Virus record (IMG/VR): IMGVR_UViG_3300007511_000008
Strand: one strand, 5' to 3'
DNA: 64,000 nt
From: a virus
Lineage: Duplodnaviria > Heunggongvirae > Uroviricota > Caudoviricetes
Shown here: positions 1 to 64,000 of the stretch, one piece after another
Numbering within the stretch: the first letter of the stretch is position 1
Layout of the letters: every line of letters starts with the position of its first letter
Program-made: the position numbers and the translations under genes
Notes under the pieces: generated by a model
Seen by the model: only the letters and a program-made list of their open reading frames with translations
Database searches by the model: none
What the model was told of the DNA's origin: nothing

Positions 1-7204: not shown

Positions 7205-8545
7205 ATGAAACCGACCCGTCTTTGGTCGACATGGAGTGTCTCGAAATTGGTGCGGGTCCTGGACTGCCCACGATCCTTTGACCTTGTCTACATCAGACAG
7301 ACGAAGGGTCCCGAAAGCCCGTACAAGGTTTTCGGCTCGGCGGTCCACACCATGCTCGAGAGATTCTTCAAAGTGAACTACCAAACAGCTGAGTCCTTCG
7401 CCAAGGCGGGCGTCGGTTTCTGGATGGGGGTCGTAGACGGAAGTCACGGCCCCTCTTCTTTTAGTGCCGAGGTAAGCAAACCAGTCATTATTGACTTCAG
7501 TAACGTGAAGGCACCAATGATGTTCCTGGGCATGATGAAGAAGATACTGCGGATCTTCTACAACGATAATTTGGAGTATAGAGATGGTCCAAAACCTACG
7601 CCAGAGGTGGAAAAAAATTTCACGCTTGATCTGGAAGGCAAAAAGATTCGAGGTATCCTGGATCGACTCCAGCCCGACCATCCGGATCTTGCCTGGAACC
7701 GGCGAGACGGGGAGCTCGGCACACGGGTGGGCCACCATATCATCGACTACAAGCCATACGTACTCGACCAGTTCGGGCTCCACCTTGACCTGCAACTCAC
7801 CATGTACAATCTGTGGTACATCCAGCAGTACGGCAGAGACCCCCTCTCACTTGGAATCTACAATTACAAAGAGCCCATCGACAGAGTTGTATGCACACCT
7901 CCCCGCACCCAGAAGGATTTCGCCGACCTCGCCCTCAAGTTTCAGGAGGCCTCAGAGTATGTCATTGGCGTGCTCACCGGCGACATGTCGAGGCCCTCCG
8001 CAATAACCGGGTTCCGGCATTTCATCCAAGATGACCTGATGACCGGGGTAATGACGCCCAAGAAGGTAATGGGTGGTCCCGGGTGTAAGTTCTGTGAGTT
8101 CAAGGAGAATTGCCTGAAGATTCACAAAGGGGAGCTACCGACCACGCGGGAATACGTCAAGAAGAAGTACGAACTTCCAAGCTCCCCACTCCTCCCCTTC
8201 GCGGTAAAACATAAGGGAGCGGACCGACCGCGTACCCGCGCGAATCTGCGGAGAGTGCTTGCCCGCAGAAGGGTAGAGCCTCTGCCCACCAAACCGGAGG
8301 AGGTCTATCTCCGCCTACAACTGAAGGTGGATAGGACATCCGACAAAACCGACCCAACCAAGTATGGGCGCTGCCCCCACTGCGGGTTCGCCCTCCAGAA
8401 GAACGGGAAGTGTAACAACTGCCTCTCCTGGTATAGCAAGGATGGCAACTTCCTCCCCGAGAAATCATGGAAGTCCGTCTCCGACAGGATCAAAAGGAGG
8501 AAAGAAAAGGATGAGCAGGATGTGGGACCAGGTAATAGCGGATGA
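7205..8545 (+). CDS. Cas4/RecB-family-like PD-(D/E)xK nuclease with an Fe-S-type Cys cluster, plus a C-terminal basic region and zinc ribbon.
   Basis: The PD-(D/E)xK-like core 'GILDRL...HHIIDYKPY' gives the D...IDYK motif. The protein has an N-terminal Cys ('VLDCPRSFD') plus a C-terminal 'CKFCEFKENC' (C-x2-C-x5-C), the pattern of Cas4/AddB-type 4Fe-4S nucleases. The C-terminal tail 'YGRCPHCGFALQKNGKCNNC' is a CxxC...CxxC zinc ribbon. Confidence 0.5.
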   Translation: MKPTRLWSTWSVSKLVRVLDCPRSFDLVYIRQTKGPESPYKVFGSAVHTMLERFFKVNYQTAESFAKAGVGFWMGVVDGSHGPSSFSAEVSKPVIIDFSNVKAPMMFLGMMKKILRIFYNDNLEYRDGPKPTPEVEKNFTLDLEGKKIRGILDRLQPDHPDLAWNRRDGELGTRVGHHIIDYKPYVLDQFGLHLDLQLTMYNLWYIQQYGRDPLSLGIYNYKEPIDRVVCTPPRTQKDFADLALKFQEASEYVIGVLTGDMSRPSAITGFRHFIQDDLMTGVMTPKKVMGGPGCKFCEFKENCLKIHKGELPTTREYVKKKYELPSSPLLPFAVKHKGADRPRTRANLRRVLARRRVEPLPTKPEEVYLRLQLKVDRTSDKTDPTKYGRCPHCGFALQKNGKCNNCLSWYSKDGNFLPEKSWKSVSDRIKRRKEKDEQDVGPGNSG

Positions 8546-9176
8546 GTATAACCTCCGCCAACAAGTAGCAGACCACACGAACAACACCCTTAACTCCGTC
8601 TGTAAGGAATGCGATTCCCCCGTCTGCTGTATGCAGATGTTTGAGGTTACCCCGTGGGATGCGCTCCTTATCATCAGGACACATCCGCAAGCGGTAACTC
8701 GGCTTATACCCAAGCTGGAAGAGCAGGCTGAACTGGAGAAGAAGTACGCCGGCGAGATGGAGGAGTACATCCATAACGAACGGCATCCCTGCGCCTTTCT
8801 CACTGCCGACGGCAAATGCGAAATATACGCCATGCGCCCCATCATTTGCGCTATGATGCATATTCGCGAAGGAGAGAAGCGCTGCGGAGACATGGACGCC
8901 AAAGAGAAGCATGCAGTTGGGCTCCTCCCGGAGCTCACTGTACGATACCTCTCCACAACACACAAAGTGTGGGAAGGTGTAGACGGACAACAGGGAATGC
9001 GGCACTTCCTACTGGAGAACGGGATGGAGGATATACCTTTTGGATTTATCCCGGGCCTTGCCACAGCCATACTCGCTGTCGGCGAAGGCAAGAAACCTCC
9101 TATGTTCTCCGAGCGGGACATGCTCATGACCGAACTTCGTATGCGGCAAAAGGGGTACATGAAAGACGCCCCATGA
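8511..9176 (+). CDS. YkgJ/UPF0153-family Cys-cluster (putative Fe-S or Zn-binding) protein.
   Basis: The internal ATG at 8511 has AAAGGAGG 8-10 nt upstream. The longer 8364 start adds an S/P/G-rich, implausible N-terminus and overlaps the previous gene. The signature is 'CKECDSPVCC' (CxxCxxxCC), plus a second Cys group 'CAFLTADGKCEIYAMRPIICAMMH...RCGD', as in UPF0153. Confidence 0.5.
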   Translation: MSRMWDQVIADEYNLRQQVADHTNNTLNSVCKECDSPVCCMQMFEVTPWDALLIIRTHPQAVTRLIPKLEEQAELEKKYAGEMEEYIHNERHPCAFLTADGKCEIYAMRPIICAMMHIREGEKRCGDMDAKEKHAVGLLPELTVRYLSTTHKVWEGVDGQQGMRHFLLENGMEDIPFGFIPGLATAILAVGEGKKPPMFSERDMLMTELRMRQKGYMKDAP

Positions 9177-9258
9177 ATGGTATAAGGACGGCAGTAGCTG
9201 AAAGGCCGCTGCCGTCCAAGTCCTATAACCCTAACCAGCGCAAGCCGGGAGCGCATCG

Positions 9259-9903
9259 ATGACAACTATCTCTACACAAGTGATCAACTGGAACCTGATG
9301 GCGGGAAGCGTCGATATGGAGGAGAACAGATTGTTGTTCGCCAAAATCCGGAAAGACGTCTTCATTGCCATCCCTGAGAGTAAGGAAGCTCGTTGCTGGG
9401 CACCAATGCTAATCCTAAACCCGAAGAGTCCCATTGTCCGTGGGGGATTAGCAAAAAAGTACACCGCGGACATCCTTGGAATAGCGAGGGAGCATGTTCA
9501 AGGAGAGATTTTACGGCAGCTGATCAGAGCGACTGCTGATGAGAAAAGGAATGGGCCGATGGACCGCCTGTCGGTTGTCGAAGCCATGCTCCCTTTTGAG
9601 GCCCGGCTGGAATATACAGCGGGAGACACCCCTGACATCCTCAGGCAATTCCTGGTACCTGCGTGGACAATTGAGCTCCTCGACTACCAGCGCCTGCGTA
9701 TCGGATGGGTGGACGTAAAGGATGTTCTCCATTGCGTAATGCCCAAGAGCCTGCGTATCCTGCCAGATAAGCCCTACGACGAAGAGTCTTGGAGGCTGCT
9801 TACTGCCCACAATGTCCCGGACCAGCTCGTTGAACTGCTTGAGCACAATGGAATTGCAATCAGACAAAAGAGACCACGAAAACGTAACAAGAGGAGCCGG
9901 TAA
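9259..9903 (+). CDS. Hypothetical protein (214 aa).
   Basis: Clean ORF. Its stop overlaps the next start (TAATG at 9901-9905). No recognisable motifs. Confidence 0.45.
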   Translation: MTTISTQVINWNLMAGSVDMEENRLLFAKIRKDVFIAIPESKEARCWAPMLILNPKSPIVRGGLAKKYTADILGIAREHVQGEILRQLIRATADEKRNGPMDRLSVVEAMLPFEARLEYTAGDTPDILRQFLVPAWTIELLDYQRLRIGWVDVKDVLHCVMPKSLRILPDKPYDEESWRLLTAHNVPDQLVELLEHNGIAIRQKRPRKRNKRSR

Positions 9904-10793
9904 TGCCAATAGTCATATGCGAAGGAGTAAAGATTCGTATTGTCGGCCACCCCTCAAAAAGTAAGTGGGCAGCCGCAACTAACACATACTTTGATGCAGA
10001 GACCGGGGAGGAGTTTGACCCGGAGAGCCTGCCCCCGGAGGGACGTGGGCACAAGTACGTAATACGTAAGCATATAGCCGACGTACGAGGCTATTACACA
10101 ATCACCAACGATTTACGGTACTGGGATGGGGAGACCGCCAAAGTGCTGCAGGTATGCGGGGCAGCCCCACCCAATATCGCTGCGCCCCTAATAGCGGCTG
10201 GGCGCAACCTCGTGGAAGCTGCGTGCGGGCCCGGAGAGTTCGATTGTAACAAAGTCTACTTAGAGCCCGAGTACCTTGACCTCTTCGAGCAAAAGGCTCA
10301 AGAGCGGGGATGGTCCGTGGACCACATTGCATGGTGCCCAAAAAGGCACGCGACACTCGAGCAAACAGCAAAGCTACTCTATGCGGGCCAAGTTGACCCT
10401 GAGAAAAGCGGGGACCGCGAAGTGCTCCAGACTGCCGTAGAATCTGCAGAGCAGCTGCTGGAGAATCCCACCGACCCTGCCTTTATCGCTAACCCCGAAA
10501 GGTATACAGTAATCGAAACGCACCTGCACAACCTCAAGGATGCGTTGGGTTTAGAGATTACCCCCAAGGCACGGCTGGAACTGACGTATGATTTACTGCG
10601 GTCCGCAACCTCCTACAAGGATTCCATCCAACTCCAAAATAATCACGTTGTGATAAATCTTCCGATGGGCCGTGTGAAGATTGGTTTAGAGGAGTGCGTT
10701 TACACCTCAGATGCTGGCACACAGACCCTTCATGGGACCGCGAAGAAGAAATCGCGGTTGAGCAAAATCAAGAAAAATGGAGGGGACCCTTAG
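9903..10793 (+). CDS. Hypothetical protein (296 aa).
   Basis: Clean ORF coupled to the upstream gene. No recognisable motifs. Confidence 0.45.
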   Translation: MPIVICEGVKIRIVGHPSKSKWAAATNTYFDAETGEEFDPESLPPEGRGHKYVIRKHIADVRGYYTITNDLRYWDGETAKVLQVCGAAPPNIAAPLIAAGRNLVEAACGPGEFDCNKVYLEPEYLDLFEQKAQERGWSVDHIAWCPKRHATLEQTAKLLYAGQVDPEKSGDREVLQTAVESAEQLLENPTDPAFIANPERYTVIETHLHNLKDALGLEITPKARLELTYDLLRSATSYKDSIQLQNNHVVINLPMGRVKIGLEECVYTSDAGTQTLHGTAKKKSRLSKIKKNGGDP

Positions 10794-11028
10794 TGTTTCA
10801 CATACTGTCGATTTTTTTCTGCAGTAGTGATGGCGCCTCTCAGACGCCATAACGAGCATTTTATTTTTCATTTCTCTGGTGTTTATAAGGTAGTGGTAAT
10901 TAAAAACTGGTTTTTCCAGTTGAACTGCCTTAACCCGAACGAGAAAAATCCCATTAAGATATTGATCGGATCCAGCGGGTATGGCACAGTATTAGGCGTC
11001 CCATACTTGTGCGGGTCAACAACCACAA
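10794..11028. promoter_or_regulatory. 235-nt AT-richer intergenic region, the largest non-coding gap in the + block, with two short hairpins. Putative terminator/promoter region between transcription units.
   Basis: ATGGCG-cctctcaga-CGCCAT hairpin followed by 'aacgagcaTTTTATTTTTC'. A second hairpin is AACTGG-ttttt-CCAGTT. The local GC is much lower than in the flanking coding DNA. Confidence 0.3.
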
Positions 11029-11340
11029 TTGGAGGTACTCCAGGCTATGCAACAGTTGCTTCCTCAAATCCGGCAGTTTGCCGCAGACAGGACAAGGGAG
11101 GCTGCGAGCGCTCTAAATGCTCTTGGCCGTGTCGTCAAAGTTCTCCAGGTGCTCGACTCCGAATACCAGGAGACGTACCAAACCCTTACGGTACGAGTCG
11201 ATTCCGGGAAGTACGAGGGGCAAGTCCTGCCCGTCGTACAGATCCAGCTGGATGGTAAAGGGGTTACCATTTGGGCTACCCACAACGAAAACCCCAAGAA
11301 ATTTCGCGTCACAGGCGAATTGGAGGTCACACAAGCATGA
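11029..11340 (+). CDS. Hypothetical protein (103 aa).
   Basis: GGAGG lies 9 nt upstream. The stop overlaps the ParB-like start (ATGA). Confidence 0.45.
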   Translation: MEVLQAMQQLLPQIRQFAADRTREAASALNALGRVVKVLQVLDSEYQETYQTLTVRVDSGKYEGQVLPVVQIQLDGKGVTIWATHNENPKKFRVTGELEVTQA

Positions 11341-12266
11341 GCAAGAAAACCGTACACCTGGTCCTGGAGGATATCCGGTTGGATTCCGATGGTATGTCCA
11401 ATTGCCGATCGGCTATGGAGGGTATCGAGGAGCTGGCACAGGACATCGTAGATGAGGGATGCCTGCTCAACCCCATTGGGGTATGGCAGCCCCCGGGAAA
11501 GGACTACTACGTCTTGAACTATGGCTACCGTAGGCTCCATGCGCTGAAGTGGCTCAAAGAACACCGACCCAAAGATTTCATCTCCCTTGACTTTGAGGAG
11601 GCTGGGAAGATCCCATGTGCCGCATACGGTGGGGATTTGAACGCCGCATTGATCAGGAACCTCTCTGAGAACCTGAAGCGGAAGCGGGTAAACCCGGCAG
11701 ATCTGGTTACCCGGGTCGGGTACCTGCACGAAGTCCGGGGGATGACGGAGACACTAATCGCGAAGACCATTGGGATTGCCCAGTCCCAAGTCTCAGGTAT
11801 GCTGGGAGTCCACCTTGGGTGCTCCAAGGCAGTTATTGGTGCCCTCCGGCAGAAGCTCATCAACCTGTCCAACGCCAAGAAGTTCAGCAAGCTCCCACAC
11901 GAGCAGCAGGATGAATTGCTGGAGAAGCTGCTTGAGCAGGACCCTGAGCAGGCAAAGAAGATCAAGAAGCTTTTGGCCAAGAAGACCGAGGCCTCCGTGC
12001 GTCCGGGTGTAAAGACTCTGAAGTCTACTCTTGGGCAGGTAGCTGCACGTAAGGAAGAGCGGGACAAGGAGTACCGCGATGGAGTCATTGCCGGCCTCAA
12101 GTTTGCATTGGGTATCATTGATAAGGTCGAATGGCTGTTTGCTCCGGCACACGCAGTTCCGGAAGATGCAGCTCCTCAGGCCCCGACGAGACTCGTTCGT
12201 GCGATGAAACCGAAGAAGAAGTTCGCTGGGAAAGCGCAAGAAAAGGAGACCACCAAACCAAAGTGA
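11337..12266 (+). CDS. ParB/Srx-like N-terminal nuclease-fold domain protein with an HTH and a Lys/Glu-rich C-terminal region.
   Basis: The start at 11337 forms ATGA with the upstream stop. The upstream in-frame extension is Arg-rich and implausible. 'LLNPIGVWQPPGKDYYVLNYGYRRLHALKWL' resembles the ParB-box (GxRRxxA) region. 'TETLIAKTIGIAQSQVSGML' is HTH-like. Confidence 0.5.
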   Translation: MSKKTVHLVLEDIRLDSDGMSNCRSAMEGIEELAQDIVDEGCLLNPIGVWQPPGKDYYVLNYGYRRLHALKWLKEHRPKDFISLDFEEAGKIPCAAYGGDLNAALIRNLSENLKRKRVNPADLVTRVGYLHEVRGMTETLIAKTIGIAQSQVSGMLGVHLGCSKAVIGALRQKLINLSNAKKFSKLPHEQQDELLEKLLEQDPEQAKKIKKLLAKKTEASVRPGVKTLKSTLGQVAARKEERDKEYRDGVIAGLKFALGIIDKVEWLFAPAHAVPEDAAPQAPTRLVRAMKPKKKFAGKAQEKETTKPK

Positions 12267-12281
12267 GGTGTTGATTAGACA

Positions 12282-13889
12282 ATGTCCAAGCTAGAAACCC
12301 TGATCCGGGCTGCGTACCCGGTGATCTACGTTGAGACCCCCGAAGAGGAGCGGTTGTTCCATGAACTTTCACGGATCACCACCGAAACGGGGCTGGATTT
12401 ATTCACTTGGGATATTTCCGCTGGCTTCCGCCAGTATAAGGACGACGAGTTCAAGGACATCGATCCTGAAGCGGTAGAGCCACGCGAGGCTATCCCGCAG
12501 TATTTCATCAACAAAGATGACGTGAATGGGATTCTGGTACTCCCCGACATCCACCGCCTGTTCCATGATGCCGCCTGCCTACGCTTGCTGCGCAACGCGC
12601 TCCAGCTGCGGCACCAGGGTGGCATCAAGATCATCTTGATGTGCTCCCCTATCATTGACCTTCCCCTGGAGCTCCGCCGGCAGGTAGCTACTGTCGACTT
12701 CCCCCTCCCCTCCCGGGAGGAAATCAAGGAATTCCTCGAGGAGCAGCGCAACGACGTCCCCAAGACCCTCTTCCCTGTGAAGAAGGAGATGGCGGAGGTG
12801 GTTGATAGCTGCCGTGGGCTGACGATGATGGAGATTGAGAATGTTCTGGCCAACTGCCTGGTCGAGGATTCTCCTCTGAAACCCAGCCGGGTTATCGGGG
12901 AGAAGAAAGAGATTCTCCGTGGGGCCAAGTCCCTGGAGTACATCGAATCTCCCTTGGAACTGAACAAGGATGTCGGGGGTCTCGAGAACGTGATTGCCTG
13001 GCTCGAGCTTCGCAAGCGTGCCTTCTCTGAGGATGCTGTGAAGTTCGGGATTCCTGCGCCCAAAGGCTTGCTCCTGGTGGGTTTGCCTGGAACAGGGAAA
13101 AGCTTGGTCGCCAAAGCAGTTGGTGGTTCTTGGAAGTTCCCTCTGATCCGCTTCAATATGGGCGCTGCCTTCTCGAAGTGGCAGGGGGAATCCGAGGCGG
13201 AGATCCGGAATGCCTGGAACACCGCAGAGGCCTGCGCACCATGCCTCTTGGTAGTGGATGAAATTGATAAAGCGACCGGCGGTCTGGGCGGCGACTCAGA
13301 CAATGGGACCGGGAACCGAATTCTTGGAGACCTGCTGACGAAGATGCAGGAGAACACCAAGGGCGTGGTCGTTATTGCTACCTGTAATGACGTACAGGCG
13401 ATGCACCCAGCATTGCTTCGTAAAGGCCGCTTTGACGAGATTATCTTCGTGGACTTGCCCGGCCCCAAGGCCATCGAGCAGATCCTCGATATCCACTTGA
13501 CGGCAAAGAAGCAGCCAACGTTGGATTCGTTCACCAAGAAAGAACGGAAAAGCATCGTCGAGCACATGCAGGGCATGACCGGCGCGGAGATTGAGCAGGC
13601 AGTTGTAGATGCCATGTACCTGGCATTTGCTGCTGAGCGGGCCCTCCTTCCTGAGGACCTCGTAGCTGCCGCTACTAACACCCGACCGTATTGCGTCCTG
13701 AAAGAGGAGGAAGTCAAATGGATGCGGAAGTGGGCAGAAAACAGGGCGGTGCCAGCATCCGCCGAAGTCTTGGACTTGACGAAAGCCCTGGACTTTCGCA
13801 AGCGCTTGGGCCAAGAACTCCCAGCGGATTCACCAATGTCTACGGTAAAGAAGCTGCGGCTAAAACGTCCCTCGCGCTCTGGCTCGTAG
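12282..13889 (+). CDS. AAA+ ATPase of the classic AAA clade (FtsH/Cdc48/proteasomal-ATPase-like ATPase domain) with a ~230-aa N-terminal domain of unknown function.
   Basis: Walker A is 'GLPGTGKSLVAKAV'. Walker B is 'CLLVVDEIDK'. The second region of homology is 'IATCNDVQAMHPALLRKGRFDEIIFVDLP'. A sensor-2-like C-terminal helical part is present. Confidence 0.8.
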   Translation: MSKLETLIRAAYPVIYVETPEEERLFHELSRITTETGLDLFTWDISAGFRQYKDDEFKDIDPEAVEPREAIPQYFINKDDVNGILVLPDIHRLFHDAACLRLLRNALQLRHQGGIKIILMCSPIIDLPLELRRQVATVDFPLPSREEIKEFLEEQRNDVPKTLFPVKKEMAEVVDSCRGLTMMEIENVLANCLVEDSPLKPSRVIGEKKEILRGAKSLEYIESPLELNKDVGGLENVIAWLELRKRAFSEDAVKFGIPAPKGLLLVGLPGTGKSLVAKAVGGSWKFPLIRFNMGAAFSKWQGESEAEIRNAWNTAEACAPCLLVVDEIDKATGGLGGDSDNGTGNRILGDLLTKMQENTKGVVVIATCNDVQAMHPALLRKGRFDEIIFVDLPGPKAIEQILDIHLTAKKQPTLDSFTKKERKSIVEHMQGMTGAEIEQAVVDAMYLAFAAERALLPEDLVAAATNTRPYCVLKEEEVKWMRKWAENRAVPASAEVLDLTKALDFRKRLGQELPADSPMSTVKKLRLKRPSRSGS

Positions 13890-14605
13890 GTATCGCTCAG
13901 AATACGCGGCCCACTTACTGGCTGCCTTTTGAGCCCTTACCCGAAAGAGACTACATCTCCTCTCTGCAGGTGGACCTGTCAAAGCTCCTCCTCGCAGAAG
14001 ACGTACGTACCATGGATGACGTGGGGTACCTCCTTGCTGGACTTCCCAGGGAGGCGCTCCTCGTGATCGATTCCATGGATACTATGCCGATCGGGGCTGG
14101 ACGACGACTAACTACTGAAAAGCAAGGGGTGAGTTCCGCACTACAGGAACTCGCCGCCTTTGCTCCCTTGCTACAATCAAGGCAGATCAGCGTTATCCTG
14201 ATCTCCCAAATACGGTATAGGCCGGCAACTGGACTACAATCCAGCGCAGGTGCAATGGAGGGTGCACTTACTGCTGCACTAAACCTCCGAGTACTCAGCC
14301 GAGAAACCAAATACGGGGAGCGTACGTGGACCCAGATAGCGGTAGAGAACACACGGCATACGTTGAACCCCCCGGGAAGGGAATGCATACTCTACATGCA
14401 CCCGTCTCTCGGAATATCGCCCGAACGAGAACTGGTAGAGGAGTTGAAGAAACGGTACGGTACTAAGTGGAGGTCGGAGCTCACCGGGCGTACAGGTGTT
14501 CGACTTCCCAATGGTCTTGTTGCTGCGGCTCAAGCGATCCGCGACAACCCGGAAACCGCAGAGAAGCTATGGAGGTTACTGTGGCAAAGAAGAAAATCGA
14601 AGTAA
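13718..14605 (+). CDS. Divergent RecA/RadA-superfamily ATPase-fold protein (RecA homolog with a variant P-loop). Its 5' end overlaps the AAA gene by ~172 nt in another frame.
   Basis: ATG 13718 has GAGGAGG with a 7-nt spacer. 'NVYGKEAAAKTSLALWLV' aligns with RecA 'EIYGPESSGKTTLTLQ', with AKT in place of GKT. 'YWLPFEPLPERDYISSLQVDLSKLLLAED' aligns with RecA '[29 protein letters not shown]'. 'ALLVIDSMDTM...QISVILISQIRYRP' aligns with RecA 'VIVVDSVAAL...TLLIFINQIRMKIG'. Confidence 0.5.
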   Translation: MDAEVGRKQGGASIRRSLGLDESPGLSQALGPRTPSGFTNVYGKEAAAKTSLALWLVGIAQNTRPTYWLPFEPLPERDYISSLQVDLSKLLLAEDVRTMDDVGYLLAGLPREALLVIDSMDTMPIGAGRRLTTEKQGVSSALQELAAFAPLLQSRQISVILISQIRYRPATGLQSSAGAMEGALTAALNLRVLSRETKYGERTWTQIAVENTRHTLNPPGRECILYMHPSLGISPERELVEELKKRYGTKWRSELTGRTGVRLPNGLVAAAQAIRDNPETAEKLWRLLWQRRKSK

Positions 14606-14793
14606 CAATCAACCCTGACGGGACTGTCGAGGGGGAGGCCATGGGCCATGAAGGGGATGGCTGCATGGATGCCCTGCGGGGGATTACCTCCGGAATGAAA
14701 CGATTGCGGACAAAGCGAAAGCCCGAGTTCTTCAGAACCTGCAAGGTCAGCGCCCCCGCACTGCGGTATGGTGGTAAGGAGACCAAGCATTAA
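14569..14793 (+). CDS. Small DUF2997-like protein (tentative).
   Basis: 'KKIEVTINPDGTVEGEAMGHEGDGCMDALRGITSGM' fits the remembered DUF2997 pattern (K-I-E-V-x-I-x-x-D-G-x-V-x-x-E-x-x-G-x-x-G-x-x-C). The start is either ATG 14569 or GTG 14581, with GGAGG 5 nt upstream of the GTG. The long TTG/GTG-extended 14467 version is unlikely. Confidence 0.4.
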   Translation: MEVTVAKKKIEVTINPDGTVEGEAMGHEGDGCMDALRGITSGMKRLRTKRKPEFFRTCKVSAPALRYGGKETKH

Positions 14794-14804
14794 GGAGGTC
14801 CCAT

Positions 14805-15413
14805 ATGCGCCACAACGCACCGATGCTCCATATAGAGGGCATTGTGTACCCAACGCAGGCGAACGGCCCAGGAAAGCGCATCCTTGTTGCTGTCCGTGGG
14901 TGTTCTCTGCAATGCCCCGGGTGTGTAAACAAACATCTATGGGATCGTACCCTCGGCGGAAGATACGTAGACCCAGCGAAGTTCGTGGATGAGTTGCTGA
15001 AGACAACGGGACTCTCTCGGGAGGATGCCACTAATGTCGGGCTTACAATCTCCGGGGCAGAGCCACTAGACCAAGCAGCCGCTCTCTTCATCCTACTTGT
15101 CCAAGCAGCCCTGACCTTCAGGGATATCATCGTCTTCTCCGGTTACACCATCGAGGAGATCGAGGAAGACGCTCTGAAGAGCTCTTGCCTGGCATGGCTG
15201 GACGCAATTATCACAAATAGATATTTGCGGGAGCAGCACGCTACACAGGGCCTCAAAGGGTCTGCCAATCAGGAAATCATCGTCAACCCCTACCGGAACA
15301 AGCTCACTCTGCAAGAGTTGGAGGATTTCGAGCATGTAGTTGAGATCCACCCAATCGGGGTGATAACCGGCTTCCCATCAAAGGAAGAGGAGGAAGCATG
15401 TCAGCATTCATAG
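14805..15413 (+). CDS. nrdG: NrdG-like anaerobic ribonucleotide reductase-activating protein / glycyl-radical-enzyme activase (radical SAM, 4Fe-4S).
   Basis: GGAGG lies 7 nt upstream. 'ANGPGKRILVAVRGCSLQCPGCVNKHLWD' matches NrdG 'NGPGxRxxLFVxGCxxxCPGCxNKxTW' (CxxxCxxC). 'GLTISGAEPL' matches the 'SGGDPL' region. 'IVFSGYTIEEI' matches 'WVWTGYKLDEL'. 'GSANQEII' matches the C-terminal 'RGSSNQ'. Confidence 0.7.
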   Translation: MRHNAPMLHIEGIVYPTQANGPGKRILVAVRGCSLQCPGCVNKHLWDRTLGGRYVDPAKFVDELLKTTGLSREDATNVGLTISGAEPLDQAAALFILLVQAALTFRDIIVFSGYTIEEIEEDALKSSCLAWLDAIITNRYLREQHATQGLKGSANQEIIVNPYRNKLTLQELEDFEHVVEIHPIGVITGFPSKEEEEACQHS

Positions 15414-15823
15414 TTTGCGATCCTGTGGAGCTCACCGAGGATCAGATACTCCAAACCCTCAAGCTCCTGGGCTATGAGACCATCGAACAGGGAAAAGATC
15501 TCCACCTGTATGGCTACCAGGGAGACAAGCGGAAAGAGACCGCGGATATTGTTGTGCGTCGAAAGTACATCGGCCACTCCAGCAATGACCTTGGCTTCAA
15601 GAAGGGTGCGGACGGGAAATACAAGATGATCGTTTCCGAGTACGATCAGCGTGCCCTCGTAACCAAGCACAACGGTAAGCGAGGAATGCGTTTCCAGCAA
15701 CTCTTCACGCAAGCAGCCTCTACCTCGAAGGTAATCGAGAATGCTCGCCAGAAGAAACTCCGGGTCGAAATGCCACAGGAAGGTCTACGGTGGGGAGAAC
15801 CGATTAAGCTCTCAATTGGCTAA
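15398..15823 (+). CDS. DUF1257-like (Ycf35-like) protein (tentative).
   Basis: The N-terminus 'MSAF...LKLLGYETIEQGKDLHLYGYQGDKRKETADIVV' resembles the remembered DUF1257 signature (MSHF..., L..LG.E, Y/RGYxG...AD-hydrophobic). DUF1257 and DUF2997 usually co-occur. Overlaps nrdG by 16 nt. Confidence 0.45.
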   Translation: MSAFIVCDPVELTEDQILQTLKLLGYETIEQGKDLHLYGYQGDKRKETADIVVRRKYIGHSSNDLGFKKGADGKYKMIVSEYDQRALVTKHNGKRGMRFQQLFTQAASTSKVIENARQKKLRVEMPQEGLRWGEPIKLSIG

Positions 15824-16614
15824 CCGTCGTCGACAATGCTGGCATTGATAGATGCGCCAAACTCAGGCTGCTGATTCGGAGCTGCCGTCACCAGGTTCAC
15901 AGCCGGGGTGTTGATCGGAACCACGTTCCCCGGAATGATGGTGATAGTCTCCTGGATAATCAGGCCCTGGGAGTCCACAGCCATAGTATGTGTCGGAATC
16001 ATGCACTGCTCGAGGTAGTACGCCCCGACAGTGTTGTCTTCCGTGTCCCGCATGAGCAACATAATGCCCGTCGGGACGCGGAAGATATCCGACGCCAAGT
16101 TCAACCACAGGTTATCATACCCGGGCTGAGTATGGATTGTGGGCAACTCTCCCGTGAGGGCTGCGCCGTAATCAGAAGCCGTACCCGTGGACGAGAAGGG
16201 CTGCAGATAGTCGGGGACAGAGCCCTCGAACATATCGTTGATTGCGGACACATCCTGAGGTGAGTCGCTTCCAGTGTAGTACCAGGCGTACATAACACGC
16301 AGCAGCGAGGGCCCGTGGTACACAATACGACCCAGGGTTACCTGGCGTACTGTACGGCCGCGGAAGAAGTAAGACTTCTCACTCCCAATCTCGAAGAGCT
16401 GTTGGACCGCCGAGTTCTGTGCGATAGCAAAGTTCTGAGCCAGACCTATAGGGTAAACATTGCTCGTCGCCGCAGTACCAAGTGCCTGCAAGAAAGGCGG
16501 GCCCACGCACAACAACGTATTTTTACCTGTCAGGTAGTTATTGTCCCGGAGGCCCCCTTGAACATGTTGGCCCCAGGGGTTCCAGCCGTCAGTTCCGAAA
16601 ATCTTTTCAGTCAT
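15820..16614 (-). CDS. Hypothetical virion-associated protein (264 aa), the last gene of the minus-strand block. Its stop overlaps the convergent + gene stop by 3 nt.
   Basis: A clean 264-aa ORF with a GGAGG RBS (ctcaacGGAGGtccaactaATG). Gly/Thr/Ala/Asn-rich composition like a structural protein. No motifs. Confidence 0.45.
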   Translation of the reverse strand: MTEKIFGTDGWNPWGQHVQGGLRDNNYLTGKNTLLCVGPPFLQALGTAATSNVYPIGLAQNFAIAQNSAVQQLFEIGSEKSYFFRGRTVRQVTLGRIVYHGPSLLRVMYAWYYTGSDSPQDVSAINDMFEGSVPDYLQPFSSTGTASDYGAALTGELPTIHTQPGYDNLWLNLASDIFRVPTGIMLLMRDTEDNTVGAYYLEQCMIPTHTMAVDSQGLIIQETITIIPGNVVPINTPAVNLVTAAPNQQPEFGASINASIVDDG

Positions 16615-16644
16615 TAGTTGGACCTCCGTTGAGGGTCACTACCT

Positions 16645-17262
16645 TTACGATAGATCGACCGTGTTCTCAGTAAACTGGACCACAGCAGAGGTGAGAATCA
16701 CTGCGGAAGTTCCGCCACCTGTGTCGTCCACGAAAAAACGGAAAAGGAGCGTTTCGCCCGCACCCATGTATGCCGGGGTGCCCGCATCGACCAGTGTTGC
16801 TTTGTGCAGCTCGGGAGCTGCGGTGTCATCACCGCGCTTCGCCGGGGTGTTATGGTCTGCATCGTAGTCAGCATTGTCGTTCCCAAAGAGAACTGCTGCT
16901 GTCCGTGCCGCACCATCAGCACCCTGGGTCACCTTCCAGAGCTCGCAACGAAGATCGACAACCACATCCGCAGTACCTACGGTGTAGTTGACCGTCATAC
17001 CTGTAGGCATAATCCCCTTTCCAGCAGTTGTTCTGTTGGGTACAGGAACAGAAACCCACCAGGATTCGCCGCTGGCAGCTGCTGCCCGCGTAACGGACTG
17101 AAGACCGCCGGACGTAACAGAAGGCGTAAAGCCTCCACCGTCCTTGAATCCCATCAAAATATCGACAGCGATTTCGCCGTCAGTCTCCGCTGTGCCGGCG
17201 GCGGCAAGCTGTGTATCAAGCGGAGTAGTTGTATTGGCATCAAGTGTAAATGCTTTTACCAT
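16645..17262 (-). CDS. Hypothetical structural protein (205 aa, Thr/Ala/Gly-rich).
   Basis: A strong GGGAGGA RBS precedes the ATG. The composition is similar to the neighbouring paralogous structural genes. Confidence 0.45.
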   Translation of the reverse strand: MVKAFTLDANTTTPLDTQLAAAGTAETDGEIAVDILMGFKDGGGFTPSVTSGGLQSVTRAAAASGESWWVSVPVPNRTTAGKGIMPTGMTVNYTVGTADVVVDLRCELWKVTQGADGAARTAAVLFGNDNADYDADHNTPAKRGDDTAAPELHKATLVDAGTPAYMGAGETLLFRFFVDDTGGGTSAVILTSAVVQFTENTVDLS

Positions 17263-17288
17263 TGTAATCCTCCCTGCCTACTCCGAGG

Positions 17289-17756
17289 CTATTCAGAAAT
17301 CACGTAGTCGATGAAAGCTACGATACGGCCAGTAACTCCCAGATCGGCTGCGGCGACAGTCAGATCCAAGGTCTGCGCTGCCGTGGTTTTAATCATCACT
17401 GCTTCCAAGCTAATGCCGCCCGAGAAGGGAGCCGCATTGAAGGCAGTCGCCAGCTTGACGTCATTCGCGGCTTCGATCCCGAGGGCTACCGTAGCAGCAC
17501 CACCTGAGGACAGCAGCGTAGTAACATCAAGACGAACATTGGTGACAATCGCGTTGTCGGGAATGGTAAGGCTGGTACCGGCCGCAGTCCTAAAGGGATG
17601 CGGACTACCAGCGATATCCAGCGTATCCTCAGAAGCATCGATGTATGCCTTGAGGGTCCCGGTCATCTGATCCCCATAGGTGGTCCCATCAGTGGCCACA
17701 ACACCGTCGCCCTGAGTGAGGTCCAACCCCGTCGAATCAATAGTGAATCCTTTCAT
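17289..17756 (-). CDS. Structural protein, tandem paralog A (155 aa). Head/tail decoration or fibre-like.
   Basis: It shares a long conserved core with the 240-aa neighbour: 'AYIDASEDTLDIAGSPHPFRTAAGTSLTIPDNAIVTNVRLDV...KTTAAQTLDLTVAAADL...DYVISE' versus 'AYIDATEDTLDIAGSPHPFRTAAGVSLTIPDNAIITNVRLDV...KTTGAQTLDLTVAAEDL...DYFVTE'. A GGGAGGAA RBS precedes the ATG. Confidence 0.5.
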   Translation of the reverse strand: MKGFTIDSTGLDLTQGDGVVATDGTTYGDQMTGTLKAYIDASEDTLDIAGSPHPFRTAAGTSLTIPDNAIVTNVRLDVTTLLSSGGAATVALGIEAANDVKLATAFNAAPFSGGISLEAVMIKTTAAQTLDLTVAAADLGVTGRIVAFIDYVISE

Positions 17757-17781
17757 GGTATTCCTCCCGCCCTACTCAGGC

Positions 17782-18504
17782 TTATTCGGTTACAAAGTAG
17801 TCAACCAGCGCCACAATCTTACCCGCGGTCAGGTCCTCTGCGGCAACCGTAAGGTCCAGTGTCTGAGCACCAGTGGTCTTCACAATAAGAGTCTCCAGGC
17901 TCTGCCCGACAGCACCACCAGCATTGAAGGGGGCCCCGGTAATAATGGTAACGCCCTTGACGTCAGTAGTAGTCTCAACACCCAGAGAAACTGTAGCCGC
18001 GTTAGTAGCAGACGCCAGCACAGTTACCACATCCAGACGCACGTTAGTGATAATGGCGTTGTCTGGGATAGTGAGGCTCACACCAGCCGCAGTTCTGAAG
18101 GGGTGAGGGCTACCGGCAATATCGAGCGTATCCTCGGTAGCATCAATGTAGGCATGCGCAGTGTAGCAAGCCTGCGTTGCTCCGTAGGTAGCTCCCTGCG
18201 CGAAACTGGTAACACCGGCGTTGGTGATGGCCAGCGGGCCAGTCACTGCGACAGAAGTTGCGGTGGTACCGTTACCGACCACGATCTGTGCATTTCCACT
18301 GATGTCCAACGCAGTGGGGATATTGGTAGCATTACCGATAAGCATGTTTCCTTCGGTCAGACCACCAACAATTCCGCCCAGTGCAGTTTCCAGCAGTACA
18401 AACGCTGCATCGACATCGCCACGTAGGTCGCGCGCGACCTCATCCCCTCTTTCCAAGTGGGGGATCGAAGCGACCTGGCTTCCGAAATAAGTACTAGATC
18501 CCAT
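17782..18504 (-). CDS. Structural protein, tandem paralog B (240 aa), with an extra N-terminal ~85 aa.
   Basis: See paralog A. A GGGAGGAATGAACC-ATG RBS precedes it. The downstream non-coding sequence is also conserved between the two copies. Confidence 0.5.
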   Translation of the reverse strand: MGSSTYFGSQVASIPHLERGDEVARDLRGDVDAAFVLLETALGGIVGGLTEGNMLIGNATNIPTALDISGNAQIVVGNGTTATSVAVTGPLAITNAGVTSFAQGATYGATQACYTAHAYIDATEDTLDIAGSPHPFRTAAGVSLTIPDNAIITNVRLDVVTVLASATNAATVSLGVETTTDVKGVTIITGAPFNAGGAVGQSLETLIVKTTGAQTLDLTVAAEDLTAGKIVALVDYFVTE

Positions 18505-18570
18505 GGTTCATTCCTCCCTATAAGGTCCGTCTTTCAAACGAATTCATTTTATCTCAACGAGATAATTCTC

Positions 18571-21500
18571 CTACACTACCAGCGTCACGTTGATCTGGTT
18601 GGCCGGGTAGTACGGCGTCACCGAGATATCCACATACAGCGTATCCGGCTGCTGTGAGTCGATGTAGATGTTGGTGATCGTGATCTTCGATACGATTGTC
18701 CCAGTCATCCCACCGATTACAGAGCTAACCAAAATGCTCACGTAGTCAAGGAAATTCCTTGTCAGATTGAACTTCCCAGCCAACCCCTGCATAGAGACCC
18801 GGAGCCGCTTCGTGATGTAGTCCAGCACATGGGTGATGGACGCTTCCCTGGTTTGCAGGGAGGTGACATCGGTAGTCAGCTGATGCCGAGTTTCAACTGC
18901 GGAGTAGCTGTCCTGCTGGATCAACCACCAAACACCGCCGCCGGCCGCGGTATCCATGTCGGAAGCTGACAGGAGATCCCAGGAGCCAGAGACACTCTCA
19001 ATACCCGCAAGAGTAAGTCCGGTAAAGGACTGCTGCGGGGCAGTCGAAGCGCACAACCCAGCAAGGGCTGCACAAGTGTACATCCCATGGATAGAGGTCG
19101 AGGACCCACTTTCCAGGTAGGTAGCAGACGAGGGCTGCACGTACCGAACACGGCGGTATCCGTACGCCGTCGCCTTTGAAGCAAGAGCAGCTGCGAGCTG
19201 CGCACGCCCCGTCGAGGTTGTGGTATCGATGGAGGCCTGCCTGACATAGAGAGTAACTGTCTCGCCATCAGCATCCCAAGCCGGGCTGTCTCCACCGGCC
19301 TCAACCATAGTAGTTGCGTAGAAGTTATCATCGTTACCGGTGGTCCCCGGGCCGGAGCCTGCGGAGAAACCGGTGATGCGGCACTTCAACACGTTGCCGG
19401 CCTTAATCTCAGACACGGAGTACTTGAACGGATCGTCCGTACGAGTGATGTAAAGGCCGTTTTCAATGGTAACTGCTCCCGAAATAGGGACAGTCGCACC
19501 ATTTGCGTCGGTCTTGCCAGCCAGCACAGCAGCAATATTGAAACCGGTGGCCGCATCGATTGTGACCTCAAAAGAGGTACCAGCAATCTTGTTGAACGGA
19601 GCCGTGGTATTCGGTGCCGAGCCACAAGTAGTCGGGGTGCGCTCTGTAGGTGAATCTTCACAAACGAAGCACACACGCTCGCTCTTTCCGGTAGTCGGGT
19701 CTGCCATCGCAGTTACGTGGGCATCAAGCAGCTCATGGACTGCAGGGCTATCCGACATCGGAGCAATGGCGTAAACATCGGCAGACTGCAGGAAGTCGAA
19801 GGCCTTGGCGTAGGCGCTCGTGGTTCCATAAGCCATCAAAGTCGAGGTTTCTTCGACACCAAATGCCTTCACCTGGATATTCGGTGCGTTCAGCATCGCA
19901 AGGTACACACCGAGGGCCAGCGGGTTCGAAGAATTGACGGGACCAATTGCAGTCTCCATCTCAGCGTAGGTCGAGTAAATCTGCACAGCCGGGCTTGCAC
20001 CCGCGGCAGTTATGTCGGTACGCAGGGCAGTGTATCCAGCAGCCAGCTGCGCAGTGCTGCTCTGGTACTCAACACCACCACCATCTCGGTTAAGCCCGCC
20101 CTTCAGGTAGATCAGTTGGTTGGTAGTATCAAACCAGACCTCAGACCGCGGCTTATCAGAAGTAGTGTTACCCTGGTACTGCCCATCGGTAGCCGCACCA
20201 GTAATACCTTGAGAGGAGATGTACCAGGTGCCAAGAGCAGTACCTACTGTGGCGTTTTGCTCTGTCAGGTCGAGGTATGCGTTGGTCAGTGTCTGAGCGC
20301 CAACTATGCCGTCGTTCCAGGTATAGTTAGCGAAGGCAGAGATTGTTCCAACGTAACTTCCGGCGTTATACAACTTATCACCGACCTGCACGCGCAGGGG
20401 GTCCCCGCGGAAGATCTTACCGGTGAAGTCTGTTGTAGACGTGGTGTACGGCCCACGGAACAGCATGTTCGCGGCATCTCCACCGAACTCAATTCCCGCA
20501 TCGTAACCGGCGTAGTTACCGCACATGGTTGCGTCCAAGGTACACTTCAAAACTTTTTGGCCCGTAGTGAGCAAACGGTAGTCTACCGTATAGGGCCCAG
20601 CACCAAGAGAAGCAGCCAAGGTAATCGTCCCAGTCGCTGGGTTGATCCCAGATACCGTTGAGATAGTTCCCCCCAACGTACCGGATCCTCGGGGAACTGT
20701 GTCCCCGGTAATCTGCGCAAGAATAGTCGCCCCACCAACCCGAGCAGCCTCAACATACGTTAGAGCCGCGACATCGGCCGAAGCGTCTACGAGGGAAGTT
20801 GTAGTTAGCGTAGCTGATGTACTGCCATACATCTCTGTAGCATATGGAATATCGGCAGCAGCTTCGGCTGTGAACGGGGAACCGCCGGTCACCAACGCAT
20901 TAAGGGCTGCAAGCAATCCCGCCTCATTCGTCATGTCAGCCGCATCAAGCGTATCCGACGTAACCGGTCCCCCATTCACCCTAACAGTAATTGTCTTATT
21001 GATCAGGGGTGAGGACGCGCCGTAGAATGACGCCGCGGTGAGCGGGCATTCCCCAAGTACCGTGGGGTAGGTTTGAGTTGCGCTTGTCGCGGCGTAGTTA
21101 TATGGATCCGCCCCAAAGTTTAGGCCGTAGATCTTGCCGCTCAAGTCATCAGAAAGTAAAGCAGATGTAGAACCGTCCAAGTAGCTAATGTTAGTGCTCC
21201 CGACAGTCGTGTTAGGTCCAAGAAACGGCTCAATGGTCGCATTCGCCTTCATGGCAGTATCAAGGGCGGCCGCCTTGCAGATGTCGGGAACAGCTACTGT
21301 CCAAGCCGCGCCACCTGCCCCGCAAACCGCTGGGCAGTATTCAATTTCAATTTCTACCGGGAAGGCCGCCCCAGCTACGGGATTCTTTACATTCGGGAGA
21401 ATATAAGACCCGGGCGCTACCGTAAATCCTACGTCAGCCGCGACGCTCGAGATAATCGTAACGGCCCCACCGGTAAGGGTAGTCAGAGTAAAGACGGGAC

Positions 21501-22773
21501 CAGCGCCTGTAAGGATATACCAACCATTATAGGCTTCGCCCGGGCCCGACCCAGCTTCGAGGTACACGTATGCACCGGTAGCAACCGTACCGGCTGCAAC
21601 GCCAAGAACACTGGTGAACTGGTCAGGCGCTGTTACATTGCCGTCGGCCAAAATTCCGTGGCCTGCCCCATCAACATCAGTTTCAGTAAATTTGACCGCA
21701 ATTTGATTACCGAAAGCTCCTACACCAACACCGGGAGTTACACTCTGGTCAGTGATGAACTTTTGGAATCCATGGGCCTCAAAATGGTACGCAGCAGTAG
21801 TAGTTACACCATCCGCCGACAATTGAATGTCTGTGTACGCGTGCCGGCCTGTTTGCAGGAGACGACTTGAGGTAGAACCTGTCCCAACTGGCCACAACAA
21901 TTGGTTGTTTGGGAGTGCATCCAAATCCCACTCGTTACCTGTCAATTGAGTATCAAGCCAAAGCTCTTTTCCGCCGGGAACAGCGGTACCACCGCCAATG
22001 GGCTGCACATGTCCTTCGCGACCAAAGAACCGTTTACCACCCTGGTAGTTGATGGATTCCTGGTTTGCTGCGTAAGTGCCGGCACCCGCACCGTTATCAT
22101 ATGTAACGCCGACACGGTTATATCGGTTACGGTTGATGGCACTTTCATCACTCAAGGTAACAATCGATCCACCCCAGATCCGCGCGACATTGATATTGGT
22201 CTCGTCGAAGGTGAGGTAGTCGATAATCCCCCGAGAATCGGGAAGAGACTTGTACGGGAAAACCATCGGGTTATTCTCGTAGTCACCACTTCCGTAGTAC
22301 CGAATATCCTCAAAGCCGTTAAACCCGAGAATGGTATGCGCAGAGGTTGCCCCACCCGAGCGGAACATCAAGCTCGAGCTGTCTCCAGTAGAGACGGTCC
22401 GTACACGGATGGTGGTTCCAAAGTAGTCCCAATAGAGATACCCAGAAAAGGCCTCATTGAGCTTAGAACAGACCGTAGCAATCGGAAGAGTACCCACCGT
22501 AGTGAAGGTATACTCACGGTTCGTCCCGTCAACCTCGACATAAATGCTTTTTGCCGAAGCGCTGATCGCGTAAGTCGCGGTACCACCACCAGAGATGATG
22601 GGCGGGAGCGACAGCAGCGCACTGCTGTTCACCGAGCCGTCAGAACTCTGCATTTCGATGATCTGGTAACAAGGCCCGACAATACATGCCGGGAAGGTAG
22701 GACTGTAGATAGTCGGGGTGACAGTCTGCAGTACCTGCTGAATCGTCAATCCGGGCTGAGGAATAGAAGCCAT
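18571..22773 (-). CDS. Very large (1400 aa) Thr/Ser/Gly/Ala-rich virion structural protein (fibre/appendage/decoration-like).
   Basis: Uninterrupted 4.2-kb ORF with a strong RBS. It has a low-charge, beta-rich composition with many G/T/S/A runs ('GTGSTSSRLLQTGRHAYTDIQLSADGVTTTAAYHFEA...'), typical of fibres and large structural proteins. No enzymatic motifs were seen. Confidence 0.55.
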   Translation of the reverse strand: MASIPQPGLTIQQVLQTVTPTIYSPTFPACIVGPCYQIIEMQSSDGSVNSSALLSLPPIISGGGTATYAISASAKSIYVEVDGTNREYTFTTVGTLPIATVCSKLNEAFSGYLYWDYFGTTIRVRTVSTGDSSSLMFRSGGATSAHTILGFNGFEDIRYYGSGDYENNPMVFPYKSLPDSRGIIDYLTFDETNINVARIWGGSIVTLSDESAINRNRYNRVGVTYDNGAGAGTYAANQESINYQGGKRFFGREGHVQPIGGGTAVPGGKELWLDTQLTGNEWDLDALPNNQLLWPVGTGSTSSRLLQTGRHAYTDIQLSADGVTTTAAYHFEAHGFQKFITDQSVTPGVGVGAFGNQIAVKFTETDVDGAGHGILADGNVTAPDQFTSVLGVAAGTVATGAYVYLEAGSGPGEAYNGWYILTGAGPVFTLTTLTGGAVTIISSVAADVGFTVAPGSYILPNVKNPVAGAAFPVEIEIEYCPAVCGAGGAAWTVAVPDICKAAALDTAMKANATIEPFLGPNTTVGSTNISYLDGSTSALLSDDLSGKIYGLNFGADPYNYAATSATQTYPTVLGECPLTAASFYGASSPLINKTITVRVNGGPVTSDTLDAADMTNEAGLLAALNALVTGGSPFTAEAAADIPYATEMYGSTSATLTTTSLVDASADVAALTYVEAARVGGATILAQITGDTVPRGSGTLGGTISTVSGINPATGTITLAASLGAGPYTVDYRLLTTGQKVLKCTLDATMCGNYAGYDAGIEFGGDAANMLFRGPYTTSTTDFTGKIFRGDPLRVQVGDKLYNAGSYVGTISAFANYTWNDGIVGAQTLTNAYLDLTEQNATVGTALGTWYISSQGITGAATDGQYQGNTTSDKPRSEVWFDTTNQLIYLKGGLNRDGGGVEYQSSTAQLAAGYTALRTDITAAGASPAVQIYSTYAEMETAIGPVNSSNPLALGVYLAMLNAPNIQVKAFGVEETSTLMAYGTTSAYAKAFDFLQSADVYAIAPMSDSPAVHELLDAHVTAMADPTTGKSERVCFVCEDSPTERTPTTCGSAPNTTAPFNKIAGTSFEVTIDAATGFNIAAVLAGKTDANGATVPISGAVTIENGLYITRTDDPFKYSVSEIKAGNVLKCRITGFSAGSGPGTTGNDDNFYATTMVEAGGDSPAWDADGETVTLYVRQASIDTTTSTGRAQLAAALASKATAYGYRRVRYVQPSSATYLESGSSTSIHGMYTCAALAGLCASTAPQQSFTGLTLAGIESVSGSWDLLSASDMDTAAGGGVWWLIQQDSYSAVETRHQLTTDVTSLQTREASITHVLDYITKRLRVSMQGLAGKFNLTRNFLDYVSILVSSVIGGMTGTIVSKITITNIYIDSQQPDTLYVDISVTPYYPANQINVTLVV

Positions 22774-22776
22774 GGT

Positions 22777-23430
22777 CTAGTTCCCTCCATTCAACAAAGT
22801 TTCCATGCGCATTGTAATATACTGAATCATAGGTTGGAAAGCCTCGTCACCCGTTGCATCCAAATGCAACCGATCTTTTATGAGGAAAGGAGCCTGTACA
22901 GCGACGAGCTTCCATTCCGGCATTGAAGATCCCTGCACGAGAGCTCCAGCCGAGGTTTCCTGCCCAACTACGAGATTGTTGACAACCCCGTGAATACCCA
23001 TTTTCTGCAGGACCTTTTCAAAAACCGGCACCAACCTAAATACGTAATATGCCAATTTTCTCGCCTCCGCCCCCTCACGCGCAATACAATTGATGGTGAA
23101 GGCAGCGTTGATGAGTCCCTGGTAGTACGTGGAATTGTCGTTGATAAAGCTATCCATCGACAACATCTGAGACATCCCCTGCCCGGTCCATGTACTTGCT
23201 CCGAGCTGGGTAACTATTGCGGGTCGGGAGGACGAAGATTCCATCTGCACCGGACCCTGATCAACAATGATAAGGTCAGTTTCAGTTTGGTTGCCTACCC
23301 AACGGTAGTCCCCGGGGGGCCGGGAGCTAAAAATCGCCTTCAACCAGGAGACCCAGGCCCGCACCCCTTCCTGGAGAACATCCGGGATGGGATCCTTGAA
23401 AGGATGGTATGCGGTAACCGTACTACTCAC
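22777..23430 (-). CDS. Hypothetical protein (217 aa).
   Basis: Clean ORF 3 nt from the next gene. No motifs. Confidence 0.45.
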   Translation of the reverse strand: MSSTVTAYHPFKDPIPDVLQEGVRAWVSWLKAIFSSRPPGDYRWVGNQTETDLIIVDQGPVQMESSSSRPAIVTQLGASTWTGQGMSQMLSMDSFINDNSTYYQGLINAAFTINCIAREGAEARKLAYYVFRLVPVFEKVLQKMGIHGVVNNLVVGQETSAGALVQGSSMPEWKLVAVQAPFLIKDRLHLDATGDEAFQPMIQYITMRMETLLNGGN

Positions 23431-23956
23431 TCTTCTTCTCCTGTTTAGGCTGGTATTTCTTTACCAGGTAAGCCCCAAGGGCCCCGAGTCCAGCGCCTCC
23501 TACACCAAGCCCCAACGTCGCGAGAAGCCTACGGGAACGTGGCATACGTCGGATCTTACGTGAAACCAGGGGAAGGAGTGCTCGAGCAGAAAGTGTGCCC
23601 GCAGTACCCCCAAAGGTAGCGGCCATCGCTATCTGCTTTTTACTGTACTTCTTCCTTCTTCCACGAACCGAAGCATACACCAATTTGCCCGTCGGGGCTG
23701 GCGCTGGAGCGCGCCTCTGGACTCGGTTATAGGAACCGAGACTCCTCGCCAAGTACTTGTTGTCCGCTTGTGGTACAGACAGGTCTGTGCCGGCACCAAC
23801 CCCCGCAGGCTGCATTGGGTTCTGCGTTTGCTTCTCGGGGGAACCAATGGCTACTCTGGATTCCGGAGTACCAGAACCCTCAGACCCACCCTGGAAACGA
23901 CGGGAGCTCAGCTTTACCAACGTTTCCTCAAAGGTATGTTCGGGCGTCCAACTCAT
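23423..23956 (-). CDS. Hypothetical protein (177 aa) with a basic region and a C-terminal hydrophobic Gly-rich segment.
   Basis: 'LLATLGLGVGGAGLGALGAYLV' is a probable TM/glycine-zipper segment. Start and stop overlap the neighbours by 8 nt and 4 nt. Confidence 0.4.
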   Translation of the reverse strand: MSWTPEHTFEETLVKLSSRRFQGGSEGSGTPESRVAIGSPEKQTQNPMQPAGVGAGTDLSVPQADNKYLARSLGSYNRVQRRAPAPAPTGKLVYASVRGRRKKYSKKQIAMAATFGGTAGTLSARALLPLVSRKIRRMPRSRRLLATLGLGVGGAGLGALGAYLVKKYQPKQEKKSE

Positions 23957-24852
23957 AGTCTGTACACTCCTCGCAGAGCATCATACTCTGGGTCCTTATC
24001 GTGACCGACATCCTGGGGGTTTGTAAATAGCCGCTGCGGAGCGGGGAACATCGCAATCTTCTCCGCATCCGTCATATTCAAGGGGAGCTTGTACTCTATA
24101 TCTCCCCGGGGGATCGCATGAAGAGGGAAGTCTTGGCGGACAAGAGCCCTTCCCTTCTCAACACGACGAATTCCTTCTCCTATCCGCCACCTACGATTTT
24201 CCGAGTCTATAACAATCCATCGCGGGTGAATTTCCGGATAATTTGACAAACGACCTGTGGCGTTGATGTTCTGGATTTCTCCGAGGTCAGCAGTCGTAGT
24301 AGCTTCCGGGGGCATGATTATCTGCATGTTGAGTTCCATGGGACGATGGAAGCCCCCCACCCATCGAGTATCATAGCAGGCGAGGCACATGGATGTGCTT
24401 TTCCGCATCGTAACCGGATCAACACAGGTGCAGATTTGGCCGAAGGTCCTAATGGGGAATACCCACACTGTACGGCCTGTATACTCTTCCAACCGAATTT
24501 GGGCGTTCCGGGCCATCTCCATAGCGTACAAATCCAACTCTGCCCGAAGAGTTACTCCCCCCTGGGGAGGGTAGTACGCAGATGGGTTTCCCGCCCGTCG
24601 CTTATCAATTATCCTAATGCGATAAAACCATTGGCGGTACTGAGATTTTTGCCCGCGGAGGGTTGTATCCCGGAAACGGAAAGTATCGGAAAAGGGCCCT
24701 ACGAGGGTAACGTACCCGCTGTGTTCATGGTCGCTGCGCTCAATATAGAAGTCGTAGTCGAAAAGATCCTCGGTTGTAGGCGCAATTTCCCAGTATAGAT
24801 CCAGGTAATCCAGATCAAAGCTACGTACCCGAAAATTTTTGACCTCCAACAT
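23953..24852 (-). CDS. Hypothetical protein (299 aa).
   Basis: Clean ORF. No motifs recognised. Confidence 0.45.
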   Translation of the reverse strand: MLEVKNFRVRSFDLDYLDLYWEIAPTTEDLFDYDFYIERSDHEHSGYVTLVGPFSDTFRFRDTTLRGQKSQYRQWFYRIRIIDKRRAGNPSAYYPPQGGVTLRAELDLYAMEMARNAQIRLEEYTGRTVWVFPIRTFGQICTCVDPVTMRKSTSMCLACYDTRWVGGFHRPMELNMQIIMPPEATTTADLGEIQNINATGRLSNYPEIHPRWIVIDSENRRWRIGEGIRRVEKGRALVRQDFPLHAIPRGDIEYKLPLNMTDAEKIAMFPAPQRLFTNPQDVGHDKDPEYDALRGVYRL

Positions 24853-24873
24853 ATGGATTACGTTCCTTCTCCA

Positions 24874-25434
24874 TTACGAATTATAGACATTGATTTCCCG
24901 TTTCGGTTTAAGAGCAGCTGCAGCACCACCAGTGAGAACCAAGCCCCCAGTAGTAACCCCAAGCGCAGGACTCTTCTTGTACACATTGACTATCCCATCC
25001 AGCGGCTTGAGCCACTTGTTGGACTCTTTTGCAGCACCCCGGCGATACGCTTTCCGAATCTTCCGGCCCTGCTGACCAAGCTGCGTCAATCGGTCAACCT
25101 TCTTACCCTGCTTTCCAACAGTACCAGTAGCCAAGCTTTTCAGCGCACGAAACCCACGAGAAAGGTACGGCTTGAGAGCCTTATCCCAAATGCCAGCTTC
25201 CTTGACCATCTCGGGGGTGATCCGAGCGTTAGCGCCAATACTCGCCACAAAAGCGAGCTTGGCCAGGAGAGCCTCGTCCCCCCCTTCCTCGGGAGCAGCA
25301 ACAGTTGCTCTATCAGTAACAAGGAGTTCTTCGCGAGTCATCGCACCGACTACGGAGGCCAACTTCACTTGCCGGGCCACATCGTCGGCGGTGTCCTTCT
25401 GGCAGTCGGCCAGGAATTGGGTCAAGGCATCCAT
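24874..25434 (-). CDS. Hypothetical protein (186 aa, Ala/Lys-rich).
   Basis: Clean ORF. No motifs. Confidence 0.4.
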   Translation of the reverse strand: MDALTQFLADCQKDTADDVARQVKLASVVGAMTREELLVTDRATVAAPEEGGDEALLAKLAFVASIGANARITPEMVKEAGIWDKALKPYLSRGFRALKSLATGTVGKQGKKVDRLTQLGQQGRKIRKAYRRGAAKESNKWLKPLDGIVNVYKKSPALGVTTGGLVLTGGAAAALKPKREINVYNS

Positions 25435-26093
25435 TATACACTCCGCGGGTTCTTCAGCTTATCCAGCAGAGGTTTTGGGGCCTCTACCTTCTTATTCATG
25501 GAGACTACCGAAGGCTGCTTTATAGGCTTTACTGCAGAAGGAAGCTTAGGCCTCGGTACCTTTGGGGGCTTGTACCCCTGCACCAGCTGCCGTGCAGACC
25601 GGAATTTCCCGGGCGGAGCCTTCGACAAAGTAGGCTTGGGTACTACCTTAGGCATTTTCGAGCGCTGCAAAAACTTACCTGCCTTTTGAGCCTTCTGGGC
25701 TTTTCGCAGAAGTTTATAGGCGCGAGCAAAAGTCCCGGCGGACGCCATCTTAGGCATACCCTGCTGCGGCTGCCCCTGCGTCGGATCCACTCCCTGCTGC
25801 TCTGAAGCTTCTTCCGGAGCCGGGTTTTTGGAGAACAGAGAGATAACTGGAGACTTCTGCATGTTCTCCAGCACCTTCCGCAGCATCTGTTCCTTATCCG
25901 GCTGTGCAGCACCTGCGTGACCTTGGCCAGTGGGTGGCGCGGCCGGCATTGCTCCACCTGCGGGCTGCGGGGCAGAGGGGACAGCGGCAACTTGTTGGGC
26001 TTCTTTCTTCAAATGTACAAAATCGAAGGGGGCTGAAAGCTTTTCTGTCAGCTCCTCTTCGCGTAGAAAGGCTTCTCTGAGATAACGTTCCAT
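25434..26093 (-). CDS. Hypothetical Pro/Ala/Gln/Lys-rich protein (219 aa).
   Basis: ORF with low-complexity P/A/K-rich stretches ('PKPTLSKAPPGKFRSARQLVQGYKPPKVPRPKLP'). The stop overlaps the next start. Confidence 0.4.
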   Translation of the reverse strand: MERYLREAFLREEELTEKLSAPFDFVHLKKEAQQVAAVPSAPQPAGGAMPAAPPTGQGHAGAAQPDKEQMLRKVLENMQKSPVISLFSKNPAPEEASEQQGVDPTQGQPQQGMPKMASAGTFARAYKLLRKAQKAQKAGKFLQRSKMPKVVPKPTLSKAPPGKFRSARQLVQGYKPPKVPRPKLPSAVKPIKQPSVVSMNKKVEAPKPLLDKLKNPRSV

Positions 26094-26476
26094 TAGAGTG
26101 ACCTCGTCTGCGTACCCTGATAGACATCGTCATACAGGCGAATGATTATTCCTGCGGGACCCGCGGCATTGATGGAATACGTCAGCACAAGCGGGAGCGG
26201 AATACCTTTTGTATAAAAGAGTTGTCCGGGTCCTGTAAGCTGAGGGGAACCCCCAACTGCCCCAGCTATATCCTCTCCGACCAGGAAGTGGGTGGTGGCA
26301 TCGGCAGGAGTCAGGGATGCATCCAGGTCAATAACATCAAGACCAACGTTCCCGGAGACTACTTGTACAATAGCCTGAGAAAAGAGGTCCGCGTAAGGAA
26401 TGGTGTATGTCCCCGAAGCGCCCGCTGCAAGGGTCAAGCGGATTACCCGCTGGGGAGCTGCGGTTATAGACGCCAT
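26093..26476 (-). CDS. Small structural protein, tandem paralog 1 (127 aa).
   Basis: Shares 'TYTIPYADLFSQAIVQVVSGN...QLTGPGQLFYTKGIPLPLVLTYSI...IIRLYDDVYQGTQTRSL' with its neighbour. Confidence 0.5.
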   Translation of the reverse strand: MASITAAPQRVIRLTLAAGASGTYTIPYADLFSQAIVQVVSGNVGLDVIDLDASLTPADATTHFLVGEDIAGAVGGSPQLTGPGQLFYTKGIPLPLVLTYSINAAGPAGIIIRLYDDVYQGTQTRSL

Positions 26477-26856
26477 TACAACGACCTCGTCTTAGTGCCC
26501 TGGTATACATCATTATACAGGCGGATCTGCAACACAGCATCGGAAACAGCCCCAATGGCATACGAGAGAACCAACGGTATTGCCAGGCCCTTGGTATAGA
26601 ACAGGACTCCTTGCCCTGTTAGCTGCCAGTGGGCAGGGACAGTGCCCGCGATGTTCTCCCCAACACGGAAGAGTGTACCGGCTACTGCGGGGGTAAATGA
26701 TGCCAGGAGATCGTAAGTATCCCCGGCATTACCGGACAATACTTGGACAACCGCTGCCGAGAAATTCTCGGAGTACGGAATGTCATAAGTGTCCGTGGTA
26801 TTCTTCGTCAACGTAAGCGATATGTTGCGCCGGCATGTTGCGGTGGTAGATACCAT
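26476..26856 (-). CDS. Small structural protein, tandem paralog 2 (126 aa).
   Basis: 'TYDIPYSENFSAAVVQVLSGN...QLTGQGVLFYTKGLAIPLVLSYAI...LQIRLYNDVYQGTKTRSL' is about 55% identical to the neighbour. The stop and start share a base. Confidence 0.5.
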   Translation of the reverse strand: MVSTTATCRRNISLTLTKNTTDTYDIPYSENFSAAVVQVLSGNAGDTYDLLASFTPAVAGTLFRVGENIAGTVPAHWQLTGQGVLFYTKGLAIPLVLSYAIGAVSDAVLQIRLYNDVYQGTKTRSL

Positions 26857-27323
26857 TAGTTGAGCTCCTCGCTACGGTCGAAGTTAGGCTCGTAGAAGTC
26901 GCTGGTAACTCCCCCACCCATGGCCTGCCGGACATTAAGGCGAGCAATCAGCTTCATCTTTCTACGCTCCCACTCCGCGGTCAACCGATTTATCAAATTG
27001 AGATAAATTGGTGCCTTGTCCGATTCATTGACCTGCACACCCTGCCCATCGGAGTACGTAAGATGGTTTCGGGCCTGCAAAAACGTGACCGATTCGAGCA
27101 AGTATTTCGCGGCACCAATCTTCAATAGAGAAATCGCGGGGAAGGTATCAGGAGTAAACGCCCCCAAAGGGGAATCCAAATTAAAGTCCTCAATGGCATC
27201 AAGAATCGCCATAGCGATGGAACGCTTGCTCGACTCCTCATCTTTAATAAGACGGTTGAGTTCGGGGAAGTCCCGCAAGTACGCACGAACTACCTCAACA
27301 AGCTGTTCCAGACGTGACGCCAT
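26856..27323 (-). CDS. Hypothetical protein (155 aa).
   Basis: Clean ORF. No motifs. Confidence 0.45.
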   Translation of the reverse strand: MASRLEQLVEVVRAYLRDFPELNRLIKDEESSKRSIAMAILDAIEDFNLDSPLGAFTPDTFPAISLLKIGAAKYLLESVTFLQARNHLTYSDGQGVQVNESDKAPIYLNLINRLTAEWERRKMKLIARLNVRQAMGGGVTSDFYEPNFDRSEELN

Positions 27324-27629
27324 TTAGTCTTCCTTCTTTTTCTTAGTCGACTTCCGCTTCTTCCGTTTCTTCGGCTTGATCTCTACTACATCGTCGGGTG
27401 TTCCGAGTTCTCCATCAGGCCCAGGAGAAATTTCAACGCTGACAATCCCAACGTCTACTTCGATCTTTTTCTCCGGTTCAGGAGGAGGTGTAGCTGACAG
27501 AAAGCCCACGTCGAGAAGATGCTTTAGCTGCGAAGACATGTGCGGGATATCCGCAAAGCTTCCTGCCCGAACCTTCCCTACCTGCGGGACGACAACATCA
27601 AAGTTCGATGTATTCCATACGCGTAGCAT
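27324..27629 (-). CDS. Small protein with a poly-Lys/Arg C-terminus (101 aa).
   Basis: '...VVEIKPKKRKKRKSTKKKKED' is a highly basic tail, possibly DNA-binding or an internal virion protein. Confidence 0.4.
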   Translation of the reverse strand: MLRVWNTSNFDVVVPQVGKVRAGSFADIPHMSSQLKHLLDVGFLSATPPPEPEKKIEVDVGIVSVEISPGPDGELGTPDDVVEIKPKKRKKRKSTKKKKED

Positions 27630-28064
27630 TTACTTCTTCCCCTTAGAACTCTTCTTCTTAGTAGCCTTCTTCTTGGGCTTCGGTGCTTCCTTCTCCGGTT
27701 CTGGTTCCGGTTCCGGCTCGGGTTCCGGCTCGGGTTCCGGCTCGGGAATAGGCTCTGGTTCGGGAGTAGGCTCTGGTTCAGGCTCAGGAGTAGGTTCGGG
27801 CTGCCCAACAACCTCGGGACCGTCCATATCCTCTGCCATTACCAACTCAAAGAGGCCGGCGTCAATGGCCTTATCAAGAAGCGCGGCGTACCGGACAAAG
27901 ATATCGCCGGTAATAGTCACCTGCCCTCCAGGAGCAAGGCGGTAAGGACCAAACTTGATAATCCCAGACTCAAACAGCTTCCGGAGTTCCGGGTGCTTCG
28001 CTTTTGCCATGGCCCAGGCCTTTGCCAAGGTGCGTGGCGCGCGGATGGTATATTGGGTTGCCAT
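27630..28064 (-). CDS. Protein with a (Glu-Pro)n dipeptide repeat and a Lys-rich C-terminus (144 aa).
   Basis: The N-terminal globular part is followed by '[53 protein letters not shown]'. Confidence 0.5.
27695..27800. repeat. Imperfect hexanucleotide tandem repeat (GGTTCC/GGCTCG units) encoding the (EP)n tract.
   Basis: 'ggttctggttccggttccggctcgggttccggctcgggttccggctcgggaataggctctggttcgggagtaggctctggttcaggctcagg' is visible directly. It is a potential slippage/length-variation hotspot. Confidence 0.6.
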
Positions 28065-28168
28065 GATTAACTCCTAACGTCGGTTATCAAAATGAACCAC
28101 AAATACTGGTGAGCCCCCGTTCCGAAAGGAGCCGGGGGCCCATTCACCAAAAGGCAAGGCACCCAGGC

Positions 28169-29314
28169 TTAGTACGTCCACAGACCCGGGTAGGTGTAAC
28201 CGTCGGCAACCTGGTTGTTGACTGCGCCAAGCGCGGTCTCAGCAGCCGGGGCAACCGTCGCACGAATGTTTGCCACACCCGGTGCGATGGTATTACCAGA
28301 CATCAGCTCCAGGCGGTTGACAGCGGCAATATTGGCGAGGCCCATGCCGATGTTTTCCCATGCCCAGAAAGAGATGCTGCGAGCTTCCTTCTTCACATAG
28401 AACTTGACGTTGTCCAGGATGTAGGACTTTCCGAAGAAAGCCGGATCCGTGAAACCATAGACAAATCCGTCGTGAAGCAGGTTACCCTTCAGGGTGGTGA
28501 GGATCTGGTAGCCAAGTACGGTGTTGTACTTGTAACCCTTCACCATGACGTCCTTGGTCAGAACGTGACCGAGGTCGGCAGCAGTCAGCTGTCCGAAGTC
28601 TGCGAAGGTATACTCAGTCATCAGAACCTTGGACATCCGCAATGCGCGGCCCGACAGAGTGAACAGCTTTGCCAAGTAGGCAATGTCCACTTTCTGGATC
28701 GGGTTCACAGTTGCGTTATCAGCAACTGCGACGGCAGCAAGCTCACCCTTGACGGTGGCGTCACGGACATTACCAGCACCGGCTACGGTAGCGTTGGTAA
28801 CCCAAGTGGTGTTGTCGTTGGGATCTCCACCATTCGCGAGAGCTTCGCGGGCTTCGATGCACGACATGATATGGACCAGGAAGTACCTGTCCTCAATTTC
28901 CTGGATATCCTTCACAATGTTGTTCTTGATAACATCGGAAATCGGGTAGGTATAGGTCCGGAGTTCTTCGGTGTAACCTTCCCACTTCAGGGAGCTAACA
29001 GTGAAGAACGCGACAGCCATCCGGCGTCCCTTGATGAGGCGGGGGTCCGGCTCACCTCTGAACGAGATCGACATTGCACGGGAGCCGGGCTCCACGTCGA
29101 CGATCTTGTAGACAGTGTCGTGGTAAAGGGACCGCTGGCATTCAGCAACAGTCACGGGTTTGGGCGGAAGAATCTTCCGGCAAAAGGACATCTCACGCAG
29201 CTTATCACGAACATAGGCGGAGCCGGCGGCAGCCAGCTTCTCTTTCTCACCGCTCATGTCATCAGCCTTGGAGATGAACAATTCATTGAGTACGCTTGCA
29301 GGCATATTTTCCAT
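28169..29314 (-). CDS. Major capsid protein candidate (381 aa from the internal MENMPAS start).
   Basis: The start at 29314 has AGGAGGAG with a 4-nt spacer. The longer 29395 start adds a Cys/Arg-rich, implausible N-terminus. The size, the composition and the position downstream of acidic scaffold-like genes in the morphogenesis block support the call. No sequence motif is certain. Confidence 0.4.
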   Translation of the reverse strand: MENMPASVLNELFISKADDMSGEKEKLAAAGSAYVRDKLREMSFCRKILPPKPVTVAECQRSLYHDTVYKIVDVEPGSRAMSISFRGEPDPRLIKGRRMAVAFFTVSSLKWEGYTEELRTYTYPISDVIKNNIVKDIQEIEDRYFLVHIMSCIEAREALANGGDPNDNTTWVTNATVAGAGNVRDATVKGELAAVAVADNATVNPIQKVDIAYLAKLFTLSGRALRMSKVLMTEYTFADFGQLTAADLGHVLTKDVMVKGYKYNTVLGYQILTTLKGNLLHDGFVYGFTDPAFFGKSYILDNVKFYVKKEARSISFWAWENIGMGLANIAAVNRLELMSGNTIAPGVANIRATVAPAAETALGAVNNQVADGYTYPGLWTY

Positions 29315-29327
29315 TGTTCTCCTCCTA

Positions 29328-29975
29328 TTAAGCCACGGTGAGCTGCTGCTGGAACGGCATGCTATAAATCTGCGCCAGCAACGGTGCACCCGCAACGGCT
29401 GCTTCCATCGCTACACCAACAATCCAAATATTCTGGCCTATACCAGCGATTGTATGGATGTTACCAGTAGTCGCTACCGTGGTCGGGGTTGTAAGAATGC
29501 CCTTGATGCCAGTAAAGCCCATCGAGGTCACGAACTTCGCATTGTCGCCATCGGCGTATACAACACAGAGCTCCTCACCCGCGGCGATACCAGTCTCGGC
29601 TGCCCACATGTAAGTGTCGATTTCGATGGTTCCCTGAACGATGATGGGAACCTTCTGGACGGCCTGCACATCAGTGCCGCCACGCTCGTACCACACCAGG
29701 GCCGGGCGGGTCACACAATTGACGGTCCCACTAATGGTACTATGGGTAGCGTCAATATCATTTGCGCTTGGATCCTGGGAAGGCCGGTCGATGCCGTCAG
29801 ATGCGGTCATCTGGACCCACTCCCCGACGTCGCAGTACGCTGCATTGTTCGGGTTATACGAAATACGGTCAGTGCTTGCTACAGCATAGTCCCGCACGCG
29901 GATATCCTTCACAATGGAGGTCCGGAGCGTCATGGAGCGGCCTTTGTCTTTGTATACTCCATTGATAAGGGCCAT
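29328..29975 (-). CDS. Hypothetical head-associated protein (215 aa). Possibly a decoration or minor capsid protein.
   Basis: Clean ORF between the scaffold-like genes and the MCP candidate. Confidence 0.4.
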   Translation of the reverse strand: MALINGVYKDKGRSMTLRTSIVKDIRVRDYAVASTDRISYNPNNAAYCDVGEWVQMTASDGIDRPSQDPSANDIDATHSTISGTVNCVTRPALVWYERGGTDVQAVQKVPIIVQGTIEIDTYMWAAETGIAAGEELCVVYADGDNAKFVTSMGFTGIKGILTTPTTVATTGNIHTIAGIGQNIWIVGVAMEAAVAGAPLLAQIYSMPFQQQLTVA

Positions 29976-29986
29976 AGCTCTCCTCC

Positions 29987-30334
29987 TTAGCTAGTCAAAA
30001 AAGTTTCAAGTGCATCCGAATTCCCGGCGTCGGCAGAGTCATCTACCTGTGCGGGAGAAAGGTCACCCACCTGCATCTGCACGGCCTGCGCCAGAACTTC
30101 CAGATCTTGGCCAGAGTCAAGAAGAGCGGCGACCTTCTCCTGACGCGGAGCATCGGGGTCTACAAGTCCTCTCTCTTCCATCTCAGCTACCAGAGCTTCA
30201 GCTTTAGCCTGCTTTTCCAGGTCAGCAGTCTTCTCTCTTGCCGCGGAAACCTCCTCAGCAAGAGCACGGAGCATTGTCGGTATCTGCTGAAGAACTTCAG
30301 CAATTTTTTCCATTTCATTACTCATCGGTACCAC
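29987..30334 (-). CDS. Acidic alpha-helical protein (115 aa), scaffold-like.
   Basis: 'EKIAEVLQQIPTMLRALAEEVSAAREKTADLEKQAKAEALVAEMEERG...' is coiled-coil-like and acidic, and lies upstream of the MCP candidate. Confidence 0.35.
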   Translation of the reverse strand: MVPMSNEMEKIAEVLQQIPTMLRALAEEVSAAREKTADLEKQAKAEALVAEMEERGLVDPDAPRQEKVAALLDSGQDLEVLAQAVQMQVGDLSPAQVDDSADAGNSDALETFLTS

Positions 30335-30803
30335 CTCCTACAAGGTCGAGTACCGTCTTCACTGAAGCCGGCGACGACTTGGGAGCTACGGGGGCCGAAG
30401 CCTCCTTGATCTTGCTAACCCACCCTTCGAGGGTCCCCTTGATCTGCTCATTAGCGTCGTCTGTTGAATCGGAGGTATCGCTCTGTACCTCGGCCTCGGG
30501 AGTGAGGTGGGCCAGTTTCTGGAGGACATGCTCTCGAATTTCTGCGGTATCCCCAGCAGGAGCTGCCTCCGCCTGCTTGACGGAAGCAACTTTCTGCTTG
30601 AGATATTCTCCGAGATCAAGCTGATCCCCATCAGACTCTACCTGCTTCTCAGCAGCCAGGGCCTCGATGATACCCTCCACGGACTGTGCCACCTTCTCCA
30701 CGAACCCAAGGTCCAACGGAACGACCTCCTGAGTGGACTGATTCCCAGAATCGATGTTGCGCGCTTCCAGGTCATTCACCAGTAGGTCTTGAAGTGACGA
30801 CAT
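30318..30803 (-). CDS. Acidic protein (161 aa), scaffold/assembly-like.
   Basis: Very acidic and helical ('DGDQLDLGEYLKQKVASVKQAEAAPAGDTAEIREHVLQKLAHLTPEAEVQSDTSDSTDDANEQIK'). Overlaps its neighbour by 17 nt. Confidence 0.4.
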   Translation of the reverse strand: MSSLQDLLVNDLEARNIDSGNQSTQEVVPLDLGFVEKVAQSVEGIIEALAAEKQVESDGDQLDLGEYLKQKVASVKQAEAAPAGDTAEIREHVLQKLAHLTPEAEVQSDTSDSTDDANEQIKGTLEGWVSKIKEASAPVAPKSSPASVKTVLDLVGGGTDE

Positions 30804-30815
30804 ATCCGCTCCTCC

Positions 30816-31733
30816 TTATTCGGTTTCCTGCAGAGCTGCGATCATCTCGTCGACCGGGTAACCGGCTTCGGCGAGCTTCTCGAAAGCGTGGATGGTTACT
30901 GCTTCATCCAAATCTTCGTCTGCAGCGACTTTTTCCTGGCCAAGCTCAAACATGCCAAGAATTTCATTGGCCCGCTCATCAGCAAGAGCGTCAAGTGCAG
31001 AGCCAGTCTTCCTCTTACCCAAAGAATAACTACCACCTGCGAGAGCAGCAGTGGGGATACCATAAGCGGTACCAGTCTGGAGGCCACCAAGCAGCATCTT
31101 GTTGCGGCCTGCTTTGCCCTTCTTGGCTCCCAGGCCAAAACGCTTAGCAGCGATTTCGCCGGCCCGCTTTTTGCCCTTGCTGCTCATGGTGCCCTTCTGG
31201 CCCATGTGCTTGGCACGTTCGCCCAAATACTTCAGCTTCTTGCTTTCGCCGCGAAGAGCATGCCCGGCACGCAGATTTTTGGCGGTGTACGCGCCCTTTA
31301 CTCCACGCAGAAGCTTCTCCAGCCATGCGGGAACCGCTTCCTTTTCCATCTCAGTGAGCTCTGATTCGGTGTACTCGTTTCCGTCTTCATCGACATAGAT
31401 GGATTCGGTCTCTTCCTGCTCAGAAGCAATTTTGGTCAACTCATCCATGAGCCCGTGAGCCATCACGCGGCCATAGGCGTCATAAGCAGCGGCAACCTTC
31501 TGCAGCTCTCCGTCGCCCATGCCTTCCTGCTCTCCAGCTTCTTTCTGCAGGTGACCCTGCTCTTCCAGGTCCTGCACAACGGCGGTTTCCAGTTCATCCA
31601 GTTGTTCGGGGGTCAGATCGCTAAGATCTACTTCGTACTCGGCAGCAAGCTTCTCAATGAACTTAGCCTGCGCTGCCTTTTCCAGAGCATCCTGCCCGTC
31701 TGTACCATAGATGGTTTCGAGAATGTCACTCAT
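30816..31733 (-). CDS. Hypothetical protein (305 aa) with acidic N-terminal and C-terminal parts and a basic Gly/Lys-rich middle.
   Basis: Clean ORF. The central 'KKLKYLGERAKHMGQKGTMSSKGKKRAGEIAAKRFGLGAKKGKAGRNKMLLGGLQTG' suggests an internal virion or DNA-associated protein. Confidence 0.45.
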   Translation of the reverse strand: MSDILETIYGTDGQDALEKAAQAKFIEKLAAEYEVDLSDLTPEQLDELETAVVQDLEEQGHLQKEAGEQEGMGDGELQKVAAAYDAYGRVMAHGLMDELTKIASEQEETESIYVDEDGNEYTESELTEMEKEAVPAWLEKLLRGVKGAYTAKNLRAGHALRGESKKLKYLGERAKHMGQKGTMSSKGKKRAGEIAAKRFGLGAKKGKAGRNKMLLGGLQTGTAYGIPTAALAGGSYSLGKRKTGSALDALADERANEILGMFELGQEKVAADEDLDEAVTIHAFEKLAEAGYPVDEMIAALQETE

Positions 31734-31797
31734 AGTTTTCTCCTCCTAAGGACATACAAATACAACGATCGAAAAAAAGTTATCGGCGAGAGTAATG

Positions 31798-31815
31798 GAC
31801 TTTTAGGAAAGTCCG
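31798..31815. other. Perfect 7-bp hairpin (GGACTTT-tagg-AAAGTCC) in the 138-nt AT-rich gap between two minus-strand morphogenesis genes. Possible RNA processing, attenuator or promoter-associated element.
   Basis: Seen in the sequence. Apart from an A7/T7 homopolymer, 31763-31769 (T7 as read on the minus strand), no clean U-tract follows on the minus strand. Confidence 0.2.
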
Positions 31816-31871
31816 TGTGAGCCTGCTTTCCAGCTTTTCCGGCCCGTTCGAACCACAGTGTATACTGGTTT

Positions 31872-33353
31872 CTACGTAAAAGGCAAGCGATTGAGCACAC
31901 TTTTTATCTCATTTTGCCGTAATCCTGCAGCTACAAGGCCAGAAGAGAACAAAACTGGATGCTTCGCTATGAAGCGCTGAAGCATGTTTTGGGGTACGCC
32001 TTTCTTCTCTTCTTTACGCAGGTGTGCGCTATACGCGTACACTAAAGGAAGTAGGAGTGCCCACGCGGGAACCCGCTTAAGGGCACTACCAACTACGGAT
32101 GCTGACTTCTCCAAACCCCCATTTACGACAATATCATCCAAATGCTCAAGCGCTTGTCGCCGGTAGTCATTATAGAGACCCCCAAGCATTCTATCGAGCT
32201 CCCCGCCCAAAGGAGTCTCTACGTCGGCAGGTTGCGCTTCCGCCAACTTTGCGAGCCGATGGAAACTATGAGGACAAAAGATGGACCTCTCCGCGGATAT
32301 AGGAAAATCATGCTTGGGCAAAGGTGCGCCAATGAACGCGGCATCCAGAGGAGATGTGCCAAGGCCCCGAGATTGGGGGGTAAACGAAATATTCCGTCTG
32401 AATAATCTCGAAGCCTCCCGCGGCCCCACCTTCTGAACAATAATGATGCGCTGGAATTCCGAGGGCTTTAGGATTACCCCTTTACCCAATAGTGCGCCCA
32501 GGGCAGACCCAAGAGGTCGCTCGGATAGGCGCTGTAGAAGGGGCTCGGGCAGAGACTTCTCCCGTTTGAAAAGAGGATTGAGTTGATCTGCCATCCCTGG
32601 GACGTCCTTGAGGATAGAGGACATCTTATCCTGTGTAGCCACCTTTACAGAGGCTACCTTTTCCAGAGCAAAGCCTGTCCGATCTGCCCCAATCAAAACA
32701 AAGGACAGGTCAAAGAACCGGGGATTCGGGTTGTAGAGGAAAACCTTGCGTCCATCAGGATAAACCTTACCCAATTCTGTTCTACCGTGAGTACAGTAGT
32801 CTGCCCGGGTACGAGAGCGATGCCCGCAAATAGAGCAGACGTCATAGGCCACGCGGCAGCCCATGCTAACTGGGCAGTGCTCCCCTGCCTCAAGCTGGGA
32901 AATCAGAGTATCATGACCCTCGTCACGACCCTTTTTCTTATCAATCTGGATAACAAGCTCGACCCGGTGCATCTTCCGGTTGTAGGCCGCAAGAACAATT
33001 TTCCCGAAACTCTTTTCCTTATCCTTATTAACGTGATGCCTGTAGACGCCGGCATTGTAGAAGCTCTTGAACCCGTAGGCCGGCCCATTGGGATGCAGGA
33101 GTTCCTTCTCCTCGAAGTAATCGTTATTGATATTCGAGCCGTAGTACTCCCCAGCGCCAAGGGCAGAAACAAGGACGTAAATGAACCCCGGCTTCTTTTT
33201 TATCCCATTGAGATATTTGCCAATCTCCGGGTCGTACTCTTTCTTTGTCCGAGCAGTCTTCTCAAAGCCTGAGGCGTTCGGATCGTAGACCTCCGTAAAG
33301 ATCTGCCCTGTGTCCGGGTCAATACCTGGAAAGTCTAAACGTTTCTCGAGCAT
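31872..33353 (-). CDS. Hypothetical 493-aa morphogenesis-block protein with a His/Cys cluster.
   Basis: 'EHCPVSMGCRVAYDVCSICGHRSRTRADYCTHG' is a possible metal-binding site. The function is unknown. Prohead protease or a capsid-associated enzyme are possibilities, but neither is supported by a clear motif. Confidence 0.45.
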   Translation of the reverse strand: MLEKRLDFPGIDPDTGQIFTEVYDPNASGFEKTARTKKEYDPEIGKYLNGIKKKPGFIYVLVSALGAGEYYGSNINNDYFEEKELLHPNGPAYGFKSFYNAGVYRHHVNKDKEKSFGKIVLAAYNRKMHRVELVIQIDKKKGRDEGHDTLISQLEAGEHCPVSMGCRVAYDVCSICGHRSRTRADYCTHGRTELGKVYPDGRKVFLYNPNPRFFDLSFVLIGADRTGFALEKVASVKVATQDKMSSILKDVPGMADQLNPLFKREKSLPEPLLQRLSERPLGSALGALLGKGVILKPSEFQRIIIVQKVGPREASRLFRRNISFTPQSRGLGTSPLDAAFIGAPLPKHDFPISAERSIFCPHSFHRLAKLAEAQPADVETPLGGELDRMLGGLYNDYRRQALEHLDDIVVNGGLEKSASVVGSALKRVPAWALLLPLVYAYSAHLRKEEKKGVPQNMLQRFIAKHPVLFSSGLVAAGLRQNEIKSVLNRLPFT

Positions 33354-33375
33354 GAGTCCGCCTACGAGTTACAGG

Positions 33376-33690
33376 TTAGCGCCGTTTCCGCCGACGGACG
33401 CGCTTCCGCTTATTAGGGCCATGCGCAAGGTTAGCACCAAGGGCTCCCCCAGCCATTACCCCGGGCAATATCCCACCCATACGGCTACCGGTGAGCATGC
33501 TACCGACTATACCGCCGAGAATCTGGCCTGTAAGAGCGCCGCCCCAAGTGCGCAACCGCTTGCCATCGGAAGCACCCAGCGGTGCACCGGCAGCAAAGAT
33601 CCCAGGAACAGCGCCGCCAAAGGTGGCTGCCGTTTGCCCCGCCATCTTCTCCAATTCATCTTCGAATGCTTCCCAAATAATGTGTTCCAT
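33376..33690 (-). CDS. Small Gly-zipper membrane-like protein with a poly-Arg/Lys C-terminus (104 aa).
   Basis: 'GGAVPGIFAAGAPLGASDG...GGALTGQILGGIVGSMLTGSRMGGILPGVMAGGALGANLA' gives GxxxG-type repeats, and the protein ends in 'KRKRVRRRKRR'. Confidence 0.4.
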   Translation of the reverse strand: MEHIIWEAFEDELEKMAGQTAATFGGAVPGIFAAGAPLGASDGKRLRTWGGALTGQILGGIVGSMLTGSRMGGILPGVMAGGALGANLAHGPNKRKRVRRRKRR

Positions 33691-33692
33691 GG

Positions 33693-33929
33693 CTATACCC
33701 CCGGGACCGCGTACGGGTCTTTCTTCGCTTTAGCAGCTGGCGGAGATTTGGGCTTCAAACTCTTCATCCAGTCTGTCTGCTTCTTAACAGCCTTGCCCGC
33801 AGCACCACCACCGGGCGTGATCGTCATAGCTTCACTGGGGCCGTAGGTATACTCCGTCAGCGGCTTACCTTCGGCAAGTTTTTCCAGGTTCTCATTGTAG
33901 AATTGCTCAAACAGTTCAACTGAGTCCAT
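33693..33929 (-). CDS. Small hypothetical protein (78 aa).
   Basis: ORF 3 nt from the next gene. No motifs. Confidence 0.35.
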   Translation of the reverse strand: MDSVELFEQFYNENLEKLAEGKPLTEYTYGPSEAMTITPGGGAAGKAVKKQTDWMKSLKPKSPPAAKAKKDPYAVPGV

Positions 33930-33962
33930 CGGATTCCTCCAAATTATTTCAATATGATAATA

Positions 33963-34427
33963 CTATTTCTTTCCCTTTGCCCCAGCGAACCCCGAAAGGG
34001 GGCCACGAAGAGTATCGGCGAAAGAATTCCTACGCTGTGCTGAGTGGACGCGGCTAAGGGCCTCGACGTCCTGCAGGGGAAACCCAACATCCTTGAATTC
34101 ATGTGCCCGACGGATAAAGGATCCGGCGGCAAGGGGGTCTCCTGCAACTTCCGGGGCAAAATGCATCAGTGACCGAAAGTATGGTTTTATAGACTGCTTT
34201 TTCCGCTTGAGGTCCGGGTTGGACGAAAGCATCTTATTGAAATACCGCTTTGCTTTGACCTTAGTACCTACTGCCTCAATCCCTTCTGCGGCAAGCGCCC
34301 CAGTGGTTGCCATGCCCGCGCCAAGCAAGCCAAGTTTCAACGCAGCACGCCAATTAATTGCTTCTTTGGTCTTACCTGCGAGGCTCTCAATCACTGCCTT
34401 TGTACGAGCAAATTCGATATTTTCCAT
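33963..34427 (-). CDS. Hypothetical protein (154 aa).
   Basis: Clean ORF. Confidence 0.4.
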   Translation of the reverse strand: MENIEFARTKAVIESLAGKTKEAINWRAALKLGLLGAGMATTGALAAEGIEAVGTKVKAKRYFNKMLSSNPDLKRKKQSIKPYFRSLMHFAPEVAGDPLAAGSFIRRAHEFKDVGFPLQDVEALSRVHSAQRRNSFADTLRGPLSGFAGAKGKK

Positions 34428-34948
34428 TAGAACGAACCTCCAGAAGTCGGAAGTGGTTGGTAATAAGGTTGCATCTGCTGTTGCAGTACTGCCATCTCCT
34501 GAGCAGGTGCCGCGGGACCTACTGCTTTGCTGCGAGTCTTCCGCAATTCATTGGCGAGCAACAAACCACCACCCGTAAGGAAAGGATGTCTTTGCGCTAC
34601 ACCTACTACGCCGCCGTATGAAGTCTTACGGATAGCTGGGATGCGATTGCCTCTGATCTTAAGCCAGGAGACCCGGGCGCGTTTATTTGCCGGCAAGTTC
34701 GCGAGCTCTTTATTACTTAGCTGCCGATACCCCTTCAGTTTCGCTGCGTCTCTCACAGACCAACGGAGGCGCGAACCCCGAAGGGGGCCAACGAGCTTCT
34801 TTGCGCCAAGCAAAATATCCTTACCAGTTGAGAGCACAGGTTTCACCGTACTCTTTGTGGCCAGCCGCCCCAGGAGATGTACTGGGTTGAGTGGCCCCGC
34901 AAGTTTTACCATCTCCCGAGACAACTGTACCGAATTATTTCGCCGCAT
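34427..34948 (-). CDS. Hypothetical basic protein (173 aa from the MRRNN start).
   Basis: The internal ATG at 34948 has GGAGGAG 7 nt upstream and overlaps the upstream gene by 14 nt. The longer 35152 start would overlap by 217 nt. Confidence 0.4.
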   Translation of the reverse strand: MRRNNSVQLSREMVKLAGPLNPVHLLGRLATKSTVKPVLSTGKDILLGAKKLVGPLRGSRLRWSVRDAAKLKGYRQLSNKELANLPANKRARVSWLKIRGNRIPAIRKTSYGGVVGVAQRHPFLTGGGLLLANELRKTRSKAVGPAAPAQEMAVLQQQMQPYYQPLPTSGGSF

Positions 34949-35711
34949 TGAGTATCTCCTCCACCTGAGGCATGGTCTCTGCTTTGGATTCCATGTACAG
35001 ACGGGTTGCTTCTTTACACTCCGCGGCCTTAACCAACAGCGGGTGCTTGGGATTCGGGATAGAAGAGGCTGGGTCATTCCCTGTACCGCGGCAAACTTCT
35101 GTTCGAGCGCAAGCAATCTTAATGAACTCCGGGCTGGAGCCAGAAGCTGCAAGTGCTGAAGATACTTCGTCTACAGAGAGCTCGCCAGTTTGTACTGCCT
35201 CCGCCACGTAATTCTGCAAAGAGGCTACCTTACTCAGGGCCCGCGATTTCAGGTCCTCTACTGCATCCAACATATGCGCCAGCTTCTGCCGGGTAGCGAT
35301 CGGGTCCTCTACCGCGGATGTCTGCTCCTCAGCTCCGCCCACCTCCCCGAACAACGCGTGTGCCAGCTTTTCCGTAGAGATGAAATCCTCCCCTGGGATA
35401 TAATTGGCCTTCGCAAGTTTGGTCTTCACCTCAGTACCTCCACATTTAGTAGCATCGGCCACATCGAACGTAATGTAGCCAGCTTCCTTCTTCATCAATA
35501 GGGAGAAAGCCTCGTTATTCGCCGCCTCAACTACCCGCCGTGTCTGCTCTCGATTGAGTGCATTATCCTTCACAAAACCCGCAATAGTCGAGTTCATATC
35601 CTCTTCAGACCCAACCATCTTACGAGCAGCGGTTTTGCCTAAATCCTCAAGGAAGTCCTTTGTCTTATGCGAGGGGCCGCAGGACGTAAGAAACCGCACG
35701 ATTGAGTCCAT
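34935..35711 (-). CDS. Hypothetical protein (258 aa).
   Basis: Clean ORF. No motifs. Confidence 0.45.
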   Translation of the reverse strand: MDSIVRFLTSCGPSHKTKDFLEDLGKTAARKMVGSEEDMNSTIAGFVKDNALNREQTRRVVEAANNEAFSLLMKKEAGYITFDVADATKCGGTEVKTKLAKANYIPGEDFISTEKLAHALFGEVGGAEEQTSAVEDPIATRQKLAHMLDAVEDLKSRALSKVASLQNYVAEAVQTGELSVDEVSSALAASGSSPEFIKIACARTEVCRGTGNDPASSIPNPKHPLLVKAAECKEATRLYMESKAETMPQVEEILNAAK

Positions 35712-35778
35712 GAATCGATCCTCCTATTCGCCGAGTATATCGTAAAGAGAGTAGCGTATATGTGTCAAGATACTACTC

Positions 35779-37434
35779 CTATTGGCCTTTCTGCTCTTCC
35801 ATGTATGCCACACCGGCGTTCATCACGTCCGGTCGAGGGTGGGACAGCATACTCGCCAGGAAACAATAAAGTGCAGAGTGGAATGCATCATCGGTACCGT
35901 CAATTAGTTTGTCGTAGACAATTGTATGCCTGTCCTCACGATACTCACTGTAGATGTTCAAGAAATCCTCTGCAAAGGGCTTGAACTCCTCCCAACGGGG
36001 GAACCGGATGTGCCCCTTCTTGATTGCATTGAAAAACATGCTCATTACTTCTGTTCGGTTGGCAATAAATCGATTGAGCTGAGATTGCCATTTGACGAGC
36101 CCGCTAAGACCGGCGTACTGGTACTGCGCTACTTTCCGCGGACCGAAGGTTGTAACAAGATCATGGTTCCTATCAAAACCACCGCCGTAATCGACCCCGA
36201 TGATGTCCATGCCAGGATGCTCAGAATACAGATGCTTTATATGGGCCATCTGCCTCTTGGGTTCCGACAACTCTCCCACGTACTTATGGAAATGGATGAA
36301 CGTAAACTTTCCGTGAATGTATGTTCCTATGGAAGAAACTGTATAGGAATTTTCCGCGGAACCCCAATCAACACCCATCCACTTAGGTTGCGCAGCGGCC
36401 TTGAAGTAGGAAGTACCATGTGGGTACTGGCTGCTGTACATCGAAACGGTAGGATCACACGCTGCTTTCAACTCTGCTTCCGTAATAGGAGTTGCCCCAA
36501 CATCATGGGGAACCCCAAGTACCTCATTGAGGAATTGGGCCCGGGGGTACCTTGTCCGTTTATCCAGCAGTTCCGGCCAGGATACCCGAGGAGAGATGAT
36601 CTGCGGAATACGGAAACCCTCAAACGGTTCTTCAACCCCAGGCTCTGGATTCATCGAAACCCATTGGGCAGAAGAATGCATCGGGTGTATCTGCGCATCG
36701 CAGCGAGCACACGATAAATATTCCTTTCCGATATTTTCTTCCCCAGGCAAATTCCAATACCGGTAATCCCCACCCCCACAAGCATCGCAAGGTATCATCC
36801 ACTCATTCTGCGTAGAGAACTTCTTGAATGTTCTGGAAAGGGTATTCGATTCAGTCAGCGGAGTTCCGGCGTAATGGAATTGCTTGTGCTCAGAAGCAAA
36901 CGTACACTCCTCGATAACCGGGAGGAGGGTGGCAAGGATGTTCTGGAGCTCATCCACAAAGAGGAAATCTGTCATGATACCGCGGATGGCATCTGCAGTT
37001 AGGAATGCATAACCAAGTCGAATCTCAGACCCAGAAACAAACTCCTTGTACATCGCATTGTCTTTGGCACCCCGATTGGTCTGGAAATTACTCAAGAAAT
37101 CGGACCAAAGCAGAGGTTGCTTCAGGCGATCACGACTAAAGGTTTGCGCCTGTCCCTGACGGGGAGCAACGTAAAGTATCTTGATATACGGACGTAACAC
37201 GGAGGCCGCAATCATCTTATTGCCCTGGGATGTGCTTTTCTCCACCTGACGGCCGCACATGAGGATAGTCTTTCTCGAGGGAGTGTCGTAGACACGCCGC
37301 AAATACCTACGGCCCTCAAATGAGAAGGGCTCGAGCTTTCCACTTTTGGGTAGACGGAAAGATGTTTCAACGAAATTCGAGAGGGTGAGCTTTGCCGGTT
37401 CCCTGGATTTAGACTGGAGCCCAATGGGGAGCAC
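35779..37434 (-). CDS. terL: Terminase large subunit (ATPase plus RNaseH-like nuclease).
   Basis: The deviant Walker A typical of TerL is 'ILMCGRQVEKSTS'. Walker B is 'DFLFVDELQ'. The C-terminal nuclease-type acidic motifs are 'IIGVDYGGGFDRNHD' and '...IDGTDDAFHSALY'. Confidence 0.75.
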   Translation of the reverse strand: MLPIGLQSKSREPAKLTLSNFVETSFRLPKSGKLEPFSFEGRRYLRRVYDTPSRKTILMCGRQVEKSTSQGNKMIAASVLRPYIKILYVAPRQGQAQTFSRDRLKQPLLWSDFLSNFQTNRGAKDNAMYKEFVSGSEIRLGYAFLTADAIRGIMTDFLFVDELQNILATLLPVIEECTFASEHKQFHYAGTPLTESNTLSRTFKKFSTQNEWMIPCDACGGGDYRYWNLPGEENIGKEYLSCARCDAQIHPMHSSAQWVSMNPEPGVEEPFEGFRIPQIISPRVSWPELLDKRTRYPRAQFLNEVLGVPHDVGATPITEAELKAACDPTVSMYSSQYPHGTSYFKAAAQPKWMGVDWGSAENSYTVSSIGTYIHGKFTFIHFHKYVGELSEPKRQMAHIKHLYSEHPGMDIIGVDYGGGFDRNHDLVTTFGPRKVAQYQYAGLSGLVKWQSQLNRFIANRTEVMSMFFNAIKKGHIRFPRWEEFKPFAEDFLNIYSEYREDRHTIVYDKLIDGTDDAFHSALYCFLASMLSHPRPDVMNAGVAYMEEQKGQ

Positions 37435-37436
37435 GG

Positions 37437-37847
37437 TTATCTTCTCCTCTCCAGAGCAGCGGCGATCTCCTGCATCTTACGCTGAGCACGTCGTTTCCCC
37501 GAAATACCGGCCTCGATACCTTTCTTCCCAACACTTGCAGCAGAGAGCACAGGACGGTAGGGATACCGCATCCACCAGGGTATCTTAGGGGAATCGACAA
37601 GCTGCGCCCCAATCTTCTGCAGCTGATTCATAGGAAGCGGGGGTGGTAACATTTTGGGTTTCCGTAGCTTAGACGGAAGGGGCTTCAACTTTGGTGGGGG
37701 AGGGACTCTACCCGAGACGGCGTACGGTCGCTTTGCGCGGGTTACCTGCGGGTCCTTAGTGATGAAGGGCTTGGGGGGCTTATGGGGCTTCCCAATCTCA
37801 CCTCCAGTGGGGACATACTTTGGCTTCGGAATACTGTACTTCGACAT
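37437..37847 (-). CDS. Small basic Pro/Lys-rich protein (136 aa). Possibly a terminase small subunit or DNA-binding protein, which is speculative.
   Basis: Sits immediately upstream of terL in the same orientation ('PKPKYVPTGGEIGKPHKPPKPFITKDPQVTRAKRPY...'). Confidence 0.35.
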   Translation of the reverse strand: MSKYSIPKPKYVPTGGEIGKPHKPPKPFITKDPQVTRAKRPYAVSGRVPPPPKLKPLPSKLRKPKMLPPPLPMNQLQKIGAQLVDSPKIPWWMRYPYRPVLSAASVGKKGIEAGISGKRRAQRKMQEIAAALERRR

Positions 37848-37850
37848 TAG

Positions 37851-39506
37851 CTACCCCGTCGGTGGGTAAATATAGACCCATTCACCAGTTTTAGGGCTAC
37901 GGTACTTCCGCAAGTATTTGTGCATACGGATACCCTTGGGCTGCTTCACCTTCAAAACGTTCCGCATGCTCTCATTCAACTGGTGCTTCTTCCGGGCAAC
38001 GTTGTACACCCACTGGTCAACTGTAGCCCCGGGTTTACGGTTGAAGATGAAACCCTTGGGATACGCCGTTGTATACCGTTTGATAAGCACCTTTCGCTTC
38101 TCAGGAGGCCGATGGGATTGGCCACCCAATCGACGTACGCGGGCCTCGGCCTGGTGCACACGTTCCGGGTTCCAATGCCCATCCATTGAGAAGAACGCGG
38201 TAGCATTCTTCAGGTCGAGGCCTTCTGCCCCTGCACCAGAGATAAGGACAACCTTCTTCTTGCCGGCCTTGAAGTCTGCAATGTCTACATCCCTACTATC
38301 GCGAGTCACCTTCTTACCCCCGATAGTTCTACCAGTACCAGCAAATACCCCAAAAGGAACTCCCCGCTGTTGCAGACCAGCCGCGGCAACGTCCAACCCT
38401 CCCTTGATGAGATTACTGTAGACAACAGCCTTCCCATCCGGCGTCTCCTTCAGATGGTTTTGGAGGTCATCCAGCAGTTTTTTTGTCTTAGGGGTCAACT
38501 CAGCAGACTGTGCCTTTGTGTACTCCGGGTTGGCAGAGGAGATATCGTTCAATGCCCGGCGGGCGTGGATGATCTTCCCAAACACATGAGCAAGCTGCTG
38601 TGGAGAGAGGTTAGTCTCTCCCTTAGCAATCATCTTCTTGATTGGGCCCAGCTTATCCATGACGTAGTCGTAGTAGAGCTTTTGCTCCTTTGACATTGGA
38701 ACCCGAACAGTTTCCACCTGCTTTGCAGGCATGCTCTTTCCGACATCTTTACTTGTTCGTACGTCAACGACGGGCGTGACATAATGTGCAATCTCGCCCG
38801 GATTCACGAGAGCTTTGATATCTTTCTTACCACCCCAAAAACCCTTCTCCTTTCCAATAGTACGCATGTACCTTTGTTTGAAGAGAGACTTGGACATAAA
38901 TTGCCCCCCGGTCGCAATGTTGACCAGAGTAGCAATCTCCGCAGGACTGTTATTCACCGGACTCGCAGTTAGCCCAATGAAGTTCTTACTGTACTGCCGG
39001 GCCTGAAGTGCTGCCTTATGGGTACGTGATCGCTCAGAGCGCAGCTTATGGAACTCATCGAAAACCAGGGTATCAGCGCCACTCCGGCGGATGAGGCCAA
39101 TGGGGTCCCGACGGAACATATCGTAAGAGATGACCGTGTAATCTGCTGCCGGAGTTATCTCATCGATATAATGGATGTTGTCGTTGGGGTCCTTGTTGGC
39201 CGCAGCCTTTGACCCAACAACCTGGTGGGAAGACTGCGTAAACTTCTGGATACCTTCCTTCACGAAGTTGGTCTTCAAACCAGCCGGCACAACTACAAGG
39301 GCTTTGTTCGCACGTCCGGCAGCCTTAGCTTTTTCAAAAGCAAAGATTGCAGTAGCCGTCTTCCCAGTACCAGTGGCATGCGCAAGAATCACTTGCCCCT
39401 GGTTGAAGAACTTATTGACAGCCGCCTGCTGATGCGGGTAGGGCTTGAACCCTTCCTTTACCCCGGCTACCTTAGTTTGCCCAAGGAATTGTGCAAGCTT
39501 GTCCAT
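37851..39506 (-). CDS. SNF2-family (SF2) helicase/ATPase.
   Basis: Motif I is 'ILAHATGTGKTATAIF'. Motif Ia is 'ALVVVPAGLKTNFVKE'. Motif II is 'LVFDEFHKLRS' (DExH). Motif III is 'IGLTASPVNNSPAEI'. Motifs V/VI are 'VVLISGAGAEGLDLKNATAFFSMDGHWNPERVHQAEARVRRLGQ'. Confidence 0.7.
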   Translation of the reverse strand: MDKLAQFLGQTKVAGVKEGFKPYPHQQAAVNKFFNQGQVILAHATGTGKTATAIFAFEKAKAAGRANKALVVVPAGLKTNFVKEGIQKFTQSSHQVVGSKAAANKDPNDNIHYIDEITPAADYTVISYDMFRRDPIGLIRRSGADTLVFDEFHKLRSERSRTHKAALQARQYSKNFIGLTASPVNNSPAEIATLVNIATGGQFMSKSLFKQRYMRTIGKEKGFWGGKKDIKALVNPGEIAHYVTPVVDVRTSKDVGKSMPAKQVETVRVPMSKEQKLYYDYVMDKLGPIKKMIAKGETNLSPQQLAHVFGKIIHARRALNDISSANPEYTKAQSAELTPKTKKLLDDLQNHLKETPDGKAVVYSNLIKGGLDVAAAGLQQRGVPFGVFAGTGRTIGGKKVTRDSRDVDIADFKAGKKKVVLISGAGAEGLDLKNATAFFSMDGHWNPERVHQAEARVRRLGGQSHRPPEKRKVLIKRYTTAYPKGFIFNRKPGATVDQWVYNVARKKHQLNESMRNVLKVKQPKGIRMHKYLRKYRSPKTGEWVYIYPPTG

Positions 39507-40670
39507 TTACCTCGCCTCTACCCGCTTAATAGCAGCAATCAATCTCGCACGAGCAGGAGTATCAGGGAGAGACTTAAAGAAAGCTTTATCTCCGCCCCCC
39601 GAAGGAGTTTTCTTTATGGCAGTAACCATTTTCCTTACGAACGGCGCACCGCCCATTTCCCTAAACTTCGTTGTTACCTCAGAAGGGGAAAGCCCCCGCC
39701 GTTTCCAGCTATCACCCACTTTCCCTACAGAACGGGTAGTGGCCTCAAGAAGCCCCTTCTTGTGGGGATTCTTGGCTAAAGCCAGCGTCCGCCGCACCAC
39801 CTGCTTCAAGCCAGCAGCCTTCTCCAGCTCATCTGTAAAAGCTCCCATAATAAGTTCTTCCATAATATCCTCCTTAGATGCTTTCTTTACCTTACCTTTC
39901 TTATTAGCTGCGAGGACTTTCTGGAGAACCCCGCCAAGTACCATCGTACCGAATGCCCCGGCTGCCCCACGACCAACAGTCTTGGGCAACCACTTTACTG
40001 GCTGCTTGAATGCTTTTCCGTAGGCTTTCGGGGAGAACAGCTTTTTCTGCTTGGAGACATCAGCAATGACTGTTTCCGAGAGCCCCTTCCCGGCACCGGT
40101 CAGCCCACCAAGAGCAGCAGCTACAGGAAGGATGCTCTTTGGTTTCTTCCCCTTCTTAGCACCCTTTGTATTGGACTTCATCTTATGGGCAAGCCCCAGA
40201 GCCAAAGCAGATGCAAGAGCGGTTGCTGTAGCACCCCGGCCAAGGGCCTTTGGGCCAAAGTGTTTGCCCCAATTTGGCTTCTTCTTAGCATAAGCTTCCC
40301 AGGCACCCTCAATGCCACCCTTGCCGTAGCCGTAAATGGCTCCCGAGCCGATAACCTTTGCGATGCCCTTCTTTGTCCGCTTTTTCTCACCCGACTTGAT
40401 ATCCGCCATGCCACTTGCGAAAACAGGGAAAGTTGCAGTGCCGCCGATGAGACCGCCGAGCCCGCGACCGGTAGCGCGTCCTTTGAGCGCACGCAGCATC
40501 TTGCTGCCCTTAAATGCCCCGCGAACAGGCTTCCCGGTCAACTTCATCTTAGTTGCATCTGCAGCGACCTGGTCCACAGCTCCTTTGGGGATATCGCCGA
40601 TGATAGACTTTGTAGCACCGCCTACCAGCCCGGCATACAGGGCGTCTCGTTTTTTACTTCTCTTCGCCAT
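39507..40670 (-). CDS. Gly/Lys/Ala-rich basic protein (387 aa). Candidate internal-virion or ejection protein.
   Basis: Low-complexity, highly basic repeats throughout ('GKGGIEGAWEAYAKKKPNWGKHFGPKALGRGATATALASALALGLAHKMKSNTKGAKKGKKPK...'). Confidence 0.45.
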   Translation of the reverse strand: MAKRSKKRDALYAGLVGGATKSIIGDIPKGAVDQVAADATKMKLTGKPVRGAFKGSKMLRALKGRATGRGLGGLIGGTATFPVFASGMADIKSGEKKRTKKGIAKVIGSGAIYGYGKGGIEGAWEAYAKKKPNWGKHFGPKALGRGATATALASALALGLAHKMKSNTKGAKKGKKPKSILPVAAALGGLTGAGKGLSETVIADVSKQKKLFSPKAYGKAFKQPVKWLPKTVGRGAAGAFGTMVLGGVLQKVLAANKKGKVKKASKEDIMEELIMGAFTDELEKAAGLKQVVRRTLALAKNPHKKGLLEATTRSVGKVGDSWKRRGLSPSEVTTKFREMGGAPFVRKMVTAIKKTPSGGGDKAFFKSLPDTPARARLIAAIKRVEAR

Positions 40671-41514
40671 CGGTCAGCCTCTTGGGGGCGTTGGGTCCAG
40701 ACATTTGAATAATCTTGCCCCCACGCGCCTGCAACTCCTCCGCTGAAGGGGGAGTATCTTCACTAAAGCGTAACATAATCATCTCGAGCATTTGAAGTGC
40801 TGTGTCTGTAGAAGACTTGGCCCGTTCCTGCAAATCAAGTCCGCGAAGAGCGATATCCGCCCACGTCTTCGCAGACCCCGTAGTCTTTACGTTGGTTGGA
40901 TCTGCAGACGCCACCGCCCTGAAATTAGAGAAGGCCTGGTCAGTCATGTACTTCAGCATATCCTCGGGCTTCAACTGCAGAGGTTCCCCCACAGCCAAAA
41001 GCGCGGCATGTGGATCGGAAGCTACATAGACAGACCAAAGGCTGCTCCCATGCTGGTACTTATCAAGGAGGGCCTTCCAATCATCCAGATCCAGCAGATC
41101 TTTATTCCAAAAGTAATGGGCGTAATATCCGATTACTTCCTCGTCAATTTCCTTTCCGAAATACTTAGAGATGACATCTCGAATGACATCAACTGGGACT
41201 TCCCCGAGCAACATGGCTTCCAGCTTCTGCCTAAGATTCCCGGTACCCAATAGGGTAGATGCCGCGACAACCTTTGGTCGCCGGACTACAAGGTCGTATA
41301 GCTTATTGTCTCGTAGCCAGCGAATACAGTGGAGTGCGTTGGGGTCGAACGGCTTTGGCTTGGTTTTCTGAAGTTCCTGCCGCAGTACTTCCAGGTAGAC
41401 CTCGTCAGGAGTAGGGAATCTACGGAGGGCTACCGCACTTTGGATATCCTCATTGGAAAACTGCGGCTCCATCGACAACAGAGCCTTTATCCAGTATTCG
41501 CATGGTAGCCGCAT
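40654..41514 (-). CDS. Hypothetical protein (286 aa).
   Basis: Clean ORF overlapping its neighbour by 17 nt. Confidence 0.45.
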   Translation of the reverse strand: MRLPCEYWIKALLSMEPQFSNEDIQSAVALRRFPTPDEVYLEVLRQELQKTKPKPFDPNALHCIRWLRDNKLYDLVVRRPKVVAASTLLGTGNLRQKLEAMLLGEVPVDVIRDVISKYFGKEIDEEVIGYYAHYFWNKDLLDLDDWKALLDKYQHGSSLWSVYVASDPHAALLAVGEPLQLKPEDMLKYMTDQAFSNFRAVASADPTNVKTTGSAKTWADIALRGLDLQERAKSSTDTALQMLEMIMLRFSEDTPPSAEELQARGGKIIQMSGPNAPKRLTDGEEK

Positions 41515-41517
41515 CCA

Positions 41518-43512
41518 CTATCCTGCCTGTACCTGTTCGCGGCCCTTCAACTTCAAGAGCTCCAGCCCCGCGGTAATTGCCTCAAGGGCGTTGATCGCAC
41601 GAACAGCTGCATCTTCGGGAACATCCGAAACACCCAGCTGAGATGCAAGCAGAAGCTCACAGACTTTCGAACTGGCCTCTTCCAGGAACGGGAGGTAATC
41701 GATGAAGATTGCCATGTTCTCAGGAGTGATGAAATTGAGCCCAAGTACAGCATCTACCGTATTCTCCTCCTGGAGAGCGGTCGCCACCTTGAGCAGGGAA
41801 TAGTCTTCTTCTGGGAAGTGGGGCATCGCCTCAACTGCTGCGACCTTGGCCAACTCCTGCTGTGCTTCGTAGGTCTCAATAATCCGCGGTGCACGAACAG
41901 TAGTTCTTCCAAAGACCTGCGCTTCCGCCAGCTTGGTTTTACCAAGTACCGGGGGCACACCAGCGAGACCCAGGAAGAAAGTAGCCTGCGGTTCTCCAAC
42001 AAAGGAGGTTTTACCACCGAGCGCCTGCACCGGAGCACCGGAGAGGGTATACTCTCCATCGGAATGTGATATTTCCACCTCAGACCCGCGCAAATTAGCG
42101 CTCGCCAGCTTTACTGCCACAGCTTCATTGGTGGCAACTTTGACCTTCTTCCCAAGAGGAAGGAAGCTCACGAAAGTTTCAGGGTGGGCTGCGTAAAGGC
42201 CGGCAGCGAGTTTTACGAAACCATCGGCAGGATCGACGCCTGTAGTAACTCGGATCTTACCGGAAGTCATTCCGGAATCGTAATGGGCATATTTCCCATC
42301 GGACTCTTCGTAGAAACGGATGTTGACCGGCGGGGAGGCAATGGCACCCGCAGACCCTTCCTTCACAAAGCAACCGCGGCCACGGGGAAGCTCAGTCCAC
42401 ACCATCTCAGTCAACTTCGCAGGCAGGTTATCCGTAGGAGTCCCATAAGCCTCTTGCACGTAGGAATGCCCGGAGGCAGTCTTGATAAAAAGGCCATCCT
42501 GCGGTTTCCCATCCAAGTCTCGTACGTGGGTAAACACGAGAGCAGGCTGAGAGTGTGTGCTGGAAGTCTGCACCATGTACGCCCCGGAGGTCTTAATCTT
42601 CTGCGGCGGGTTTACTTCCTCTGGCGCAACATTGAGATTCCGGATACGAACTGCGTACCCCTTAGCATCAGCTTCCTTTCGAAGGGCTTCAGGCAACGCA
42701 GCCTGCAACTCACCGGTCAGCTCGTCCACCTGGTCGAAGTAAGCTCTTGTACAAGCAGAGGCAAACTTGTAGCCATCCGGAGTTCTTTCTACCAGCACAG
42801 CATCCGTCGGAAGATTATTCCGGACAGTGGCTTTGATAGCAGAAGCTTCCTTGGACTTCGTGGAAAGGAAGTGCTCAACCTTCTCCCGGAAGTGCGGATT
42901 CTCCTTGAGACCGTGCAACAGAGTGGGGTCTGAGGAGATAAATTCGGCAATCTTCTCCTTCCGCGAAGGGGAGATCGTTTGCCCAACAAGACCGCACAAG
43001 GAAGCCGTCTTTACTACACCCTCCCCCGGGGTATCAGGGAACATCCCACTACCGGACAAAGTCCCAGTACCAACACCCGCCTGAGTCTGTGAGATGTCAA
43101 AGGCCGATGGGGAATAGAGGACAGCATCTACACGCCGCTGAGTAAGCGGGTAGGCCAAACCGTTTGCCGGATTGATGAAGGTGAGCAGGGGCTTGAGCTT
43201 CCGCTTTTCCACAATAAACGGGACGCGGATCCCAGGACCTGTTGAGGGCAGAGGAGTATTCGGCCCAGTATCCGAAGGACGCAAATCCGGTGCAGACTGC
43301 GGAGTGACAGCAAAGAAGCCATAAGCATATCCGCGCTTCTCATCCTGATCGAGCGTACGTTGGTCAATTCGGTACTGGCCCAGATACCCGGCCTGCTCAA
43401 GCAGAGCACTAATCAACTCCTTAGACCAAAGACTCGGATCATCGCTCAGCTTGGTACGCGGTGCCGCGGTCTTCTCCATGTCCGGTGGAGTAGTCAGAAA
43501 CAAAGACTCCAT
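41518..43512 (-). CDS. Large hypothetical virion-module protein (664 aa).
   Basis: 2-kb ORF in the structural block. No catalytic motifs recognised. Confidence 0.5.
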   Translation of the reverse strand: MESLFLTTPPDMEKTAAPRTKLSDDPSLWSKELISALLEQAGYLGQYRIDQRTLDQDEKRGYAYGFFAVTPQSAPDLRPSDTGPNTPLPSTGPGIRVPFIVEKRKLKPLLTFINPANGLAYPLTQRRVDAVLYSPSAFDISQTQAGVGTGTLSGSGMFPDTPGEGVVKTASLCGLVGQTISPSRKEKIAEFISSDPTLLHGLKENPHFREKVEHFLSTKSKEASAIKATVRNNLPTDAVLVERTPDGYKFASACTRAYFDQVDELTGELQAALPEALRKEADAKGYAVRIRNLNVAPEEVNPPQKIKTSGAYMVQTSSTHSQPALVFTHVRDLDGKPQDGLFIKTASGHSYVQEAYGTPTDNLPAKLTEMVWTELPRGRGCFVKEGSAGAIASPPVNIRFYEESDGKYAHYDSGMTSGKIRVTTGVDPADGFVKLAAGLYAAHPETFVSFLPLGKKVKVATNEAVAVKLASANLRGSEVEISHSDGEYTLSGAPVQALGGKTSFVGEPQATFFLGLAGVPPVLGKTKLAEAQVFGRTTVRAPRIIETYEAQQELAKVAAVEAMPHFPEEDYSLLKVATALQEENTVDAVLGLNFITPENMAIFIDYLPFLEEASSKVCELLLASQLGVSDVPEDAAVRAINALEAITAGLELLKLKGREQVQAG

Positions 43513-43533
43513 TATATCGCCTCCTAAGTTAGC

Positions 43534-44769
43534 TTACCCACTCAACTTCACAATACTCGAAAGCGCTATTCCTGATTCGAGTGATGCAATCCAATCCGCC
43601 GTTGGCACCCCGGTTATTGGGGGCGCGCCAGGTGGTACCGGTGCGGGGGGCATATGTACATGTGCGGCCAACATACCCATCAACACCTTCCCAAGGACCG
43701 CGCTCTCAAGCGCCACATTACTGCCCAAGTTTATAGTCCCCGAGTCTATCGTGCAACTCCCTGTCCCAGAGGACAGAGATATACCGGACAGGGCCTCTAC
43801 AACAAGTTCTTGCACTGTAGCCTTCAAAGAACCGTCAGATTCTCCTGTCAGTTTCCCGGCAGAACCAAACTCCACCACGAACCCGTTCTCGGCGTAGACG
43901 TGACCCGTATCCATCTCCCAATGCATATCCCCGGTAACCTTTGTAAAGACGTTACCAAGAGTATCTACCTGGAAAGTGTAGGTACACCCAGTGTTCTCAG
44001 GATCAACGCAAATGGAGATAAGTGTTGTCTCCTGCGTATTCCCCGGATAGGACCCGGAACCAAACTTGTATGCCTTGTCTCGAGTAGAGCCGAATAACTC
44101 ATCTTGGCTCGGCGAGAACTGGTCATCCCCGGCACGGCCGGCACGTACTTTGATAGTTACATGCTGGTCCTCAACATCTTTTTTCATACCCCAGTAGAGC
44201 TGGGCAGCAGTTTTATCATCACCGGTTTGGATAGTTCCATGCTTCCAAAAAAGAGTGCCAAGCAAGGATTTGGCCTCATAGTTCTGGAAGAAGTGCCGGA
44301 TGAAGTTATCGATAGGGATGTAAAGAGTCTGCGCAAGGGGAGAACTTCCGATCTGCAGGGTACCACCTTTACGCAGTAGGACTGTAGCGCCCCGCGAGTT
44401 GTAGAGGGCGATGTCCCCAGGAGCCAGGCCCATCCTCCCACCAAGGAAATCATCGTCCGGTTCTGCTGCGTCATCCTCTGAGAAGGCTCCATGGAGGGGG
44501 GCACTCAACCACCCCATTACAACAGGGTCGGATCCATCGGACATGAGGTAGACGAAACACTTAGACCCTACCTCCGGGACAAAGTCGATATGGGTCCCAG
44601 TTACCACATTGGTGTACAGGGTGCCGTACGGAACGTTGCTGTAGATATCAGACTCCCCGGAAAGGTCGACCTCGACATCTACTGTGCGGGTACCTGGGTA
44701 TACCTGCACGATGGTACCGAGTACTACTGCTGCTGATGTTGTTCCACTCTGCTGAGGACCGCTTACCAT
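43534..44769 (-). CDS. Hypothetical virion protein (411 aa) with a beta-rich N-terminal half and a Gly/Ser-rich C-terminal half. Tail/baseplate-like.
   Basis: Composition and position only. 'GSGSYPGNTQETTLISICVDPENTG...' and a C-terminal 'PPAPVPPGAPPITGVP' stretch are present. Confidence 0.45.
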   Translation of the reverse strand: MVSGPQQSGTTSAAVVLGTIVQVYPGTRTVDVEVDLSGESDIYSNVPYGTLYTNVVTGTHIDFVPEVGSKCFVYLMSDGSDPVVMGWLSAPLHGAFSEDDAAEPDDDFLGGRMGLAPGDIALYNSRGATVLLRKGGTLQIGSSPLAQTLYIPIDNFIRHFFQNYEAKSLLGTLFWKHGTIQTGDDKTAAQLYWGMKKDVEDQHVTIKVRAGRAGDDQFSPSQDELFGSTRDKAYKFGSGSYPGNTQETTLISICVDPENTGCTYTFQVDTLGNVFTKVTGDMHWEMDTGHVYAENGFVVEFGSAGKLTGESDGSLKATVQELVVEALSGISLSSGTGSCTIDSGTINLGSNVALESAVLGKVLMGMLAAHVHMPPAPVPPGAPPITGVPTADWIASLESGIALSSIVKLSG

Positions 44770-44790
44770 AGAAAAATCCCATTTAGATAT

Positions 44791-47700
44791 TTAGTATGTT
44801 CCCTTCTCTCCCTTCCCAAATTCTGCTCCGTAAACTATCCCGGGAATCGGATGTTCCCCATGGAGATGTGATATCCCCTGCTGGGATCCGGCCTGCTTCA
44901 GCACATCCCGCAAATGCTTATAATTGAGCTGCGTCAGCCAATCATCATGCAAATGGAAGGGCAAGATGTTTGTGCCTCGCAAAACAGGGGTATACTTGAC
45001 AGTGTCCTTTTTCCCATTTTCAGAGTTCCAGGATTGGATCGCTCGGACAGGCACAATATCTCCGGGAAGATAATCTGGGTGATCCCCCGACTCCCGAACT
45101 TCCGCGACATCTGTTAGCGCCCGGACAATTACCTCGAGGTGCCTGTGGCGAATCTTCTCCGGGTCGTACAGCTTTCCGAGCTCATCTACCAGGTAGTTTT
45201 GTACTGTTGATACATTCGTAAGCCCAAGAAGTTCGCGGGGGTTGATGGGCCCACTGCTGAGTGCCCCACCCTTGGGAATGCGGGTTCCCTTAGTAACCTT
45301 AAGCTTACGGCTCGCAGGTACATGGTGCTGCTCAGAGCCTACCTTAACATCCCAACCCCCAACGGGGCTCTTGGAGATGGAATTGACTACCCCGGCATTC
45401 TTGCTGAGGATAGCGGAACCCTTCAGCTTTTGGGGCATTTGTAGCACCTGCTTCAACCGCTCTATTCCATCCACAAGACCAGCGCCACCAGTGGCTGCGC
45501 CGCCGGTGTGAAAAACGCGCATCGCAAGCTGCGTGGCCGGCTCTCCGATGGATTGTGATGCGATGACCCCTACGTTCTCTCCTATGGGTGCGGGGTTGCC
45601 GGAAGGGTCGAGCCCGTAGCATTTCTGGCATAGGCCCTTCTTAGCCTGGCACTTCAAGGGGCTGCGAACGAGAATCTTAGAGACCTTTGCCTGCCGTAAC
45701 TTAGCTACTGTGTCGGGGGTAATCGTCGAGCCTGCCCGGAGAGTCTCGCCCCGCACCTTGACGTTGTTCGCCAAAGTACGATCCAACACAGAAAGATCTG
45801 TTACAGGGACATGCATGCCTTTAGAGGTCTTGCAGTCATTCTCAGTAAGCGTAATACCCATGGTGGTCTTGACTACCTGCTTGGTAATTGCCCCCGGGTC
45901 CTGAACCTCCTGCGTCTTGGAAATGATACCCCGGCGAATACCTCCAGAAGACAGCCAGTAATCATGAAGGGAGAGCCCGGAGCCGTAGCTCCCAGTAATT
46001 GCGGCTGGGATCGGCTTCCCTGCTGCATCGCTTACCATCATACGCGCCAAGACGATCTGTTTGATCTGCTCCCAGTTTGGCTTCACCCCTGCCCGAGACA
46101 TTATCCAAAGAGGATTATCGTCTTTCTCAAGAGAGGCAAGGGCTTCCTTCTGCATCTTCGCAGAGGCCTTTGTGTACAGGTCTACGATCTTCGCATCCCG
46201 TTCAGCCCGCGGCAATTTCGCCTGCTTCTTTATGGCGGCAACCTTAGGCTCTACTTCCTTCAAAGTCTTATCGCGAATCTTATCGAGCACCTTAAAGGCA
46301 TCAAGATTGAAGGAGAACCCAATTTTGTGGGCATGGCCGAAGCCGAGGTCCTTCAGCGTCTGCGCAAACTGCGGGTACTCTTGCGGAGTCTTCTGTGCCA
46401 CATCTTTCAAGATAGCCCGCAGAGACTGCTTGTGGAACGCCCACTCTTTCCCAGTACCCAGGTGCTTGTGTAATTTCGCGGGTATCTTCTTTTTAAGTAG
46501 CTCACGACCCGCAGTAGTTGCTGTACCCCCTACCTTCACCCCCACGTCCCAACGAACTTCCCGGTTCTCTGCTGCTTTCAACAGAGCATCAGCGGAGGCG
46601 TACTTTTTGGAAGTGGTACCTTTCATACGGCTAAGGAGATATAGCCCAACCAGGCCTTCCTTATCTGGGACAAACATTGGCTGCCCAGTAGCTGCGCTCA
46701 GGAGATTCCGGCTCGGCAACATATCATAGGCTTCCTTTACAGCTGCCTGGGATACGGGAACAAACAAAGACACCTGGTCCCCGTCAAAATCAGCATTGTA
46801 CCCACTACATACAAGCGGGTGGATGTGTATCTCTTTATCGCCTTTAATACGAACATTGAATGCCATAATCCCATACTTATGGAGGACGGGATCACGTTTC
46901 ATCAATACCGGCCGTTCCTTCAGCACGGCATCAAGGGCAATCCTCGCTTCAGGTCTTCTATTGAGAATAATGTCTTTGGCCTGAAGAGGCCGCATACCGC
47001 CCCGCACCAAATGTTGCATTACAAAAGGACGGAAAAGTTCCATAGCGGTAGCTTCCGGCATCCCTACTTCATCGAGCTGCAGTTCCTGGTCCGGGACAAT
47101 AACCCCGCGGGCAGACATATCCTGCTTCCGCTTTACCAACTGCTCCATGAAGTAGCCAGTCTTCGGAGATTTCCCTGCGATAATATCGAGGATCCCCTTT
47201 GGGATATCCAACCGCTCACGGTCCGGACCAACCAGTCCTGCTAGAGCCGTAATACCGCCATAAACCTCCGCGCGGAGTTTAGCCAACTCTTCATCAGGAG
47301 TTTCGGGAGGCATCTCCGCCAGGCGCGAGTTACTCAAGCTCAACTCTTTGTATAGCTGGTTCAGATCTCCCCGATTGAGGTTGCCATCATCCAGCACAGT
47401 AATCGGACGTAGGTTGGGCGGGAGCACAAGAACATTGCCCTGCATGTACACATCAGCGGAATTATCCGCACGCTTCAGAGCACGCAGATACTTCACTTTC
47501 CGGTTGAGCTGGTTACGGTTCGAGTCTTTAGCTCCCTCAAGACTCTTCTCAGCCTTCCGCAATTCAGTGGGGATATCCAACTCCTTAAGGGCTCGGCCAA
47601 GCGTAGCTCGAGGCCCAATACGAGTAGCCTCCTCTGCGGGGACCACATTACCATCCTTATCCATCCCCAATTCACCGGAGACAAGCTTACTGAAGGTGTC

Positions 47701-50700
47701 GTGTTTCAGTCCCAGAAGCGCCATAATCGGCCGCTCAAACAATGGGTTGGGGAAAGCTTCCGCAAGCGCAAAATGGGAGAAGTGCTTTCCTCCTACACCA
47801 CCGGTAATCTTCTCATCGAAGAGACCACCAGCCTCAGGGCGTAGGTCTTTTGCACGTAGGATTTTTCCGGGGTCTTTCAACTCTCCATTGGAGAGCTGTT
47901 TTACCTGCTTATCCGTAAAGGGAAGAACGGTGAGGACATCACCTTCACGCTCAACATCCAATCCAAGAACCTTGAGGTAGGCCAAGAACTTTTCGAACGC
48001 AAAAGGTACCTGCGGGCGAGGAAGGGGGTGGCCAAGTTGCACAGCTGTCCAAATATCATCCTGAGATTGGTCAGATTTGATAGTCTGCATCTCACGGATG
48101 TTATTCACTGCCCCATGCGCCAGCATCGCAAAAAGCCCCAACTCACCTACACGTTGTGCCCCATGCTTACCACCACCCTTGGGCTCCATATTAATGGTAT
48201 ATTCGTACCCTGGCCCCCAAGAACGAGCGGCTGCTTTCTTCTCTGCCTGATGGTTCAACTTGATGATATACTGGTGGCCAACAAGCTGCTTCCCGAGCGC
48301 TTTCCCATTATCATCGAAAAGCTCAGCTTCCTCTGAAAGACCGCGAGCATCCAACATATCATCAACAATGGAACGATAATCCCTCTCATACTCATAGGGC
48401 TCAATCCAAACTTTCTTCGTGCCCTTAGCGGAAGTCTTCACTGTACGCCAGTGACCCTTAACCTTAATAATGCGCGTAGACCGGTCCGCCTGGAAGTTCC
48501 GTACTGCAAGAGGAGATCCCTCGTGGATAGCGACATGCGAAAGGGAAGTTTCAAGCACCTGCCCGGCATTCATACGGCCGGGGACACCTAAGGGGTTCAT
48601 AACAATATCGACGGCGTTGCCTTCTTTATCCCGGGGCATCTCATCATCAGGCAACACAAGGGCAACGACACCTTTGTTCCCATGGCGACCCGCCAACTTG
48701 TCCCCAGGCTGTGCCGGGAAATCTGCTCGTACGTGGACCTCGATGTACTTCCCACGACGAACAACGTCCACCACCTCACCGCGTACACCCTTGTCCCACA
48801 CAACCGAGCGGTCTGTATACTCCCGAACAAGACTTCGGTGAATGCCCTTCATCAGAGCTTTCTCAGGTGTCATCGGGGCCTTCTTAGCTGCAGCTACAAC
48901 AGTATCTCCAGGCTCAACCACTTCCCCGACCTTGATAACACCGTCGTCATCGAGCTTTCCGCGATTCTCTGTACTCATCGCTTCTGGGAAAAGGGTAGTG
49001 AACTTCTTCTTATTGAGTACGTAATCGCGGTCCATAAAAATGGAAGGCTTGTGCATGTGAACAGAAGTCAACTTCTTAGAAGCCGACTCAGAAATCAACA
49101 AGCCATCTTCAAAAACAAGGCCCTTGTACGGCAGGTAACCCACCCGCAAGTTAGTACCAAGAGCCAGTGTACCGTCCTTAGTGAAGTTAGTATCGGCGAT
49201 TATCTCACCAGTCTTGACCGTGTCCCCAACAGCTACGGCCGGTTCAGAGCTCAGGTAGGCTTGCAGCTCATTCAGGGGGAAATTGTCATAGAGCTGTACT
49301 GTGTGCCGTTTTCCATCTTTCCCTGTAACCGTAATCCCGTCTTTCGTGATACGAGTTACCTTGCCGCTTACAGGAGAGGAGTGTGCGGCAAACGCCGCCC
49401 ATGCTCTCTCATGGGTCCTCCCCGGCTCATCAAGAGATCGGCTGTGCGTTTGGATAAGCGGAGGCTCACGGTTCTTCAGGGGAAGCGCCTGCTCCATATG
49501 CCGGACTGCCATCTCCACTCGAGTACCATCATCGTTCTGTAGGAAAGGAACCAGATTGGTCATAGGGGAGAACATCGTAGTTGCCGAGGGCAATACGTAG
49601 TCTACCTTTGCCGGGTCCACTACAGCCTTCAAATCTTCAGGGGTCTGCGCAGAGACCTTCTTAGTTACTGGAACCCAACCACCTTTCTCTTTGCGGTATT
49701 GGTCCGGAAAAGATACCACTGCCTGCGCAAGCTGAAGCGGGGTAACCAGCTCGAGTTTCTTTGTTTTCGTGTTGTACGCGGGGATAGTTACCGCCCCATC
49801 CTTTCTACGGGCATCAGTAGTTAGCTTGAGAGAAATGCCTGCGCGATCCCCTTCAGGGGTATGTACTGGATCAAGGACACCGAGCTGTGTGGGATCTGCT
49901 GCCTTGGCATCAGCGGTAACACCGAAGGCAGAGCCGATGGCCCCAACATCTGCGCCAAGCAACGTAGTTCCCAGGTACCGTGACAACATAGATACCGGGT
50001 TCGTTTGGGGAGTTTGGTTGGCAACAGAGGATTCCCGGAAGAATGAAAGGAGTGGGCCGGAGAAAATATCTGATGCGAATATTTCTCTAACCTTGTCCTT
50101 CCGATCCAGGTTATTCTTCATTTTCCGGGCTACTCTATTTCGCGCGCGGTCCAACCGATCCGGCAACAAGTCCTCTATCCCTAAGAGGTCCTTGAAGGGC
50201 AGCGCATCCCGATTATCTGGTTCTCGCTTACCCTGGTGTATCTCCAGAAGATTGGTAGAAGCCTTTAGAAGAGGTTCTGCGTTTACTGTGGCATACGGCT
50301 TCCCCAAAGTAAGTGCTGTAGAGTCGGGACGAAGTTCTGTATCCGCAAAGCGGCTTCTTACCGCGTCTATCACCCCGGCCTCTGTTGCGGGCACCGGGTC
50401 CTTTAAAGAAGTAAGGAGTTTGCGTAAAGCAGCCTGCTTATCGCGGGGAGAAGTCTTTGCGGCGTTGAAGAGGTCTTTCCCCCAGGCCTTCTCCATAGCG
50501 CCGTCGGAAACCCCAAGGGCAGAGAGTACCGGGTAAAGGGGTACCTTAGCCGATGCATACTTAAAGGAAAAGTTCTTCTTGTTGGGATCCAGGATCAGGC
50601 GAAAACCACGTTGGTTAAATCCCTTCTTCAAGTTGAACATAATCTCGGGTTCTCCCGTAGCAGCAATACGAGAGTAAACGCCCGACTTCAGTCTCCAGAC

Positions 50701-51075
50701 GTGATCGGTCTGGTACTCCTTGCCATCAATGATAAAGCTGTAACGGCGGGTAAGAGTGGGGAGGCCCACTATCTTTGCCTTTGGTACCCGATCGATAGTT
50801 TTCCCAGTAGCCTTATCTACAAGAGAAAAATCCCCGTGCACGCCAACAGACCAGGTACGCCCGTTACGCCTTGCCGTTTCCTGGCTTTTGATGTCGTCAA
50901 CCGACTTGGGGTCGGAGACCAATACACTGTTTAGCTTCAAGACGTGTTTCTTGCCTACAAGCGGGAAGAAGCTCTTTATCTTGTCGGCTACTTTCTGCTG
51001 AAGGTTATCAGTAAGAGTCTGCGGATTAAGGACAAGCATTTTTTTCGCACCCCATGACGGCACTTTCCGCTCCAT
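44791..51075 (-). CDS. Single-polypeptide multisubunit-type RNA polymerase: an N-terminal beta-like (RpoB) moiety fused to a C-terminal beta'-like (RpoC) moiety, 2094 aa. Probable virion-packaged RNAP given its position.
   Basis: Beta motifs: '[47 protein letters not shown]' matches E. coli beta '[43 protein letters not shown]'. '[37 protein letters not shown]' matches '[32 protein letters not shown]'. Beta' motifs: the catalytic '[15 protein letters not shown]' matches [14 protein letters not shown]. '[44 protein letters not shown]' matches the beta' 'CxxCYGxDL...[28 protein letters not shown]' region. Confidence 0.85.
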   Translation of the reverse strand: [2094 protein letters not shown]

Positions 51076-51465
51076 GATATTGGATGGGGGGTAGTAGCGT
51101 CAACCTCTTTACTCTAACTGGTATAAGGGAAATGTAAGGAGCGGATACCCCGCATACTCTAACACGGAGGAAGGAGCATGAGATGGTAGACAGCCACGAC
51201 GGAGGGACAACCTCCCTCGACCACTTCGCCGACGGATTGGCCGTTGACGAAGACGAAGACCTTGGAGATTGGGTTGACGAAGAGGACGACGAGTAACACC
51301 CAATGGCGCTGGGGCTATTCCTCGCCGGCCATTTCCTGATTGGTGTCGGTGTAGAACTAATCTATGAGGCGAAAGATCTCCTCGTAGAAAAAGCCCTATG
51401 AAGGACCGAAAGCAAATACAACTGAAGGGTGTCCCTTCGTAAAAGGTACTTCGTGCGAAAATGTT

Positions 51466-51495
51466 GGGGCCCGGCGCATAGCGCGTTTGGGCCCC
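51466..51495. terminator. GC-rich structured hairpin immediately 3' of the portal-candidate stop (minus strand), inside a 425-nt intergenic region upstream of the RNAP gene. Putative terminator or RNA structure.
   Basis: GGGGCCC (51466-72) pairs with GGGCCCC (51489-95). An inner palindromic GCGC-ata-GCGC stem adds pairing. T-rich on the + side (TATTTTACTTCTT), but only a weak TTTT on the minus-strand side. Confidence 0.3.
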
Positions 51496-51499
51496 TATT

Positions 51500-53431
51500 T
51501 TACTTCTTACTTGTTAGGGGAGGGGGACCACCGCTGAATTGGTCAACCTGCATTCTATTTACTTCATCGAGAATTGCAGGGTAAAGGCTTGGAACCTGCT
51601 TCTGCAGCTTAATAAGCGCTTTCGGGCGTTGGAAGGAATCCAGAGCAAATAGGCTACGGGCAGCCTGCCTTGCCAGGAGTTCAGTCTCCGGGCCGGTAGG
51701 GGGCTGAACCTGCGGAGCTTCCGGAGCTGCTGGAGGCATAGCCATATCTTCTGGACGCGCACCTAATGCCTGCATTTGCTCAGGAGGCAGGCTACCGGGC
51801 TGCTGGGGAGCGCCCTGCGGTGCCTGTCCCGGAGGGGCCTGGCCGGGGGGCACCTGCCCTGGAGGAGGCGGAGGCATCGATTCCTGCATAGCCTTCTGCT
51901 GCTCTCCCTGATATTTAGCTGAGATAATTCCAGCCTCTCCGTTGATCTCCGCGCCGTCGGTAGCGGTCTTCTCGTTGATCTTCCGCATGATATCCAGATC
52001 GTTGAAAATCTTCTGCTGTTCCGTATTGAAGTCGAGGTCCCTGGATTCCAGCAGAGTCTCGGGGCTGATGAGCTTACGGTCGTAAAGCTGGAGGTCATAT
52101 GCGGCTTTCTGCAATTCGTCTGCCATGCGGAAGGGCTTCTGCCGCACCTCACACAGAGGAATGCCGAAAGCATTAGCAATGTCCCTAACGATGAACTTGA
52201 TCATATGGTGGACATCCTCCCTCATACGGAGGAAAGAGTTCTCCATTGTCCGCATCGAAACGCTTGACCCACTCCAGCGCAACCCGCCAAAGACAAACTC
52301 AGAGGGGACGCCGAGACCCGCGAGAATCTGCTCCTGCAGAACCTTAATCTCGTTATGGAGCAGAAGCATTTTACCTTGCCCACCAACAACCTGGTGCCCC
52401 ACCGGATACGGCATTACGGGCATGTAGTTAGGGTCCTTCCTCCAGGTAGTAATCTCAGACTTTACGTGGTCCTGCCAGTCGAGCAGGTTATACGTGGTAT
52501 AGGGATCCGCTTTCGGGTCGGAGGTCTGCGGGAAGAAGATACGCATCGGTACAATGTGCTCGAGGGCAATCGCTTCCTGCGCTTTCAGCAGAATCCTGTA
52601 GTAGAACGCGGTCTTCATTACCGGGGTAATCAGGGGGAGACCCCAGCCGGCATCATGCCTTGAAATGGATGTTCTACGCAGATGGAATATTGTTCCCGGG
52701 CGGAAAACCAGCTTCTTGCCCTTGGCAACAGCGTTGATGAACGCTTGCGGAATAGTCTGCAGGGTATCCTTCCGACCAACCAGAATAGCGTTCGAGATGG
52801 CAGGGGGGATCGTGTACACGTAGATTGTACGCCCAGTTGCGGGGTTATGCTCAATCTCCATGTAGTTCGGGTTGATCCTGAGGACTCGCAGGTCCTTCAA
52901 AGATTTGATGTACTGGTCCTGAACCTTGGCGTACCCACTGTAAGTACACTTGGGGCAGGTATACATGAACTGGTAAGAACTCCAGGTGTAGTCTGTAGAC
53001 TCTACCGGAACAGAGTGCCCACATTCCCGGCACACCAACATCTTCCGTAGTGGGTGGTGGACGTATACAAAAGAGTTCCCGTAGGTATGGTAGTCCATCA
53101 GGACCTCTACGAGGAATGCACGAATCTGGAATACTTCCTCAAAGATGTACTTGTAGGTGTCGTTTACCCACTCGTTCTCACTCAGATACGCAAGATCCGT
53201 AATGGGGTACGCCGAGAGCTTGGCTATCGCTGCATGGATAAGTGGGTCCATGACCGCGAAATACTCGCACCATTTGAATTGCGATTTTACGGTACGCGGG
53301 AGGTACAGGTTGGAGACATCCGCAAACACATTGGCGTACGGAGCGTAATCAGTGCTTCCTGCACGAGATCCGTAACCACTGAATCTCCCGCTTGAGCCCG
53401 ACGCTACATCGTATGGGTTGCTCCCAAACAT
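51500..53431 (-). CDS. Portal protein candidate (643 aa) with an internal zinc-ribbon insertion and a Pro/Gln/Ala-rich C-terminal tail.
   Basis: The size and position in the structural block support the call. 'CRECGH...CPKC' is a Cys4 insertion. The C-terminal tail is low-complexity ('PPPPPGQVPPGQAPPGQAPQGAPQQPGSLPPEQ'). The assignment is by context and architecture, not a specific motif. Confidence 0.45.
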   Translation of the reverse strand: MFGSNPYDVASGSSGRFSGYGSRAGSTDYAPYANVFADVSNLYLPRTVKSQFKWCEYFAVMDPLIHAAIAKLSAYPITDLAYLSENEWVNDTYKYIFEEVFQIRAFLVEVLMDYHTYGNSFVYVHHPLRKMLVCRECGHSVPVESTDYTWSSYQFMYTCPKCTYSGYAKVQDQYIKSLKDLRVLRINPNYMEIEHNPATGRTIYVYTIPPAISNAILVGRKDTLQTIPQAFINAVAKGKKLVFRPGTIFHLRRTSISRHDAGWGLPLITPVMKTAFYYRILLKAQEAIALEHIVPMRIFFPQTSDPKADPYTTYNLLDWQDHVKSEITTWRKDPNYMPVMPYPVGHQVVGGQGKMLLLHNEIKVLQEQILAGLGVPSEFVFGGLRWSGSSVSMRTMENSFLRMREDVHHMIKFIVRDIANAFGIPLCEVRQKPFRMADELQKAAYDLQLYDRKLISPETLLESRDLDFNTEQQKIFNDLDIMRKINEKTATDGAEINGEAGIISAKYQGEQQKAMQESMPPPPPGQVPPGQAPPGQAPQGAPQQPGSLPPEQMQALGARPEDMAMPPAAPEAPQVQPPTGPETELLARQAARSLFALDSFQRPKALIKLQKQVPSLYPAILDEVNRMQVDQFSGGPPPLTSKK

Positions 53432-53439
53432 CTACACTC

Positions 53440-53973
53440 CTATGTCTTCTTCGAGATCAAACGTCCCAGGGCAGCTCCCGCTGCTTCCCCGCCGGACCAT
53501 GTCGCCAGGGAGGGAAGGAATTTCATTCGTGCGCTCGCCAACCAGCCCAGGGAACCACCCAACATACGTCCGACGTGTTGGCCTTTCTGGCCCTTCTTCG
53601 CACGCGCAGCAGCACGAGCCGCTTCTAAAGCCTGTCCTACAAAGAAAATCCGTCCAAGGCTCGGAGCCGCAGCAGAAGGAACACCCTTCTTGTAAGCAAG
53701 CCGGGGAAACCACTTCCCCTTGCGAGTCGCAATCCCCTTGATTTCTTTCGAGGGACCCAAGGCTGTCCAACTCTTCTTTGCAGCCTCTCCGGGATTCTTG
53801 GCATATGCCCGCACTACCTGGGGTATGGTGTGCTGCTTGAGATTTCCGGGGAGTACCCTTTTACCATGATGCTTCGGCTTTCTGGAGTAGAATCCTTCGA
53901 ATTGCCCTCGAAAGGGGTTCCACCCAGCGTGCTTAGCGAGCAGCGATCTTGTTCGCGAGAGCGAGATGCTCAT
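53440..53973 (-). CDS. Basic hypothetical protein (177 aa from the internal MSISLS start).
   Basis: ATG at 53973 has AAGAGG 7-8 nt upstream. The longer 54048 start overlaps the upstream gene by 116 nt. Confidence 0.4.
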   Translation of the reverse strand: MSISLSRTRSLLAKHAGWNPFRGQFEGFYSRKPKHHGKRVLPGNLKQHTIPQVVRAYAKNPGEAAKKSWTALGPSKEIKGIATRKGKWFPRLAYKKGVPSAAAPSLGRIFFVGQALEAARAAARAKKGQKGQHVGRMLGGSLGWLASARMKFLPSLATWSGGEAAGAALGRLISKKT

Positions 53974-54565
53974 CTTGCAGCCTCTTATATTCAAGCAGGT
54001 AATTCTGCAAATCCCGGTGCCGAAGTACCTGCGCAGCGAGGACAGCATCCTTTGGCAAGGACCGGTCTGTCCCGTTCAAAATCTTTTCCATCTTATCATA
54101 TAAGTCCCGAGATACCACCTTCCGTATGCGTCTACCCAGGAAACGCAATTGCTTTGGTGGATTAGTGAAACCTTCTGCCAACAATATTCCACCGAGATAT
54201 TTTTCAACATCGGAGGAGTAAGGGTGCGCCCGCAGCTGCTGCATAACGTGCACCCCATGAGTAGCCGCAGCTACAGAAGGTTTTTGTAAAACACCGAATT
54301 GTGGTGCTACAAAACTAAAAGGAAGTACTACCTTCTCGAATACATACCAATCATCATAAGGTGCCTTGCTGGTATGTACTGTCCTACATGCATTGATCTT
54401 CGATTTATTGAGTAAGCTTGGTTCCTGAGAAAAGCGGGAGCGCAGTTCCTGCCAAATAGTTTCAGGCTCCCACCCAAGATACTCAGGCCCAAATTCCCGA
54501 AGACAGAGGACATGTAGGGCGATTGGGTGTGTTAGCGGAGACGTAAGGAAAGTAGCCGAGTTCAT
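53933..54565 (-). CDS. Hypothetical protein (210 aa).
   Basis: Clean ORF. Confidence 0.45.
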   Translation of the reverse strand: MNSATFLTSPLTHPIALHVLCLREFGPEYLGWEPETIWQELRSRFSQEPSLLNKSKINACRTVHTSKAPYDDWYVFEKVVLPFSFVAPQFGVLQKPSVAAATHGVHVMQQLRAHPYSSDVEKYLGGILLAEGFTNPPKQLRFLGRRIRKVVSRDLYDKMEKILNGTDRSLPKDAVLAAQVLRHRDLQNYLLEYKRLQDEHLALANKIAAR

Positions 54566-54568
54566 GCA

Positions 54569-55507
54569 TTAACACTTCTTCGCTATTTTTGCGAGCGAGA
54601 CCTGGGTGTCTTTGGGAAGGCTGTTGAATACCGCAACAGGAGCTTCCTTGAACTGGTTTACAAACGAAGCCGGGAACTGCTCTGCGAAAGCATCAGAACC
54701 CGCCAACTTTTCGATATCGAGATCGGTAACTACGAGGGACCCGAGATGGAACACCTTACTGGCAACCTTAGCTATCTCAGCCAGCTTTTCCACACCCTGA
54801 GCACCGAACACGGTAGTTACCGGATCGGGGATACCGCTCCCCCAATGCTGGAACATGCCGCTCTCCTGGTCCAGGTGATTGACAAAGGCAAGAAGGGCCG
54901 GTGGGGACATCGCGATCTTCTCAAGCTGCTCAAAAGCCCACTCGCGTGTATGCGTATCCATATAAGGACCGCGCATCTGCATACCGCGGGCGAAGGAGTC
55001 GGGGTCTACCGGGGTGGTAGCCGCTACCTTCTCCAGAGGAGCATCGAAGTCTGCTTCTACCTCTTCTTCGTACCCACTGTATGCTTCTTCTTCCCGCTGC
55101 TGCTGAATCGCATGGGCAACCTTCTCGAAGCCCTCGGGGGCGGCTGCCCTTACATCTTCCCCCGCCGCCAGCTGGTGGAGTTCTTCGGGAGCCCGCAGAC
55201 CGTATGTCTCGCAAGCATCCTCCAGGCGACGAGCAGCCAGTTTGCGCAGAGGCTCGGGAAGATTGTGGCCGGTACGAGTGAAGTACATCGTACTCAACCA
55301 GACATTTCCGCGGTCCACCATGGCGAACTTACGCATGGAATGCATCCCATCAGCGTAGGTCAGTGCCCAGTGATCTGAAGGAAGTTCTTCCGTAGGAGCC
55401 TGAGCTTCTTTTACAAAAGGTGGCAAGACTTCGGGGTTGGGGAACAGTTCCCGTACAAGTGCGCCACCATCATCAGTTAGATCGTAACAAGCAAAACGCC
55501 AATCCAT
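54569..55507 (-). CDS. Hypothetical acidic protein (312 aa), the first gene of the minus-strand block.
   Basis: Clean ORF 3 nt upstream of the next gene. Acidic, no motifs. Confidence 0.45.
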   Translation of the reverse strand: MDWRFACYDLTDDGGALVRELFPNPEVLPPFVKEAQAPTEELPSDHWALTYADGMHSMRKFAMVDRGNVWLSTMYFTRTGHNLPEPLRKLAARRLEDACETYGLRAPEELHQLAAGEDVRAAAPEGFEKVAHAIQQQREEEAYSGYEEEVEADFDAPLEKVAATTPVDPDSFARGMQMRGPYMDTHTREWAFEQLEKIAMSPPALLAFVNHLDQESGMFQHWGSGIPDPVTTVFGAQGVEKLAEIAKVASKVFHLGSLVVTDLDIEKLAGSDAFAEQFPASFVNQFKEAPVAVFNSLPKDTQVSLAKIAKKC

Positions 55508-55650
55508 AGGTTTCCTCCCAGCAGATACCGTAACAATACTATTTGTGTGCCCGTTCCTCTGTCAAGCAGGATGTTGCCCCGGAAAGCATTGAAGGAAGCT
55601 GTTATAAGACGTGTGCGAAAACTACCCCTAACAAAAGAGGAGGCCAAGCG
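55508..55650. promoter_or_regulatory. Divergent intergenic region between the minus-strand block and the plus-strand replication block. Putative bidirectional promoter region.
   Basis: 143 nt of non-coding sequence separates the diverging gene starts. A TTATAA hexamer lies at ~55604. No confident -35/-10 pair could be assigned. Confidence 0.25.
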
Positions 55651-55818
55651 ATGGCCAAAAAAGAAAGTGTTATTCGTGTTGCGCTGGCAGCGCTCGAAGG
55701 AGGATTGAAGGAGGTAAAGAAAATACTTGAAACTCCAGAGGAACCGGGTGATACTGAAGAACAGCCCGAAACGGGCACTGTGCAAAGTATGAGTGAAGAG
55801 GACGGAGAGAGTGAGTAA
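55651..55818 (+). CDS. Small acidic protein (55 aa).
   Basis: ATG has GAGGAGG 7 nt upstream. 'MAKKESVIRVALAALEGGLKEVKKILETPEEPGDTEEQPETGTVQSMSEEDGESE'. The track's longer 55543 start is less likely. Confidence 0.35.
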   Translation: MAKKESVIRVALAALEGGLKEVKKILETPEEPGDTEEQPETGTVQSMSEEDGESE

Positions 55819-57172
55819 GTTCCCGGAAAACCTGGGCCCGGGCGGGGTAGACCCCTCAACTACGTATCGAAGTGGCATGCTTTGGCTACCAAAGACCAAG
55901 GTGAATGTTACGGCGATTCGTTCTGCCTGCACCATCCTGGGAGTTGATGACCGAACGAAGAAGGAATATTCCATTTCTATGTATGAGGAGACTGACGACC
56001 ATATCCTCGTGCCGAGGGAGCTATTCCCCTACGAACGGTTACCCACACCAGTGATAGACTTGGTTGTCGAGGGAACCAGTTACCCCTTCCTGGATCAGAT
56101 CGCACTCCGGAGTAACCAGGGTAAGGCCTGGGAAGACCTGTACTTTGCTCGTGGCGGAGTCCTAAACCTGGGCTGCGGCAAAGGAAAGACCGTCTTAGCG
56201 TTGAAGAAGATCGCTGCGGTGGGCCGCGCAGCAATTGTCATCATCCCGAATACCGGGCTGATGGAGCAGTGGAGAAAAGAAGCGGAGACACACCTGTGGT
56301 TAGCCCCCAAAGAGATCGGGATCATCCAGCAGGACCGCTTCGAGTGGGACCGGCCCTTTGTAATTGCCTCCTTGCAGACTTTAGCAAGGCGAGCGCGGGA
56401 TGGACAAATCCCGGACGGAATCAGAACCCACTTTGGCCTGGCTGTATGGGACGAGGTACACCACCTTTCAGCACCGCTGTTTTCTCAGACAGCCCCACTA
56501 TTCTTGGGCCGCAGACTCGGATTATCCGCAACACCAAAGCGGAGTGATGGGTTAGAGGTCATCTACCTCGCCCATCTCGGAGGAATATTCCATTCAGATA
56601 TTTCTCATGAGATTACACCTCGCATCTACTTCCACAAGTTGGATACCCAGCTAAGTATGTTTGATGAGCGGATCTTGGATAAGATCGGCAACTTCAATGT
56701 AGGAAAATTCTGGCGTACCCTTGGGGAAGACCTTTCCAGAAATAAGGCAATCATTGCACAGATCCAGCAGGCCCAGGGGAACGGCCGAAAGATTCTTGCT
56801 CTGAGCCACTCAAAAGCACACGTCGAGTTACTGAATCAGGCGGTACCCTACTCCGGGCTTATCGACGGAGAAGTACCACAAAACGAACGACAGAGTATCC
56901 TGAAACGAAACAAGGTAGTTTTCGCAACTACACAGGTAGCTCAAGAAGGGTTAGACGCCCCGATGCTCGACACCGTGTTTTTCTTGACCCCATTCAAGGA
57001 GTGGAATATTGTCCAGCAAGGCGTTGGACGTGCCTTACGATCCCATGACGATAAGCGGCACCCGGTCGCAGTATTCTTCTGGGATTACCAGGTTCCCGCG
57101 GCAAATGCTATGTGTAGAACATTGATGAGAGAAATGAGGAATCGTGGCTGGCAATTCAAAGTCACCGAGTAG
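55793..57172 (+). CDS. SF2 DExH-box helicase (UvsW/Res-subunit-like).
   Basis: Motif I is 'NLGCGKGKTVLAL'. Motif II is 'AVWDEVHHL'. Motif III is 'GLSATPKR'. Motif VI-like is 'QGVGRALRS'. Confidence 0.65.
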   Translation: MKRTERVSKFPENLGPGGVDPSTTYRSGMLWLPKTKVNVTAIRSACTILGVDDRTKKEYSISMYEETDDHILVPRELFPYERLPTPVIDLVVEGTSYPFLDQIALRSNQGKAWEDLYFARGGVLNLGCGKGKTVLALKKIAAVGRAAIVIIPNTGLMEQWRKEAETHLWLAPKEIGIIQQDRFEWDRPFVIASLQTLARRARDGQIPDGIRTHFGLAVWDEVHHLSAPLFSQTAPLFLGRRLGLSATPKRSDGLEVIYLAHLGGIFHSDISHEITPRIYFHKLDTQLSMFDERILDKIGNFNVGKFWRTLGEDLSRNKAIIAQIQQAQGNGRKILALSHSKAHVELLNQAVPYSGLIDGEVPQNERQSILKRNKVVFATTQVAQEGLDAPMLDTVFFLTPFKEWNIVQQGVGRALRSHDDKRHPVAVFFWDYQVPAANAMCRTLMREMRNRGWQFKVTE

Positions 57173-57902
57173 TCCAATGGAAAAGACTGCTCACGAGAGT
57201 GCACTTACGGAGCTCTGCTCCGCATGGATGGATTGTAAGGCGTGTTCTTTGTATGCCGATCGGTACCGCCTGGTACCGGGGCAGGGGCCTGTTCCCGCAG
57301 ACGTAGCTATTGTGGGAGGAGCCCCGGATCGCCACGAAGATGAAGAAGGTAAACCATTTGTAGGAGCTTCAGGGGAACTTCTGGACCTCCTCCTCGACAC
57401 AGCCGGCTTCAGCCGGAAGGAGGTATTTCTCACAAACGCAGTAGCGTGTATGACACCGAACAGCCAAATTCCTTCACGAAAACAGTTGAAGGCATGTAAG
57501 CCACGCTTGATGGATGAGTTACGTATAGCGGATCCGCTACTTATCATTACGATGGGTGAGGTCGCTACTACAGCTTTGTTCGGGAAAAGCGTGCTGATGT
57601 ACGAGGTAGCCGGGAAATTCCGCACAATGGACCTCCAGGGACGGTATGGTAAGTGGCGCACTACGGTGCTCCCGACATACCACCCTGCGTACATCCTACG
57701 ACAAGGGGGCGCATCGCAGGATGAAGCCGCCAAAGAAACGTTCGGACACATTTGTTCCGCAGTGGAGTCACTGCAAAAGTATGAGATGCTACGGAGGAAA
57801 GCGTATGGCAACACGAATGCAGAAAGCCGCGGAGGGGGCTACCTCGAGGCGGCGGAGAACCCAGAAGTTCAACCAACTGAAGACAGTTACCCAGAAGCTT
57901 GA
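57144..57902 (+). CDS. Uracil-DNA glycosylase, family 4-like (with an N-terminal Cys cluster).
   Basis: 'CSAWMDCKACSLY' is Fe-S-type Cys. 'VAIVGGAPDRHEDEEGKPFVGASGELLDLLL' matches the family-4 'GE[AG]PGxxEDxxGxPFVGxAGxLL', but with GGAPD replacing GEGPG. 'PTYHPAYILRQG' matches motif B 'HPSxxLR'. Confidence 0.6.
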   Translation: MAGNSKSPSSPMEKTAHESALTELCSAWMDCKACSLYADRYRLVPGQGPVPADVAIVGGAPDRHEDEEGKPFVGASGELLDLLLDTAGFSRKEVFLTNAVACMTPNSQIPSRKQLKACKPRLMDELRIADPLLIITMGEVATTALFGKSVLMYEVAGKFRTMDLQGRYGKWRTTVLPTYHPAYILRQGGASQDEAAKETFGHICSAVESLQKYEMLRRKAYGNTNAESRGGGYLEAAENPEVQPTEDSYPEA

Positions 57903-58263
57903 AGCCTTCAGGGCCCAGCACGCTGCGGTCCTTGAAGAGCTCGGGGAATTGGCGAAGGAGTACAACGCCGCCCTCTCCGACGTTGAGAAGCACCTGAGGG
58001 CCAACCCAGAAAAGATTCACATTGGGGCTTTCAAGTCATACTTCAAGCGGAGTACACCCCAAATCGATTTCACCCAGATCATCCTCAATGCACCCGGGAT
58101 TCTCACCGAACCGGGAGTAGTTACCAGGATTGATGTGGACCAGGCGCAAATTGCAGCAGAGCGGCTCAAATGCGAAGATGAGCTCAAAGCCGCAGTAACC
58201 GAGACGGAGACCATGGCTCTGTCGAAACCAAAAGCACTCCAGTTGGAGTGGACGCGGGAGTAG
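57805..58263 (+). CDS. Hypothetical protein (152 aa from the internal ATG).
   Basis: ATG 57805 has GGAGG 8 nt upstream. The longer 57646 start would overlap the UDG gene by 257 nt. Confidence 0.4.
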   Translation: MATRMQKAAEGATSRRRRTQKFNQLKTVTQKLEAFRAQHAAVLEELGELAKEYNAALSDVEKHLRANPEKIHIGAFKSYFKRSTPQIDFTQIILNAPGILTEPGVVTRIDVDQAQIAAERLKCEDELKAAVTETETMALSKPKALQLEWTRE

Positions 58264-58266
58264 CCC

Positions 58267-58638
58267 ATGTCAGAGAAAGTGCAGTTCGCTGCTACCGTAT
58301 CTTCTAAAACAGAGCCCGATCTGTGGGCGCAGTGGCGCAAGAAGTACAACAACACCCTAACTGACTTCTCCGCAGGAGAGGCCAGGGTGGAGGAATCCGT
58401 GCTCTACAGGGAAACGCATAAACTGATTGTCCCGATCGCCGGCGGCGCTCGAGAACAGTTTGTCTCCCTCGAGTTTTCCTCCAAGGTTGGGCTGAATGCG
58501 CCACACACCGCAGACGGCGTACTCCAGGGGCAGTCGCTGGCAAGGGAGCTGGCGATGCATACACAGTTCGAGTGGATCGACGTAGCAAGGAAAGAGCTGC
58601 TCGACTTCGCTCGAGATCGACTCAAGAAGGGAAGCTAA
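58267..58638 (+). CDS. Hypothetical protein (123 aa).
   Basis: Clean ORF. Confidence 0.4.
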   Translation: MSEKVQFAATVSSKTEPDLWAQWRKKYNNTLTDFSAGEARVEESVLYRETHKLIVPIAGGAREQFVSLEFSSKVGLNAPHTADGVLQGQSLARELAMHTQFEWIDVARKELLDFARDRLKKGS

Positions 58639-58949
58639 TGAAAACTGGCTTGGTGTCGAACCTATCAAAAGTCTTCCTGATGAGCCTCCAAATGGATATG
58701 GACCCGAAGCGGCAAGCATCGGGTCGTATCCGTCTTGGTTTGCTCGGGCCGGACGACTTCTTGGTCCCCGTTGAGTTTCCCCTGCCACCGGAGCTGTCCA
58801 CCGCTATCAATGCCTTTGTGGATGAGGTAGAGGAATGGGCAGCCCGGCAACACGTTCTGTTCTCCGCAACCCAGAAGAATAATACGGTGGTGTCTGAGTT
58901 CGATGATTCTCCACCAAAGAATCTTCTGGTAACTGAGGAGGATTCGTAA
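58638..58949 (+). CDS. Hypothetical protein (103 aa).
   Basis: Start in a TAATG overlap with the upstream stop. The longer 58572 start is unlikely. Confidence 0.4.
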   Translation: MKTGLVSNLSKVFLMSLQMDMDPKRQASGRIRLGLLGPDDFLVPVEFPLPPELSTAINAFVDEVEEWAARQHVLFSATQKNNTVVSEFDDSPPKNLLVTEEDS

Positions 58950-58950
58950 C

Positions 58951-60378
58951 GTGAGCGCCTGGGGACTCCAACTGGTAACTGCAATTGTGGAATCGCCTGA
59001 TCCGCGGGCGGCATTTTTGCATATACTGGAGGACCAAAAGATAACGCCACAGCATTTCCTAAATGCAGAAGCCCGGGGAGCCTATGAGTTCATCAACTAT
59101 TGGTTCCACCGACCTACTGAGTTTGGGCATGTTCCGTCTCGGCAACGCTTAGAAGAGCAGTTCCCGCAAATGACTTTCCCGCCCGCCCAAGAGCCCCTCA
59201 AGGATTTTGGGAAGACAGTGCGGCAAGAATTACTTAGCCGGCAGCTACAGGCTATACGGGAGGAATTCAAGGTACAGTTGCAGGAAGCAGAGCCGGAAGA
59301 AGCACTTAATTTCCTCAGAGACCGCATTGGACACCTCGATGAACAGCATGTGGTGGACAACGATGTAGACTTTAGCACCTCCGGCCCCCAGATTGTCGCA
59401 GATTATCTGAAACAAATAACGACATCTGGTGGGCTCTTGGGTATCCCGTGGCCCTGGGATCAGCTGAATGAGGCCACACAGGGGATGCAGAAGGAAGATT
59501 TGATTGTCTTCTTCGGACTACCGAAGAGCATGAAGACCTGGCTGGTGCTGTACCTGACCATACACCTCATAGAGCACAACTATAAGGTCTTGGTATTCTC
59601 TCGGGAGATGAGTGCGACTACCATGTCACTCCGGTGTGCATCGGTGATGGCCAAACTCAACTACTCGCGGCTTAGAGCCGGTAACCTCTCTTTAGAGGAG
59701 TATACCGACCTCGCCTGCGCAATGGATCGCTTGGAAAAGAAAATTGGGAGCGGTAAGCTGATGTTTACCCGCGCCTCGAAGGCCGATGGAAGTCCCGGTG
59801 GTGTCTCTGATATCCAACGGAAAGTCCAGCGGTATCGTCCCGATCTTGTAGTTCTTGATAGCGCGTATATGATGACGAATGACCGTGCAGGCGGTCATTC
59901 CCTAAAATGGGGCGACCTTGCAGCCATCTCACAGGATGTAAAACAGATGGCTACAACAGCTGGTGTGCCCACTATCATGATCTGGCAAGAGAACGAATCT
60001 AAGGCCATGAAGTTCAAAGGGTCTGGGGCTCGTGGGACTGCTTCTTTGGCCATGGCGTCGCAGCTGGTGTATTACTGCGATATGGCCATACGATGTGTTT
60101 TGCAGGAGGAGAAGCAAGAACTCTCCCTGCACTTAGCAGCAACTCGTGAATTCAAACACCCGGGATTCACAATCCACGCTAAACCGGGGCACAACTTCTC
60201 GTTCATCTCCTATGACCTACATGATGTAGCGGAGAAGAGCACGGGAGATCCCGGCACAGCAGCACATGTTCCAAAGGACCAACTTGCAGCTCTATCCGCA
60301 GCAACGCACCTGCTAAGCACCGCGGAAACCGAGCATTGCCTAAACCCGAATACGGAGGGAGGCGATGCTGGTACGTAG
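58951..60378 (+). CDS. DnaB-like replicative helicase.
   Basis: The RecA-like C-terminal domain has Walker A 'FFGLPKSMKTWLVL' and Walker B-like 'DLVVLDSAYMM'. 'TIMIWQENES' is the helicase motif H3/H4-like region. An N-terminal helical domain is present. Confidence 0.75.
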   Translation: MSAWGLQLVTAIVESPDPRAAFLHILEDQKITPQHFLNAEARGAYEFINYWFHRPTEFGHVPSRQRLEEQFPQMTFPPAQEPLKDFGKTVRQELLSRQLQAIREEFKVQLQEAEPEEALNFLRDRIGHLDEQHVVDNDVDFSTSGPQIVADYLKQITTSGGLLGIPWPWDQLNEATQGMQKEDLIVFFGLPKSMKTWLVLYLTIHLIEHNYKVLVFSREMSATTMSLRCASVMAKLNYSRLRAGNLSLEEYTDLACAMDRLEKKIGSGKLMFTRASKADGSPGGVSDIQRKVQRYRPDLVVLDSAYMMTNDRAGGHSLKWGDLAAISQDVKQMATTAGVPTIMIWQENESKAMKFKGSGARGTASLAMASQLVYYCDMAIRCVLQEEKQELSLHLAATREFKHPGFTIHAKPGHNFSFISYDLHDVAEKSTGDPGTAAHVPKDQLAALSAATHLLSTAETEHCLNPNTEGGDAGT

Positions 60379-61414
60379 TGAGATAGTTGCGATGCTTGAG
60401 CATAAGTTACGCATTATAGACCACACCGGTGAGAACCTGGCGTGTATCTGCCCATTCCATAAGGGTGGGCGAGAAAGCAGGCCATCGTTCTACGTCTATG
60501 TTGGTCCTGTCTATGGAACCAAGGTTCCGGGGATGGCCTTCTGCCACACCTGTAATCGCGGTTGGTCTTTGAAGGGTCTGCTGAAAGACCTTGGCACCCC
60601 TTTGAAGAGAATCGATGCCCTCACCAAGGATATCCCTACTGTGGGGGAGCGCATCACACCGATCCGGTATGCAAAGGGGCTCACCTTCGATAATCCGGTT
60701 CTACCTGAAGGTCTGCTGGGGGTATATGATAGCTGCCCGGTGGATCTCCTGGATGCCGGGTTTGAGATGAGCATCTTGCGCAAATACGAGATCGGGTTCG
60801 ATCCGTTCCTCGACCGCATCACTTTCCCGTTGCGGGACCACAAAGGCAATCTCATTGGAATATCCGGCCGCTCAGTAGCGAAGTTCCCGAAGTACAGATA
60901 CCACTTGTACCGGGGGGATGACCTGCGAAAGGCCGGAGACGACGACAAAGAGTTGGCGCGGGCCTGTTCCGGGTATAAGCTATTCAAAGGACGGTTCCTT
61001 TGGAACCTCCACTCGATGTACACAACAGCTATCATGGGATCTATCCCGTACGTTATTGTTGTAGAAGGGTTCAAGCAGGCCATGTGGCTCGCCCAGGCTG
61101 GGTGGGACTACACAGTTGCATTGATGGGTTCGCATATGTCTCGGGAACAGGCGACTCTTCTGATGCGGCTGGGGGCACCTGTCTACATCTTTCTCGACAA
61201 TGATGCTGCGGGGCAGCAGTCAGCACCGAAGCTGGTGAAGTGGTTGCGCCGGCAAAGTCCTGACATCTACCAAGTAACGTACCCTGTGGGTACTGAGGAT
61301 CTCTCCCCGGATGACTTCCGGCCGGAGGATCTATCGTCAATCCTAACAATAGTGGGGCAACAGAATGGACAAGTTGCAAGCATTCACCAAGAAGTTCAAC
61401 AAACAGAAGGCTAA
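60365..61414 (+). CDS. DnaG-type DNA primase (zinc-binding domain plus TOPRIM).
   Basis: Zn ribbon 'CICPFHKGGRESRPSFYVYV...AFCHTCNRGWS' (CxxH...CxxC). TOPRIM 'YVIVVEGFKQAMWLAQAG...ALMGSHMS...IFLDNDAAGQQ'. Confidence 0.75.
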   Translation: MLVRSEIVAMLEHKLRIIDHTGENLACICPFHKGGRESRPSFYVYVGPVYGTKVPGMAFCHTCNRGWSLKGLLKDLGTPLKRIDALTKDIPTVGERITPIRYAKGLTFDNPVLPEGLLGVYDSCPVDLLDAGFEMSILRKYEIGFDPFLDRITFPLRDHKGNLIGISGRSVAKFPKYRYHLYRGDDLRKAGDDDKELARACSGYKLFKGRFLWNLHSMYTTAIMGSIPYVIVVEGFKQAMWLAQAGWDYTVALMGSHMSREQATLLMRLGAPVYIFLDNDAAGQQSAPKLVKWLRRQSPDIYQVTYPVGTEDLSPDDFRPEDLSSILTIVGQQNGQVASIHQEVQQTEG

Positions 61415-62447
61415 GCAGCCGAAAGGTGGGGGCGGTGATCGCAAGGCCCCGGCTTGGGCCCAAAGAAGAAAGGCGATCCGCATGGGACCCACTCCCGTCT
61501 GGGTGTGGCTCTATCCCGGGGAGTATGAGGATGGGATGCCCTTGTATGAGTACTGGGCAACCTGGCTGAAAAGAGATGGTAGAAATCGTTTCATCCTCTG
61601 CAACTGTCACGGAGGGCAGAGGGAGGGGGCGAAATGTCTCCTGTGCCATAAGATGCAGGAAGAAGAGAACGATCATTACATTCCGAAACCGAGAGTGGCG
61701 ATCAATGCAATCGAGCTTGCGGACTTCCACAAGATCGAGAAGAAGAGTGAGAAGGGCACCGTTTGGTACGAATACGAACGTTGTGCCGGTACCGACGCAC
61801 TCGGCCGGAATTTGTGTAAATATTGCGATGCGAAGATCGAGACCGTCTACGGTCGCCGCGGGTTTTTGAACCTTGGAAAGGGCTACTGGAACAACTTCCA
61901 GAAAGTCATGGAAGAGGCCCGTAAGATCTGCAAGACCTGTGGTGGGAGCCTTCATCTGCTTCGGTATGTGTGTGCTGAGTGCGACGAGGTATTCCTCGAC
62001 CCGGCAAAGAGCACCGTTACCGAGGAACAGCGGCAGGAGATGGAAACCAAGGATACCGTATGCCCGATGTGCGTACACAAGGGCCCGGCCAAAAAGGTCG
62101 TCGGTTGTTTCAAGAAGGACGAGGATACGGATAAGTTCGTGAAGGGTTGTGATACACCCATCCCCTCCGACATCTTCGACTTCCCACTCCTCCTTTCCAT
62201 TGAAGGTGAAGGACCCGGCAGCACACTGACTTGCGACGTCCAGCAGATGGAACCGCAGGAAATGCCGGATGAGGTCCAGGCCATGATGGTGCCTTACGAC
62301 TTCGAGTCCTTCTTCGGAGAGATGCCTGTTACCGAGCAGGCAAACATCATGGGCGTAAATGAAGTTCCCAAGCATCTGCTTGCGGAATCTGAAGGTGGGG
62401 ACGCTTCCGCCGAGCCGAGTAAGCCCAAGACCATCAACTACGAGTAG
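61365..62447 (+). CDS. Multi-zinc-ribbon protein (360 aa) of unknown function in the replication module.
   Basis: Five or six CxxC pairs are present: 'CNCHGG...CLLCHK', 'CKYCD', 'CKTCGG...CAECDE', 'CPMCVH', 'GCFKK...GCD'. The C-terminus is acidic. Confidence 0.45.
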   Translation: MDKLQAFTKKFNKQKAKQPKGGGGDRKAPAWAQRRKAIRMGPTPVWVWLYPGEYEDGMPLYEYWATWLKRDGRNRFILCNCHGGQREGAKCLLCHKMQEEENDHYIPKPRVAINAIELADFHKIEKKSEKGTVWYEYERCAGTDALGRNLCKYCDAKIETVYGRRGFLNLGKGYWNNFQKVMEEARKICKTCGGSLHLLRYVCAECDEVFLDPAKSTVTEEQRQEMETKDTVCPMCVHKGPAKKVVGCFKKDEDTDKFVKGCDTPIPSDIFDFPLLLSIEGEGPGSTLTCDVQQMEPQEMPDEVQAMMVPYDFESFFGEMPVTEQANIMGVNEVPKHLLAESEGGDASAEPSKPKTINYE

Positions 62448-62451
62448 AGCT

Positions 62452-64000
62452 ATGCTACGCGCCGGAAATCTACTGCCAAAACCTATTACTATCCGGACGC
62501 AGAGCCAGCTTGAGCAGGCAGTAGCAGAACTGTGGGATGCCCCGATGTTGGCGTACGATACCGAAACCACCGGTCTCAGCCGACCTCGGGACATCGCCCG
62601 GTTCCTGGCATTGTCAGATGGTAAGCGCCGCTATTGTATTGGTCCAGAGCTCATCATGGCCGACGAGGTCAAGTTGTTGATGGAGAAGCCAGACCAAAAG
62701 CTAATTGCGCACAATGCCAACTTCGACGCCTGGATGATGCATAACATAAATGTGCACGTATACCGGATTCCCGAGCGGACATACGACACGGCTGTAATGC
62801 ACCTACTCTATGATGATCTCTCCCCGCACAGCCTGGACGTTGTTGCCAGCCAACTGGTCAACATCCATAAGTACTCTTTCACCACAGCTTTCCCAGAAGC
62901 TAAGAAAGAGAGGGGAATCAAGATCGGGGAAATGTTGGACAAGATTTGGGCGACCGACCCAGAACGCGTTAGCCACTACGCCTCCCTCGATGCTTACGCT
63001 ACGTACAAGGTATTCATCAAACTGCGGGAGCTTCTGCAGGGGATGAAGATCATGGACGAGCAAACACTGTGGGACTACTACTGCACCTATGAGCTCCCGT
63101 TCACCAGCGTACTACTCAGCATGGAAATGACGGGGGTTGAGGTGGACATGACCACCCTGCAAGCAATGCGACCGGACTTGGACCAAAGAGAGCATGATCT
63201 TCGGCGCTGGTTCGCAAAAGAGGCAGGTACACTGGTTCGACCGACAGGTAAGAAGATATCGGAATTCTTTTTCGATAATCTCAAGCTTCCCCCACTCAAA
63301 CTCTCGGAAGAGACAGGTGTCCCTTCCCTAGATAAAGAAACTTTGAAGATGTGGGCTGCTACCGGTAGCGAGCATGCGCAAAAGCTTCTGGAGTGGAGGC
63401 AAACTATCGACATGCGCACACGATATGTCGCTAACCTGGAAAACCTGGTCCACAAAAAGACAGGGCGGTTGCACACGACGTTCAATCAGCACATTGTGAA
63501 GACCGGGCGTTTGAGTAGTTCTGACCCAAACCTGCAGAACCAGCCCCCGGAAGTACGCAAGGTCTTTGTAGCCAGTAAGGGCAAACGCCTGCTGGTTATG
63601 GACTATGGACAGGTGGAGTGGCGAATAACCGCGTATCTCTCCGGTGATGTTCGGATGACCAAGGACATACAAGAGGGGAAGGATGCCCATGCTGCAACCG
63701 CGGCTGCGATGTTCGAGGTTCCATATGAGGACGTTATTGCGGCTAAAAAGGTAGAGGATGAGGAACTACTTACTGAACGGCAAGTACAACTTCTCCGTCT
63801 AAGGTCCTTGGCTAAGACACTTAACTTCGGAATTCTTTACGGAGAAGGCCCACACAAGCTGTCGCAACAGTTGGGTATTACCGTAGACGAAGCTAAGAGC
63901 CTGTTACGTAAGTTCCGAGAAACTTACCCGGAGCTACACAAGTACTTCCGTGATACGATCAATCTGGCCACAGAGATGGGCTACTGCCAAACACTCTTGG
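62452..64000 (+). CDS. Family-A DNA polymerase (Pol I-like) with a 3'-5' exonuclease domain. 3'-truncated by the window end.
   Basis: Exo I motif 'LAYDTETTGL'. Polymerase motifs 'RLHTTFNQHIVKTGRLSSSDPNLQNQP', motif A 'LLVMDYGQVEWRITAY' and motif B 'RSLAKTLNFGILYG'. Confidence 0.8.
   Translation, partial: MLRAGNLLPKPITIRTQSQLEQAVAELWDAPMLAYDTETTGLSRPRDIARFLALSDGKRRYCIGPELIMADEVKLLMEKPDQKLIAHNANFDAWMMHNINVHVYRIPERTYDTAVMHLLYDDLSPHSLDVVASQLVNIHKYSFTTAFPEAKKERGIKIGEMLDKIWATDPERVSHYASLDAYATYKVFIKLRELLQGMKIMDEQTLWDYYCTYELPFTSVLLSMEMTGVEVDMTTLQAMRPDLDQREHDLRRWFAKEAGTLVRPTGKKISEFFFDNLKLPPLKLSEETGVPSLDKETLKMWAATGSEHAQKLLEWRQTIDMRTRYVANLENLVHKKTGRLHTTFNQHIVKTGRLSSSDPNLQNQPPEVRKVFVASKGKRLLVMDYGQVEWRITAYLSGDVRMTKDIQEGKDAHAATAAAMFEVPYEDVIAAKKVEDEELLTERQVQLLRLRSLAKTLNFGILYGEGPHKLSQQLGITVDEAKSLLRKFRETYPELHKYFRDTINLATEMGYCQTLL

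What the first reader, a model, noticed from the sequence alone, without database searches (positions are those of the whole stretch)
44791..51075. 2094-aa single-chain fused beta-beta' multisubunit-type RNA polymerase encoded inside the virion structural module
The N-terminal half carries canonical beta signatures (GRHGNKG...NPLGVP.RMN.GQ.LE and the C-terminal GG.R.GE...A.GA....E....KSD). The C-terminal half carries canonical beta' signatures (NADFDGDQ catalytic loop and the C..CYG.D...GE.VGVIA.QSIGEP.TQL.MR.FH.GG region). Known phage multisubunit RNAPs (phiKZ-like, AR9/PBS2) are split into several polypeptides. crAss-like virion RNAPs lack these canonical motifs. A compact fused enzyme (about 650 aa shorter than E. 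coli beta plus beta') is unusual. It sits between tail/internal-protein genes and the portal candidate, on the late strand. That placement suggests packaging into the capsid and injection, an N4/phiKZ-like early-transcription strategy, and probably phage-specific promoters.
Basis: partly seen in the sequence, partly recalled or inferred. Interest (0 to 1): 0.85.

Follow-up and report, generated by a model that had tools for sequence, protein, structure and literature searches.

The report
Single-chain ββ′ RNA polymerase beside phage portal
An uncultured phage of about 183 kb encodes, right after its portal gene, one protein of about 2,080 aa that joins complete bacterial-type RNA polymerase β and β′ subunits head to tail; it belongs to a large, almost unstudied phage family whose cultured relative carries the enzyme abundantly in its particles, so it is probably an injected transcription enzyme.

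Summary
The ORF at 44791..51075 (− strand) is intact, and every quoted motif is present.

**Identity.** A family profile matches Salmonella RpoB at E=1e-142 and RpoC at E=5e-190. β ends at about residue 1044 and β′ follows with no linker. An AlphaFold model across the junction is confident (pLDDT 87.7).

**Why it is short.** The roughly 655 missing residues are the lineage-specific inserts (βSI1, βSI2, β′SI3), part of the β2 lobe, and the β′ N-terminal Zn-finger. The catalytic loops, bridge helix, trigger loop, second Zn site, clamp helices and flap-tip helix are all kept.

**Start codon.** The real start is probably the ATG at 51039, giving 2082 aa.

**How common it is.** It is not an oddity. 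At least 700 protein clusters (50% identity) span the same junction, on phage contigs of about 100–210 kb, many with inteins. The block portal–RNAP–three conserved unknown genes is syntenic across the family.

**Cultured relatives.** Salmonella phage Arash and Vibrio phages D69/D148/D181 carry the gene split at a site where other family members carry large in-frame inserts. In Arash, the two pieces are among the most abundant proteins in virion mass spectrometry.

**Open points.** Packaging and injection are therefore plausible but unproven for this phage. No σ factor was found in the readable part of the genome. I rate it a new variant of a known kind, of moderate to high interest.

The parts
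44791..51075 (-). Maximal ORF of the fused β-β′ RNA polymerase (2094 aa). The probable CDS is 44791..51039 (2082 aa).
   Evidence: Searches give the ORF and translation. One search shows relatives starting at M13. Searches give the profile matches to RpoB and RpoC.
47944..51039 (-). β-like module (residues 13-1044), with a reduced β2 lobe and lacking βSI1 and βSI2.
   Evidence: The family HMM aligns to Salmonella RpoB at 52-231, 425-932 and 1014-1340, E=9.6e-143.
44794..47943 (-). β′-like module (residues 1045-2094). It starts at the equivalent of E. coli β′ residue ~15, with no linker. It lacks the N-terminal Zn-finger cysteines and SI3.
   Evidence: The family HMM aligns to RpoC at 145-948 and 1130-1347, E=5.5e-190. 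The alignment is. phmmer against PDB β′ chains reaches 8.8e-117.
48670..48690 (-). β double-psi β-barrel motif GRHGNKG (residues 796-802), carrying the two active-site lysines.
   Evidence: Aligned to E. coli β 1060-1080. The two lysines are invariant (1.0); the other five positions are 79-99% conserved in 77 family members.
46774..46797 (-). β′ catalytic Mg2+ loop NADFDGDQ (residues 1427-1434).
   Evidence: Aligned to E. coli β′ 458-464. The three aspartates are invariant in the family.
45499..45546 (-). Trigger-loop N-terminal arm [16 protein letters not shown] (residues 1844-1859, His retained). SI3 is absent after it.
47239..47367 (-). β′ clamp helices, a coiled coil (residues ~1237-1279). 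In bacteria this is the main docking site for σ region 2.
   Evidence: Aligned to E. coli β′ 262-309. Two helices are predicted at model positions 638-654 and 662-680 with high pLDDT.
48841..48870 (-). Flap-tip-helix-like segment [10 protein letters not shown] (residues 736-745). In bacteria this is the docking site for σ region 4.
   Evidence: Aligned by eye to E. coli TPEEKLLRAIF; hmmalign left this stretch unaligned. A helix is predicted at model positions 138-146. Only weakly conserved in the family.
49954..50037 (-). Equivalent of rifampicin cluster I (residues 347-374), with Q513N, F514Q, D516P, H526R, R529G and S531T.
   Evidence: One search gives the alignment. One search shows the family-wide pattern (H526 mostly G, S531→T nearly invariant).
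51058..51131 (-). Conserved non-coding block upstream of the RNAP gene: CTTATACC-N16-TTGACG-N18-TATCAT-GGAGCGGAAAGTGCC. It is a σ70-like promoter plus leader.
   Evidence: 50 of 60 positions are identical to L005 over window 51131-51072, against about 45% in the rest of the gap. Partly conserved in L006-L009 and L014. The full composite is unique in the window.
51466..51495 (-). GC-rich hairpin GGGGCCC...GGGCCCC immediately after the portal stop codon, possibly a terminator.
   Evidence: Read from the sequence. The consensus scan did not list it, and it is poorly conserved in L005.
51500..53431 (-). Portal protein gene (643 aa).
   Evidence: 31% identity to Arash portal gp204 and to D69 0259, E~1e-82. 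Weak match to PHROG portal. Syntenic in L005, L006, L014 and L015.
53440..55507 (-). Three unknown genes upstream of the portal: 312 aa, 210 aa and 177 aa. The first two are conserved across the family; the 177-aa gene matched only L005.
   Evidence: (no Pfam match).
39507..44769 (-). Four unknown genes directly downstream of the RNAP: 411, 664, 286 and 387 aa. The first three are conserved with the RNAP across the family.
   Evidence: No Pfam or PHROG hit. Homologs sit in the same position in L005, L006, L014 and L015. The AF2 model of the 411-aa protein is unusable, pLDDT 38.
37851..39506 (-). SNF2/DEAD-family helicase (551 aa) inside the head module. It is the homolog of Arash Gp217.
   Evidence: PHROG 62 at 9e-62. 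Pfam SNF2-rel_dom, ResIII and Helicase_C. 26% identity to Arash gp217. Gp217 gave 1148 spectra in Arash virions.
35779..37434 (-). Large terminase subunit.
   Evidence: PHROG 675 at 1.6e-55. Pfam GpA_ATPase.
55536..55565 (-). Second conserved σ70-like element, TTGACA-N18-TAGTAT, upstream of the operon containing the portal gene.
   Evidence: conserved in L005.
35739..35768 (-). Third conserved σ70-like element, TTGACA-N18-TACGAT, upstream of the 258-aa gene that follows TerL.
   Evidence: conserved in L005.

Best explanation
The gene encodes a catalytically competent, bacterial-type RNA polymerase core in a single polypeptide. A complete but insert-free β is joined directly to β′.

It is a fixed member of the head-gene block (portal → RNAP → conserved unknown proteins → SNF2 helicase → terminase) in a large family of ~100-210 kb tailed phages.

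Most likely mechanism (inferred):
1. The enzyme is made late, together with the head proteins.
2. It is packaged into the capsid and delivered with the DNA.
3. It carries out host-RNAP-independent, rifampicin-insensitive early transcription.
4. A σ70-family factor probably supplies promoter recognition. The σ-docking clamp helices and a flap-tip-like helix are retained, and the cultured relatives encode σ factors, one of which was detected in particles.

Shown: identity, architecture, conservation and synteny. Inferred: packaging, timing, σ-dependence and rifampicin insensitivity.
For: **Identity and architecture**
- establish the β and β′ matches and the residue-level map.
- The AF2 model of residues 600-1720 across the junction has pLDDT 87.7 and pTM 0.81.
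- Foldseek top hits are bacterial β′ chains, E~1e-42.
- The active-site lysines and aspartates, the trigger-loop His and the Zn2 cysteines are invariant in the family; neighbouring motif positions are 79-99% conserved.
- Inteins sit in conserved motifs of many members, which argues the host protein is under strong selection.

**Family size**
- 225 or more clusters at 90% identity.
- 700 representatives at E≤1e-30, each of the 150 listed having a match across the junction (most as a single stretch).

**Synteny with head genes**
-.

**Virion association in a relative**
- Arash Gp206 gave 3516 spectra, the highest of all proteins.
- Gp216 gave 1210, helicase Gp217 1148 and σ Gp10 467 (PMC10585845).

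**Co-regulation with head genes**
- The same conserved TTGAC(A/G)-N18-TA..AT element precedes the portal operon, the RNAP and a post-TerL operon. It was not seen in intergenic regions of the + strand replication genes.

**Single RNAP and σ docking**
- Only one RNAP locus was detected in Arash and D69.
- σ-docking elements are retained.
- Arash and D69 encode σ70-family proteins.

**Rifampicin pocket**
- The key contacts are replaced.
Against: - There are no direct data for this phage.
- The Arash particle preparation also contained primase, helicases and ribonucleotide reductases. The authors themselves note carry-over of abundant proteins as an alternative.
- No σ70-family gene was found in the 64-kb window or in the 7 kb beyond it. 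About 110 kb of the contig could not be read.
- The promoter-like elements look like ordinary host σ70 promoters, so host RNAP could transcribe these genes.
- The β′ Zn-finger, which contributes to σ and promoter interactions in bacteria, is deleted.
- Whether α or ω subunits are needed is unknown.
Confidence: 0.6

Rival explanations
1. It is a non-virion RNAP. The enzyme is made in the infected cell and transcribes middle or late phage genes, with or without a phage σ. Its position in the head module is historical, and its detection in Arash particles reflects carry-over of an abundant protein.
For: - The Arash preparation contained many non-structural enzymes.
- The mReC phages carry β and β′ genes with no virion evidence.
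- Only one RNAP locus was seen per genome in Arash and D69, so it may have to serve the later phases anyway.
Against: - The two RNAP pieces out-scored the major capsid protein in spectral counts.
- The gene position next to the portal is conserved down to 39% RNAP identity.
- The gene shares a promoter type with the head operons.
Confidence: 0.3
2. It is a bacterial rpoB-rpoC region: a natural fusion as in Helicobacter or Wolbachia, or an assembly chimera, or a recent host capture. On this reading it is not a phage-specific enzyme.
For: Bacterial β′ chains are the best solved-structure matches.
Against: - Identity to bacterial subunits is only about 24-30%.
- The gene sits between the portal and terminase genes on a 182,679-bp phage contig that has been assembled independently.
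- Hundreds of homologs occupy the same phage context.
- The β′ Zn-finger and the lineage-specific inserts are missing.
Confidence: 0.02
3. It is an exapted, catalytically dead structural or ejection protein derived from an RNAP.
For: It sits in the head module and is very abundant in Arash particles.
Against: The catalytic lysines, the catalytic aspartates and the Zn2 cysteines are invariant, and the bridge helix and trigger loop are retained.
Confidence: 0.03

Closest known systems
Salmonella phage Arash Gp206 + Gp216 (OQ632216; PMC10585845) and Vibrio phages D69/D148/D181
   Same: - They belong to the same protein family: 30% identity over 95% of the length.
- The gene order is the same, with the portal gene and a small gene followed by the RNAP, and the SNF2 helicase and structural genes nearby.
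- The Arash proteins were detected abundantly in particles.
   Different: - In these isolates the gene is interrupted at about residue 1490-1520. The products are a β+N-β′ protein of ~1525 aa and a C-β′ protein of ~606 aa. The two are separated by 4.7 kb of other genes in Arash and by small ORFs or a homing endonuclease in the Vibrio phages.
- The window enzyme, like most of the family, is one chain.
- The isolates have σ70-family genes about 10 kb upstream. None was found at that position here.
- The Arash paper describes ordinary 'β and β′ subunits', not a fusion.
mReC, the multisubunit-RNAP-encoding Caudovirales of Weinheimer & Aylward 2020 (PMC7481178)
   Same: They are uncultured tailed phages of up to ~300 kb carrying RNAP with canonical β/β′ motifs (NADFDG) that branches apart from cellular enzymes.
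   Different: - mReC entries list separate β (~920-1560 aa) and β′ (~900-1370 aa) proteins, sometimes two sets per contig.
- No single-chain protein is listed in the part of the table I read.
- None of the five IMG/VR samples that hold relatives of this window appears in their tables.
- I did not test whether the two groups are sister lineages.
phiKZ / AR9-type jumbo-phage virion and non-virion RNAPs
   Same: - They are multisubunit-type enzymes encoded by phages.
- One set is packaged in the head and injected for early, rifampicin-insensitive transcription.
- A Swi2/Snf2 helicase co-occurs with the RNAP genes.
   Different: - phiKZ/AR9 enzymes are split into 4-5 polypeptides and are very divergent.
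- They have no σ homolog, using gp68/gp226 instead, and come as two paralogous sets.
- The enzyme here is one chain, much closer to bacterial β/β′ (E=1e-117 to PDB β′), and appears to be single-copy in the cultured relatives.
Natural β-β′ fusions of bacteria (Helicobacter, Wolbachia rpoBC) and engineered tethered E. coli β-β′
   Same: They show the same head-to-tail β→β′ topology, which is possible because the β C-terminus lies next to the β′ N-terminus. This row rests on my own knowledge of the literature and was not checked with tools here.
   Different: Those are full-size cellular enzymes that still assemble with α2 and ω. This one is about 650 aa smaller, lacks the β′ Zn-finger and is phage-encoded in a head module.
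N4 vRNAP and the crAss-like gp66 virion RNAP
   Same: They are giant single-chain polymerases that are packaged and injected.
   Different: N4 vRNAP is T7-like (single-subunit fold). The crAss enzyme has two barrels but no recognisable β/β′ sequence motifs. The enzyme here matches RpoB/RpoC profiles end to end.

Membership tests
Bacterial-type RNAP β subunit (RpoB) | Profile-level homology along the subunit, in order. | tested here: met
   Family HMM against Salmonella RpoB gives E=9.6e-143, covering 52-231, 425-932 and 1014-1340. Pfam Rpb2_6 at 4e-51 and Rpb2_3 are above the cut-off.
Bacterial-type RNAP β subunit (RpoB) | Double-psi β-barrel with the two active-site lysines (GRHGNKG). | tested here: met
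   Residues 796-802 align to E. coli 1060-1080. The two lysines are invariant and the other positions are 79-99% conserved in the family.
Bacterial-type RNAP β subunit (RpoB) | Canonical rifampicin pocket (Q513, D516, H526, S531). | tested here: not met
   The substitutions are Q513N, D516P, H526R and S531T. In the family, H526 is mostly G and S531 is T.
Bacterial-type RNAP β′ subunit (RpoC) | NADFDGD Mg2+ loop, bridge helix, trigger loop with His, and the second Zn site. | tested here: met
   Cysteines 1748, 1809, 1816 and 1819 align to C814, C888, C895 and C898. Conservation is shown.
Bacterial-type RNAP β′ subunit (RpoC) | N-terminal Zn-binding domain (C70, C72, C85, C88). | tested here: not met
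   [19 protein letters not shown] replaces the segment carrying the four cysteines. About 30 residues are deleted. The N-terminal 145 residues of RpoC are not matched by the family profile.
Bacterial-type RNAP β′ subunit (RpoC) | Separate polypeptide from β. | tested here: not met
   There is one ORF with no stop or frameshift. The junction at 1044|1045 is modelled with high confidence. All of the top 150 representatives listed have a match across it, most as a single stretch.
σ70-dependent holoenzyme | σ-docking surfaces: β′ clamp helices and the β flap-tip helix. | tested here: inconclusive
   The clamp helices are aligned and predicted helical. The flap-tip-like helix is present but weakly conserved and was aligned by eye. 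Binding was not tested.
σ70-dependent holoenzyme | A cognate σ factor encoded by the phage. | tested here: inconclusive
   None was found in the window or the 7 kb beyond it. About 110 kb of the contig is unread. Arash and D69 do encode σ70-family proteins.
Virion (packaged, injected) RNA polymerase | Protein present in purified virions. | not testable with these tools
   The only evidence is by homology: Arash Gp206 and Gp216 were the top and the fifth-highest proteins by spectral count.
Virion (packaged, injected) RNA polymerase | Transcribes early genes independently of host RNAP. | not testable with these tools
   There are no transcription data. The rifampicin-pocket substitutions only make insensitivity plausible.
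phiKZ/AR9-type phage multisubunit RNAP | β and β′ each split into two or more polypeptides, with a gp68/gp226-type fifth subunit. | tested here: not met
   It is a single chain. No phiKZ-like phage appeared among the tblastn hits.
mReC (Weinheimer & Aylward) | Separate β and β′ genes on a Caudovirales contig. | tested here: not met
   Their table lists distinct β and β′ proteins. Here there is one gene.

The most novel reading that the evidence does not exclude
This family is a self-sufficient 'injected transcription kit'. It consists of a single-chain ββ′ core that needs no α2 or ω for assembly, co-packaged with an SNF2 helicase and a σ-like factor. The fusion exists because a polymerase that must be threaded through the tail unfolded can then refold without having to find partner subunits. 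Being the only RNAP in the genome, it would transcribe every temporal class, with factor switching. On this reading it would be the smallest natural bacterial-type RNAP core.
Probability: 0.25. Interest if true: 0.85.

Novelty: new variant of a known kind. Interest (0 to 1): 0.62.

Why it matters
Phage multisubunit-type RNAPs are known so far in three forms: highly fragmented enzymes (phiKZ/AR9), unrecognisably divergent single chains (crAss, YonO, P23-45), and separate β and β′ genes (mReC).

This enzyme is a complete, minimal, clearly bacterial-like ββ′ in one polypeptide. It is widespread, with about 700 clusters at 50% identity, and it is hard-wired into the head-gene block next to the portal. 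Two cultivable model systems already exist (Arash on Salmonella, D69-like phages on Vibrio).

If it is packaged and active on its own, it would offer several things:
- A compact single-gene bacterial-type RNAP for structural and synthetic biology.
- A natural test of which parts of β/β′ (Zn-finger, SI inserts, α/ω contacts) are dispensable.
- A third independent example of the 'inject your own polymerase' strategy.

The many inteins, and the split at one insert hotspot in the isolates, also give a natural series for studying how subunit boundaries in RNAPs arise.

Tried and rejected
1. **Near-identical DNA in the phage collection.** None was found.

2. **σ factor.**
   - tblastn and phmmer with the σ proteins of Arash gp196, Arash gp10 and D69 0246 found nothing in the window, in all window ORFs of 50 aa or more, or in related loci.
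   - Pfam on 20 window proteins found no Sigma70 domain.
   - Walking 7 kb beyond the window showed only replication genes.
   - The look-up at the other end of the window failed.
   - A database search with a σ profile gave 476 hits, but none among the 120 listed sat on a 182,679-bp contig.
   - Two σ-bearing contigs of 177-200 kb showed no RNAP within ±10 kb.
   - All of this is inconclusive, not negative.

3. **The 411-aa gene downstream of the RNAP.**
   - Only 10 homologs were found.
   - The AF2 model has pLDDT 38.
   - The best hit of the PDB profile search was VgrG at E=0.58.
   - My impression that the N-terminus looks like a gpV/gp5 spike OB-fold is therefore unconfirmed.

4. **Link to mReC.** None of the five IMG/VR sample identifiers of related loci occurs in their supplements. 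Their entries list two genes.

5. **The conserved element upstream of the RNAP as a repeated phage promoter.** The full composite is unique in the window, and its sub-motifs are not enriched over shuffles. The simple σ70 scan is also not enriched. Only conservation and position support the three sites.

6. **Rfam and tRNA scans of the window.** Nothing was found.

7. **Literature.** Searches for a described single-chain bacterial-type ββ′ in phages found none.

Full report
**Observation**

The window has one uninterrupted ORF at 44791..51075 on the − strand, 2094 aa. Pfam places the domains in the β-then-β′ order:
- Rpb2_3, Rpb2_6 (E=4e-51) and Rpb2_7.
- Then Rpb1_1, Rpb1_2 (9e-29), Rpb1_4 and Rpb1_5 (3e-25).

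PHROGs assigns the two halves to two 'unknown function' phage families, phrog_24349 and phrog_25354.

The real start is probably the ATG at 51039 (M13). The closest relatives all begin MLILNPQTL, and the 75 nt before it are a conserved non-coding block. Public gene callers chose the GTG at 51063, giving 2090 aa.

**What the protein is**

I built a profile from 77 intein-free family members. It matches Salmonella RpoB at E=9.6e-143 (residues 52-231, 425-932, 1014-1340). It matches RpoC at E=5.5e-190 (residues 145-948, 1130-1347).

The unmatched stretches explain the roughly 655 missing residues. I assign them from established knowledge of E. coli RNAP lineage-specific inserts:
- βSI1 and part of the β2 lobe.
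- βSI2.
- β′SI3.
- The first ~145 residues of β′.
- Short termini.

The residue-level alignment shows what is kept and what is lost.

| Element | Residues here | Status |
|---|---|---|
| β barrel lysines (GRHGNKG) | 796-802 | kept |
| NADFDGDQ Mg2+ loop | 1427-1434 | kept |
| Bridge helix | 1699-1744 | kept |
| Trigger loop with its His | 1844-1859 | kept |
| Four cysteines of the second Zn site | 1748, 1809, 1816, 1819 | kept |
| Lid, clamp helices, rudder | 1218-1306 | kept |
| Four cysteines of the β′ N-terminal Zn-finger | — | deleted ([19 protein letters not shown]) |

β ends at ...LGLDVERE (residue 1044). The next residues, [14 protein letters not shown]..., align with E. coli β′ from about residue 15. 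The fusion is therefore direct, with no linker.

The catalytic lysines and aspartates, the trigger-loop His and the Zn2 cysteines are invariant in the family. Neighbouring motif positions are 79-99% conserved.

An AlphaFold2 model of residues 600-1720, which spans both barrels and the junction, has mean pLDDT 87.7 and pTM 0.81. The junction region is confident. Foldseek finds bacterial β′ chains at E~1e-42. Sequence search of the PDB gives bacterial β′ at up to 8.8e-117. The enzyme is thus much closer to bacterial RNAP than to the phiKZ/AR9 enzymes. No Pseudomonas (phiKZ-group) phage appears in the organism tally of the tblastn hits in the phage collection.

The rifampicin cluster I equivalent carries Q513N, F514Q, D516P, H526R, R529G and S531T. 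Family-wide, H526 is mostly G and S531 is T. Rifampicin insensitivity is a reasonable inference, but it is not a result.

**Genomic context**

The window is part of ENA contig SUTE22-1_SAMN10231914_METAG-scaffold_85, 182,679 bp. On the − strand the genes run in this order:

| Gene | Coordinates | Evidence |
|---|---|---|
| Three unknown genes (312, 210, 177 aa) | 53440-55507 | |
| Portal | 51500-53431 | 31% identity to Arash gp204, |
| 425-bp gap | — | |
| RNAP | 44791-51075 | see above |
| Four unknown genes (411, 664, 286, 387 aa) | 39507-44769 | no Pfam or PHROG match, |
| SNF2-family helicase | 37851-39506 | |
| Large terminase | 35779-37434 | |
| Protease-like protein | 31872-33353 | |
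| Major capsid protein | 28169-29395 | |
| 1400-aa protein with a sheath domain | 18571-22773 | |

The flanking + strand regions carry replication genes: helicase, DnaB and primase inside the window, then PolA, a RecA-like protein, a Cas4-like nuclease and RusA beyond it.

The block 312-210-portal-RNAP-411-664-286 is conserved by homology in relatives whose RNAP is 77%, 45%, 43% and 39% identical (L005, L006, L015, L014). The RNAP is therefore a fixed component of the head-gene block, not a stray insertion.

**The family**

- The word-indexed search found 225 or more clusters. The best 120 are almost all full-length single chains: 77 of ~2030-2150 aa and 42 of 2250-3260 aa that carry intein or LAGLIDADG domains. 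They sit on contigs of up to ~210 kb.
- An exhaustive search with a 361-aa query spanning the junction (residues 940-1300) found 700 representatives (50% identity clusters) at E≤1e-30. Each of the 150 listed has a match that runs across the junction, most of them as a single stretch.
- Large in-frame inserts occur at seven or more sites. At least one is a clear intein, sitting in the conserved KSD motif: it starts with Cys and ends ...VGN|S.
- The insert hotspot near residue 1517 coincides with the point where the cultured relatives are split.

**Cultured relatives**

The only isolates with a full-length homolog in the phage collection are Vibrio phages D69/D148/D181 and Salmonella phage Arash (30% identity, 95% coverage).
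- In Arash, portal gp204 and a small gene are followed by gp206 (1525 aa, β plus N-terminal β′).
- Then come 4.7 kb of other genes, gp216 (606 aa, C-terminal β′), helicase gp217 and structural genes.
- D69 is similar.

The Arash paper (PMC10585845) reports virion LC-MS:

| Protein | Spectra |
|---|---|
| Gp206 (RNAP, β + N-β′) | 3516, the most detected protein |
| Major capsid protein | 1333 |
| Gp216 (RNAP, C-β′) | 1210 |
| Gp217 (helicase) | 1148 |
| Gp204 (portal) | 877 |
| Gp10 (σ factor) | 467 |

The authors suggest a role in early transcription. They also note possible carry-over, since 116 proteins were detected, including primase and ribonucleotide reductases. They describe ordinary β and β′ subunits, not a fusion.

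**Relation to other published phage RNAPs**

- mReC phages (PMC7481178) list separate β and β′ proteins, sometimes two sets per contig. None of the five IMG/VR samples holding relatives of this window appears in their tables.
- Two reviews of jumbo-phage RNAPs and a comparative-genomics survey of jumbo phages describe only the fragmented phiKZ/AR9 type, which has no σ.
- I found no paper describing a single-chain bacterial-type ββ′ in phages.

**Regulation**

After the portal stop codon there is a GC-rich hairpin at 51466-51495.

Upstream of the RNAP start lies a block with 50 of 60 positions identical to L005 (window 51131-51072). The rest of the gap is about 45% identical. The block reads CTTATACC-N16-TTGACG-N18-TATCAT-GGAGCGGAAAGTGCC. 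A recognisable version occurs in 45%-identity relatives, and the CTTATACC box also occurs in L014.

Two further TTGACA-N18-TA..AT elements lie directly upstream of the portal operon (55565) and of the gene after TerL (35768). Both are conserved in L005.

The raw count of σ70-like matches is not above chance, and the full composite is unique in the window. The evidence is therefore conservation plus position only.

These sites suggest two things:
- The RNAP is co-regulated with the head genes, which is consistent with late synthesis and packaging.
- The enzyme that reads these promoters uses a σ70-family factor.

**The missing initiation factor**

No σ70-family gene was found in the window, in 7 kb beyond it, or near the RNAP in close relatives. 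About 110 kb of the contig could not be read. Arash and D69 have a shared σ (42% identical to each other) about 10 kb upstream of the RNAP. That σ family is common on contigs of 150-200 kb. I could not link it to fused-RNAP contigs beyond the isolates.

The σ-docking clamp helices are retained, and a flap-tip-like helix is present.

**Verdict**

It is plausible, but only indirectly supported, about packaging and injection.

The enzyme is best described as a new variant of a known kind: a phage RNAP of the multisubunit type, here as a minimal single chain. It is the typical form in a large, uncharacterised phage family that already has cultivable members.

Confidence by claim:
- RNAP identity: about 0.98.
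- Composite mechanism (late synthesis, packaging, injection, σ-dependent early transcription): 0.6.
- Main rival, a non-virion RNAP: 0.3.

Noticed in passing
window 55536-55565, 51074-51103, 35739-35768 (− strand): Three σ70-like elements, TTGAC(A/G)-N18-TA..AT, each sit in an intergenic gap directly upstream of a structural-module operon. Each is conserved in the 77%-identity relative L005 while the flanks diverge. Two have a CTTATA(A/C)C box further upstream. No such element was seen in + strand (replication gene) intergenic regions.
   Followed up: partly
family members P0004-P0120 and P0251-P0393, relative to window residues ~441, 579, 691, 868, 1005, 1517, 1925: Many homologs carry 1-4 large in-frame inserts of 300-500 aa with intein or LAGLIDADG domains, at seven or more sites. 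Some proteins reach 4739 aa. The ~1517 site coincides with the point where the Arash and D69 genes are split into two ORFs.
   Followed up: partly
window 51183-51296 and 51303-51401 (+ strand): Two tiny opposite-strand ORFs lie in the portal-RNAP gap. One is a 37-aa strongly acidic peptide and the other a 32-aa hydrophobic peptide. Public gene callers call both, and the acidic one lies in a moderately conserved stretch.
   Followed up: no
window 37851-39506 (−): An SNF2/DEAD helicase is encoded inside the head module between the RNAP block and the terminase. Its Arash homolog Gp217 was abundant in particles. This parallels the RNAP-linked Swi2/Snf2 helicase noted for phiKZ-like phages and suggests a RapA-like partner.
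   Followed up: partly
window 35-1192, 4065-5003, 4996-5661 (+ strand): An SPFH/Band-7 protein, a weak JAB-like protein and a ThiF/E1-like protein are encoded next to each other. This may be a ubiquitin-like conjugation or deconjugation set, perhaps a counter-defence module.
   Followed up: no
window 43534-44769 (−): The 411-aa protein just downstream of the RNAP has an N-terminal β-rich segment (GTVVAVHP..R.V.V....PEVG..C.V..PSDG..P.V.GW) that reads like the OB-fold of gpV/gp5/VgrG spike proteins. Pfam, PDB profile search and AF2 gave no confirmation.
   Followed up: partly
window 18571-22773 (−): In a 1400-aa ORF, only the last ~200 residues match a tail-sheath family. The remaining ~1200 aa are unassigned.
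   Followed up: no
L011 11001-18543 (contig beyond window position 64000): The replication and recombination module continues past the window with PolA, a RecA-like protein, a Cas4/PD-(D/E)XK nuclease and a weak RusA match.
   Followed up: no
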